Of a stretch of 64,000 nucleotides of DNA, positions 1 through 64,000 are shown piece after piece. The notes beneath the pieces are model-generated. The model did not search any database. It was not told the origin of the DNA and worked only from the letters and a program-made list of their open reading frames with translations. The stretch's first letter is position 1, and every line of letters starts with the position of its first letter. The position numbers and the translations under genes were made by a program. Source of the stretch: Octopus sinensis (Eukaryota); contig NC_043011.1 of NCBI RefSeq assembly GCF_006345805.1, forward strand, positions 44,218,464 to 44,282,463. The letters are read 5' to 3'.

Positions 1-462
1 CTTGAAAAAATTGCAAAAATCGATTCCAGGTGAGAATGTGATCGATAAAGCCGTGGGAACATGCATTTGTACACGCAAGTACATCAGCTGTTATGATCAA
101 TACTACGCACACACGAGAAAAATGCACATGCAGTTGTTGCTTTTGTACTGTTTAAAGGCACATTTCTTTCCTGCCAAGCTTACTGTTTAAACCATGCTTG
201 TGTTCTCCCAGTCAACAGCCTTATCATTACTGGTACTTTAAACTCTTCGGTTGCATATTTGTGTGAATAAAATCGTTTTTCTTTGGAATAGAAAAAAAAC
301 GTCTATCATTATTTCTTCTTTTGCTGGTGTCTCAAATTTAGGTTAAATCAGTGTTTCTCAAAGGGGAGGCCTATGGGACGATCGGACAAGCTGTTTTGAG
401 AGAATTTGGTTTAAATGTTTGACAGCTCGGCACCGTCCATTAGACATGGAGCGTTTTGCTCG

Positions 463-495
<33 letters not shown>

Positions 496-960
496 GAGTG
501 TATTTTACCTTGTTAACAATTAACACGGATAAATGAATGAATAGTTACCAGGGCAGCAAAATCTCACAAGTAAAGATGTTGTAACTCCTTGTTTATAAAG
601 GTTGAAACTTCGTGTTTACGTTGAATATTTGAATAATAGGAATAAAAAATGGAGTCAACGCAGGTTTAAACAAGTATTTTTTCTTTCTACATCATCATCA
701 TCATCATCATCGTTTAACGTCGCTTCCGCGCTATCACGGGTTGGCACGGTTGTTGACCGGGTCTGGGAAGCCAGGGGCCGCTCCAGGCTCCAGTCTGAAT
801 CTGGCAGTTTTCTACGGCTGGATGCCCTTCCAACGCCAACCACTCCGTGAGTGGATTGGGTGCTTTTTACGTGCCACCTGCACAGGGGCCGGAGGGTCCG
901 GCATCGTCACGATCGATTCGAGCATTTTACGTTGTCAGCGGCACGGGGGCAAACGAGGTC

Positions 961-1415
961 CGGGGTACTTTGGGGACTGGGGTATTTTGGGGATCCGGGG
1001 TACTTTGGGGATCCGGGGTATTTAGAATGGGTAGGGGGGTACTTAGAATGGGTAGGGGGGTACTTAGAATGGGTAGGTGACGAGGCGGGAGGGTACTAAA
1101 AGGGGATGGTCGGATTGAGGCAGTGGTCAGGAGGAAGCGTAAGATCGGTGGGCAGTTGATGAGCTATGGCGCTAGCAGCTTGTCTTAAGCATATGAGGAG
1201 AAGTGGTAGTGGGAGGAGGAGGAGGGAGTAGGCGGTACCCAGTGTAGATGAGTAAGGTGTATCCGTGTAGATAGAGAGAACGGGGTATACTGGTATTGGT
1301 GGTGGGGGGGGTGAGAACAGTGTTCAACGGTATTGGTGGTGGGGGTGAGAACAGTGTTCAACGGTTATTGGTGGTGGGGGTGAGAACAGTGTTCAACGGT
1401 ATTGGTGGTGGGGGT
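961..1415. repeat. G-rich short tandem repeats (~18-21-bp and ~31-bp units)
   Basis: Repeated ggggtactttggggatcc, ttagaatgggtagggggg and ggtgagaacagtgttcaacggtattggtggt units. Confidence 0.8.
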
Positions 1416-1430
1416 GGGGGGGCGGGCGCA

Positions 1431-1981
1431 CCGCCAATGACTGAAAGATGGGAAAAAATGGGATTACGGCTTGAGGCAGCCTGCGGTTAAATATTGTAGA
1501 GAGAGAGATAGGAAGATAAATCAAGTTATGGCGAAGGCTTGAAAGTATCTTAAAAAGGTTAAATTTCGTAACAGTGTATGAATAAACGTATTAACAACGA
1601 ATAAAAAAATATAGTAAGATAAATTTTTTAAGAACTTGCTGCGGTCATCGAGCGGGAGTTGAAATTGAAGAAGAAAGTAGTTGAACTGGAATTTAAATTG
1701 CAGAATCGTAATAGTAATAGTAATGGCGGTTTTCAATTTTAGCATATGAAGAAGAAGAGGAGAAAAAGAAGACCGCCAATGACTGAAAGATGGGAAAAAG
1801 ATGGGATTACGGCTTGAGGCAGCCTGCGGTTAAATATTGTTGAGAGAGAGATAGGAAGATAAATCAAGTTATGGCGAAGGCTTGAAAGTATCTTAAAAAA
1901 GGTTAAATTTCGTAACAGTGTATGAATAAACGTATTAACACGAATAAAAAAAAATATAGTAAGATAAATTTTTTAAGAACT
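1431..1981. repeat. ~205-bp direct duplication (1431-1636 and 1773-1981)
   Basis: Near-identical ccgccaatgactgaaagatggg...ttttaagaactt copies. Confidence 0.9.
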
Positions 1982-2642
1982 TCAAAAATTCCACTGATAC
2001 TTATTCTTTTGAATAAGTATCAGTGGAATTTTTGAAACATATGTAGAAAGAAAAAATACTTGTTTAAACCTGCGTTGACTCCATTTTTTATTCCTATATA
2101 TATATATATATATATATACATATACAATGAACATCCACACAATTTCCTTTGCCAACTATCAAATCTACTGACAAGGATTTGGCTAGGCCAGGGCTGTAGT
2201 CAAAGACACTAGTAGCCCTGGGTGCTGCACATTGGGACTGAACCTAAGACCACATGGTTCGGTAGCAAGCTTCTCAACTTCACAGCCATGCTTTCATCTA
2301 CAGGAATGTTTGTAGCCCAATGACATCTTTGTGCAATGGCTTGTGTCTTGTGTAGCATACAGCAAGATGTGACATATCTACAATATCAACAGTAAGGTCC
2401 CAGTCATGCGCTGGGGTTTAACCTGTATCCTCTCTCCTAAATTGTCTCACCAATTAATACAGTCATCGTTATTAATGGTACTGGCAAAACAGCAAGCTGG
2501 CAGAATCATTAGCACACACTGGACAAAATTCTTTGCAGAATTTCTTTGAGCTTTGCATTCTAAGTTCAAATTCTTCTGAGGTCAACTTTGCCTTTCATCC
2601 TTTGAGGGTCAATAATATAAGTACCAGTGGAACACCACATTG

Positions 2643-2981
2643 AGACCTCCTTTGGTCATGATTGACCATGGAATTGCACCTAGAAAGTTACCCTCCCAGA
2701 CACAAGTCGGGCCAAGGTTGTTTATGGAAGACCAGCAGTCACCCATGCATACTAGCCTCCCCTCTCTCCACACCACTGATGTTATCCAAGGGAAAGGCAA
2801 AGGGGCCGATACAGCTTGGTACCAGTGACGCCACATCTCATTTCTACAGCTGAGTGAACTGGAGCAACGTGAAATAAAGTGTCTTGATCATGAACACAAC
2901 ACGCTACCCGGTCCAGGATTCGAACTCACAACCTCACGATCATAAGCTTGACGCTCTAATCACTGAGCCATGCACCTTCAC
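2643..2981 (-). mobile_element. tRNA-derived SINE (family B), nested in a family A SINE
   Basis: tRNA-like head with A/B boxes on the minus strand; related copies at 17655-17910(+), 23180-23519(-), 47800-48123(+); host SINE resumes at ~2983. Confidence 0.8.
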
Positions 2982-3815
2982 TAGAACATCAGGATCAGTG
3001 TAATTGACTAGTTCTTTCCCCACAAACCCCCAAATTTCAGGCATTGTACCCATAGTAGATAGGATTATTAACAGTTCTGTTAAGGCAGAAGCCTCTGGCA
3101 GCTTGCTTCCTTCAAAGAACCATTAGCAGGCGAAATGCTTAGCAGTATTTCTTCCTGTTACAGATGTTTTCTGAGTTCAAATACCATTGAGGGTGACTTT
3201 GCTTTTCATCCATTTGGGGGTGAATAAAGAATGTACCAGTCAAGCATTGGGGGTTGATGTAATCAACTTATAGTTTCTCACTAAGATTGCTGGCCTTGTG
3301 CCAAAATTTGAAACTATTATTAATGGTGTTGTTAATTACTGTGCTAATGTGTAGATTTTGTGTTCAAATCCCAATGTGGTCTATATTAATTTCATCCTCC
3401 TAGGGTCACTTCAGTCCACTACATCTTTGACCTTTTTGGTTCAAAATTTAGAAATCATTAGAATTTTATTTTTGTTGAGTTTGTGTGTGTGTGTGTGTGT
3501 ATGCATGTGTGTGTGTCTATGTATGTATGTACATGTATGCTTATGTAAATGTGTTTGTGTATGTATATGTGTGTGTGTTTGTCTTTGTATCCCCATGTGT
3601 GTCTGTGTATATATGTCTATGCACATGTGCTTCTGTGTATGTATGTACATCTGTATGCACATGAGTTTGTGTATGTGTGCTTATAAGGGTATGCGTATCT
3701 GTATGCATTTGTATATTTGTGTGTCTATGTATGTATGTATTTTGTATGTACACGTGTGCTTATGCAAATGTGTCTCTATGTATATGTGTTTGTGTGTGTG
3801 TGTGTGTGTGTGTAG

Positions 3816-3954
3816 GGAAGTTGTTCCCTATTATAGTAGTCGTAATAATATCAGATCAGAGATCCAGGCGGCAGCCAACCACATATTTGACACATTCTTA
3901 ACGCATCAGTTCCGCGGCTTGTTAATTAACATAGAAATGTTGAGCCGTTGCTAG
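3816..3954 (+). CDS. Candidate alternative terminal exon (R)EVVPYYSSRNNIRSEIQAAANHIFDTFLTHQFRGLLINIEMLSRC*
   Basis: (TG)n-tag| acceptor; phase 2, same as the 29537 acceptor; 45 codons of non-repetitive sequence, then TAG. Confidence 0.45.
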
Positions 3955-6070
3955 CAGTATGCCTGGATAACTGTCACAGACACCCCACAGGTCTCTATCT
4001 GTCTGTCTGTCTGTCTGTTTGTCCGCCCTGTTTGTCAATTGACTCGTAATTATAGTCGTGGTGCTGTCACATCCGTCCTGCCTGAGGAATCTTCGCTTTT
4101 CTAATTTCTCTGTAAGGGGTCCATCTCTGTCTTTCCTTAACCATTCACCACCGCCGCCACCACCATTCCATACAGGGAGCATTACTAATGAAGGTGATGG
4201 TGGTAGCAATGGTTATGTATAGTCTTAACAGTAAGAGTATGGTGGTGGGGGGGTGCCCTCAAAGATAGGACTTTATAGTGTAACCAACCCTTTCATTATT
4301 TAAACATACCAGAAACTAACACCAAGGGACACCTCCGCCTTCTCTTATTTCTCCTATCTTGTAATAGAAACATTTCTGATGACCTCTTATTATGGCATTT
4401 CTGTTATTTGTTGTATCTATATTTGTTTTGTTTATCTTTTTAATTACCATCTTTCTGACTTCTGTTGTTGTTGTTGTTGGTTTGGTCTTTCATAATTTGG
4501 TTTGCTCTGCTTTTTCCCTCAGCCTTACAAAAACAAACTGAACCTTCACTTACAGATATAATCATTGTTGTTCTTGTTACTACTTATCATTGTTGTTAAC
4601 ATTGTTATATTTATTTTCGTTTTGGTCTTTGTTTTTTTTTTTCATCTCTTACCTCCTCATTCTACACTCCATATTTCATACTCCACTCTAGTGTCAACTT
4701 TACTAGTCTGTTACTCTCACCACTAACAACTGTAATCCTGTTCCCTTCTCATGTTGTAATCTCACTGCCTCAGATCATCACACCTGATCTCTTCTTTTCT
4801 CCCTCCATTACAGGGGCCACCTTAGGCCCTTAACATTACAAGTTATGAGGCAATCTTCACTATTACTGCTGCCAAAAAAAAAAAAGGAAAAAACAACCAG
4901 TACACTCTATAAAGTGGTTGCATTAGGAAAGGTATCCAGATATAAAAACCATGCCAAAGTAGCTACTGGAGCACAACGCTTGTCAAATCCTGTTGAAACA
5001 TCCAATCTATGCCTGAATGGAAGCTGGATGCTAAATAAGGATGATGATTATGATGAAGAAGCACTGATGATAGTGCCACATAAAATGCACCCAGTGTACT
5101 CTGTAAAGTGGTTGGTATTAGAAAGGGCATCCAACCGTAGAAACCATTGCAGAACAGACAATGGGATTTGGTGCAGCCCCAAGCCTTACCAGCTCCTGTC
5201 AAACTGTCCAACACATGCCAGCATTGAAAAGGGATGATAAATGATGGTGATGATGGACGTATGTATGTATGTATAAATTGATGGTCTGTGTTCCATAGAC
5301 CAGCAGGGGATGAGTAATGCTATGAAATAAATGTTCCTTCTTGAGCCATGCCAGGTTCATAAGGGCCGGTTTCCCAGTTTCAGTAGCATAGAAATTCCCC
5401 ACCTGGACGGGACGCTGGTCTGTCGCAGGATTACTAATTTTTGCCAGCTGAGTGGACACAATGCATCGCCCGGTCCAGGAAGCGAAACCACAACCTTATG
5501 ATCATGAGTTCAACACCCTAACCACTAAGCCATACGCCTCCACAATGCTATGAGAGCTGGAGCACAAATGAGCGAGAGCGGAGGTTGGCTATTAGAAACA
5601 TTTCAGCTGATGAATGTAGGAGAGATGACTGCAACAAGGGTGTGGATGATGTGTGTTGAGCATTGATAATGGAAGATATGTGGGTCAGAGGGATATTAAA
5701 GGAAGCAGTGGTGGAATTATGGAATTAGTTCTGGTGAAGATAGGGCACCCCCCATAGATGCAGTAGCACAAAATTGAAATGAATGATGGACAGAAAACCT
5801 GTGAAGCAAATGTTGTTAGAGATGTTGGTGGTATATAATGGAACTTTCCTGTTGTAAATAACAGATAAAGGTTCTGCAGCTTTTTGCTAAGCATCCTACA
5901 CAGATGGCTTGTTTAGTGATCAAATATTTGTGTTGTATATTAGACTACTTTCTCTTTTTCTCCATTAAATTGGCATTACTTATGTAAGTGCTACACAGTG
6001 TGCTATATATCAGTTGTAGCCTTGTGGATAGGGTATTGCACTGACGATTGCAAGATTAAGGTTTCAATTC

Positions 6071-6303
6071 AAGGCGGCGAGCTGGCAGAAACATTAGCAC
6101 GCTGGGCAAAATGCTTAGCAGTATTTCGTTTGCCGCTACATTCTGCTACAAATTCTGCTGAGTTCGACTTTGCCTTTCATCCTTTCAGGGTTGATAAATT
6201 AAGTACCAGTTACGCACTGGGGTTGATATAATCGACTTTATCCTTTTTGCTTGTCCTTGTATGTCCCTTCTCTGTGTAGCCCCTTGTGGCAGTAAAGAAA
6301 TAA
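6071..6303 (+). mobile_element. tRNA-derived SINE (family A; ggcgagctggcagaa...gactttgcctttcatcctttcggggtcgataaa), representative copy
   Basis: More than 15 related copies in the window (e.g. 10960-11186-, 25555-25930, 42015-42430, 55845-56050); often next to (ATT)n. Confidence 0.8.
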
Positions 6304-6554
6304 GATTAAGGTTTCAATTCCAAGGCTGGACAGTGCATTGTGTTCTTGAGCAAAAGCAAAGAAAATAAAAAACAAAATAACAAGCACCTAATTTCACATT
6401 GCTTTGATGGTATATACCATGCACGGGCAACTTTCTTTTGAGGAATGTTCTACATGAGAACTGGCTCAGCATCAGATGAGCTGCACTACAAAAAAATATG
6501 AAGATAATTTTTCATTTGGTGTGCCATAAGAAAGTCTTACAGACCACTGTTTAA

Positions 6555-6800
6555 TTGGCATGTAAAAAACATCATTTGAGCATGGTCGTTGCCAGTACCG
6601 CCTGACTGGCCCTCGTGCCTGTGGCACGTAAAAGCACCCACTACACTCTCGGAGTGGTTGGCATTAGGAAGGGCATCCAGCTGTAGAAACTCTGCCAGAT
6701 CAAGATTGGAGCCTGGTGCAGCCATCTGGTTTGCCAGTCCTCAGTCAAATCGTCCAACCCATGCTAGCATGGAAAGCAGACGTTAAACGATGATGATGAT
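6555..6800 (+). mobile_element. SINE/LINE 3'-tail repeat (family D) ending in (GAT)n
   Basis: gcattaggaagggcatccagctgtagaaac...cgttaaacgatgatgat; copies at 690-950, 9836-10205, 50580-51000, 59140-59325. Confidence 0.75.
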
Positions 6801-7866
6801 GTGTTTATCAACCTTAGTCCTTACTTTTAGCAATTACCTTTCACTGACATTTTCCACTCTAGTTTCATGCCTGAGTGGCTAGCAGTAGGAAGGACATCTA
6901 CAACAACTTATTCAGCCAATAAACCTGCATATTCATTAGAACCAGAACAATCTGAGGTGATGATGACACAGTAGAGATGATGAAAATAGATGAATGTTTA
7001 GAATTTCCTGGCTAAAAATATGGCATAAGTCAGGAAACAGTGGTTTGTGTTGAGTCTAGAATAGCAACACATCTTTTTGATTTATAATTGTTTATTTTTA
7101 TACAGTGCTCAACTTGTTTAGTCGTTGGTGAACTTGCTTTGACCAGAATTATGATTAAATATGTTTTCCAGCTATGATAATCCTGTCTTTCTATAGAATA
7201 TTGTATACCTAGCACTACATTTTCCAATATGGCCCTTTCTCTTCAAGATAGTAGGATTTCTTTGATATGAGGGGCTGATTTGGCTGCTATCTCTCATAAA
7301 CTAATATATTCCAGTGATATTTGATATATATATATATATATATATATATTAGTTTGCAGTGGTGTGTGTAAGCATGTATATATAACACACAAACACTATA
7401 ATAGTCTATATGTCTATATGTTTATGTATGTGTATATACACATACACACCCACAGATATATATATATATATACAGCACTATGTGGAGGTGTACTAACAAT
7501 AAGCATTTGTGTGAATATAATCATCTTCATCACACACACACACACACATACACACATGCATATATCTACAGAGATATGTATGATGTATAACAGATACAGT
7601 AGCATACACAATACACAGCAATATGTAGTGGTGTGTGTGTGTGTGTGTTGTATACACACATACATAAATACTACATTACAATGCACAGTGGCACATATAA
7701 TATGTAGCACTGTGTGTGTGTGAGAAGGAGTGTGTATGTGTGTTTGTGTGTGTGTATATGCAGAGGCAACATTCATTAATTGCTATGTGGTAGTTTCAGT
7801 ACCAAACACATCTGATGGTATTGTCACTTCCTTCTCTTTCTTTCTCTCATTCTCTGCATATGCGTT

Positions 7867-7903
<37 letters not shown>

Positions 7904-8489
7904 CACTGAAAGAGAAAGTGAAAGTAGCATTCCTGTTCCTCAACAATTATGATAATGGTTATGAAGAAACAATATCTGTGTGAGCGAATGGAGCAAGGAG
8001 TAAGAGAAAGACAGAGGATATTTGCAAGCCTTCCATGCCTCTTGTCTGTTCGCGATGATGATGAGGATGCTGATGAGGATGAGGATGATGATGATGATGA
8101 TGATCTCTCAGAATACCACCCCCTCTCTCTTCCACCCCCCTCTCTCTCTCTCTCTTTCTTCTTTGTGTGAATGAGAGACAAGTATTCTTGTTTTCTAGCA
8201 ATGAGGATGAGCTATGATGTCCTTGTCAATAATAATAAAACTGCAATGCACACACACACATACACACACGCACACACCTTCGTACACACACACGCACACA
8301 CCCTTGCCATTGACCTACCCACTTGCCTACCCCCTTTGCATTGTATTATTATTATTATTATTATTAGTAGTAGTAGTAATAATAGTAGCAATGGTAGTAG
8401 TAGTAGTTGTTGTTGTAGTAAAACCTTATATTAAGAGGACATCTTCAATCAGCTGCTGCTGCCTCTACAGGACACACAGTGGTTGCACT

Positions 8490-9180
8490 GCGGCATATAC
8501 CACCACCATCACCACCTCCTACACCACTGACACTACTAGATACTAGCACCACAACTGCTTAATAATACAACCATTATTATCATCAACACCGCCGCACTAC
8601 CACCAACACAACTACCCACTCACTTATCACCACTACTGCTGCTTCTACCACTGCCACCGCCACTACAACCACTACCACCAACACCAACACCACTACAACT
8701 AACACCACTACCCACATCATCACTACTACTGCTACTACAGCTAACACCACTACCACCAACACCATAACTCACTTATTACCACTACTACTACGACTACCAC
8801 CAACACTACTACTACCACTACTACTATAATTACTGCTTGCACTACTACTACCACCACCACTCCTCACATCATTACTACTACTACTACCGCCACAACACTA
8901 TGCATATCACTACTACTATTACCACTACTACCAACACCACTACCCATATCACTGCTACTTCTACCATCACAGCTACTACCACTAATACGGCTATTCACAT
9001 TATGACTACCATCACCATTACCACAACCACTACAACAACTGTCACCTGTACTACCAGCACTGGGAGTATTACTATCAGCACTACAACCACCACCACCACC
9101 ACTACTACCAACACTATCACCACAACTTTCATCATTCATACCACTACTGCCCACACAAATTCCACCACCACCACTGTAAT
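8490..9180. repeat. Degenerate (CAC/TAC)n low-complexity tract
   Basis: ACC/ACT trinucleotide mosaic that produces spurious poly-Thr ORFs. Confidence 0.85.
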
Positions 9181-9523
9181 TATGAAAATAATAAGATGAA
9201 AGGAAGAGAGAGATGGGAGGGGTGCAGTTGGATGTGGGTGGTTGTGGGGTAAGTGGTACTAGTGATTGTAGTAGTGGTAGTAGTATGCTAGTGGTGGGGT
9301 AAGTTGGGTAATTTTAATTAGTTTTCATAAAGAAAATACAGCTGTGTCGGTGCAGGCATGGCTGTGTGGTTAAGAAGCTTGGTTTGGAACCAGGTGGTTT
9401 CAGGTTCAGTCCCACTGCCTGCTACTGTCCTGTGTGGGCCAACCAGTGCTTTGTGAGTGAATATGATTGACAGAATCTATGTGGAAGCCTGTCAAATATA
9501 TGTCTGTCTGTTTGTCTAGCTAC

Positions 9524-9555
<32 letters not shown>

Positions 9556-9563
9556 ATATATAT

Positions 9564-9595
<32 letters not shown>

Positions 9596-9800
9596 CACAC
9601 ACATATATATATATATGCACACATAGATATATATTTCTGTGTGACTTAGAGGTTGAGAAACCAACTAAGGAATAGTACCTATCCATATACTGCTGGTAGT
9701 GTACCCAGTTATTCATAGCCAAGTGCTAGTTATTGCATGGCAATCTCACAATTTAGTATTATATATGTAAACCACTTTTTACCTCCGCCCATATTTAACA

Positions 9801-9839
<39 letters not shown>

Positions 9840-11199
9840 TCGTCATCATCATCTTCGTTTAGCATCCACTTTCCATGCTAGCATGGGTTGGACGGTTCAA
9901 CTGGGGCCTGGGAAGCCAGAAGGCTGCACCAGGCCCAGTCTGATCTGGCAATGATTCTACGGCTGGATGCCCTTCTTAACGCCAACCATTCCGTGAGTGT
10001 AGTGGGTGCTTTTTACGTGCCAGACAAGGCTGGCAAATGGCCACGATCGGATGGTGCTTTTTACGTGCCACCAGCACGGGGCCAGGTGAGGCTGGCAACG
10101 GCCACAATCGGATGGTGCTTCTTACGAGGCCAGTCGGGGCGGCGCTGGCAACGGCCACGTTCGGATGGTTCTCTTACGTATCACCGGCACTGGTATCACA
10201 GCTGCAATATATATATATATATATATATACACTCACGTATAAACATCATCATCATCATCATTTAACATCTGCTATCCTATGTGTCAAACGGAGTTCATTG
10301 AAGCAGATTTTCTATGGCCGGATGCCCTTCCTGTCACCAACTATCACCTGTTTCCAAGCAAGATAATATTCCCTTATAGCCAGGCATAGGGGGCATGAAT
10401 GTCACCACTTATATGATGACGACACTCATTTACAACAAATATTATGCAATGTCAAAGCAAGGAGACACACACACACAGATATACGATGGACTTCTGTCAG
10501 TTTCTGCCTGTCAAATCCACTCACAAGGCTTTGGTTGGCCCGAGTTTGTAGTAGAAGACACACTTACCCAAGGTGCCATGCAGTGTGACTGAACCCAGAA
10601 CCATGTGGTTGAGATGCAAACGTCTTACCACACAGCTATGCCTGTCACCTGCACATATATATACCTATATATATATATATATATATCCACACACACACAC
10701 ACACTCACACATGTATACCAATGTGTTGTGTAATGTATCTTTGTGTTTGTCTCCACCAGTTGACAATCTGAACTGGTTTGTTTACATCCTTATAACTTAG
10801 CAGTTTGGCAAAAAGACCGATAGAATAATTACTAGGCTTAAAAGTGAATACTGGGGTCAGTTTCTTTAACTTTATCCTCAAAGGTAGCGCTTCAGCACAG
10901 TTGCTGTCCTATGACTGAAATAAGTAAAGGATAAAAACAATAATGGTTCTGATAACAATTCTTATTTCTTTACTGCCCACAATGGGCTAAACATAGAGGG
11001 GACAAACACGGACAGACAAAGGGATTAAGAAGATTACATCGACCCCAGTGCATAACTGGTACTTAATTTATTGACCCTGAAAGGATGAAAAGCAAAGTCG
11101 ACCTCAGCAGAATTTGAACTCGGAACATAACGGCAGACGAAATACTGCTAAGCATCATGGTAACGATTCTGCCAGCTCACCACCTTAAATTCTGATAAC

Positions 11200-11850
11200 T
11201 CTTCTGTTGACCTCACTACAATAGACAGGGTACAAAATAAACCACCACCCCCTCTCTCTTTACAAAAGATGTACTACTAACTATCTTCCTACCTCTACAA
11301 CAAACTGAAGTACCAACTGCCTCTTTCTCTACAACAGACGTGGTACTAACTACACCTCTCTACAACAGATGCATGAGATGTACCAACTCTCTATGCCTCT
11401 CTTCTCGCTCTCTCTCTGCCACTCTTCTCTCTCTCTCTCTGCCTCTCTTCTCTCTCTCTCTCTGCAACTGACACAGGGTACCAAATACATCCCTCTCTCT
11501 CTGCACCAAACTCGTAGTACCAACTGTCTCTGTCTCTACAACAGATGTGGTGCTAACTATTCCACCTCTCTCTCCCTCTACAACAGACACATGAGACCTA
11601 CCACCTCTCTCTCTCTCACTCCCTCTCTCACTCTCTCTCTCTCTCACTCTCTTTCTGTCACTCTCTCTCTCTCTGCCTCTCTTTCTCTTTGCAACAGACA
11701 CTGGGTACCAACTACCTCCCTCTCTCTGTAACAGACTCGTAGTACCAACTACCTACCTCTTTCTCTCCCCTTTTTATCCCTCTACAACAGATGTAGTAGT
11801 ACCAGTTGCCTCCCTCTCTCTCTCTCTCTCTAACATGTGGTACCAACCAC
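11200..11850. repeat. Degenerate minisatellite (ctctacaacagatgtggtaccaactacctc) interleaved with (CT)n
   Basis: About 10 recurring ctacaacaga...gtaccaacta units. Confidence 0.75.
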
Positions 11851-13725
11851 TCAATTCTCTTTATGCATACAACAAGCATCTGCAACTGCACAAATAGCCC
11901 CCTCCCTCAAAGCCTCTTCAAGTTCAAGCCCTCACCATCAATGTGTGTCTTTCCTGGTGACCACACGTCCTTAACATAACAAGAACTGCATCTCAAAGAC
12001 TGGCCTTCCTCTGTGGAATAATGAAAGGAATGGTGGTAGTGGTGGTGGTGATGTTGGTGTTGATGATGATGATGATTGTGTTGACAATGCTAATGGTGTT
12101 TTGTTGAGACAACGGTTCCGTTCCAGTTACTATTTAATAAAGCCATTTATATTGTTTCTTACTTCAACTGTTCTAGTTGGCAGAGTGATAGAAGGAGAAG
12201 GCAGAGCAGGCATGGAATGAGGGTTAGGGGTCTTTTATCATTTGAGTGAAGACCTAAAAGAAAAAAAAAATTGCTTCTTGAAGTGGTTAGCATTAGGAAC
12301 AGCATCCAGCCATAGACACCATGCCAAAACTGATATGAAGCACCGGGACAAGACACGAACACCACACACACACATACACACACAAGCCTAGTCAGATGTT
12401 AACCAATGATGATTAACGATGATGGTGATGATGATGATGATGATGATGATGAAGAATCATGTTTCTGCTGTAGAGATGGAGGAAATAGAAAGAGACAGGA
12501 TTGGTTGGTTATTGCTATTGATGTTGTCTTATGGACAAAATTATTTTCAGATAGTGATGGTGTTTGGGCTGGTTGATGATAAAATTGGGCTTGGCCAAAG
12601 GATAATAAAGAATTACAATAGAGCAATGAGATGGGAAGGAAGATGAGAAAGAGAGAGATAGGCAATGGAGGTGAACGAAAATAAATGGGATATGATGGGA
12701 TTTACAGTTTACCAATGTGTAAGGTATTGATGCATAATTATCATCAATATCACCATTTTTGCCATTATCGTCATCCTCATCATCAACATGAGGTGTTGTT
12801 GTTGCCTTGATTCTATCTGCCTTGATTCTGCAGACTTACCGTATTTTCCAGCGTACAAGCCAAATTTTTCAGACCATAATTGACAGACAAAACAACTTAG
12901 GTTGACTTTTGCACCAAGATGACTTTGTAGGGCTGAAAATTCCATGTGAAATGCAACAGGACTTGGAAAGATGGTGACGGTGTTGTTTGCACTACACACT
13001 ACATTGGCTTGTGTGCCAGAAAGTACAGGATGGTCAATGATCTTCCAGTTGTGACCACCCTGTATTTTGCGGATCTTTGTTAAGATGACAAAGGTGTGAT
13101 TTGAGGGCTTTTGGTTGGTGTTTTTAGTGGTGGTGGTGGTATTTGGGCAATGTAGAATAAAGATGTGACACACACACACACTGACAGACATTTTGTACAA
13201 GATGGGGTTCTCTTCATGTCATAGGTTCAATTCCAGCTCTCAACCGTTATTTTGCTTAAGTATAACTGGAAGCCTTGGAGCAGGGAGGGAGGATGTTGAT
13301 GCTGGATAACCACCAACACCACAATCATCATCAACACTACAACCATTAATATCATAAGGACCACACTAACACAACCAGTACCCTGCCATCAACACCACCG
13401 CTACTACCACTACCGACCCCATCTCCACCACCACAACCGCTACTATCACCAGCATCACCACCACAACATCTACCACTACCATCACCATAAACACCACTCG
13501 GTATCACAACTACAACTACCCCCCACGACCACTACCATCATTATAATCACCACTTCCACCGTCATCAATAGCTAAAACCACCACCACCACTACTACTACT
13601 ACAACCACCACTACTACCACCACGGCAGTAACACCCCCACACTCCACCCCCACTGTTTTTTCCACTTCTTCCTCGACCACCAAACAAGTAAATTCAAGAT
13701 GAACAAAATATTTATCTATGTTTGT

Positions 13726-13769
<44 letters not shown>

Positions 13770-14235
13770 ATGTATGTGATATCATCCTGATCATCATAGG
13801 TTCAATTCTTATACATGTTGCATACACATTCATGCATTGTTTCATTTGCTTATTTTCTGGGGTTTTTTTTCAATTTTTTCCTTTTTTTTTTTGTAAAATT
13901 TTCGTTTTGTGTGTGTGTGTGTGGTTGCGATTTCAAGGGCCTCAATTTTTTGTTTTCTACCTGTTTTTTTTTTTTTGCATTGTCACAGACAGGTGATCCC
14001 CCACCCCCCCATTTTCTCCCTACTTCTACCACTTCTATGCATTTTCTTCCTTTACCCGCGTCTGTCTTTCTTGCTGCAAAACACATGTAGCGGAGGCAAT
14101 ATATATATATATAGACACACACACATACATTCACATATATACATATATGTGTGTATATATGTGTATACACACACATATATATATACATATATACATGTAT
14201 GTGTGTGTATATATATGTATATATACTCACACACA

Positions 14236-14287
<52 letters not shown>

Positions 14288-14509
14288 CTTATATATGCAT
14301 ATATATATGCACACACAAACACTCATACATATATGATATATTATATATATGTATGTGTGTTTGCATGTATGTATACACATATACACACCCGCATGTTGTG
14401 GACTGACTGTGGAGGTGTGACAGCAACAGCAGAGCATTAACTAGCTGCTGCTGTCGCTGCTGCTGCAGCTACTACTACTGCTGCTGCTGCTGCTGCTACT
14501 AATCGTTAC

Positions 14510-14517
14510 ATGAACAT
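14510..14517 (+). CDS. Candidate coding end of an alternative first exon: ATG AAC AT|gtaagt
   Basis: Perfect GTAAGT donor at 14518-14523, phase 2, in frame with exon 29537 (MNI-LLENQ...); in-frame TAA upstream at 14438-14440. Confidence 0.45.
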
Positions 14518-14584
14518 GTAAGTATTGGGAATTCTACTCTACCAAGCGGTCCTCACCCTCTCCTTTCTCTCCCTCTCTTTCTCT

Positions 14585-14617
<33 letters not shown>

Positions 14618-14804
14618 ATTCCCTTGCCTTTTACCAGACTCTTCTCCAGTCTTGTTCAGTCTCTCTGTCTGACACAAACCGATTCTTTTGTGTGCAAAAT
14701 GGGCAACCACTACCTCGACCCTAGATTTACTAAAACCTCTTATTAAGCCACGCATTCCATAAATCACACACACACACACACACACGCATACACATACACA
14801 CTCT

Positions 14805-14838
<34 letters not shown>

Positions 14839-14991
14839 CTTCTATATATATATATATACAACTATATATATACACACATATATATATATAAATATACACC
14901 CTATTCATATACGTGAGTAGTCTTGTATTCCTTTACTGTTGATGTTGTTCTTGTCCATTTCTTCTCATCATCATCATCATCATTATTATTG

Positions 14992-15022
<31 letters not shown>

Positions 15023-15656
15023 TGTTGTTCTCTGCCCATTTTTACCTATGTAAACCCCCTCACCTTCGTGTGCAACGTTTTGCCTTTTGATGTTGATGTA
15101 TAGTTGCCAACATCTTAGGCTCTTGTGGCCAATATAAGAACCCATTATTATTATTATTATCATTATTATTATTATTATTATTTATTATTATTATTTATTT
15201 ATTATTTTAAACATTTGATTTCTAATTTCGCTCCGTTTATCTATTTTTTTTTCATTTTTTAAAAATTTTTTCTTTCTGAAATGGTTACCAAAATGTTGCT
15301 TCCTCTCCCACAATATATTTTTATTTATTTGTTTTATTTGTTTTTATCTGTTTATTCCACCACCACCACCACCACCATCATTGTTTTAATCAAGCGTTTG
15401 TATATTTGGCAAAAATCTTTACCATCGTCTTCACCATCACCATCATCATCATCATCATCATCACCTTTTTTATCTTCATTGTAAAACCGTTACCTTCGTT
15501 AGTTTTCCTTCACCAACACCGATCATCATCGCCGCCTCCATCCTCATCATCGCCGCTGCCAACCAGCCTCATAGTATTTGTTCTCACTCTTATCATCATC
15601 ATCGTTGTTGTCGTTGTTGTTTTCATAAGCAGCAGCAGCACCGCCCCCATCACCAG

Positions 15657-15694
<38 letters not shown>

Positions 15695-16300
15695 CCACCC
15701 TCATTGTCAATCGTTGTTGTGAGTGTTGCATCTCGTCCTGTCTCATTTCAAAACTGAATCGTTTTACTAGAGAGTAAAAGACTTGGTGACTGAACTGTAT
15801 CTACAGGCACACACACACACATGCACATAACATGTAGAGACACATACACACACAAAATGCACACTCACACACACACATACTTATGCAAAATGGTGGCACA
15901 CTAACATGCTCACACATACACACACACACATGTACACACATAACATGCTCACACACTCAAAATGCACACACATCATACACACTCACATGCACAGACACAC
16001 ATTACATGTACGTATATATACATATACATAACATGCATACACACACACACACGCACACAAATATGTAGACACACATACACACAAACTGCAGACATACATA
16101 ACATGCACACACACACACACACACATAACATGCTCATACACACACACACATAACATGCACACACCACACTGATACAAAACGCAGACACACACACATATAT
16201 ACCTATATACATATAACATGCACATAGACACACATGCAACATACACACTCGCATGCACAGACACACATAACATGTACATATATACATAGCATGCATACAT

Positions 16301-16336
<36 letters not shown>

Positions 16337-18070
16337 TTAAAATATTCATCATCATCATCATCTTAAGAACATAGTCATATATTAAATTTACATTTATAAA
16401 CATGTACATATACACATCACAAAGACATTTTTTTCTGAATATATACACACACATGTATGACTGTTGTGTGTGTGTGTGATATTTTGTTGGAGAAGACCCA
16501 CCCATCACTTGTGAGCTTGGAAGACTAGACCTAAAATGATGACAATGATGGTGGTGATGATGATGATGATGATATTGGTGATAGTAGTGATGATGATGTA
16601 TATTCATTTTTTTTTTTTTTCCAAGTCAATGTTTCATTCTGTTGCTACTCCGAGTTTCATTTTTCCATCATGTTCTTTTCCTACGTGTGTGTGTGTGTGT
16701 GGGGGGGCTAATATAATGTTAAAATGTCGGTTTGTTTGGATTATGCATGTAATAATGTTGCGTATAATACTGAACTATTAGCTTTGTTTTCTTGGAAGAT
16801 TTATGCACAGACATGCACACACACACACAAACACACCAGCATATAGGTATGTGCATGCACGTGTGTGTGTCTAAATATGTGTGTGTGTGTGTGTGTATGT
16901 ATGTATATATATATATATATAATTAATAATAATAATATTAGGGAGTAAATCCAAACTTACAGGGAAAAATTAGATTTAGGATTAAATCTAATTTTATAGT
17001 ATAAATATATATATAGTGGTTTTATCTCTAATTTAATATATATATATATATATATCTTATCTTTTACATGTTTCAGTCATTGGCCTGTGGCCATGCTAGA
17101 GCACCACTTTGTAGAGTTTAGTTGCACGAATTGAACCTAGTACATATCTTTTGGCCTCGGTACTTATTCTACCGGTTTCATTTATTGAAGCAACACCAAT
17201 TGCGAAGCATTGCGTATGGGACAAGCACAAAGACACACATACACGCACAAACATACATGTATGTGCATGCATGCCTGCGCGCGCGCGTGTGTGTGTGTGT
17301 GTGTGTGTGTGTGTTGTTGTTAGCAAGGGCATCCAGCCGTAGAAACCATGCCAAAGCAGGCCTCAAATCTTGGTGCTGTCTTCTATATTTCCAATTCCTG
17401 TCAAAACTGCCAACCCATGCCATCATGGGAAACCGGCATTACATGATGGTGATGATGATGATGATAACAACAGGCTATCAAATCCACTCACAACATTTGG
17501 CTTGACCTGCGTCTTATAGTAGAAGAAACTTGCCCAAGGTGCCGTACAGTAGGACTGAACCCAAGAATACATGGTTCTTCATCACACACATGTACTCAAA
17601 CACATTGTGTGCACACACACACACACACACACATAAATATAAATATATATATATAGGTGGCTCAGTGGTCAGAGCATCGGGATCGCAGTTATTTGGTAGT
17701 GAGTTCAATTTCCAGGCCAGGCAGTGTGTTGTGTTCTTAAGCAACATTCTTTATTTCATGTTGCTCCTGTTCATTCATCTGTAGAAATGAGTTGTGACAT
17801 CTCAGGTGCCAAGCTGTATTGGCCTTTGCCATACCCTTCGATAACATCGTTGATGTGGAGAGTGTGGGCTGGTATGCATGGATGACTGCTGGTCTTCCAT
17901 AAAACAACCTAGCAATTAAGTACCAGTGCTCAACTGGTACTTAATTTCTCAACCCCGAAAGGATGAAAGACAAAGTCAACATTGGCGGAATTTAAACTCA
18001 AACATAAAGATGAACAGAATACCACTAAGCATTTTGCCCAGCATGCTAAGGATTCTGCTGGCTTGCTGCC

Positions 18071-18107
<37 letters not shown>

Positions 18108-19107
18108 CAACAACAAAAGCACTCAGAGAATGCAAACCTCCACCAAGGCAATACCAACTTCCTCTCAATGATTAGCCAGAGAGGATTTTTAAAATGATAA
18201 TATCTGAAATAAACTCGACTGCTCTCAAAAACGAGAATACTAAATATGAACCCGGCCACTCTAAAAATTAAGTAAAAATAACAGGAAAAAATAATCCAGA
18301 ATCCTTGTCCAATACCGAATCGATCCCAAAATCTAAATCAGTTCATGCCATTCATGAAGCCAAACATCCCTGAAGGTTTCATTTGAATCCATCCAGTGGT
18401 TCTTGAGATATCTTGTCCACAGACAAACACCCAAAACAAACACAACTGAAAACAATACCTCCGCCTTCGCTAAGGCAGAGGTAATAGTAATAATGAGCAT
18501 TGCAGATTTTGATGGGTAGGGGAAGTTGATTACATCAACACTAGTATGTATCTGATACTTATTTCATTGATACCGAAAGGTAAAGTCTACCTTGGTGGAG
18601 TTTCATTATGATTAAACACCACATGGTATTTAGTCCCCATCTCCACTATAAAGATGATTAACGTGGACTTCTTTGTTGCGTATAAAGTGGTTTAGGTCTC
18701 TCCTTGAACAAGACACATAGCTCTTCATGTCTACAGTCTTCTAACACTGGATTGAGACAGTTAAGTGATGGGTTGAACACCTTGGCCCATTTAGTTACCT
18801 CGCTTTACATTCCAGGTTCAAATCCTGCTCAAGCCAGCTTTATTTTTCAGTGTTCTGAGATCAGTAAAATAAGTCTCACACAGACACACACCTATATATA
18901 AAGTTGGTGACCTCACTAGTGTTAGTGCCATGAAAAAAGCAACTTGTACATTCTTCTGAGTGGTTAGCATTAGGAACCAGCTGTAGAAAGCATGCCAAAG
19001 AAGATGATATTGGAACTCAGTGCAGTTCTCTGACCTGTCACTTCCTGTCAAACTCTGTAACTCATGTCAGCATGGAAGACGGAAGTTAAATGATGGTGAT
19101 GATGATG

Positions 19108-19138
<31 letters not shown>

Positions 19139-19947
19139 ATAAATGTAGGTGGTATACGAGTGGGTATATATTTATGAAAAAGAAGTTTGAAAATGCCACT
19201 ATATAAGATAAATTTAAATTTTCTTAGAAATTTAACATGTTTCGGTTCTTCTTGAAAAACGAACCCTATCAAAAATATTTTAAAAAGTCAAGTGTAATAA
19301 AAAAGTTCATAATTGTTTCTTACTAGTCTCAACAGAATCCATGTGGTGGTTTTTTGTGGGGGAGAGCATAATAGCTGTCTTGTGTGTTGACTAAAGTCCC
19401 CAACTTTAGTCAACACACAAGCATTGGTTGTCAAGTGATGCTGGGGGGACAAACACAGACACACAAACATATATATATACGACGGGCTTCTTTCAGTTTC
19501 CGTCTACCAAATCCACTCACAAGGCTTTGGTCAGCCCGAGGCTATAGTAGAAGACACTTGCCCAAGGTGGCATGCAGTGAGACTGAATCCAGAACCATGT
19601 GGTTGGTAAGGAAGCTACTTACCACACAGCCACTCCTACGCCTATTATGTATTTATACATGCATATTTGGAGCACACACACATACATGAAAATTGGTACA
19701 AACATGGCGAAGGAAAGAGTACTCAGATAGAAGAGTTAAAGTAAAATGCAATTTTATTGGGGCTGAGGGAACTTCACAAGCATAACCATCCATGACAGCT
19801 GTGGGAATATATCTATCTTTCTATCCATATGTGTGTGTAAGTGTGCACATGTGTACACACTCCAAATCTTCTTGAGCGCATGCACGCGTGTACACATTTT
19901 AAATTTTCTTGCATCAATATAATATATATGAATGTAAGTGTGCATGT

Positions 19948-19988
<41 letters not shown>

Positions 19989-21089
19989 TTTATTTATGTA
20001 TGTATATTGTGGAAGCGCGTGGCTTAGTGGTTAGGGTGTCAGCACCATGATCGCAAGATTGTGGTTTCGATTCCTAGACCGGGTGACGCGTTGTGTTCTT
20101 GAGCAAAACACTTCATTGCACATTGCTCCAGTTCACTCAGCTGGCAAAAATGAGTAACACTGCGATGGACTGGCATCCAGTCCAGCTAGGGAACACATAC
20201 GCCATAGAAACTGGGAAACCAGGCTCATGAGCCTGGCTAGGCTTGAAAAGGGCGCGTTTATTTATTTTTATGTATGTATTATATATATTAATGCGTGTTT
20301 GTATTTATACACACACACACACAAGCACACATGTGAATTGTTCCGTACTTGTTGTACTTCTAATATTTATTTACACAGATACACTATAATTTCTGAAAAC
20401 GTAAGAGATTTATATAGAAATATCATGAAGTAAGTATCTTAGTTTTGCCTGTTGTAAGAAAGGTAAATCTATCCCCCCCTCCACCCGCTCTCACTTGTCT
20501 ACACACGCAGGTGAAGATGAATGCCACAACATCACCATAATTTATTATCAGGTTTTATACTGTTTATTGTTATCATTGTCACTATAGCAGAGCATTGAGT
20601 GGGGGCATTGTAGAATCAGTAGAGCACCAAGGTAGTGGCTGGTAGCAAATGGGATATCAGAGATGGGGGATGAAAAAGGGATGATGGATTGTTGAAATTA
20701 CTTTTAGGTTTACTGATTTCAGCTAGACGTTGTGGCCATACTGGAGCACTGCCCTTAGTGCAATTATTTTATATTCCACACTCACTTCCCGGCTCTCTTT
20801 CTATCTCTCCTTCACTCTGGAACTCTTTCTGGTGAAATTACAAGTTGGACGGAGTGAAGCTGCCTACAGGTAAAGCTGTGCATTAGTGATGCACTGGTCT
20901 CAGTTTGGTGTGGTATCTAGGTTACATTCCCTTGACTTTTTCATGTTCAAATCCCACCAAAGTTTGCTTTACCTTTTATCCCCCTAAGTTCTATACATTA
21001 AAGGATCGCTCAAGAATTGTTGTCAATAAAAACAACTCCACTCCTCAAAATTCTGTGCTTGTGCCTAAATTTATTATTATTATTATTAT

Positions 21090-21318
21090 TAAGGTGGTAA
21101 GCTGGCAGAATTGTTAGCACACCAGGCGAAATGCTTAGCGGTATTTCATCTGCCACTTTGTTCTGAGTTCAAATTCCACTGAGTTCAGCCTTGCCTTTCA
21201 TCCTTTCAGGGACAATAAAACAAATACCAGTTGTACACTGGGGTTGATGTAATTGACTCATCCCCACCTCCCCTTCAAGCTGCTCTTGTGGCAAAAATTT
21301 TAAATAATAATAATTACA

Positions 21319-21362
<44 letters not shown>

Positions 21363-21830
21363 GGCAGTATTGCTAGCATGCTAGGCAGAATGCTTAGTGG
21401 TCTTTCCTCTGTCTTTATGTTCTGAGTTCAAATTCCACCAAGTCAATTTTGTCATTCATCCTTTTGTGGGGTGTTGGGGGTCAATAAAATACATACCAGT
21501 TAAGTGCTGGGTTTATGTAATCAACTTACCCCCTTACCCCAAATTACTGGCCTTGGACCAAATTTGAAATCAGTATTATTATTATTATTATTATTATTAT
21601 ATAAAGGCAGCAAGCTGGCAGAATTATTAGTACGCCGGGCAAAATGCTCAGTGGCATTTCTCCCCATCTTTACATTGTGAGTTCAAATTCCACTGAGGGA
21701 AACTTTCATCCTTTTGGGGTCGATAAAATAAGTACCTACTAAACACCGGGGTCAATGTAATCGACTAGTCCCTTCCCCCAAAATTTCTGGCTTTGTGCCT
21801 TTAGTAGAATGGATTATTATTATGTATTTA
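21090..21830 (+). mobile_element. Tandem array of three family A SINE copies separated by (ATT)n
   Basis: Repeated gttcaaattccac...catccttt...gtaatc units at about 21090, 21362 and 21605. Confidence 0.8.
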
Positions 21831-22316
21831 TTAAGGGAGTCAAAATCATTGTCCCTTTTTCAGTGAGGCTAGGGGTGAGAGTTAAGGGTGGTGGACTAAA
21901 GCAATGAAACTGAAACTTTTGTGGTTTGTGAAGATGTGGCCCTCACCCAGAAATTGAGTCTCTGGCTTGGCAAACCCAGCTTAACTGCAACTTAGCTCTT
22001 CCTCTACTGCAATTCCAGTCCCCCTTTGCTGTGTCCCTTCTGTCAACAACTTCCATTTAGTGGATCCCCTATGCTGTTGCTTGACCTGCGAGGTGTTGTA
22101 GAAACAATATCAAATATTACTGTCTTAAACGAAAAAGGAAGGACCTATTAAATAATTCGTCGTGATGGTCATGGATGGAACACTGTTTTATTGTAGGTTT
22201 GTTGAATGAGGTCTTACCTGGGGTGATACAGGTGCACCAAAATTGATGTAGCAATATACATGTTAGGACTTTCAGTGGATCAAAGGAGAATTTTTAGGAT
22301 CTTTTATCTGTTTTCT

Positions 22317-22544
22317 TTAGCTCTTTAGCATTCAAATAGTCTATCAAATATAATGTTTATTTTATTCATATTGTAATGAATTGCTCATGCATTATCTGGT
22401 AGCTTTGAAATTTCAATAATGTGGATGTTTATTTTTAGAACGACATTGTAAGGTAGGTGTGAGAAGCTGGATCTATCCAGTTTGAACTTAAAACAGGTAG
22501 ACTATTTGGGCCTGCCATGACTTGTTTAAGTGCTGATAGGTTAA
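22317..22544. mobile_element. piggyBac-type MITE (degenerate)
   Basis: ttag-ctctttagcatt...tgctgataggttaa ends; related inverted copy at 36557-36730 with TTAA-CCCT start. Confidence 0.6.
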
Positions 22545-23529
22545 TCAGTCAGTGAAGGAGTGAAGTAAACTAGAATGATCTTTGGTAGCCTGGCAGAGTA
22601 CCAAGACTTCAGGTGTAACAAATATACAGGAGTATATATATATATATCACGTGATCACATGACCGACCAGGCTATCAGATGTTGCTACACATCGCTGGTC
22701 ACAATGCGCTTCGCATTGTTTTAGCCTTCAAATGATGCCACCCCACTGACTAAGCGAGCAGGCCATATATATATATCTGTTGGTACAGTGAGATCTCTGG
22801 TTGACTGAGTAAGTACCAAGACTTCAGGTGGGATTAATGTACATGTAGGTATAGTGGAATCTCTGGTAGACTGAGAGACTATCAGGACTTCATATATCTT
22901 AGGTATCCAGGAGTAATTAGCAGCAGGTGTTGTTATGAAATGAATTCTTTGAACCTCTTAGATGACACGCAAAATGTATTTGATAGATTCTGTTAGCAAG
23001 TTGATGCAATTAGTTTGATCTGATTAGTGCTGGAAATTGTAACCAGAGTATATATATATCACACTTATGCACACCTCACATATAAACATCATCTTCAACA
23101 TTTGTTATTTAGATTTTTTAAGAAGTTTAAAATTTCACTGTATTCCTATGGTGGGTACAGTACACTAGCAGGGTAAAGGGTAAAGATCCCTCTCTGCCAT
23201 GAATGACCATGGGATCGCACCTAGAAAGTTCCCCTCCATGACACAAGTTCAGGCAAAGTTGTTTTGTGGAAGACCAGCAGTCGCCCATGCATATCAGCCT
23301 CCCCTCTCCATGCTACCGATGTTATCCAAAGGAAAGGCAAAGGCCAATACAGCTTGGCACCGGTGACATCACGACTCATTTCTACAGCTGAGTGAACTGG
23401 AGCAACGTGAAATAAAGTGTCTTGCTCAAGAACACAATGCACAGCCCAATCCAGGAATTGAACTCACTACTTCATGACTGTGAGCCCGATACTCTAACCA
23501 CTGAGCTATGCACCTTCACAGTATGCTCT

Positions 23530-23948
23530 TTTTCTCTTTTATTTGTTTCAGTCATTTGGCTGTAGCCATGCCGGAGCACTGCCTTTAGTCAAGCAAATCG
23601 ACCCCAGGACTTATTCTTTGTAAGCCTAGTACTTATTGTATCGGTGTCTTTTGCCGAACTGCTAAGTTACGGGGATGTAAACACACCAGCATCGGTTGTC
23701 AAGCGATGTTGGGGGACAAACGCAGATACACAAACATATACACACACATACATACATATATATAAATATATATATATACACATATATATGACAGGCTTCT
23801 TTCAGTTTCCGTCTACCAAATCCACTCACAAGGCTGTGGTCAGCCCGAGGCTATAGTAGAAGACACTTGCCCAAGGTGCCATGTGGTGGGACTGAACCCG
23901 GAATCATGTGGTTGGTATGCAAGCTCCTTACCACACAGCCACTCCTGC
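23530..23948 (-). mobile_element. tRNA-derived SINE (family C, with internal microsatellite)
   Basis: gcaggagtggctgtgtggtaag...ggttcagtcccac head; copies at 19400-19642, 26900-27255, 39765-40150, 59013-59570. Confidence 0.8.
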
Positions 23949-25332
23949 TAGCAACCATCCATGTATTTCTTCTCTGAGGTCCAGAACCTTGACCCTAACT
24001 CACCTCCCACCTATTCCTCTGCTCTCCTTCTTCAACAGTTACTGTTCCATCCACATCCTTTCACATCTTCACCCAACTGTAACCATTCATTTACATCACA
24101 AACCCATGGCACATCAATCATCTCGCCTGCTGCACAAATGGGCTCATATCTTTAAAATACTCGACCTTTTCCCCCAGTTCACACCTTTAGTACTCTGCGT
24201 CCTGTCCTTCATTAGATCTCTTTGATGATAATCACTTCTGAAGGCAGTGAGTTTGCAGAGTCGTTAGCGGTGTTTCATTCGTCATTATGGTCTGAGTTCT
24301 CCTGCTGCTGAGGTCATCTTTGGCCTTCTTCCTTTCGGGCCAATAAAATAAGTACCAATGAAGGACTGAGATCGATGTAATCAACTTGCTCCCTCTCTTG
24401 ACCTTGCAGGGCTTTGTGCCAAAATTTGAAACCAATAGCCAATCGCTCCTTCAGTCCAAACTTTTAATACTCAGTCCCTCCCTTAGCATATATCTTTAAT
24501 AGTCAGCTCTTCCCTCAGTCCAGACCTCTGATACTCATCCTCCTTCCCTCCCACTCTTTCAGTGCACTTACGTTTCTCACACAAACCACTATGGGTTGAC
24601 CATTACCTGACCAACAGCCCTTTAATTTGACTCCTTTCTCTCCAACCTCTTCCACTCCCTAACATATACTTAAAGGTCCATGCCTTACTCATTTCCAATA
24701 TTACATTACTGTGTTCCTTTACCCAAGTCATATTGTTAGAGAATTTAGGTTCCATGCTGCCAACACACTCTCTCACGTGGTCTTGAAGTGTTTTGCCCTA
24801 GGTCAGTCCTAATCCTGATCAAACAAATCTAAGGTATTCCAGCAACCATCACACCGTCCCATTTTTCATATTTTTAGCAAGACCTCATCCAGCAGGACTG
24901 CGTTATCTAATTTGTCCTTCTTTATTTTTTAAGACAGTATGATATGATTTGAAGGAGTTTAGCTGCTGTTTCTAATAAGCCAGGCAACCATTTAATTTAA
25001 TGTAGGACAGGTTACCACCATTACATGATATTCTTCCCTGCTATATTAAACATAAGTTGCATTGTATTTTTAATTCAGATAAATATATTTGTGAATATTT
25101 TCTGACTTACCTTTCTTATTAATTAATTAATTAATTAATTAATTATCTAATTATTGTTAATTCAGTTAATGAATTTCTACAATTTCTTTTAAAGTTACTT
25201 TCATTTTTTATTTGTTTGTTACTTTTTTGAAAGTTTTATATCTCTGTGAAAACTCTAGAATTTCACCAAGATTGGCACCTACAGGGAAACACATCAACCT
25301 ACACACAAATACACATGCATACGCACATGCGT

Positions 25333-25366
<34 letters not shown>

Positions 25367-26149
25367 GACTGGCTGTGGCCAGCCCGGGGCTATAGTAGAA
25401 GACAATTGCCAAGGTGCCTTGCAGAGGAACTGAATTTAAAATTATGTGGTTGGAGAGTAAACAGCTTCATGAAAGAGCCATGCTTGGCCTGTATACATGT
25501 GTCTGTGTGTGTGTGTGTGTGTGTAATAATAATAATAATGATAATGAGGATCAAAGACGGTGAGCTGGCAGAATCGTTAGCATGCTGGGCGAAATGCTTA
25601 GTAGTATTTTGTCTGTTGCTACATTCCGAGTTCAATTTCTGCCAAGATTGACTTTGCCTTTCATCCTACTAAAGAAGTACCAGTGGAACACCGGGGTCGA
25701 TGTAATCGGCTTAACCCCTTTCTACTATAGAAACAAGGTCTGAAATTTTGAGGGAGGGGACTAGTCAATTACATCAACCCCAGTGTTTCACTGGAACTTA
25801 ATTTATCAACTCTGAAAGGATGAAAGGCAAAGTCAACCTCGGTGGAATTTGAACTCAGAACGTAAGATGAACGAAATGCTGCTGAACATATTTCCTGGCA
25901 TGCTGACGATTCTGCCAGCTTGCCACCTCAGTGATAATAATAAAGGCAGAAGAATGGATTATATGGTCTTGCTACAATGCTTAATCATGATATCCCTTCA
26001 TTGATAAACACTTCACCTATGGAACAGATTGTTTATCTGTTGATTTGTATTATACTGTCTAACCATCAAGTATGGTTTGCTATGTCTCATTCTTTAAATA
26101 GATCCCCTTCAATTTAATGTGTGTGTGTATTATATATATATAGCAAAAA

Positions 26150-26187
26150 CTGTCTGATGAACGGCAACGAGAAACTCAGAGTAACAG
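26150..26187 (+). ncRNA. Minimal type I hammerhead ribozyme-like motif (Penelope-type)
   Basis: ctgt-CTGATGA-acggcaacga-GAAA-ctcagag-TA-acag: core, palindromic stem III, GUA triplet, stem I ctgt/acag; stem II closing pair imperfect. Confidence 0.55.
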
Positions 26188-26291
26188 ATTTTGTTGAATT
26201 TTCTGCTGCTTAAAAGAAAGCATATTACTCTACCACTGGTATTTGAGTACTCTTTTTTCCACCTTGTTTCACATTTATGTGTTTACTCTGG

Positions 26292-26327
<36 letters not shown>

Positions 26328-26334
26328 ATATGTA

Positions 26335-26391
<57 letters not shown>

Positions 26392-26396
26392 GTGTG

Positions 26397-26444
<48 letters not shown>

Positions 26445-26477
26445 GTGTGTATATATAATATATATATATATATGTAT

Positions 26478-26551
<74 letters not shown>

Positions 26552-26652
26552 GTATGTATGTGTGTGTATATATATATATATATGTATGTGTGTGTATATA
26601 TATATATATATGTATGTGTGTGTATATATATATATAGATGTATGTATGTGTG

Positions 26653-26684
<32 letters not shown>

Positions 26685-26710
26685 ATATATATATATATAT
26701 ATAGTATGTA

Positions 26711-26761
<51 letters not shown>

Positions 26762-26776
26762 ATATATATATATGTA

Positions 26777-26809
<33 letters not shown>

Positions 26810-26868
26810 GTATTGTGTGTATATATATATATAATATATATATATATGTATGGTGTGTATATATATAT

Positions 26869-26900
<32 letters not shown>
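26292..26900. repeat. Compound (TA)n/(TG)n microsatellite, ~600 bp
   Basis: Direct inspection. Confidence 0.95.
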
Positions 26901-28264
26901 GGTGCAGGAGTGGCTGTGTGGTAAAAGGTTTGCTTCCCAACCACATGGTTTTGGGTTCAGTCCCACTGCATGGCACCTTGGGCAGGTGTCTTTTACTATA
27001 GCCTCAGGCCAACCAAAGCCTTGTGAGTGGATTCAGTAGATGGAAACTGAAAGAAGTCCGTTGTATATATATATATTTGTGTGTGTGTTTGATAACTGAT
27101 GTTGATGTGCTTACATCCCCGTAACTTAGTGGTTTAGCAAAAGAGACTGACAGAATAAGTACTAGGCTTACAAAGGATAAGTCCTGGGGTCAATTTGTTT
27201 GACTAAAGGTGGTGCTCCAGCATGGCTGCAGTCAAATAACTGAAACGAAGAATAAAGGCATGGGTTAGTGGTTAGGGTATCTGGCTTGCGATTGTAGGGA
27301 CGTGAGTTCGATTCCCGGCGGCACATTGTGTCCTTGAGCAAGACACTTTATTTCATATTGCCCCAGTCCACTCAGCTGTAGAAAATGAGTTGTTCTTGTA
27401 TTTCAAAGGGCCATCCTTGTCACACTCTGTGTCATGCTGAGAAGTATGTGAAGGAGTATGCATATCTGTGGAGTACTCAGCCACACTTACACATGCATAT
27501 ATATATTCAAACTCACACACACACACATATATATGTATATATGTTCACACATACATCCATTCTTTGCCCTCCTTCGAGACTTGCCTTTGTACATCTGGCA
27601 AAGCAATATGTACAAACTGGTATACATTTACTCCATAGCTTTCACTTTACAACTATTTCCCTTCTTTGAATGTCAGTTTAATAATATTAATTGGGAATAT
27701 CCCTTAGACATCTGTTGTTATTTTTATATTTGATTTTGTCTTTTGTTATTTATTTTCTCTCTCCCTCTGTCTCCACACATACACATATATATATATATAT
27801 CTATATATATATATATATCTATATATATATGACTCAACAGTTCATATTTATCAACAAAACTGTTCTGTTCTCGTGTTATTTAATTAATTTATTCACTTAC
27901 CTGTTTCCATTTTATTTCAAATATATTTACTTTCATTTTTGAAATGCCCAGGGGAAGCTGCTAATTTACTCCATTGTCTTTGTTCTATCAAATTTTGATT
28001 TTATTTTATATTTACAAGTGTGTGTGAGCGTGAGTGACTCTAATTAAACATGTAGATGTGGTCTTATGTGTTACATACATACATGTTTATATTATACGTA
28101 TTTTTATAAGCATGCGTGTGCATATGCATACATATTTATGTATGTGTATGTATATATATATATATATATATAGTTGTAAGACTATTTTATTATAAATGTC
28201 CTGAAAACTCCTCACAGCCTTGGATTTGTTATCTCATTCAGTCTAATTTATATATATACATATA

Positions 28265-28469
28265 TAAATGTAATATGTGACAATTATTTGGTAGCGATGA
28301 TAAATCTCTGAGTTTCAGATGTCAGGGCGGAAATCCACGCCATCTCTTAAGTTATCCGGCCATTGGAAAAAATGTTATGGAAAATAAAAATCAGTGTGGA
28401 TTTCCACCCCGACATCCGAAACTCAGAGTTTTGTCATGGCTACCGAATAATTGTCACATATTACTTTTA
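28265..28469. repeat. Inverted repeat (~74-bp arms) with a degenerate hammerhead core on the minus strand
   Basis: 28265-28338 vs 28397-28469; GAAACTCAGAG shared with the 26150 motif. Confidence 0.8.
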
Positions 28470-28863
28470 CAGTTAAATTCCTGTATTTACATAATATCGA
28501 GGTCTCTTTCATTCTTTTGTTGTCTTACCATTTCTATCAATATATATATATATATTTTTGTATTCTTATTCGTGTTATCATTATTGTTTTTACGTATTTT
28601 TGTGTTCTTATTCGTGTAACATCGCCTGTTTTTCCATCCTTGTTTTGTATACATTCAAGGCTTTCTTCCAAGGAATCTAATGCGCTTGGCTTAGATTTTC
28701 CTTTGGGGCTGGCCAGATCGGAGCGATCTCAAGATTAATCAGCCGAAATTGCGAGGATGATCTGGTTCTTGACTGAAGATTGAAGGGTTCGAATGTCTCG
28801 TCCATATTTTTTGTATCGTCTTCTAAATGTTTTGCGTTCTTGTCCCAGTTTGTATTTTTTTAC

Positions 28864-28912
<49 letters not shown>

Positions 28913-29536
28913 CATACACACACACACACGTTCAGACACATATCTTTCTCTCATATGTATATATTTGTATGTGTGTGAGATGCAAGTTAAACATGTAGGT
29001 TTCATCTTGTGTTTATGATATACATATAAATATATGTATGTCATTATTCAGTTTTATTTCAAGATTTCTTGCCAATAGAGAAAGCTGGTTTCTAACTTAT
29101 ATCCAAAGCTCCTTCATTGGAATTTGAGCATCAACAGGATATTTTTGTATGTATGTATGTATGTATAAGTGCAGGTTTGTAAGTATGTATTTAACTTTCT
29201 CACCAAGATTTTTTTTTTTATTTGTGTAAATGCATGTGCACACATCTTTGTGTGTATATTTACACACTACACACAAATGCACACACAATGTATGTATTCA
29301 TTTACAAACTGATTGTCTTCATCCAGGCATTGATGCCATTATGTTGCAGTGTTCCCACAGGTGTGCCGTTGTGCAGTGCTGCTCTAAGTAATACCACAGA
29401 GCCATGATATTGCAGTGTTACCATTGTGACGCCACAGTTCAATGATAACAGAGTGCTGTTATAATGGTATTGCAGTGTTACAATCCATGTGGAGTCCTCT
29501 GATAATTATTTTTCTTCATATTTCCATTTACTACAG

Positions 29537-29657
29537 ATTACTAGAAAACCAATTACAGGAATCTGAGAAGAAATCCAAACACCTAGAACAAGATCTGCGT
29601 CAACAGATCGAGGAACTAAGCAAAGAGAATGATCGCCAAAAACAAGTCATCAGCCAG
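29537..29657 (+). CDS. MYO5: Myosin V exon, distal coiled coil (R)LLENQLQESEKKSKHLEQDLRQQIEELSKENDRQKQVISQ
   Basis: ctacag| acceptor, |gtaagg donor, phase 2 to 0; resembles vertebrate MYO5 RLLESQLQ...LKEENNRQQQLLAQ. Confidence 0.93.
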
Positions 29658-29720
29658 GTAAGGGGTCACTTCCTTTGTTTCAATTTCTTTAACAACCTAT
29701 GTATGACCATTAAGAAGATA

Positions 29721-29756
<36 letters not shown>

Positions 29757-29819
29757 GTTTCTATGGAGAAATGGGTACAATTTTTCATATTTACATTTCT
29801 GTTATGTAGGCTTATTATT

Positions 29820-30650
29820 GCAAAAGCATATCCAAAATATGATCATTCAAGAATGGAGTGGAATGAATGTGATTGAAGAAATTGAAAGCGCAAGTTCCAC
29901 TGGGCCAGACATTTTGCAACGCCCACAGAAAACAGGTGGACGTGCATTTGCTGACTGGCATCCAAAAAGGCCACGTGGGAGAAGACCTCCACATCGATGA
30001 GGAGACAATGTAGTTAAACTATTGGGTTGTTCGGAAAGTTTGTGCCAATTTATAGTAGCTTACCTTTCTACTTATTTTAGAACATGGTTGAATCCATAAA
30101 ATAGGATTTGACTACACCTCCATTTAGAGCTCAGTTTTAGCTATCTTTTCATGGAAGAAGGTTTATGTTCTTATAACCTGTGTTAATTCTGTAATCCTTT
30201 AAAATGGAAGAAAAGACAGTTCATTTTCGGCACTTGATGCTTTGGGAACCATACAAAAATTGCTGCAGCTCGGCTGGGATGTGTTACCCCACCCTCCATA
30301 TTCACCAGATATTGCTCCTTCAGATTTCCACTTATTCAGGTCTCTGCAGAATAGTCTTAATGATAAAAATTCCAATTCCTTGGATGACGTAAAAAAATAC
30401 CTTGATGAATTCTTTGCCATGAAACTCCCTCAATTCTGGGAGGAGGGTATTTTCAAGTTAAAGGAAAGATGAAGACGCATTGTGCAACAAAATGGTTCAA
30501 ATTTGGTTGATTAAAAATGTAATGGCAAGTATTTATTGACCTTTTTCTTTCCTTTAAAAATCGGCATGAACTTTCTGGACAACCCAATATTTGGGCCCCG
30601 ATGGAAAAGAAGGGCACGATCAAGAATGGATTAGAAGCATATTGTGACTA
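29820..30650 (+). mobile_element. RTE-clade LINE 3' remnant interrupted by a mariner element
   Basis: Degenerate KRKFHWA.H...NRW...DWHPKRPRG.RPPHR*.DNVVKL|FGPRWKRRARSR reads across the insertion. Confidence 0.65.
30022..30587 (+). mobile_element. Internally deleted mariner transposon
   Basis: TA-flanked TIRs ttgggttgttcggaaagtt / aactttctggacaacccaa; N-terminal MEEKTVHFRHLMLWE joined to C-terminal LGWDVLPHPPYSPDIAPSDFHLFRSL (YSPDLAP-D motif). Confidence 0.92.
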
Positions 30651-31360
30651 GTGGTGTATAACAACATCTGATAGTCTGGTCAATACAGTGATATCATACC
30701 TTGATACTGAGCACACAGGATTCTCCATTAACAGGACTCTAATAGTAAATAAAGTGTTAAACATTTTATTCTATGCAAATCAATCACTCCAGTTCCCTGG
30801 AGTCACTAGATATATATATATATGTATGTATATAAATGGATTTGCTGCTTGTTTCTCTGGGATCGGCCAAGTTATGTAGACCCCTCTGATGTGGCCCCCA
30901 CCAGTAAGGGTCGGAAATTGATTAAGGCTCTTCGTCAGTTTTTCAAATCTACAGAGAAATTAGTAAATTTGCCATGTTTTAAAGTCAACTACGTTGGTTC
31001 ACACACACACACACAATACATGTATATGTAAATATACGTGCACATGTGTGTGCGTGCAGGTACTCAAGTAAATATGTGTATGATGTTTGGTCTACACAGT
31101 GTTAGTATATACAAGTCTAATTTCTTCTGTGTGTGAGTGTGCTGATATATATGTGTGTGTGTGTGTGTGTGATCTCTAAGTGTTTATTACTGGTTTTGTA
31201 TTATTTCAGTTGTAAATAATATATATGTTTGTAAATATAGTATGAATGCATGCTCAAGGTTGCGTGTATATTGTATGATGTGTGTACTTTGTTCATTTTA
31301 GACACTAGTATGAGAAGGTATGAAGTGGTGGTGCCTGCCAACTCTCAAGTACCCTTCTGC

Positions 31361-31402
<42 letters not shown>

Positions 31403-31539
31403 GACATAAACATTTTCAGAAGATTGAAAAGTTAGATAGGTGGGTACCTTTGTGTCAGGGGATTGACCATTACTTGTTGGTCAGCTTTAACTCTCTAATA
31501 AGAAATTAAATATTCTAAATTATTCCAACTGACTAATTT

Positions 31540-31761
31540 ATAAAGAATAAAATATTTTGAATGACAGCAATGCACTCTAATACAAACAATGCACTATAAT
31601 AACTGTTGTAATAAAATTCCTTCTTCAGATATCTCTGAAGACAGAATTTTATTCCAAAATATCATATCAGACTATGGAGGATTAAATTACAACAGCTATT
31701 ATAGTCCATTGTTTGTATTATAAGTGCATTGTTGTGCCATTCAAAACATTTTATTCTTTAC
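31540..31761. repeat. Inverted repeat (~70-bp arms) with a degenerate hammerhead core in the spacer
   Basis: aaagaataaaatattttgaatg... vs ...cattcaaaacattttattcttt; tct-CTGAAGA...atatcatatc-aga at 31632-31671. Confidence 0.75.
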
Positions 31762-31907
31762 AAACAATAAACAATGCTTCAAGCAAACTACAATACTCTC
31801 CTGACTAATTTATATTTCTTGAATTACTTCCTGTATGAAGGAAACGTTAGAAAATTACTATTTTTATATCTCAAAATGTGAGATATTCAGCAACAGTACT
31901 TTGTAGT

Positions 31908-32093
31908 AAAGATTGTTTGCCAACATAACATGGCAGTCCTGGTCTAGGACTAATGTTGCTGTAATTTAACCCCCAGCCTGCTATATGACATGATCTGTGT
32001 TCTTATATTTTTGAACAAGGCCTCCTGGGGCTAAATTACAGCAACGTTAGGCCTAGACCAGGACTGCCATGTTATGTTGGCAAACTATCTTTA
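31908..32093. repeat. Inverted repeat (~68-bp arms)
   Basis: tttgccaacataacatggcagtcctggtctagg vs cctagaccaggactgccatgttatgttggcaaa. Confidence 0.88.
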
Positions 32094-33441
32094 TTACGGA
32101 GGAAACATCGACATGATGGCTAGTGTAGTGTTGGCTATATCACTGTGTTGTGTTCAGCTAAGCAAGACTGTGTGTGCTGAGGACTTAATGGCCATCAAAC
32201 TGACCATCTCGGTGATTCTATAATGTTTGGCTAGGTAAAACAGTGTGTACAAGGGACACTTGATTTTGTTTAGCCAAGCTAGACACTGATCTTCTGTTGG
32301 TGTCACAAGATATGTAGATACATAAAAAGAGACTGTAAAAAGATTATAAAAATAATGGCCGAATATTGCCTGATGAAATGGGGTGGCTATACAATAATGT
32401 TAAATTATGTAATATCTTGTAATCATTATATATTGTTGAATAGATAACCGCTTTATTGAAATGAGTGTAGCAATGTTTTGAGCTATCCTTTCATGTTTCT
32501 TTACTGTATATATGAACATGTAAATATTTTTTGGCGAGAAAACAGAATGAAATTTTGCCACCAATGTCATTGATTCAAAATTCTGCTAAAATTGATTAGT
32601 ATCGATAACAAACAACGGATGATTTTATCAGCAAAACTGCTTCCTTCCGCATAACATTACTTTACTTGGAAACAGGTGAGGGTTGGCAACAGGAAGGGCA
32701 TCCAGCCATTCAAAACCTGCTTCAACTAATTCCATCCAACCTCTGCAAGCATGGAAGAGTGAACTTGAAATGATGTGGTTGTGGTGGTGGTGGTGTGATG
32801 ATGTGGAGGAAGAGGAGGAGTGATGATTTGTCAGTTATTAAGTCTGCAGAAGATTATTATTATTTCAGAATGAATTGCAATGAAAAGATTTGGTTCCTGT
32901 TGTATTTCTATGATAATTTAGTTGCTGTTGTTGTTGTTGTTGTTATTAATCTTTCTTGTTCACATATTGAATAATATCTTATATGATGTTTAATTTCAGC
33001 TTAATTCAATTGCAACAGTATGTATATATCTACATCATGCTACATGTCTGTCTCTCTTTGTCCTTCCATCTTAACCAGCATGTGGCATGATTAATCATTA
33101 GTCAGCATGTAGTTTCATTAATCATTATACCATTTTTGTTGTTGTTTAGTTTTTGTTTGTGTATTTTTTCCTACCATGACACTAGTTTAAAACTTGTGTG
33201 TGTATATATTTGTGTGTGTGTGTGTGTATGTGTGTGTGTGCGTGTGTGTGTATTTGTGTGTGTAAGGAAATAGTTCCCAATTACAACTCTGAGTAAATAG
33301 TGTGCTTTAAAGATGGTTAATAGGTTTTATGCTGTCCCAGATCTGCCCTAGGTCAAATGATGAGAATTATTACAACTGTGACCATCCTGCATTTTATTTA
33401 GATATAGTGTATCTAAGACCACATTATTTAGTGTGTCCTTA

Positions 33442-33658
33442 TGAGGAGTTGCTGAAAAGCTTTTGGCTTTAAGAGTATCACAAAAGGCCTGCTTGGAGGC
33501 CCAACCTTCCGAGTTCTTATACAGGGCTTAGAAAAACTGTAGGACAGCTGCAATATATCAGTGAATCTGAGAGGGGAATGTGTTGAATAAAATCATAATT
33601 AATTGATCCTCCTGTATTTTCTTTTACCCAAAGCCAAGAACTTCTCAGCATCACCTTG
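33442..33658 (+). mobile_element. Mariner-derived MITE
   Basis: TA-flanked degenerate TIRs (gaggagttgctgaaaagcttttggctt / aagccaagaacttctcagcatcacctt); retains a transposase-like 3' end (YTGLEKL...NLRGECVE*). Confidence 0.7.
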
Positions 33659-35940
33659 TATATAGTCCCAGGATAGCCATGACCCAATAGACTAATGATT
33701 AAAGGATTCAGTCATCACCATCTCATCTGTAAATTTGACCTCACAACTCAGGTCATGACATGGAAACCTTCAACAAGAGGTTCCACATCTATTTAACACT
33801 GAAGCAATGGGACAAAGTACTGATTACTGATCCTTGGGCTTAGGCATGCTCTTGGGCTTAGGCATGCTCTAACAGTTTGGCAGTTTGTTTAAGAAGTTAA
33901 ATCAAGGGCCAAGGTCTTGGGATTCTGACTTTCAAAGAAGGGTGTAGGGACCCCACATGTTATAAAAAGGTAGGAGCAGCTTAACATCCAAAAAACAAAA
34001 TAGGGGCTCTATTGATAATAAGAAGTCAGCCTATGTCTAAATAATTTATAAATGACAGCTTGTCTAATAGTGCCCCTCCCCTTCAACGCCCTTAAAAATA
34101 AGAAAAATTAACATTTAGGGTAAACACTTGTGTGCTCAGGTTGCTATTGTACTTTGTCTCTGAATGCAGGAATCAATGTCTCATCAGGTGGTGAAGGGAA
34201 TTCTGTAGATGTTTTAGCCCCATGAGATTTGTTGAGTCACATGTTGCAACTCTGGGCCAGATGTTGCTATCATCCCCAACACTAGTTCTTGCTGCACCAC
34301 TCCATAACTAAAAATTGAAAAAAACCCTGATCATTGTAACTGTTGTTGCTCTTACAACTCTTTTTCTTTGGTTTAAGAGTTTTTATATGAGAGGAAATTT
34401 TTAACTGATCACTAATGCAACATTCATCAATTATAAGGTCTTCCTGCTGTCTACATTGATGAACTATACCTCCTCAAGCAAGAAACCCAACAAGGTCGAC
34501 TTTATCTTTCATCCTTTCGGGGTCGATAAATTAAATACCAGTTGAATGCTGGGGTCGATGTAATTGACTATACCCCTCCCCAAAATTTCAGGCCTTGTGC
34601 CTGTAGTAGAAAGGATTATTATTATTATTGTTGCTATTAAGGTGGTGCGATGGGCAATTCATTAGCACACTGGAAAATATGCTTTGACAGCATTTCTTTC
34701 AGGTTTACATTCTGAGTTCAAATTCTGCCGAGGTAAACTTTGCCTTTCATCCTTCCAAGGTTGATAAAATATAGTATCAGTTGCACCACTCATCCTCACT
34801 CTCTCTTTCTTGCGCCAGATGTCATGACATGCTTTCTCAGCAAGCCTCCAACAATTTCCTAGCAACATCTCTCAGGATTGAGAAGTTAACTCATTGGAAG
34901 CGAAGGCAGTGGTGTTGGGGGTGTTGTTATTGTTGCTGTCTGCAGTGACCAAAAAAAACCCGGGTAGTTTGTGAGTTTGGATAGATTTGTATATTGTAGA
35001 CGTGAGATTATTTTAAACTGTGTACATTCTAACACTGTTTGTTTCACCTCTGACCTTAACCCTACCCACCTTTTTTTTTTTGCTGTTTAATTCTGCATGT
35101 TAGATGGTTTAGTGCAATATCGCAGCAAGCCGTGCATGCGTGTATTTTCTGCACAGATTATTTCCCCTCACCAAGATGTTTTCAGAAAACTGACTCTGTG
35201 TGTTTGTGTGTATGTGTGTGTGTGTGCACTGATTTTTTTTTTCCTAGATGCATTTCATTGCATGAAACTATTAATGTGTTATTGTTGTTGTTGTTATTTA
35301 GGGTGGTGGTAACATTAGAGCATCATACAAAATGCTTTGTGGCATTTTTCGTTATGTCTTTTTACATTCTGAGTTCAAATTCTGCCTGGGTTGACTCTAC
35401 CTTTCATCCCTTCTTGGGATTGAGAAAATAGAATACTAAGTAAGTTAATCAGCTATACTGACCCCTTCATCTGTGTCCCTGTAGCAAATAAAAGAAATCA
35501 TTTGCAGTTGGCTTTACCCCTCATATTTTCAAAGCTGGTAAGACAAAGTGCCACTTGATCATTGGGATGGATGTAGTCAGCTGCCCCTCCCCTCAAAAAC
35601 TGCTGGCCTTGTGCCAAATTTTTTTTTAAATCATAGTTATTATTGTTAAGGGAGCAAGCCAGCAAAACTGTTAGCATGAAGGTCAAAATGCTTAGCAGCA
35701 TTTCATCTGTCTTTAGGTTTTGAGTTCAAAACCTAATAATGATGAAGAATGATGGACAGCTTTTAATTACCATCAATTGATGGCCATTGTCCTATCATAC
35801 AATGTTGTGTGGTATGTAGCAGACTTAGGAGATACTTCCTCCTAAAGAATTTACTAATTTTCACTATTTCTTACTATTTTTATTTTTCTCACATCAGCAT
35901 CACTAATTAGTTTTTTCTTAGCAAATTTGGTAATGATATA

Positions 35941-36459
35941 CCGTAAATCCTCAAGTATAATCCACATTTTTTCCCCAAAATTTCACGTTCAAAATCCCTA
36001 GTGTGTACTATATTCAAGGTTAAAATTGAAAAATATTTTGTATTCAATGTCCAAGTCTCTATTTGCTGTCTGACAATTTTTATTCAGACGCATTTTGCAA
36101 TGTCAGGTGCGAAAATACCTTAAGCTAAGCCTGAAAGCAATGAAGTCATAAAAGAATCATCCATAACTTGCAGTTAGCAACATTTATTAAATGTTATTAG
36201 TTATTACTGTTATTTCTTTATTTTCTGCAAACAAAATGCACAAAAAAGCTACATGTTTGCATTATGTTATATATACAATAATAATAAAGTACATTACCGT
36301 ATACATTTTTACAAACCAAGGACGTTATATAGACCTCCTTGACTCAAGTTAGAGAAGGGGTGTGTATTATACACAAGGCTTAGGTTTTTCAGAGGTACAG
36401 CCCCCTAAAAATCACCTGTGTATTATACTCAAGGGCGGACTATACTTGAGGATTTATGG
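35941..36459. mobile_element. Tc1/pogo-type non-autonomous element
   Basis: TA|ccgtaaatcctcaagtataatcc ... ggactatacttgaggatttatgg|TA terminal inverted repeats. Confidence 0.8.
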
Positions 36460-36556
36460 TAGTTGTTTGGAAAAATGTGCACTTGTCACAATGAATTGGT
36501 GCCAAAGTGTGACAACTGGATATCTTCTTTAACATTAAATGCCCAGCTATGAAAAT

Positions 36557-36730
36557 TTAACCCTTTTGCATTTAAACTGGCTATATCCAGCCCAAATATG
36601 CTATCCGTCTTATTTTCAAACTGGCCAGAGTTTGCCTCTCACACCTACCTTACAATGTCATTCTAAAAATAAGCAATCACATCATTGAAATATCAAAGCT
36701 GACAGAATAACCTGAATGCCAAATAGTTAA
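36557..36730. mobile_element. piggyBac-type MITE
   Basis: TTAA|cccttttgcatt ... aatgccaaatag|TTAA. Confidence 0.65.
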
Positions 36731-37059
36731 ATGTGGTTTATGTATGGAGCTAAGCAGACTGAGCCAAGTAGAATAATGTCCCTTGGCTTGTGCTATAACA
36801 CTGGGTAGAATTTTAGTGTATCATATGACATGTTACAATGATCTCCATATGACATTTGTGGCTGCTTCAATTTTCTGTGATCCATAAATTTAGTAGCTGT
36901 CAAGTACTGCAGGTATTATATTGACTTTAACACACACACAAACTTCTTAATCTTAAATATTTTGTTATAATCCAGGGCAACATATGAGGAATACCTAGCT
37001 CTACTTTGCTGAGAACATTGCAAAGAGAAAAAGGATGCTATATATTTTGTGGTATGCAA

Positions 37060-38165
37060 GACAACTATCCTGCTACATTTCACGTGGAATTTTTAGTCTT
37101 CCAAAGTTGTTTTACTGCATAAGTCAACTTAACATTTTTGGTAATAAATCTTGGTCTGAAAAATTCAGCTTATATACCGGAAAATACTGTAAATGTTGTC
37201 TTAAGTGAAGATGTGATGTAACATCATATTTTTGTTATGACAAATGAGAATCATAACCTGTCATATACATTTAATTCTGTGTGGAAGCACATGGCCTAGT
37301 TATTAGAGCAGCGGACTTGTGGTCGAGGGGTCGCGGTTTCAAATCTCATATGCGATGTGTGTGTTTATGAGCGAAACACCTAAGCTCCACGCGGATCCGG
37401 CAGAAGGTAATGGCGAACTTCTGCTGACTCTTTCGCCACAACTTTCTCTCACTCTTTCCTCCTGCATTTTGCAGCTCACCTGTCACGGACTGGTGTCCCG
37501 TCCAGGTGGGGAACCTATACGCCAAGGAAACCGACCCTTATGAGCCATGTGTGGTTTGAGAGGGAACATTTCATCCTGTCATAATTTATATGCCATTCTA
37601 TGATGACATACCTATGTATCATCCCAGACTAGTTGTGTTCCACTCTATTTTCCAGCATACAAGTTAACATAATATATAGAGTAAACATGCAGTGTAAACA
37701 TTTAAACATTGTCACTATCTTTCCAAATTCTGCTGCATTTCACATGGAATTTTTGGTCCTCCAGAGTCAACCTCCCATTTTTGGCTTAAAGTTTTGTTTG
37801 CATGAAAATACAGTAAATGCTGTCTTGTGATGTTGTAATATCACATTTTTGTTATGACATATGATTATCGTAAACTATTATATATGTTTCACTCTGTCAT
37901 AAGTTTTACAAAATGTTACGATGACATTTGTGTATCAATCCAGATTATTTGTGTTGCATTGTATTTCCTGACATACAAGTCAATGTAGCATATAGTATAA
38001 ACATGTAGCGTAAGCATTCAAAGACCATCACTGTCTTTCCAATTCCTGCTAAATTTCAAATGGGATTGTTTGTCCTCCAAAGTCATCTTGGTGTGTAATT
38101 TGGCCTACTTAGATTTATCTGTAATTTTTTTCTGAAAAATTTGACTTTATGGTAGGGAATACAAT
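37060..38165. mobile_element. Cluster of degenerate pogo-like MITE fragments plus a family E tRNA-SINE (37280-37560)
   Basis: Recurrent gcatttcacatggaattttt...gaaaatac(t/a)gta motif, also at 12838-13020 and 44450-44640. Confidence 0.55.
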
Positions 38166-38739
38166 ATAGAAACTACATAGAGAGTAAAAGAGAAACTCAG
38201 AATAGACAAAACTAAGTAGAGTACATGGTGGCCCTTGAAAGCAATATCATCAACTTTGTCCCTTCTCCTCTATACTGTTCACTACCTGACTTTAAGGGAC
38301 TTCAAGATAGTATTTCTCTATGTTTCTGTTAGGTTCTTCTATTTTTACTGACCCTTATTTACTCTTTTATATGAGTTGGCCTTCAATTCACAGGGCCTTG
38401 TATTTCGTAAGGGTGGGTGTGTAAATGATTGAATCAACCCCGGTACTTGATCAAGCATTTTAATGTTATTGACCTATAGAAAGATGGACAACAAAAACTG
38501 ACCTTAAGAGCTTTGAACTCAGAATATAAGGGGCCATCATTAAATGGTGCACAGAATTTTTTTCCGGGTCTCTACCATTTCTGCCAGTCTACTAATATTG
38601 TGTGTGTGTGTGTATGTATGTGTGTGTGCGTGTGCATGCACATGTGTATGTATATATATTTATATATGTGTGTGTGTGTATATATGTGTATATATATCTA
38701 TCTATATATATATATGTATGTGTATCTTTATATATATGC

Positions 38740-38798
<59 letters not shown>

Positions 38799-40491
38799 AT
38801 GTGTGTTTATATGTGTGTATATATATATATGCACATATATATATATATGTATGTATGTGTTTATATATATGTACATATCTATATGTGTATGTGTGTTTAT
38901 GTGTGTGTGTGGTTTCTTGTGTATATCGCTAATCGTGTTTTTGTGTAATTTCTATATTGAGTGTTAAACAAAATTTGTAAAACTTTTGCCTTATGATTGC
39001 TTTTGTTGTTGTTGTTGTTGTCTAACCCCCAGGTCAGCCTTGGTTAAATAGACCAACGATCAAAGGCAGCCCAGCCATGATTAAACTGTTTTTCTTTTGT
39101 TTTTGTGTTTGTTTAATATATTTGAAGACAACATTCTTTGTGTCCTTTCTGCTTTTAAAAAAAACTAGAGTGTGATTTGAGGGAGATTTGACATTATCTT
39201 TACCAAATTGAGGCCGTTGAGATCTGGTCATAATAGACCATGATGAAATAATGTTTCACCAGGCAATGTATTTGTGGTCCTCGGTTATGTCCCCCTGCTT
39301 TTCAACATCCTTGTTTGTGTTGGTGAAAAAAGTACCAGTAATATACTGTACTCTTCCTCTTTATAAGTTTGTAGTATACATGGGTGTAAGAAAAAGCTTT
39401 TAAAATTTTTAATTTTTCTTACACCCATGTATACTAAAATTTGTTTTCAGTTTAGCATTCTACCTTATTGTTATTATTTTTTCCTTTCCTATATATATAT
39501 ATATCACGTGATCACGTGACCGACCAGACCATCAGATGTTGTTACACATCGCTGGTTACGATGCGTTCGCATTGTTTTAGCTTTCAAATGATGCCACCCC
39601 GCTGGCTAAGCGAGCAGGCCAACAGAAGAAAGAGTGAAAGAAAGTGTGGTGAAAGAGTACAGCAGGGATCACCACCCCCTGCCGGAGCCTTGTGGAGCTT
39701 TTAGGTGTTTTCGCTCAATAAACACTCACAACGCCCATTCTGGGATATATATATATATATATATACTCTTTTACTTGTTTCAGTCATTTGACTGCAGCCA
39801 TGCTGGAGCACTGCCTTTAGTTGAGCAAATCGACCCCAGGACTTATTCTTCGTAAGCCTAGTACTTATTCTATCGGTCTCTTTTGCCAAACCGCTAAGTT
39901 ACGGGGACGTAAATACACCAGCATCAGTTTTCAAGCGATGTTGGGGGGACAAACACATACACAACAACAATAATATATATATATATACGACGGGCTTCTT
40001 TCCGTTTGTGTCTAGCAAATCCACTCACAAGGCTTTGGTCGTCCCGAAGCTATAGTAGAAGACACTTGCCCAAAGTGCCATGCAGTGGGACTGAACCCGG
40101 AACCATGTGGTTGGTAAGCAAGCTCCTTACCACACAGCCACTCCTGCACCTATATAACACAAGCTATAATAACAACAATTTTACATTAAACTGAAATATT
40201 ACTCAATACTTTTTGTTGAGTACATATTTATTATACTTCAAAGTCACTATCAACACCATTCTTGTAAATGAATAATACATGTATGTAAACACACACACAC
40301 ACACTGTGAAGATGAGGTTAATAATATGAATATATAAATATTGTTAAAATAGACAGTGTGTAGTTGTGATTAGTAATCTGGGAAATTATAATCTTAATTA
40401 CAACTCATTTCAAGCAATTAATCCTAGTAGCTTTGTCACTTTAATTATCTTTGTTTCATCTCATCATTTGTTTATCGTTTTCCATTTCTAG

Positions 40492-40569
40492 AACCTGTCA
40501 TCTAAAACCGGTGATGAAATCAGTGTTACTATGGGACAAGACATCATACGAATCACAACAGAGAACTTG
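40492..40569 (+). CDS. MYO5: Myosin V exon NLSSKTGDEISVTMGQDIIRITTENL
   Basis: tttctag| acceptor, |gtatgt donor, 78 nt, phase 0-0; resembles MYO5 NL...EITRLTNENL. Confidence 0.9.
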
Positions 40570-41188
40570 GTATGTTCTTCCTTGAATTCATTTCCTGGTT
40601 ATTAGCATCCATCGTTGTCTTCATTGTCAATGATGCTGATGACAAAATGTCTCCACCCCGTGGTTCATTTTGAGGCAGATTTCTGCTTCAAGCACCCTAT
40701 ATAATCCCTTCTAACTTTTTTTCCATTTTGGGGGAATTTTCAGAAAATTTTTGTTTATTTATTCTATACATGGAAATTCATGCAATTATGAAAAAAAAAT
40801 TTTTTTCTCCAATTATTTGAATTACAAAAAATTTTTTTTTCATTTTTCAAATTCTTTTAAAAATCAGAGTTCAAAATATGAACAATCCAAATTTTTTTGT
40901 AATAAACTTCATAAGCTTACAGTTGTTTCTACTATAATTAAGAACCATTGCACTCAGAGCTGAGGGCTTGGGTGACATTTTACAGCCTCTTCAGAGCCAT
41001 TATAAATGAAGTGTATATTTATTTTGGAAAGCATTAAAGTTCATATATGCAAATTTAAATATGCATACACACATTTGTATTGTTCAAACTGTTACACCTT
41101 TATCTAAGTGCTCTCTCTGTAAAGCGACCATTATATACATTCTCTATATTTTGCCTATATATACACACACATTTCACTTTCTTTCCAG

Positions 41189-41282
41189 GAATTACGTGAA
41201 ACTGTCAGCAAACAAACTGAACAGATCAGAAAATTGAAGAAGACACTCAAAGTATATGCTCGCAAACTAAAAGCTGGTGAAG
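41189..41282 (+). CDS. MYO5: Myosin V exon ELRETVSKQTEQIRKLKKTLKVYARKLKAGE
   Basis: ctttccag| acceptor, |gtatgt donor, phase 0-1; resembles MYO5 VRKLKKQLKVFAKKI. Confidence 0.93.
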
Positions 41283-41962
41283 GTATGTTTCTTATATATG
41301 GCTTCTCTTTAATGTCTTAAACATCTTCCCCAATTTTGTCCTTAAATATATACATCTCAGATATATGCCTTAAAGATGAGGTCCTTCAGCTCCTTAGCTT
41401 CTCATTTAAGAGAATGCAACTCCATATAAATCCTGCCTCCTGACTATTACAATGCTTATAGCACTTGTTCCAACAGACCAATGCAAGTCTGAAGGATGAG
41501 TGAATAGGACTGGCTCTGCACAAACCATGCTCACCACAATAATATTCTTTATGCTGGTTGTGCAACTGTGTCTTATGTATATTTCCCTTACATATATCTT
41601 AACCTCTCATATATGCATTACTTATAGACATCCCATAATTGTATGGCTTAAATATACTTCTATCATATGAATATTAACTGCTCACCTGTATATCTTAAGT
41701 ACACACCTCACAAATGTTTATCTTCAACATACTCTTCTCGTGTATATCTTAATCTCTTGTCAAGTTTATCTTAAATATCTCATCATGGATATCTTAAATT
41801 ATATACCTCTTATATGTTTTAAATATATTTTTCTATTACATAAGTATTAATATTTTTTTATGTAAATGTAGTAAAGAAAAATATTAATTAATTAAAGATA
41901 AAGAGAAAATATTTTAAAATGTCCCTAACTAGTGTACTTTGTTTTATATTAGTTATTAGCTA

Positions 41963-42015
<53 letters not shown>

Positions 42016-42956
42016 AAGGTGGCAAGCTGGCAGAATTGTTTGTTTTTATATTCTGAGTTCAAATTCTGCCAAGGTGGACTTTGCCTTTCATCCTTCTGGG
42101 GTCAATAAAACGAGTACCAGTTGAGTACTAGAGTTGATTCAATTGACTTAGCCCCGCCCTGATCTTGCTGGCCTTGTGCTAAAATTTGAAGGCATTATTG
42201 TTATTATTATTATCAAAGTGGCGAGCTGGCAGAATCATTAGCAGACTGCATGAGATGCTTACCAGTATTTCGCCATTAGCAGTATTTGCTACATTCTGAG
42301 TTCAAATTCCGCTGAGGTCAACTTTGCCTTTCCTCCTTTCGAGGTCAATAAATTAAGTACCAGTGAAACAGTAGGGTCGATGTAATTGACTAGTCCCATC
42401 CCCCAAAATTTCAGGGCTTGTGCCTACAGCAGATTATTATTATTATTATTATTACTATTATTATTATTATTATTACTATTGAGTGAGAAAGCAGTGCATG
42501 CCATCAAAGTGACACTGGGGTAAAATATACGAAGCCCAGTATACCCATCATGACTACCCGTCTGATAAGGGTACACCAGGCAGATGCATCATAACCATGT
42601 GTGCACAACATGGTGATCTCATATCAAGATAAACAGCGCATGACCTTGCAAGTGGGGCCCAGTTAGAGTTTTCTTCTGGTCGAGTAGCCCATCCCACTCA
42701 AAAGGTCCCTGAATAAGGGTTGTTTAAGGATGTTGAACGAAACTCCCATGTTTCCAAATGTGAATTATCCAAACCTCTACCTTTTAACACATGGCTATAA
42801 TGCTCCCCCACAACTTCTGCTCGTGATCAGAGATGCACATATCATCAGCCACTAAGGGACATGCTGAAATTATTAAGGACAAACAAATCTGTGGTATTGA
42901 GCAGAATATTTGCTGTAGCCCATCTTTTATACCAAGACAAAACAATGTACATGATA

Positions 42957-42993
<37 letters not shown>

Positions 42994-43233
42994 GATACTA
43001 TTATTATCATTAGGCAATGAACTGGTAGAATCGTTAGCACATTGGACAAAATATTTCACAGCATTTTGTCCATCTTTCCATTCTGTTTCCAATTTCTGCC
43101 AGCATTGATTCTGTCCTCCATCCTTTTGAGATCGATAAAGTGAGTACCAGTCAAGTACTGAAGTCAATAAAATTGACTAGCCACCCCCCCTGCTCGCCCA
43201 AATTTTCAAGTCTTGTGCCTATTGTAAAAAGGG

Positions 43234-43270
<37 letters not shown>

Positions 43271-43424
43271 CATTATTATTATTAATATTATTTATCAACG
43301 TTATTCTTTCTATATATTCAACCATTATATTTCATCTTTTCTTCTAACTTTCTAAACCAAAAAAAAAAAAAAACTAACATAAAAACAAAACAAAACCCAA
43401 CAACAACGAAACAACTATTGTTAG

Positions 43425-43481
43425 GTCCATTCCGAAGATTCCAGAGTCTTGTATCAGCCACGTCTTTGAGTCCGACATCGG
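43425..43481 (+). CDS. Candidate 57-nt cassette exon (G)PFRRFQSLVSATSLSPTS
   Basis: ttag| acceptor, CGG|gtaaga donor, symmetric phase 1-1 matching the host intron, no stops. Confidence 0.6.
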
Positions 43482-43614
43482 GTAAGATTATGTCAGTGAT
43501 CGATGTCACCACCATCCAACCCCACCACATGCTGTATCCACTCTGGCAGTATATGTGGTAGCATGAAAAATAAATCCTTTTTTTTCTTTGTTGTTTTTTG
43601 ACTGCTATTTAATT

Positions 43615-43647
<33 letters not shown>

Positions 43648-45781
43648 TTTTGAAATTTTAATATCTTTGTGTAAAGTTGTTTCAACACTTACCAACTTCC
43701 TCCTCTTCCTTCTCCTCTCACATGTGTTTCTTGTGTTCTTGCCGAGTTCTTTCTTTGTACTTCTGTTGAGGAAGGATTCCAAAATTGGAAGACGAGTAAA
43801 AAAAAATAATAATAATTTATAGGTTCAGGCATGGCTGTGTGGTTAAGAATCTTGCTTTGCAACCATTTGGTTTCTAGTTCAGTCCCACTACACAGCACCT
43901 TGAGCAGGTGTGTCTTCTTCTCTGACTCAGCGCCTCTGAGCCAACTAATGCTTTGTGAGTGAATTTGGCTGATGGAAACTGTGTGGAAGCTTGTATCATC
44001 ATCATTATTATTATCATCATCATCGTCAAATGGTAGAAAAACTAACTGTATACCCTGACCATGTGGTTACGGGCCCCAGTTTTAATACCAGACACGACAT
44101 TATCTTAGGCACTGCAAGGGGACATAACTCTGCTCTCGTCAGTATCCCTGGCTGGCAAGGAGTTTATGTCGATTCTTCATGACTAAATAATCAGCTGTAT
44201 GAAAGATAATCAGCTGCAAAACCTGATTCTGCCTCTGCTTATAAACAAAATGGATGGGGTCGGGTGGAGGGAAAGCCGTAGATAATGGAGACAACAAAGG
44301 CTAAAATATTAAACAGTGAATATTGACTGGTAGAGGAAACAGCCCAAAGCAAGAAATGTGTGTGTGTGTGTGTACACATGCGTAATGGTAATGGTGAACA
44401 CTAGTAATAGTAATGTCTGCTGTGACTAAATGAAACCCATCTATGTTTGAAATGCTGTGCTTTCTGGCATTCAAGTTGAAATTTTTTTAGACCAAAAAAT
44501 TTACAGCCGAATATGGTAAGTCAACCCCAAAATCAAAAATTCCATGTGGAACGCAAGAGGGTTTGGAGAGTAGTGGCAATGTGTGAATGTTAAGCTTACG
44601 TATTCACATTATATACCACGTATGTCAGAAAATACTATATCTGCTGTAGTGGATGTCACTACCCAGTGACATCGCAGCTGATTTCTACAGCTGAGTGAAC
44701 TGGAGCAACGTAATCCCTGAACCATGCATACGTACAACTTTGCCTTTCATCGTTTTGGTGGATGGGAATGTTGATAAAACGGTACCAATTCATCTAAGTT
44801 GGCTGAACTGTAAGCAAATATTGGACTGGATGCTATTTTTGTGGTGTTTGTCTCTGTTTTTCGCGTTTTGAGTTCGAATCTCACCCTGACTACACTTGAT
44901 GTTGTAGCCTTAATCCATTGCCTGATCCTTGGGTACTTTTAGTGGAGTTCACTTTGGCCTTCAATTTAAGGATATCTTCCACCCTCCTTCTCTCCTTCTC
45001 CACTGTCTCTCCTCTGAACAAACAGAAAACTAAAAACTGTGTGTCAATATGTTAATCATTTGAGGCGTTATGTGACCTAAAACTGGGTGTTTGGATTCAA
45101 CTGTACCATAATCCTGTCAAGCGTAACATGTGCTAAGTCCATCTTGGAGACGTACCTTAAGATTCTTCAGTATACATTTGTTAATCTAAATATATTGAGA
45201 CCTAAACAGAGCCAGGAATTCATCAGTAAATCCCCAATGTGACATTAGTGAAGATAATTAGCTGTTAATATCTTCTGAAATATTTAAGGCAACATGTTTC
45301 CAGAATCGTTAGCATGCTGGGTAGATTGCTTAGCTGCATCTTGTCCATCTTTACATTCTGGGTTCAAACTCTGCCGAGGTCGACTTTGCTGTTCATCCTT
45401 TCGGGGTCGACAAAATAAGTTCCAGGGTCATGGTAATTGATTTATCCCCTTCCCCAAACCTGCCCCCCTGCCAAAAATTTGAAATCATTATTTTCTGAAA
45501 TATTTCAAAATTAGTGCCCACCCAAGCACATTTTTGCATGTGGACTGTCTTTTTTTTTTTTTCATTAATTTCCCCTTTTCTTTTACTTCTTCTTTTGCGC
45601 CACCATTTCACAGAGTGCATCCTGCAATGTTTTTTGCAACAAGCGTGTCCCTGAATGTCTAATGGACACTGTAATACTGATGTTGTTTAATTTTGTTGTT
45701 GCTGTTGTTGTCTTTTTAATACACTGACTACACACCTCCCACCCACCTCTCCTCTACTGCTCTCCTTGCCTGCTGCTGTAG

Positions 45782-45805
45782 GTGCTGCTGCTGATGCTGC
45801 TACAT
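45782..45805 (+). CDS. Candidate 24-nt microexon (G)AAADAAT(S)
   Basis: CTGAC branch-like site, pyrimidine tract, TGC repeats, tag| acceptor, CAT|gtgaat donor; symmetric phase 1-1. Confidence 0.5.
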
Positions 45806-45959
45806 GTGAATATATTGTTATATACCCTTCAGTTTCTTTCACACTACTCTGTGCCACCATGTCTCCCTCTGTGACTTTATATATGCATGGCCTCCTTGTA
45901 GACACTTCACACTTCACCATCACCAACAAAAACCATTTTGCTCACATAATGTCACCATG

Positions 45960-46570
45960 TCACATGATCGTCACATGTATCTGTACACCAACACTCAGCC
46001 ATATGACTCATTCATGTATCTGGTCACAAACACCAGACCACATGTATCTGTACACTGACATCAGATCACACAATTCCCACATGTATCTGTACACCAACAC
46101 TAGATCATATGACAGCCAGATGTACCTGTACACTAACATCAAATCATATGACTCCTACATGTACCTGTATACCAAATCCTGGCCACATGATTCCCACATG
46201 TGTCTGTACACCAACACTCGATCGTATGACAGCCAGATGTACCTGTACACTAACATCAAATCATATGACTCCTACATGTACCTGTATACCAAATCCTTGC
46301 CACGTGATTCCCACATGTATCTGTACACCAACACTAGATCATATGACAGTCAGATGTACCTGTACACTAACATCAAATCATATGACTGCTACATGTACCT
46401 GTATACCAAATCCTGGTCAAGTGATTCCCACATGTGTCTGTACACCAACACTCGATCATATGACAGCCAGATGTACCTGTACACTAATATCAAATCATAT
46501 GACTCCTACATGTACCTGTATACCAAATGCTGGCCACATGATCCGCACATGTGTCTATACACCAACACCT
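45960..46570. repeat. Minisatellite: 39-bp monomer arranged as a 117-bp higher-order repeat
   Basis: Translation repeats HMYLYTNTRSYDS/QMYLYTNIKSYDS/YMYLYTKSWPHDS about 4 times. Confidence 0.92.
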
Positions 46571-46679
46571 CATCATTACATAGATAAAATCTCCTGGAAA
46601 CAAAGAAACATTTGTTATGCATAATTTACTGGTTGGCTTTCATAGAGAATTATCAGCCATTGTATATACTTGATGCTAT

Positions 46680-46926
46680 AGTTAGCAGATGTGGTCATCT
46701 GTTGCTAGTATTAGCAGATGTGGTCATCTGTTGCTAATGGTAGAAAAATATTCTCATATGTTACTGTTGTTAACAGATGTAGTCAGCTGTTGCTATTGTT
46801 AGCCGATGCTCTCATCTGTTACTACTGTTAACAGATGTAGTCGTCTGTTGCTAATATTAGATGCTATCTAATGTTAGCAGATGTGTTCATCTGTAGTTAC
46901 TGTCACCAGCAGATGGAATCATCTGT
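46680..46926. repeat. Self-complementary ~29-bp minisatellite (gttagcagatgtggtcatctgttgcta)
   Basis: About 8 units, each containing cagatg/catctg. Confidence 0.8.
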
Positions 46927-47438
46927 GGAAATCCTCACTAAATACAAGTGCATTCATCAGTTTCACATATCCATTCACGTGTTTTACATTAACATAACTA
47001 TTAAACATCTCGTGAATTTCAGATTCTGTTGCAATTCTGAGGAATTATGAAATTTCTGTAGTAATTTTATATAATTCTATAAAAATTGGAGTAAATCTGA
47101 TAATTGTGCAATAACTCTTTAAAACATGCTAAAATTTTTATGATAATTCTATGGAATTTTAAAACAAAATGTAATAATTCTGTGGAATTCTGAAAATTAT
47201 AAAATAATCTTATGGAATTTTAAAAAAATTTACAGTAATTCTCTTGAAATTTGTTTAACTGTGTCCTGACTTCATGCAAATCTGAAAATTTCTTGGAAAA
47301 TTTTATGAAATTTTGAAAATATGATCAGTAAAACTATAAAATTTCGAAACACTTTTTGTGTGTGTATATAATTCTTTGAATATTGCAAAGTGTGGAATAA
47401 TCCCTATAAAACTTGTTGTTTTCTTGTTCTGTTTCCAG

Positions 47439-47585
47439 CTGCCGAAATTGCTGCTGAATTAGATCGTGATGAACAAGAAGAATCTGGTGTAATGGCTGCT
47501 GTTAAACACCAAGAACGGGAATATCTCGGAATGCTGGAATATAACAAGACCGATGAGACAGCACTCATTAAGAACCTTGTATTTG
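47439..47585 (+). CDS. MYO5: Myosin V exon, start of globular tail (AAEIAAELDRDE...EREYLGMLEYNKTDETALIKNLVF)
   Basis: gtttccag| acceptor, |gtaaga donor, phase 1-1; GMLEY..DE..L.KNL motif of the MYO5 tail. Confidence 0.95.
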
Positions 47586-47599
47586 GTAAGAAATGGTTT

Positions 47600-48595
47600 A
47601 ATGTTCTGTTGCTCCATATAAAAGGACTGACTCTACTTTTGCATTAGTTGAGAGAGGTCTTCAGGGTGGCATCCAGTGTCTGTGATGAGTTAATCTACAT
47701 ACGTTGTGTTCGGATGACCTGCTCAAGTACGGCCATGCTTTGGCAGCCATAGCAGTCGGTCACTTGCCAGCTCTTGTTTAAGCTCACCAATAATGTCCTA
47801 TGGCTCAATGGTTAGAGCATAGAGCTTACGATCATGAGGTTGTGAGTTCAATTCCCAGACCAAGCTGTGTGTTGTGTTCTTGAGCAAGACACTTTATTTC
47901 ATGTTGCTCCAGTTAACTCAGCTGTAGAAATGATTTGCGACATCACTGGTGTCAAGCTGTATCGGCCTTTGCCTTTCCTCTTGGATAACATCAGTGGCGT
48001 GGAGAAGGGAGCCTAGTATGCTGGGTGACTGCTGGTCTTCCACAAACAATCTTGCCCTTACTTGTGCCTGGGAGGGTAACTTTCTAGGTGCAGTCTCATG
48101 GTCAATCATGACCGAAGGGGTCTCCTCTTCAATGTCCTGCAAAGCACAGGCACCTCGGCCTTATAATTATGGAAACAGGCAGGAGATCTCCTTACAGATG
48201 TTTCTTTGTGGGATGAGTTCTCCAAGATATATTTAAGACAGCTGTTAGCATTCAGGTGTAAGTTCCATCTGACTTGGATTCCAGGTTTTTGGTAAGTGCC
48301 CAGCCTGTTGCTCCATATAAAAAGGCTGACTCAGCTGTTGCACAGGGGAATAAAAAAAATTCCTCTTAAGGTTGTCTGACAGGTTTGATTCCCAGGCATC
48401 AAGAACTGGTAAGTGACCTAAAGCTATGGATACCAAAGCATGGCCATACTTGCGCAGGTCATCTGAACACAACACATGCCGATCACCAGAAACACGAGAT
48501 GCCTCCATGAAGACCTCCCTCGACTAATGCAAGACCAAGATGGATGATGTGTATGGGTAAAACATGTCCAATCAAACTCAACTGGATGATGATTC
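47600..48595. mobile_element. RTE-clade LINE remnants: minus copy split by a SINE, plus an inverted copy of the 3' end
   Basis: Degenerate AVLNISWRTHPTK (minus) and QELVSDLKLWIPKHG...EDLPRLMQDQDGW (plus). Confidence 0.65.
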
Positions 48596-49500
48596 TGATT
48601 GTTTCTGTGAGAACTACGAGGAATCGTTATGCTGACATCTCTGGCAGTTTGTCTGCTGAATTTGTATGGTTCCAGAGAAGTTAAGTTCAAGTCAGCGACA
48701 TCTCTCTACTTTATCAGCCAATATACAAGAGTTATTTATTGGACTCTTTAATTAATGCTATGAGATTTCAAATCTATTGGACACATTTAGTGTTTTATTT
48801 CATTTGTGGGGCAGGAGAACTGTATAGGTTTGCATCTTGTCAGTTGAATGAAGTATTTCCAGAAAGTGTGAGGAATGTTACCTGTAGCCCTATCCCCCTG
48901 GAAGTTTTTCTTTTTTTATGTATATGTCAGCTCTTGGGCTGGGGTGTGTGTTGTGTTCTTGAGCAAGACACTTTATTTCACGTTGTTCCAGTTCACTCAG
49001 CTGTAGGTGAGTGAAGGAGCATAGCTTAGTGGTTAGAGCACCGGGCTGACAATTATGAGGTAGTGAGTTTGATTCCCAGACCGGGCTGTTTGTTGTCTAC
49101 ACCACCTGTCTTCGTCTTTTGTATTTTTTTTGTGAATTCTCCCCCTCCTTATATATATATATATACGGATCAAAGCAGTTTGATTCAAACTCCTTGGTAC
49201 TCTGAGTTTCAAGCATGATGCTAGTCTTTAGCCATAGGAGTTTGAATCTTTCATTTGCCTACTCACTCATATATACACACACACACACACATGCTGAAAC
49301 AGCTGTAAGGAGTGATATTTTAATGATTTCAATAATTTATATTATGATTTTATAATTTGTATTCTTATCTTATACGTATTGAATTATAAGATATATATGT
49401 ATGCTATTAAGGTTCTCATTTTATTAATTGAATAAATAATTCAACATTATAATATCCGAAAGTTGATGAACAAACTAAATTGTTTCTCCATTTTCTTATT

Positions 49501-49560
<60 letters not shown>

Positions 49561-49627
49561 CACGTGTGTGTATACATACTCACACACATATATACAATAA
49601 ATTTTTTGTCTCTCTTTCTCTGTCTAG

Positions 49628-49779
49628 ATCTCCAGCCCTATGTTGCCGAGTCTATGTTACCTGGACTACCAGCCTATATAATTTTCATGTGTATCAGACA
49701 CACTGACCATATCAATGAAGACGAGAAAGTGTGTAGCCTGCTGACCGGTGTGGTCAATGGCATAAAGAGAGTGGTAAAG
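49628..49779 (+). CDS. MYO5: Myosin V exon (DLQPYVAESMLPGLPAYIIFMCIRHTDHINEDEKVCSLLTGVVNGIKRVVK)
   Basis: tctag| acceptor, |gtaagg donor, phase 1-0; PGLPAYI.FMC.RH.D signature. Confidence 0.97.
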
Positions 49780-49846
49780 GTAAGGGAGATAACTGTTTGT
49801 GTCCTTATGAATTCTCTCAAGAATTGTTGCAGATTTTATTTATATA

Positions 49847-50214
49847 CTAGCAGTATCGCCCGGCGTTGCTCGGGTTTGTAAGGGAAATAACTATATAAGC
49901 ATTTTTAGAGATGTAAAGTATAATAGCCATCTCAATATGGCTAACCACAAAGGGGGGTGTTACTGTAGCTTTTTACGTTCTGAGATTGAATAATACATTT
50001 TTAGAGAGTTACTTCCCTCATATAATAGCAAAAAAATGCATTAAAAATTATGGTAAATTTTTTTTTAAATCGTAGACTCATCGTAGACGTGCGCTAATAC
50101 CCAGAAGGGCTATAAGATACCCGCTTTTGGTTAAACTGCACCGCAAAATGTGGGAGTAGTTAGGAATCTAAATCGTAGGAGACAGACACACAGCTTCACT
50201 TTTATATATAAAGA
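49847..50214 (-). mobile_element. Non-autonomous Helitron-like element
   Basis: Minus strand starts TC and ends CTAG, between A and T; GC-rich hairpin (cccggcgttgctcggg) about 10 nt from the CTAG end; no TSD. Confidence 0.7.
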
Positions 50215-51578
50215 TTTCTTTATTCTATGTAAGAAAAGTTATAAATTTAAAATAAAAAAGATGAAGGCAAATCTATATATACCAGCTTTTTATGTTCTGT
50301 GTTCAGATCCTGCAGGAGTCACTTTTGTTTGTCATCATTTCAAGGTCATTTAACATTAAAGCTGCTGAAATGGATAGGTAAAAAATGAAAAGTAAAGTTA
50401 CCTTCTCGGGTTATACTGACTCATAAGCGCCAGTTTCCATGACATATATATTCCCCCGACCTGGATGGGATGCCAGTCCGTCGTATGATTACTCATTTTT
50501 GCCAGCTGAGGGCACTGGTCCCAGAATCGAAACCACAATCCATGCATAATAATGATTTTCCTTCTTGTGACGCAAACCCTACTTGTGAAGACCTGTTGAG
50601 GCAAGGGAAAATCGAAATCGAAATCGATCAACATCAATGGAAATTGTAGCTGTGATACCAGTGCCGATGGCACGTAAGAGAACCATCCGAACGTGGCCGT
50701 TGGCAGCGCCGCCCTGACTGGCCTCCGTGCCGGTGGCACGTAAAAAGCACCATCCGATTGTGGCCGTTGCCAGCCTCGTCTGGCCCCCGTGCCGGTGGGA
50801 TGTAAAAGGCACCATCTGATCATGGCCGTTTGCCAGCCTCGTCTGGCACCTGTGCAGTTGACACGTAAAAACCACCCACTACACTCACAAAGTGGTTGGC
50901 GTTAGAAAGGGCATCCAGCCATAGAAACACTGCCAGATCAGACTGGGCCTGGCGCAGCCTTCTGGCTTCCCAGACCCCAGTTGAATGATGATGATGATGA
51001 TGAATATTAATAATAATAATAATGATTTCTTTTATTTGTCACTAAGGCAGTGGATGAGCAGGACAATACAAAAATGAACATAAACTGTGGGGATTAACTT
51101 AGAATGAAGTAGTAGTGATGGTAGTAGTAGTAGTAGCAGTAGTAGTATGGGGTAATGCTCTGTTATAGCATGTTGCTGCATCCACCATCTGTTGGTGGTG
51201 CCTTACTCCTGGTGAATGACACCTTTGTACTACTCAGGCAATAACCTTCCAACCCATGGAATCTGTTTGTGTAGTCGTTGCTGGTTGAGGACTTTGTGAG
51301 AAAGGACAGTAGATCCTACATCAACTTCTTTTAGTCACCTTTTATGACATGCAGAGGAAAAGTTGGGTCTGTTCTTTGGCATGCTGGACCCCCACACAGC
51401 ACACAGAACAATGCAGAAAAGCACGTATGTACATGGTATATACTATTAACAAAAGGAAAGAAGCATACATCAGTTGTCGTAGTAGTAGTAGTGGTAAAAA
51501 TAATTAATGATAATAATAATTATAATTGTGATTGTGATTGTAATTATAATATGTTGTGTTGTATATTTGTTATTACAG

Positions 51579-51668
51579 AAAAACACCAATGATATAGAAA
51601 GAGTGACGTTATGGCTTGCCAATTGTTGCCGTTTGTTACACAATTTGAAACAATACAGTGGAGAGAAG
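51579..51668 (+). CDS. MYO5: Myosin V exon KNTNDIERVTLWLANCCRLLHNLKQYSGEK
   Basis: ttacag| acceptor, |gtaggc donor, 90 nt; WL.N.CR.LH.LKQYSGE signature. Confidence 0.97.
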
Positions 51669-51743
51669 GTAGGCTTTCCTTTTTTATTTATCACTCCCCC
51701 TCTCTTTCTCTCTCTCTCTCTTTTTTCTTTGCCTCTCATTCTT

Positions 51744-51793
<50 letters not shown>

Positions 51794-51908
51794 GATTTAA
51801 AATAATAAGGGTGAAAAATTGAATGTTAATTAGATTAATATCAATCTAAAACCAGTGGTCTAGCATACAGAAAAATCTGAAGTTTCAGAAAAAATTATAT
51901 TACATACA

Positions 51909-52190
51909 TATAAGAGGGATGACCACTAGGTGGACATCCATTATGCTGGAAATCAACCCCCTATCCTCTAACCACTAAGAAAGGAATGTTCTCAAGAAAA
52001 TTTAGCAAACACCAGAATGTAAGTGAGCAAGACAAATGAAAAGATACAAAATATACAGATTAATCACAAACCTTTTCATTGTTACCGTGTTTGCTAAATT
52101 TTCTTGAGAACATTCCTTTCTTAGTAGTAAGACCATAGAGGGTCGACTTCTAGCATAATGGATGTCCACTTAGTGGTCATCTCCCTTATA
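51909..52190. repeat. Inverted repeat (~100-bp arms)
   Basis: ctaagaaaggaatgttctcaagaaaatttagcaaacac vs gtgtttgctaaattttcttgagaacattcctttcttag. Confidence 0.9.
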
Positions 52191-52399
52191 TATATATATA
52201 TATATTTCACTTTTACTTTCATTTTCTTTTTCATTCTTCATCCATTTGTGTCTGTCATCTCCCTTTCTTTTTTCTTCCACAAATTGTCTCTATCACTTCT
52301 CTATCAATTAAACATATACCTACGCACACACATACATATACACATATATATGTACACATACATACATGTGTATGTATGTAGTTATGTATACATATATAC

Positions 52400-52436
<37 letters not shown>

Positions 52437-52468
52437 ATACATGAATATTACATGTCTGATCTTTGCAG

Positions 52469-52619
52469 CGTTACCAAAATACCAATAATCCCAAACAAAA
52501 TGAACACTGCTTACGAAACTTTGACCTATCTGAATACCGACCAGTCTTTAACGACCTGTGTGTCTATAATTACCGACAGTTAATCAAAGTTATGAAAGAA
52601 AACCTGGATAAACTTATTG
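52469..52619 (+). CDS. MYO5: Myosin V exon RYQNTNNPKQNEHCLRNFDLSEYRPVFNDLCVYNYRQLIKVMKENLDKLI
   Basis: tttgcag| acceptor, |gtaaat donor, phase 0-1; QNEHCL.NFDL.EYR signature. Confidence 0.97.
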
Positions 52620-52809
52620 GTAAATATCTCCAATCATTCTTTGTCTACTTATTGGAAAAATTTGTCAAAATATTGTATAAATATTGGTAAATATCTCCAA
52701 TAGTTTTCAATGTCTAAATATTGGTAAATATTGTCTACATGTTGTCTAAATATTGTCTATATATCATCATCATTTAATACCCATGTTTCATGTAAAAAAA
52801 AAAAATGGT

Positions 52810-53142
52810 AAAGTTACCTTCTCATCATTTTATTTATGCGCCCTTTTCAAGCCTAGCCAGGCTCATGGGCCCAGTTTCCCCGGTTACTGTGGCGTATGTG
52901 TTCCCGCCAGCTGGACGGGACACCAGTCCATCGCAGCGTTACCCAAGAAACAGGAAGAAAGAGTGAGAGAAAGTTGGGGCAAAAGAGTACAACAGGGGTC
53001 GCCACCACCCATTGCCGGAGCCTCGTGGAGCTTTTAGGTGTTTTTGCTCAATAAACACACACAATGCCCAGTCTGGGAATCAAAACTGCGATCCTTTGAC
53101 CACGAGTCCGCTGCCCTAACCACTGGGCCATTGCGCCTCCGC
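52810..53142 (-). mobile_element. tRNA-derived SINE (family E)
   Basis: ggaggcgcaatggcccagtggttagggcagcggactc head on the minus strand; related copies at 37280 and 39505-39745. Confidence 0.75.
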
Positions 53143-53545
53143 ACCTTCTTGTCATAGTGACTCATAACAGGTGGTTTGCTGGTTCAATGACATATATATA
53201 TCCCACCTGGACAGGATGCCAGTCAGTTGCGGGATTAATCATTTTTGCCAGCTGAGTGGACTGAAGCAATATGCAATGAAGTATTTTGCTCCAAGAACAC
53301 AACACATCACCTGGTCCAGGAATCAAAACCACAATCTTGCAATCATAAGTCCAGCACCCTAACCACTGAGATTCATGCCTCCACTTTATTCCATACAGCT
53401 ATAGGCTGGATGGTTTGACAGGATCTGATGGACGCAAGGGCTGTGTCATAATCCAGTTTCTGCTTCGGTATGGTTTCTACTGCTGGATGCCCTTCCTAAT
53501 GCGACCCTTTATAGCTTTTACTGGGTGCTATTTTATATTTAGTGC

Positions 53546-53842
53546 CTCACTATATTTATCTAACTACATGATATCACCATATTTATCCTACCACATGATA
53601 TCACTATATTTATCCTACCACATGATATCACTATATTTATCTAACCACATGATATTACTATATTTATCTAACCACATGATATTACTATATTTATCTAACC
53701 ACATGATATCACTATATTTATCTAACCACATGATATCACTATATTTATCTAACTACATGATATCACTCTGTTTATCTAACCACATGATATCACTCTATTT
53801 GTCTAACCACATATCATTATATTTATCTAACCACATGATATT
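53546..53842. repeat. 27-bp minisatellite (cactatatttatctaaccacatgatat) x ~11
   Basis: Direct tandem units. Confidence 0.92.
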
Positions 53843-54134
53843 CTTAGGGTTATGACTGTTTTGCTACCTTCTTCATGTAGTACTAGTTTATCAACTGGGA
53901 CTACATTATCCAATAAGTACTTTTTGTTTTAAGAGATTTATATTGGCATTAGAAAGAGCATTCAGCCATAGAAACCATGCCGAGGTAGACATTGGAGCTT
54001 GGCACAGACCTATAGTTCTTCAGTTCCTGTTGAACTGCCCAACCTATGCCTTGGAAAATGGATGTCGAATGATAAGATAGACAGACAGATCAATAGATAT
54101 GGATATAAATGATCTTAATAATCTTCTTTTCCAG

Positions 54135-54247
54135 TTCCTGCAATTCTTGAACATGAAGCCATTGCTGGCCTGAACAAGGAGGATCGACGTGGACGTATAC
54201 CAAACAATGAAGTGGAACCAGATGCATTGGATAATCTACAGAAGATT
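54135..54247 (+). CDS. MYO5: Myosin V exon (V)PAILEHEAIAGLNKEDRRGRIPNNEVEPDALDNLQKI
   Basis: ttttccag| acceptor, |gtaagt donor, phase 1-0; LEHE.I.G motif. Confidence 0.93.
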
Positions 54248-54295
54248 GTAAGTATCTTCTTGTTATCCTCGCTGGTCCCCTTCAACAAACTATCC

Positions 54296-54340
<45 letters not shown>

Positions 54341-55513
54341 CTTTAGCTCTAAACTGTCCTCTCCCAATTGTTTCACCCCACCATATCGAAATCCTTCAAT
54401 CCTAACCCCAACACCCTTTATTTAATGTCTTCCTGCATCCACCCCCACAACAAGAGTCAATGAAATAAATACCAGTCATGTTTTGGGGTTGGGTGAACTG
54501 ACTCGAACCCCCCTACTCCGCCATCCTTCTACTACATTGGTGTCCATGTACATATGTTAGAAATCTTTATACGCTTCTTCACCCTGTTTCCAAACTGGGC
54601 TCTTCTTGTAGCGTGGGGCCCATTGAGGAGCTGCATTTAATTGTATTAGTGTGTATGTGTGTGTAAAATAAAGGGCATATATGGTTTTTACAGAAGTCAA
54701 GAAAGGGTTGATAGTGTCACAGTGTACATTATATAGCTATGAATGGAGGAAGATCAGTTTTGGGCCAGAGGATTTCCAGTGTGTCTGGGTAGTGTTTGGT
54801 TGGTTGGTTGGTTGGTTGGTTGGTTTGTATTGATGTCTCATGGTAGCATCATCATCATCAATATCATCACCTTTGTCATCACTTAACGCCCACCTTTCCA
54901 TGCCCGCACATGTCATACAGAACGTTGAGGTGGTGGATCTTGTACAGCTAAATGCCTTTCCTCTCGCCACCCCTCACTTGTTTCCAAGTAAGGTAATACT
55001 TCTCAATCAGTGGCCTGATGTCTTGAAAGATCGGAAACAAAGGATACCATTTGCATGATGGTGACACTAACGACCATCCAATGATGCCAAGGCTGAAACA
55101 CATGCCCCAACACACACACATACATACATATTCTTTTACTTTTACTTGTTTCAGTCATTTGACTGCGGCCATGTTGGAGCACCGCCTATTATAAATTTGA
55201 GTGGTGTTTCTCTGTCCATTATGATTTGATGCAAGGACAACAAAACTCAAGCCAGCGACTCCCCTAATCCCAGGGAATGTCCTTAGAGAATCTATTTTTT
55301 TAAGGGCTGCCAAATTGGTGCCCCACTGACCCCCACCTATTTTTACAGTCGACTTTGCCCTTTATCTTTTATCTTTTCAGTATCAGTAAAATAAAGTACA
55401 GATCAAGCATCATGGGTGGGGGTCCAGTGTGATCATCCTTTCCTGACCACTAAAACTGCTGACCTTGTGCTAAAATCCCAAATATTCATTTTGTTTTTAT
55501 TTGTTTCTTTCAG

Positions 55514-55585
55514 ATGTCGAAGTATATTCGTATTTTGCGAAATCACGCAGTAGATCCAGAAGTAATCGTACTCATCGTCAAACAG
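55514..55585 (+). CDS. MYO5: Myosin V exon MSKYIRILRNHAVDPEVIVLIVKQ
   Basis: ctttcag| acceptor, |gtgagc donor, 72 nt, phase 0-0; H..DPE.I...VKQ motif. Confidence 0.93.
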
Positions 55586-55791
55586 GTGAGCATCTTTGCA
55601 TCTTATTTCTTCTTCTTCTTTTTCTCCTCCTCTTCCTTCTCGTCTTCCTCCTCCTCATCCTGATTACTATTATGGGGGGTCAATAAAATAAGTCCCAGAT
55701 GAACTCTCGTGTCTATGTAACAAAGTTTGCCCCTCTCCCAAAAGTACAAGCCTTGTGCTTGCAATAGAAAAGATTATTGTTATTATTATTA

Positions 55792-55835
<44 letters not shown>

Positions 55836-56516
55836 TTTAAAAAGGCAGTGAGCTGGCAGAATTGTTAGCATGCTGGACAAAATGCTTAGTGGCATTTTGC
55901 CCGTTGCTTTATTCTGTGTTCAAATTTCACAGAGGTCGACTTTACTTTTCATCCTTTCAGGGTCGATAAATTAAGTACTAGTTATGCACTGGGATCGATG
56001 TAATTTACTTGTCCCTACCTCCCTCAAGATGCCCTTGTGGCAAAAATTTGAAATTATTATTATTATTATTATTACTCTAAATACAAATGGTGTTTTAAAA
56101 TTCTATACAAAACACCAGAAATTAAAATAAAAATAGAAAACGCTGGTTAATTTCTACACCAGTCTATCACTGTATCAACCTGACTGTCGGACGTTGTTGT
56201 ACTTCACTTGTCACAATGCACTTCCTCACACTACTGTAGCTTTTGAATGATGCTACCCAGCTAGCTAGGCAGCCAGGTCAACGTTCCCCATAAGCAGGAC
56301 CCAAGTCCATTGCAGGGTGTACCCATTTGCAGCTGAGTGGACTGGAGTGTTGTGAAATGAAGTGTTTTGCCCAAGAACACATCAGCCTGGGAATTGAAAC
56401 CATGATCTTTCAATCCTGGGAGCAACACCCTAACCACTAGGCTATATTTCTTTATTATCATCCACAAAATATTTTATACAGTAGGTATTGGAGCCAGCTT
56501 AATTGCAGCATCATAA

Positions 56517-57180
56517 CTAATTGTTAATTACATTTCCTCTCTGTTAATTATATTTTCTCTGATTGTTAATTATATCTTCTCCAATTGTTAATTATATCTT
56601 CCCTAATTGTTAATTATATTTTTTCCAATTGTTAATTATATCTTCTCTAATTGTTAATTATATTTTCTCTAGTTGTTAATTATATCTTCTCTAATTGTTA
56701 ATTATATCTTCTCTAATTGTTAATTATATTTTCTTTAATTTTTAATTATATCTTCTCTAATTGTTAATTATATTTTCTTTAATTTTTAATTATATCTTCT
56801 CCAATTGTTAATTATATCTTCTCTAATTGTTAATTATATTTTCTATAATTGTTAATTATATTTTCTCTAATTGTTAATTATTTCTTCTCTAATTGTTAAT
56901 TATATCTTCTCTAATTGTTAATTATATCTCCTCCAATTGTTAATTATATCTCCTCCAATTGTTAATTATATCTCCTCCAATTGTTAATTATATTTTCTTA
57001 AATTGTTAATTATATTTGCTCTCATTGTTAATTATATTTGCTCTCATTGTTAATTATATCTTCTCTAATTGTTAATTATATCTCCTCCAATTGTTAATTA
57101 TATTTTCTTAAATTGTTAATTATATTTGCTCTCATTGTTAATTATATTTTCTCTAATTGTTAAATTCTATTTTCTCTGAT
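56517..57180. repeat. ~22-bp minisatellite (taattgttaattatatcttctc) x ~30
   Basis: Direct tandem units ending at the acceptor of exon 57186. Confidence 0.95.
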
Positions 57181-57185
57181 TGCAG

Positions 57186-57271
57186 TTATTCTATGACATG
57201 AATGTGAAAGCTTTGAACAACTTACTGCTCCGCCGAGATATGTGTAATTGGCACAAAGGCACACAAATAAG
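57186..57271 (+). CDS. MYO5: Myosin V exon, DIL domain start [28 protein letters not shown](R)
   Basis: ttgcag| acceptor, weak |gttcgc donor, phase 0-2; LNNLLLR.DMC.W.KG.QIR signature. Confidence 0.95.
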
Positions 57272-57321
57272 GTTCGCTCTTTGGCATCTTCACAAAATCT
57301 GACTTCTATTGTTGATGTTGC

Positions 57322-57366
<45 letters not shown>

Positions 57367-57433
57367 TCTATCTATCTATCTATCCATCTCTCCCTCTCTC
57401 ATATACTTTGTCTCTCATTCTCTCTCACTATTT

Positions 57434-57467
<34 letters not shown>

Positions 57468-57586
57468 CTATCTATCCATCTATCTATCTCTCCCTCTCTC
57501 ATATACTTTGTCTCTCATTCTCTCTCACTATTTCTCTCTTTCTCTCTCTCTCTCTCATTCTCATTCTCTCTCTCTTTCTATTCTAG

Positions 57587-57758
57587 ATATAATATATCAC
57601 ATTTGGAACAATGGCTGAGAGAATACCACTTACAAGATTCTGGGGCATTTTCTACAATGGAACCTCTCATACAAGCATCTCAGCTGTTGCAGGCACGCAA
57701 GACTGATGCCGATGTCGACAGTGTTTGCCAGATGTGTCCTAAACTAAAAACAGCACAG
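57587..57758 (+). CDS. MYO5: Myosin V exon, DIL domain YNISHLEQWLREYHLQDSGAFSTMEPLIQASQLLQARKTDADVDSVCQMCPKLKTAQ
   Basis: ttctag| acceptor, |gtaagc donor, phase 2-0; YN.S.LE.WLR and EPLIQA.QLLQ motifs. Confidence 0.97.
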
Positions 57759-57929
57759 GTAAGCAAGTACCACAAGTGGGTTCCTGTTTCACTAGAATCT
57801 TTCTGGATAGTTTTATCAGTAAGGATTCAGATCACACAGAAGAACCATAAAAATATGTGAAAGTTAAGACTCACAGCAGAATCAGAAGCTATTTTGTCAT
57901 AAAAACTAATTGCAGATTCATAAATACTG

Positions 57930-58270
57930 TCTTGTAGTTAAGACCTATCACAAGTCTTAAGGATGTCTTACAGTTAAGATCTAAGGCAATCTTAAAGTTG
58001 TCTTAGAGTTGTTAAGACCTATGGCAGTCATAAGACTGTCTTACACTTAAAACCTGTCTTATAATTAAGACTTATGGTAATCGTAAGACTGTCTTATAAT
58101 GAAGACTCATGGCAGTCATAAGACTGTCTTACTGTTAAAACCTGTCTTATAATTGAGACTTATTGCAGTCATAAGATTGTCTTATAATTAAGAATCATGG
58201 CAGTCATAAGATTGTCTTAGAGTTAAGACTTATGACAGTTATAAGACTGTCTTTAGTTAAGACATTCTGA
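57930..58270. repeat. Self-complementary ~35-bp minisatellite (taagactgtcttatagttaagacttatggcagtca)
   Basis: Recurring taagac/gtctta units. Confidence 0.8.
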
Positions 58271-58318
58271 CTATGACCATCCCATCTCTGTGTGTATCTA
58301 TAACTTCACTGTTTAATT

Positions 58319-58538
58319 CAGTGGTTCTCAAATTGACAAATATATACTTGCTCTGAACAAATAGAAGAAAAAGGGAAAATTTTAAACCCCATTTATAGAT
58401 TTCTTCCTTCACAATGAGGTTGAACAAGTTTAACAAGCTAAAAATCCCCTTAATTTTATTAACCATGGCAATATGCCTGCCCTCTGCCATCTCTGAGGCC
58501 CACCCAAGAGCCCCTGGCTTCCCCTACGAGAAACACTG
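58319..58538. mobile_element. hAT-type MITE (degenerate)
   Basis: cagtggttctc ... gagaaacactg termini; TSD not intact. Confidence 0.5.
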
Positions 58539-59650
58539 TTCTAACGTGTCTTTTTTAAACTTGTAGAATGTGATTGCAAGTAATCTGGCTGCTATTTCTA
58601 GCAAATGAAAATATTGTATAATGACTCCCTGGCTGCTATTTATAATAGATTGTCAAGCATTAGCTTGACAATCTATTATAAACAGCAGCCAAATGATAAA
58701 ATTATGAGATAACAAAGCAACAAGGGATAAATATACACAGGATACAAGGAAAAGGAAGGGAAACATAATATACAAAGGTTTAAAGAAAAAAATTGGGGGT
58801 GGGGGGATGACATAGATGTAGCCCTCCTGATACAGAATGACCTCTAGGGATAATGAATGAGATAATAATGATATAATATTGTTCTGGGTTCAGAATATTG
58901 GCTCCTTGGGCAAGTGTTTTGTACTGTAGCCTTGGACCGACCAAAGCCTTGAGAGTGGGTTTGGCAGACGGAATCTGAATGAAGCCCATCGTATATATGC
59001 ATATATCTATATGGGTTCAGTCCCACTGCGTGGCACCTTGGGCAGGTGTCTTCTACTATAGCCTCAGGCTAACCAAAGCCTTGTGAGTGGGTTTGGTAGA
59101 TGGAAACTGAAAGAAGCTTGTCGTGTATGTATATATATGTATCATCATCATCATCATCATTTAGCGTCCGCTTTCCATGCTAGCATGGGTTGGACGGTTC
59201 AGCTGGGGTCTGGGAAGCCAGAAGGCTGCACCAGGCCCAGTCTCATCTGGCAGTGTTTCTACGGCTGGATGCCCTTCCTAACGCCAACCACTCCGTGAGT
59301 GTAGTGGGTGCTTTTTACGTGCCAGACAGGGCATATATATATATATGTGTGTGTGTGTATGTATGTTTGTGTGTTTGTGTTTGTCCCCCACAACATCGCT
59401 TGACAACCGATGGTGGTGTGTTTACGTCCCCATAACTTAGTGGTTCAGCAAAAGAGACCGATAAAATAAGTACTAGGCTTACAAAGAATAAGTCCTGGGG
59501 TCGATTTGCTTGACTAAAGGTGGTGCTCCAGCATGGCCACAGTCAAATGACTGAAACAAGTAAAAGAGTAATGAGTATATAATATTGTATATATATATTG
59601 TAATTATATGATTTGTCTATATGTAAAATTAATGTTTTCTCTCTTTTCAG

Positions 59651-59896
59651 ATTGTGAAAATCCTCAACCAATACACCCCGGTAAGGGGCTACGAAGATGA
59701 CACGGTGGCCATATCGTTCATCCGTAAGGTCCAGGAGAAGCTGGCGGAGAGCCGGCAAAACGACACCGGCACAAACCTATTGATGGACACTCAGTACTCG
59801 TTCCCGGTCACCTTCCCCTTCAACCCTTCCAATATAGCTCTGGAGCGGGTCACCGTACCGGACAAACTACACTTGGCCTTCCTCAAACGAGTGTGA
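59651..59896 (+). CDS. MYO5: Myosin V terminal coding exon IVKILNQYTPV...LLMDTQYSFPVTFPFNPS...LAFLKRV*
   Basis: ttttcag| acceptor; IVK.LN.YTPV and LLMD....FPVTFPFNPS motifs; TGA at 59894-59896. Confidence 0.97.
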   Translation: MVKILNQYTPVRGYEDDTVAISFIRKVQEKLAESRQNDTGTNLLMDTQYSFPVTFPFNPSNIALERVTVPDKLHLAFLKRV

Positions 59897-60203
59897 GCTG
59901 CTGCCACTGCTGCTGCTGCTGCTACCACCGCTGCCGCCGCCACTACTGCTGCTTCTTCTTCTTCCACCTCCACCTAACTCTACCACCACAACCACCACCA
60001 CCTCCATCGACCATACAGCTACCCACCAGCCCTGCCGATACGGCGGGGTTTCCTTCTGTGATGGTGGTGATGTCAGTGGTGGCAGCGACGGTGGTGGCTG
60101 ATGGGTGGATGGGTCTCTGTCTTTCTGGTAGTGTGAAGTGAGAGAGAGAGAGAGAGAGAGAGAGACACACACACACACAACCACATGCCACTTTCTCTTT
60201 ATT

Positions 60204-60245
<42 letters not shown>

Positions 60246-60393
60246 TATGTATGTGTATATATATTTGTGTATGTATATATATATATATATAATATATATA
60301 TATTATAATATATATATAATATATAATATATATATATATAATATATATATATATAATATATATATATATATTATATATATATATATAATATAT

Positions 60394-60425
<32 letters not shown>

Positions 60426-60484
60426 ATATATATATATATATTATATATATATATATATAATATATATATATATAATATATATAT

Positions 60485-60534
<50 letters not shown>

Positions 60535-60561
60535 TGTGTGTATTTATATTTGTGTATGTCT

Positions 60562-60606
<45 letters not shown>

Positions 60607-60731
60607 CACAATCTTTCTAAAACACTTTCTGCTTTTTGTATAAGTGATGTATGTCTGTAAGAGTATGTGTTTCCATATATATTCTGATGTTTTTCTCTCT
60701 CTCTCTCTCTTTCCCATTTCTGTCTCTGCTA

Positions 60732-60811
<80 letters not shown>

Positions 60812-61670
60812 CACATAGTTCAATCGTACTTTAATAATAATTTTAATAATTGCGAAATGAATAAAATAAATATTTAAATAGAACAATAGAATAATTATTT
60901 GTTGGACTGAAATAAGAAACAAATTTAGTGAAGTATTATGTGTGTGTGTGTATATGTATACATACGCACACACATACATATATGTACACAAGCATTCACT
61001 TGCGCATACAGACATGTACATATGCATATATGTGTGTGGGTATATAAACATGTGGCTTTGGTGTGTATGTATATATATTTATATACGTACACACATATAC
61101 ATACTAACGCATGTATATATGTATTCATATATATTTACACACACACACACACATACTGATGTATGTATATATGTACTTATATATATTTAACGCACTCACA
61201 CACACACACTGATGTTTGTGTATGTATGTATGTATGTATATATGTGTGTGTGTCTGTCGTTTGGATCTTTGCAATGGAATTAGTAATGTAAAGCGTATTT
61301 GATGGAAGAAAAGAAAGAATGAGTTTTGCAGGAGTGAGTGAAGGAAAGAAGAAGAGAAGGAAAGAAGGAAGGAAGGAGTGTCCAATTCTTGAAATGGAAG
61401 CACTAGAGAAGCAAAATGCAAGAAATATAAAAGAACTTCGAAAATAACAAAAAAAGTTACACTTAGATATTCTTCACTCACTTTATTTTTTTCTTCACAA
61501 AAACATCAAAAACTTTAAACTATTTGAAGAATCTTTTGATTACAGCAGGAACCACATTTACCAAAGAAGGAAAACAAAAAAATGATATAAAATAAAATAA
61601 AATGTAAACTTCTATGAGGGCGACATATGTTTAGTCTCTCTCCCCCTCCTTCAAACATATTAGCAACACA

Positions 61671-61706
<36 letters not shown>

Positions 61707-63233
61707 TACACCCTCACAGACATATATTCATATACACACACTCACACATATATATATATATATACACACACACAGGATTTAAATCCGAGCTACTATAAGT
61801 TTCATGCTTCTTATAATACAATTGTCAGACAAGCTTGTATACCATGCGTGTTCTGTCTGGAAATCTGATAGTACACAGCACATTATATGAGTTCTCACTA
61901 TTGTAGTTATTATCAGAGGTATGAAACTCATAGTGGCTCACATTTAAATCCTGTGTATATTAGGTGATATTTATCTCTTAAGGGATGGAGTGCATTCTTT
62001 GTTAAATCTCACCCATAGCAGAACAGTACATGATACATATATGCATATACATAAACACACACACACGCGCGCGCACACACACGACTGTGTGTGTGTATAT
62101 ATATATGACTGATTTTGTGACATTTGAATGAAATATAAAAAAAGTGAAGTTGGAGAAATGTGAACAGGTGAACAAAAAAAAAAAAAAGATTTGTTTTGAT
62201 AAAAGAAAAAAAAAAGCAGAACTGAAGAGAATGGAAATGGAACTGAATAAAATGTAGATTGGAAAATATTAAAACATATCAGTCAGTTGGTATTTCTGGT
62301 TGAGATAGAATTTTGGTCGAAAAAAAATATGTTGCCAAAGATTAAAACAGGTGAGATATTTGGAAAGGACCAGTGGAAGATAAAAATGATGTTGTTGATG
62401 ATGATGATGTTAATAATAATGTTAATGATAATAATAATAATAATGGTGGTGTGATAAAAGTTATAAAAAGTTGTCTTCTGTTGTAATTTGAACCTGAATC
62501 AGCTGCGAATGATGGTCAGTTTTTAGGGTCACTCTCTGATGGGATGACCGACAGACTTAGCTGACCTGAGATGTCAGTCAAGTAAATTGAAACGAGAGAG
62601 AGAGATAGACAGAGAGATGATTATGATGATGATGATGGTGGTGTATTATGTAACATAGACTAACGACTTAATTAATTAAATGATTGCTTCGAAAGTAAAT
62701 CTGTTGAGATACATGTGGAAGAATGGATGGATGCTGTTTGGGTCTGTAACCAATTCATTCTTGGTTTCTGCAATAAATTTCTGTAATCAGCAGTCACCTA
62801 CGGCTCCCCACCACCACCCCTGTATGTATGTATATGTGTGTGAGTGAGTCTCTTCTTTTCGGAGTCTCTAGCTACCTAGCCAGGATGATTGTAAATTTCT
62901 CTCTCTCTCTCTCTTTCTCTCTTCATTGTTGATATATTTGTTTTCTTTGTAAATACACAAACTTCTCCTGCTCCCAACCTGTGTAACCACCAATCCGTCA
63001 ATATTATGTTGTTGTTGTTATTGCAGGTTTTTGTTGTTTTCATTGTTATTATTGATTTTGATGGTGATGGTCGTCTTACTGGTCATAAGACATAGTGTAG
63101 TAATATTGTATAGATTGATGCAAGTATTTAAAATGTCATTAAAAGCCATACCAACTCCTCTATCCTTTTTCAGTGTATCTTTCTCATTCACTCTATGAAG
63201 TTGCCATATATATTCACACACACACACACACAG

Positions 63234-63267
<34 letters not shown>

Positions 63268-64000
63268 ATATATAATATATAATACAGCATGAGCTGAAAC
63301 TAGAATCAATCAATCAATATGTATATAATATGTATATATATATATTATATATAATATATATATATATATAATATATATATATATATACATATTATATATA
63401 ATATTATATATATATGTATACATATATATATATGATATATATATATATATATATTATAATATTATATATATATATATATATTCAACCAAATTTCTATCCA
63501 GTTTTCAGATTTTATTTTTAAATTTTTACAATTTTACACTAGAAGTAACAAAATAATATATGCAGTTTTTTTCATATACGGGCAGTATATTTTCTTAATG
63601 TTCACTTCCTTCAAACAAATGTTTATACAGTAGTAGTAGTAGTAGTAGTTGTAGTAACATTAACAAACATTCAGTAATGTTAGTTAATGCTATATCTACT
63701 ACTACTACTACTACTACCACATAAATGATTATCTGAAGATTGTTAATAACAAGAAAAGAGTTTGCTTATATTCGAAAATATTGTATATTTTATTTTGTTA
63801 CTTCTAATATTGTAAAATTGTAAAAATCAGGCTATATTGGAATTTGATTGACTAATATATTATCTCTATTATCTATATGCGCTTTTACAAGCCATATTTT
63901 TTCTGCATTTGCCATCTCTGAAGATCACATGGTGTTTAGTAACTGCGCTGTTATCTAATACCCTGTGTGAAACTGATTGGTAAAATAGGTTGAAATGGAT
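59897..64000 (+). other. Probable long 3' UTR of myosin V (end not determined)
   Basis: Follows the stop codon; microsatellite-rich but apparently lacking the SINE copies that fill the introns; several AATAAA hexamers (near 60860, 61590, 62186, 62772). Confidence 0.5.
61770..61956 (+). other. Long imperfect RNA hairpin in the presumed 3' UTR
   Basis: acacaggatttaaat/atttaaatcctgtgt outer stem, with pairing continuing inward through many G-U pairs. Confidence 0.75.

What the first reader, a model, noticed from the sequence alone, without database searches (positions are those of the whole stretch)
14390..14523. Candidate internal first exon giving a headless 509-aa myosin V tail
A (GCT)n leader with an in-frame TAA (14438-14440) precedes ATG AAC AT|GTAAGT. 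Splicing to 29537 and the 11 later exons gives 1530 nt = 509 aa (MNI-LLENQ...KRV), comprising the last coiled coil and the full globular tail. Nearby AGs (14444, 14468) are phase 1 in this frame, so an in-frame internal cassette does not fit. Headless myosin X from an alternative promoter is a precedent in another class, and overexpressed myosin V tails act as dominant negatives.
Basis: partly seen in the sequence, partly recalled or inferred. Interest (0 to 1): 0.75.

Follow-up and report, generated by a model that had tools for sequence, protein, structure and literature searches.

The report
Candidate motorless myosin V in octopus
Inside a very long intron of the octopus myosin V gene sits a start codon and splice signal that would, if used (untested), make a motorless cargo-binding tail predicted to brake or anchor transport, and automatic gene models of five other mollusc genera show motorless myosin V forms joining at this same exon.

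Summary
The window is the 3' part of the Octopus myosin V gene. Its 14 tail exons (29537-59896) translate identically to O. sinensis/O. vulgaris isoforms, and bases 1-29536 are one intron. ATG+GTAAGT alone is not rare (7 of 9 GTAAGT in this intron qualify). This site alone also has an ATG-free, GC-rich leader; about 0.1-0.3 such sites are expected by chance, with post-hoc filters. No RNA evidence was obtained, and none of 24 long cephalopod proteins has this start. New support comes from other molluscs: motorless myosin V models in Mytilus (RefSeq isoforms of the same gene), Littorina, Patella, Mya and Biomphalaria join unrelated acidic N-termini at exactly this exon. Verdict: about 40% that this exon is real; about 60% that octopus makes some headless form from this intron. 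No paper on a natural headless class V isoform was found.

The parts
14392..14509 (+). putative 5' leader of the candidate first exon (true start unknown); GCT-rich array 14444-14497; in-frame TAA 14438-14440
   Evidence: 14410-14509 is 53% GC, 97th percentile of non-repeat intron, with no ATG; only GCT-rich array on the + strand; transcription not shown
14510..14517 (+). candidate coding part: ATG AAC AT (Met-Asn plus two bases of Ile); T at -3
14518..14523 (+). candidate 5' splice site GTAAGT, phase 2
   Evidence: rank 10 of 1873 GT, 8 of 9 U1 matches; use not shown
12985..17059 (.). stretch free of interspersed repeats but rich in microsatellites, around the candidate; third longest of the window, and the two longer ones hold exon 29537 and the last exon with its 3' end
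   Evidence: self-BLAST
13970..13993 (+). strong pyrimidine tract with AG acceptors (exon starts 13989 and 13993); with donor 14518 these give 529- or 525-nt stop-containing exons
1..29536 (+). one intron of the myosin V gene, at least 29.5 kb; the 13 later introns are 315-7474 nt
   Evidence: no upstream Myo5 exon found by tblastn or 6-mer search
29537..29657 (+). LLENQL exon, start of the last coiled coil; the exon at which other molluscs' motorless models join
40492..41282 (+). two coiled-coil exons, 40492-40569 and 41189-41282
47439..59896 (+). nine exons of the globular tail with the DIL domain: 47439-47585, 49628-49779, 51579-51668, 52469-52619, 54135-54247, 55514-55585, 57186-57271, 57587-57758, 59651-59896 (stop TGA)
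   Evidence: Pfam PF01843 on the identical C-terminus of P0114

Best explanation
The octopus myosin V gene likely has a second promoter inside the long intron before its last coiled-coil exon, and the short exon ending at 14517 is its best candidate first exon, which would splice to 29537 and give a motorless 509-534-residue tail predicted to bind cargo adaptors and damp or anchor myosin V transport. Shown: gene identity, exon structure, the start codon, donor and reading frame, and that motorless models of other molluscs join at this exon. Inferred: promoter, transcription, splicing of 14517 to 29537, translation. Inferred mechanism: the retained coiled coil dimerises the tail; the globular tail binds the same adaptors as full-length myosin V but cannot move, so it competes for or tethers cargo, as the mouse Flailer protein does at 1:1; it could also hold motor heads off in trans, since the head-binding residues are kept.
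For: (1) Frame and phase fit, and no internal stops. (2) It is the only phase-2 site in 29.5 kb with a strong donor, an in-frame ATG and an ATG-free, GC-rich leader; about 0.09-0.26 expected from decoys (post-hoc filters). (3) The intron is at least four times longer than any of the 13 later ones, and the site lies in its longest stretch free of interspersed repeats away from an exon. (4) Motorless DIL-domain models join at the homologous exon in Mytilus, Littorina, Patella, Mya and Biomphalaria. In M. galloprovincialis, full-length X1-X9 (XP_076081181-90, those listed) and motorless X10-X13 (XP_076081191-95) form one accession run; M. edulis and M. trossulus show the same pattern. Tails are identical within species in 4 of 4 pairs tested. 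(5) Mytilus uses several short alternative first segments ahead of a large exon, so short first exons in this intron have a precedent. (6) The last 47 residues before the junction are 66% identical between Mytilus and the oyster-like model P0029, which points to selection on this alternative exon. (7) Mouse MyoVa tail residues L1679, R1680, K1754 and L1790, which contact the motor (PMC9733927, section 8), are kept in octopus, with K1681 as R. (8) Precedents: headless Myo10 from intronic starts, one adding a single Met (PMC5725431 passages); Flailer, Myo5a exons 26-40, dominant negative at 1:1 (PMC10644554 passages).
Against: No transcript evidence for the exon or junction. Of 24 long cephalopod proteins with this exon, 17 have the normal upstream exon, 7 have a 45-aa cassette and none has the MNI start; no headless cephalopod protein appeared. 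7 of 9 GTAAGT sites in the intron fit the same frame. The start context has T at -3. The region is a microsatellite mosaic, which could explain both the GC and the lack of interspersed repeats. Other molluscs' motorless forms carry 345-1128 extra acidic residues, with no match in this intron, so a 3-residue start is not their ortholog. Only full-length forms were listed for Haliotis, Babylonia, Ruditapes and the oyster RefSeq sets. The Patella caerulea gene is split into motor and tail models, so some motorless models may be annotation artefacts. A headless maize myosin XI transcript gave no detectable protein (PMC3935558 passages).
Confidence: 0.4

Rival explanations
1. The site is a chance ATG plus GTAAGT in a microsatellite-rich intron, and octopus makes no headless myosin V.
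For: 7 of 9 GTAAGT sites fit the frame; a Markov model gives at least one such site in 67 of 100 runs; 0 of 24 long cephalopod proteins and no short one has a headless start; T at -3.
Against: With the clean-leader filter only about 0.09-0.26 such sites are expected; the intron is unusually long; five mollusc genera have motorless models at this exon.
Confidence: 0.3
2. Octopus does make a headless myosin V, but from a start upstream of the window. The 45-aa Cys/His-rich cassette exon of O. sinensis and O. bimaculoides would be the remnant or 3' end of the ancestral mollusc headless exon, and the 14510 site is unused.
For: The cassette lies in the same intron, joins the same exon, is 73% identical between the two species and has cysteines 13-24 residues before the junction; Patella, Mya, Mytilus and the oyster-like model have a CxCxxC motif 27-39 residues before it. 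The cassette is not in the window.
Against: No BLAST similarity between the cassette and the other N-termini; in all 7 stored proteins it is an internal exon of full-length forms.
Confidence: 0.22
3. The donor at 14518 is used with the strong acceptor at 13989 or 13993, as a stop-containing (poison) exon that sends Myo5 mRNA to decay, or as a second untranslated exon of a transcript starting further upstream.
For: The pyrimidine tract at 13989 (79% pyrimidine, 68% T) is as strong as real acceptors (42-95%); both exons contain stops.
Against: The exon would be 525-529 nt, far above the 18-246 nt of real exons here, and would include long TA/CA repeats; no read evidence.
Confidence: 0.08

Closest known systems
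Headless myosin X (mouse Myo10; PMC5725431, passages read)
   Same: Transcription start inside an intron, a private first exon (one variant adds a single Met) spliced to shared downstream exons; hypothesised dominant negative or scaffold.
   Different: Class X with a PH/MyTH4-FERM tail (recalled); starts at M644 and keeps the lever arm; shown by immunoblot. Here class V, only the last coiled coil and globular tail, and nothing is shown experimentally.
Flailer (mouse Gnb5-Myo5a fusion; PMC10644554, passages read)
   Same: Motorless myosin Va tail (exons 26-40) behind a short foreign N-terminus; dominant negative at 1:1.
   Different: An accidental rearrangement driven by another gene's promoter, not a natural isoform.
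Motorless Myo5 gene models of Mytilus (RefSeq X6-X13), Littorina (XP_070178886/7), Patella caerulea, Mya arenaria, Biomphalaria glabrata
   Same: Same gene, same acceptor exon, tail of 511-536 residues where complete, no motor or IQ motifs.
   Different: They carry 345-1128-residue acidic N-termini, several with CxCxxC near the junction; the octopus candidate adds only 3 residues. They are automatic models; no paper on them was found.
Headless derivative of maize myosin XI (O1 locus; PMC3935558, passages read)
   Same: Short transcript from the second half of a class V-like myosin gene, encoding coiled coil and DIL domain.
   Different: Plant class XI; its promoter showed no activity and no protein was detected.
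Mouse myosin Va, PDB 7YV9
   Same: The mollusc junction aligns to LLESQL at residue 1321; the tail is homologous throughout.
   Different: Full-length motor; octopus has R at K1681 and N at motor D134.

Membership tests
Class V myosin gene (tail part) | C-terminal globular tail with DIL domain | tested here: met
   PF01843, E 4.5e-32, on P0114, whose C-terminal 531 aa equal the window's exons
Class V myosin gene (tail part) | Motor domain and IQ motifs in the full-length product | tested here: met
   PF00063 and PF00612 on P0114; best PDB match mouse MyoVa 7YV9; these exons lie upstream of the window
Headless myosin isoform from an internal promoter (headless Myo10 type) | Transcription start inside an intron | not testable with these tools
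   needs CAGE, 5' RACE or long reads; only indirect sequence hints
Headless myosin isoform from an internal promoter (headless Myo10 type) | Private first exon spliced to shared downstream exons | tested here: inconclusive
   donor, phase and frame fit; no junction read obtained; no such protein among 24 long cephalopod records
Headless myosin isoform from an internal promoter (headless Myo10 type) | Open frame lacking the motor, otherwise identical to the full-length protein | tested here: met
   in silico only: 509-534 aa, no internal stop, C-termini identical to stored isoforms in 3 of 4 exon combinations
Headless myosin isoform from an internal promoter (headless Myo10 type) | Protein detected, and antagonises or scaffolds the full-length motor | not testable with these tools
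   bench work needed; motor-contacting tail residues are conserved
Mollusc motorless Myo5 models | Joins at the LLE/LLQ exon of the last coiled coil | tested here: met
   by construction of the candidate; homologous junction shown
Mollusc motorless Myo5 models | Long acidic N-terminus, often with CxCxxC near the junction | tested here: not met
   candidate adds 3 residues; tblastn of 8 N-terminal segments against 1-29536 found nothing at E<=1

The most novel reading that the evidence does not exclude
Molluscs have kept, across bivalves, gastropods and cephalopods, internal promoters in the intron before the last coiled-coil exon of myosin V. These make natural motorless myosin V: in snails and bivalves with a fast-evolving acidic N-terminus ending in a cysteine motif, and in octopus stripped to three residues from the exon at 14510-14517, a built-in dominant-negative or cargo tether for class V transport.
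Probability: 0.35. Interest if true: 0.68.

Novelty: new variant of a known kind. Interest (0 to 1): 0.5.

Why it matters
Myosin V tails have long been used as artificial dominant negatives, and the Flailer mouse shows what one does to synapses. My literature searches found no natural, gene-encoded headless class V isoform in animals. If real, cells could tune vesicle, ER and pigment-granule transport by switching promoters, without touching the motor. The recurrence of the same junction in five mollusc genera makes this testable at once in existing RNA-seq. It would also mean that proteins filed as 'fibrinogen-binding protein-like' or 'autophagy-related protein 11' in mussels are myosin V isoforms. 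The octopus exon itself is still only a candidate.

Tried and rejected
No genome is held for this window, so the upstream part of the intron and other octopod genomes could not be read. Run search on 29400-32400: no RNA holder listed, 24 rows, 17 guessed-RNA rows with small shares; not used as evidence. No read alignment over the candidate exon was obtained, which leaves expression and splicing open. An exact search for 27 bases of exon 29537 in metagenome contigs gave 0 matches. Protein searches for a short cephalopod tail isoform: none among 105 hits, 24 hits or 49 hits; the short cephalopod hits are single-exon read-throughs or partial models. A search with the Mytilus junction-proximal segment found only 4 Mytilus proteins and P0029 among 128 candidates; the ESM Atlas best score was 0.75, no lead. 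In-frame cassette exon rejected. Coding exon in another frame or on the minus strand rejected: stops or homopolymer runs in all six frames. The six other GTAAGT sites with an in-frame ATG look like ordinary intron, with low-complexity peptides. No CpG island at the site (CpG o/e 0.35-0.95 per 500 nt over 14001-15500). The octopus myosin with alternative first exons in PMC9258296 is myosin VIIa, with its start codon in the shared exon (passages), not this gene. Earlier-findings look-ups returned nothing. No structure or complex prediction was run: a myosin V tail dimer would pass by likeness to solved structures. I recall a truncated isoform of C. elegans hum-2 (myosin V); searches did not find it, so it is recalled only, and it would lower novelty if right.

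Full report
What the window is. The last exon (59651-59893) is 100% identical to Octopus sinensis and O. bimaculoides unconventional myosin-Va. Fourteen exons from 29537 to 59896, all with AG acceptors and, for the 13 internal ends, GT donors, translate without mismatch to the C-terminal 531 aa of O. sinensis X1 (P0114) and seven other stored Octopus isoforms. No upstream myosin exon was found in 1-29536 by tblastn or 6-mer search, so this is one intron of at least 29.5 kb; the 13 later introns are 315-7474 nt. In full-length proteins the exon before 29537 ends in FHQKLNR or is a 45-aa optional cassette; both lie upstream of the window. No genome was held.

The observation. TAA 14438, ATG 14510, AAC AT, GTAAGT 14518-14523 and the acceptor before 29537 are as described, and the phase-2 junction keeps the frame. 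Three of the four combinations have C-termini identical to stored Octopus proteins; the 509-aa one has none, though squid-type P0119 and P0124 skip both. All 13 AGs tested between 13938 and 14469 give frameshifts or stops, so an in-frame cassette is excluded. A strong acceptor at 13989/13993 leaves a stop-containing exon possible.

Is it more than chance? The core pattern is not. 7 of 9 GTAAGT sites in the intron have an in-frame phase-2 ATG, and an order-3 Markov model yields at least one in 67 of 100 runs. The candidate stands out on added features. Its donor ranks 10th of 1873 GTs and pairs with U1 at 8 of 9 positions (real donors 5-8). Its 100-nt leader has no other ATG and is 53% GC (97th percentile of 1835 non-repeat windows). 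It lies in a 4075-nt stretch free of interspersed repeats, third longest in the window, and the two longer ones hold known exons. In decoys (other phases, later introns, minus strand; about 341 kb-phases) a strong donor with in-frame ATG and clean leader occurred 3 times (matrix) or once (U1 rule), about 0.26 or 0.09 per intron of this size, and never with a leader of 50% GC or more. These filters are post hoc. The start context has T at -3, there is no CpG island, and the whole 13-17 kb region is a microsatellite mosaic. No read evidence for transcription or splicing was obtained.

Comparative evidence. Searching for relatives turned up motorless proteins (Pfam DIL, with no motor or IQ hit) whose N-termini are unrelated to myosin and end exactly at the exon homologous to 29537: Patella caerulea P0006, Littorina saxatilis P0030 and P0126 (RefSeq X2, X1), four Mytilus species, Mya arenaria P0151 and Biomphalaria glabrata P0152. 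In M. galloprovincialis, full-length isoforms X1, X3, X6 and X9 (XP_076081181-90) and motorless X10-X13 (XP_076081191-95) are one accession run on one contig; M. edulis and M. trossulus show the same pattern. Tails are identical between motorless and normal-upstream models in 4 of 4 within-species pairs, with 3 mismatches in the cross-species Patella pair. The 20 N-termini tested at this junction (345-1128 aa, 16-23% D+E) share no 8-mer with any of 173 motor-bearing proteins; the 21st protein, Pecten X4, is motorless but joins one exon earlier. Mytilus models begin with several different short segments ahead of a shared large exon. That these models rest on RNA-seq is my inference from how RefSeq isoforms are built; I did not see their support. 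The last 47 residues before the junction are 66% identical between Mytilus and the oyster-like model P0029, and a CxCxxC motif sits 27-39 residues before it in Patella, Mya, Mytilus and P0029.

Results against. Only full-length forms were listed for Haliotis, Babylonia, Ruditapes, Lineus and the oyster RefSeq clusters (for three large clusters only 15 members were listed). The P. caerulea gene is split into motor and tail models. Of 24 long cephalopod proteins with this exon, 17 have the normal upstream exon, 7 the cassette and none the MNI start. None of the mollusc N-termini matches this intron. The octopus Cys/His-rich cassette, upstream of the window, may be the real counterpart of the mollusc headless exon, though BLAST shows no similarity.

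How it would work. Shown: the product would start at the last coiled coil (heptad a/d hydrophobicity 7 of 12 and 10 of 16 in the best registers), at the position of LLESQL 1321 in mouse MyoVa, and include the whole globular tail. In the closed MyoVa structure the tail residues L1679, R1680, K1681, K1754 and L1790 contact the motor, and the tails dimerise through a strand that covers the adaptor groove (PMC9733927, section 8 part 1 and passages read). Octopus keeps four of these five, with K1681 as R. Inferred: a promoter near 14.3-14.4 kb or upstream, splicing of 14517 to 29537, and a dimeric motorless tail that binds cargo adaptors without moving. It would compete with or tether against the full-length motor, as Flailer does at 1:1 (PMC10644554, passages), and might inhibit heads in trans. 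Headless Myo10 is the natural precedent (PMC5725431, passages). The maize O1 headless transcript, with no detectable protein (PMC3935558, passages), is a warning that such a transcript need not act as protein.

Novelty. Ten literature searches (listings and abstract starts seen) found no paper on a natural headless class V myosin isoform in molluscs or other animals; a 2026 review of non-muscle myosin regulation has no occurrence of 'headless' (PMC13249394, passages). The library lacks most subscription journals and theses, and I recall an unverified truncated C. elegans hum-2 isoform. No supplements were read. The octopus myosin with alternative first exons in PMC9258296 is myosin VIIa (passages). 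Class: new variant of a known kind; it would work like headless Myo10 or Flailer, but membership in that kind is not established.

Verdict. Real first exon giving a 509-534-aa headless tail, 0.40. Chance site and no headless form in octopus, 0.30. Chance site with a headless form starting upstream, 0.22. Poison or untranslated exon, 0.08. These are judgements, not computed values. Interest 0.5, carried mostly by the recurring mollusc motorless isoforms at this junction and by how cheaply junction reads would settle it.

Noticed in passing
P0018 family, Mytilus RefSeq X6-X13: Motorless Myo5 isoforms are auto-named 'fibrinogen-binding protein-like', 'autophagy-related protein 11' or 'GRIP and coiled-coil domain-containing'. 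Alternative starts include a cysteine cluster (MSSCTCC) and MGAAAS, which resemble palmitoylation and myristoylation signals (motif meaning recalled, untested) and would anchor the tail to membranes.
   Followed up: partly
upstream of the window; P0002 residues 1360-1404, P0116: Octopus-specific 45-aa Pro/Gln/Cys/His cassette exon between the normal upstream exon and exon 29537, 73% identical between O. sinensis and O. bimaculoides and absent from the squid and Argonauta records seen.
   Followed up: partly
window 33000-33017 and 43425-43481: Two optional small exons (18 and 57 nt), both conserved in squid proteins and used in different combinations.
   Followed up: yes
window 57186-57271 and the motor domain of P0114: All 24 stored cephalopod-type tails have R at mouse K1681, and the two cephalopod motors checked have N at mouse D134; both belong to the head-tail inhibition interface, a possible co-change.
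   Followed up: partly
window 30203-30469 +: 89-aa frame with HPPYSPDIAPSDFHLF, resembling a mariner transposase motif (recalled); no Pfam hit at E<=0.01.
   Followed up: partly
window 1-29536: GTAAGT sites with an in-frame ATG are skewed by phase: 7 of 9 in phase 2, 4 of 9 in phase 0, 0 of 9 in phase 1, against 1.14 expected in phase 2 by a Markov model (maximum 4 in 100 runs); unexplained, and the other six sites look like plain intron.
   Followed up: partly
P0150, Pecten maximus RefSeq X4: A 600-aa motorless isoform that joins one exon earlier than the other molluscs' forms.
   Followed up: no
window 26292-26900: 609-nt TA-type microsatellite, 307 copies; about a quarter of intron sequence is covered by repeats with several copies in the window.
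   Followed up: no
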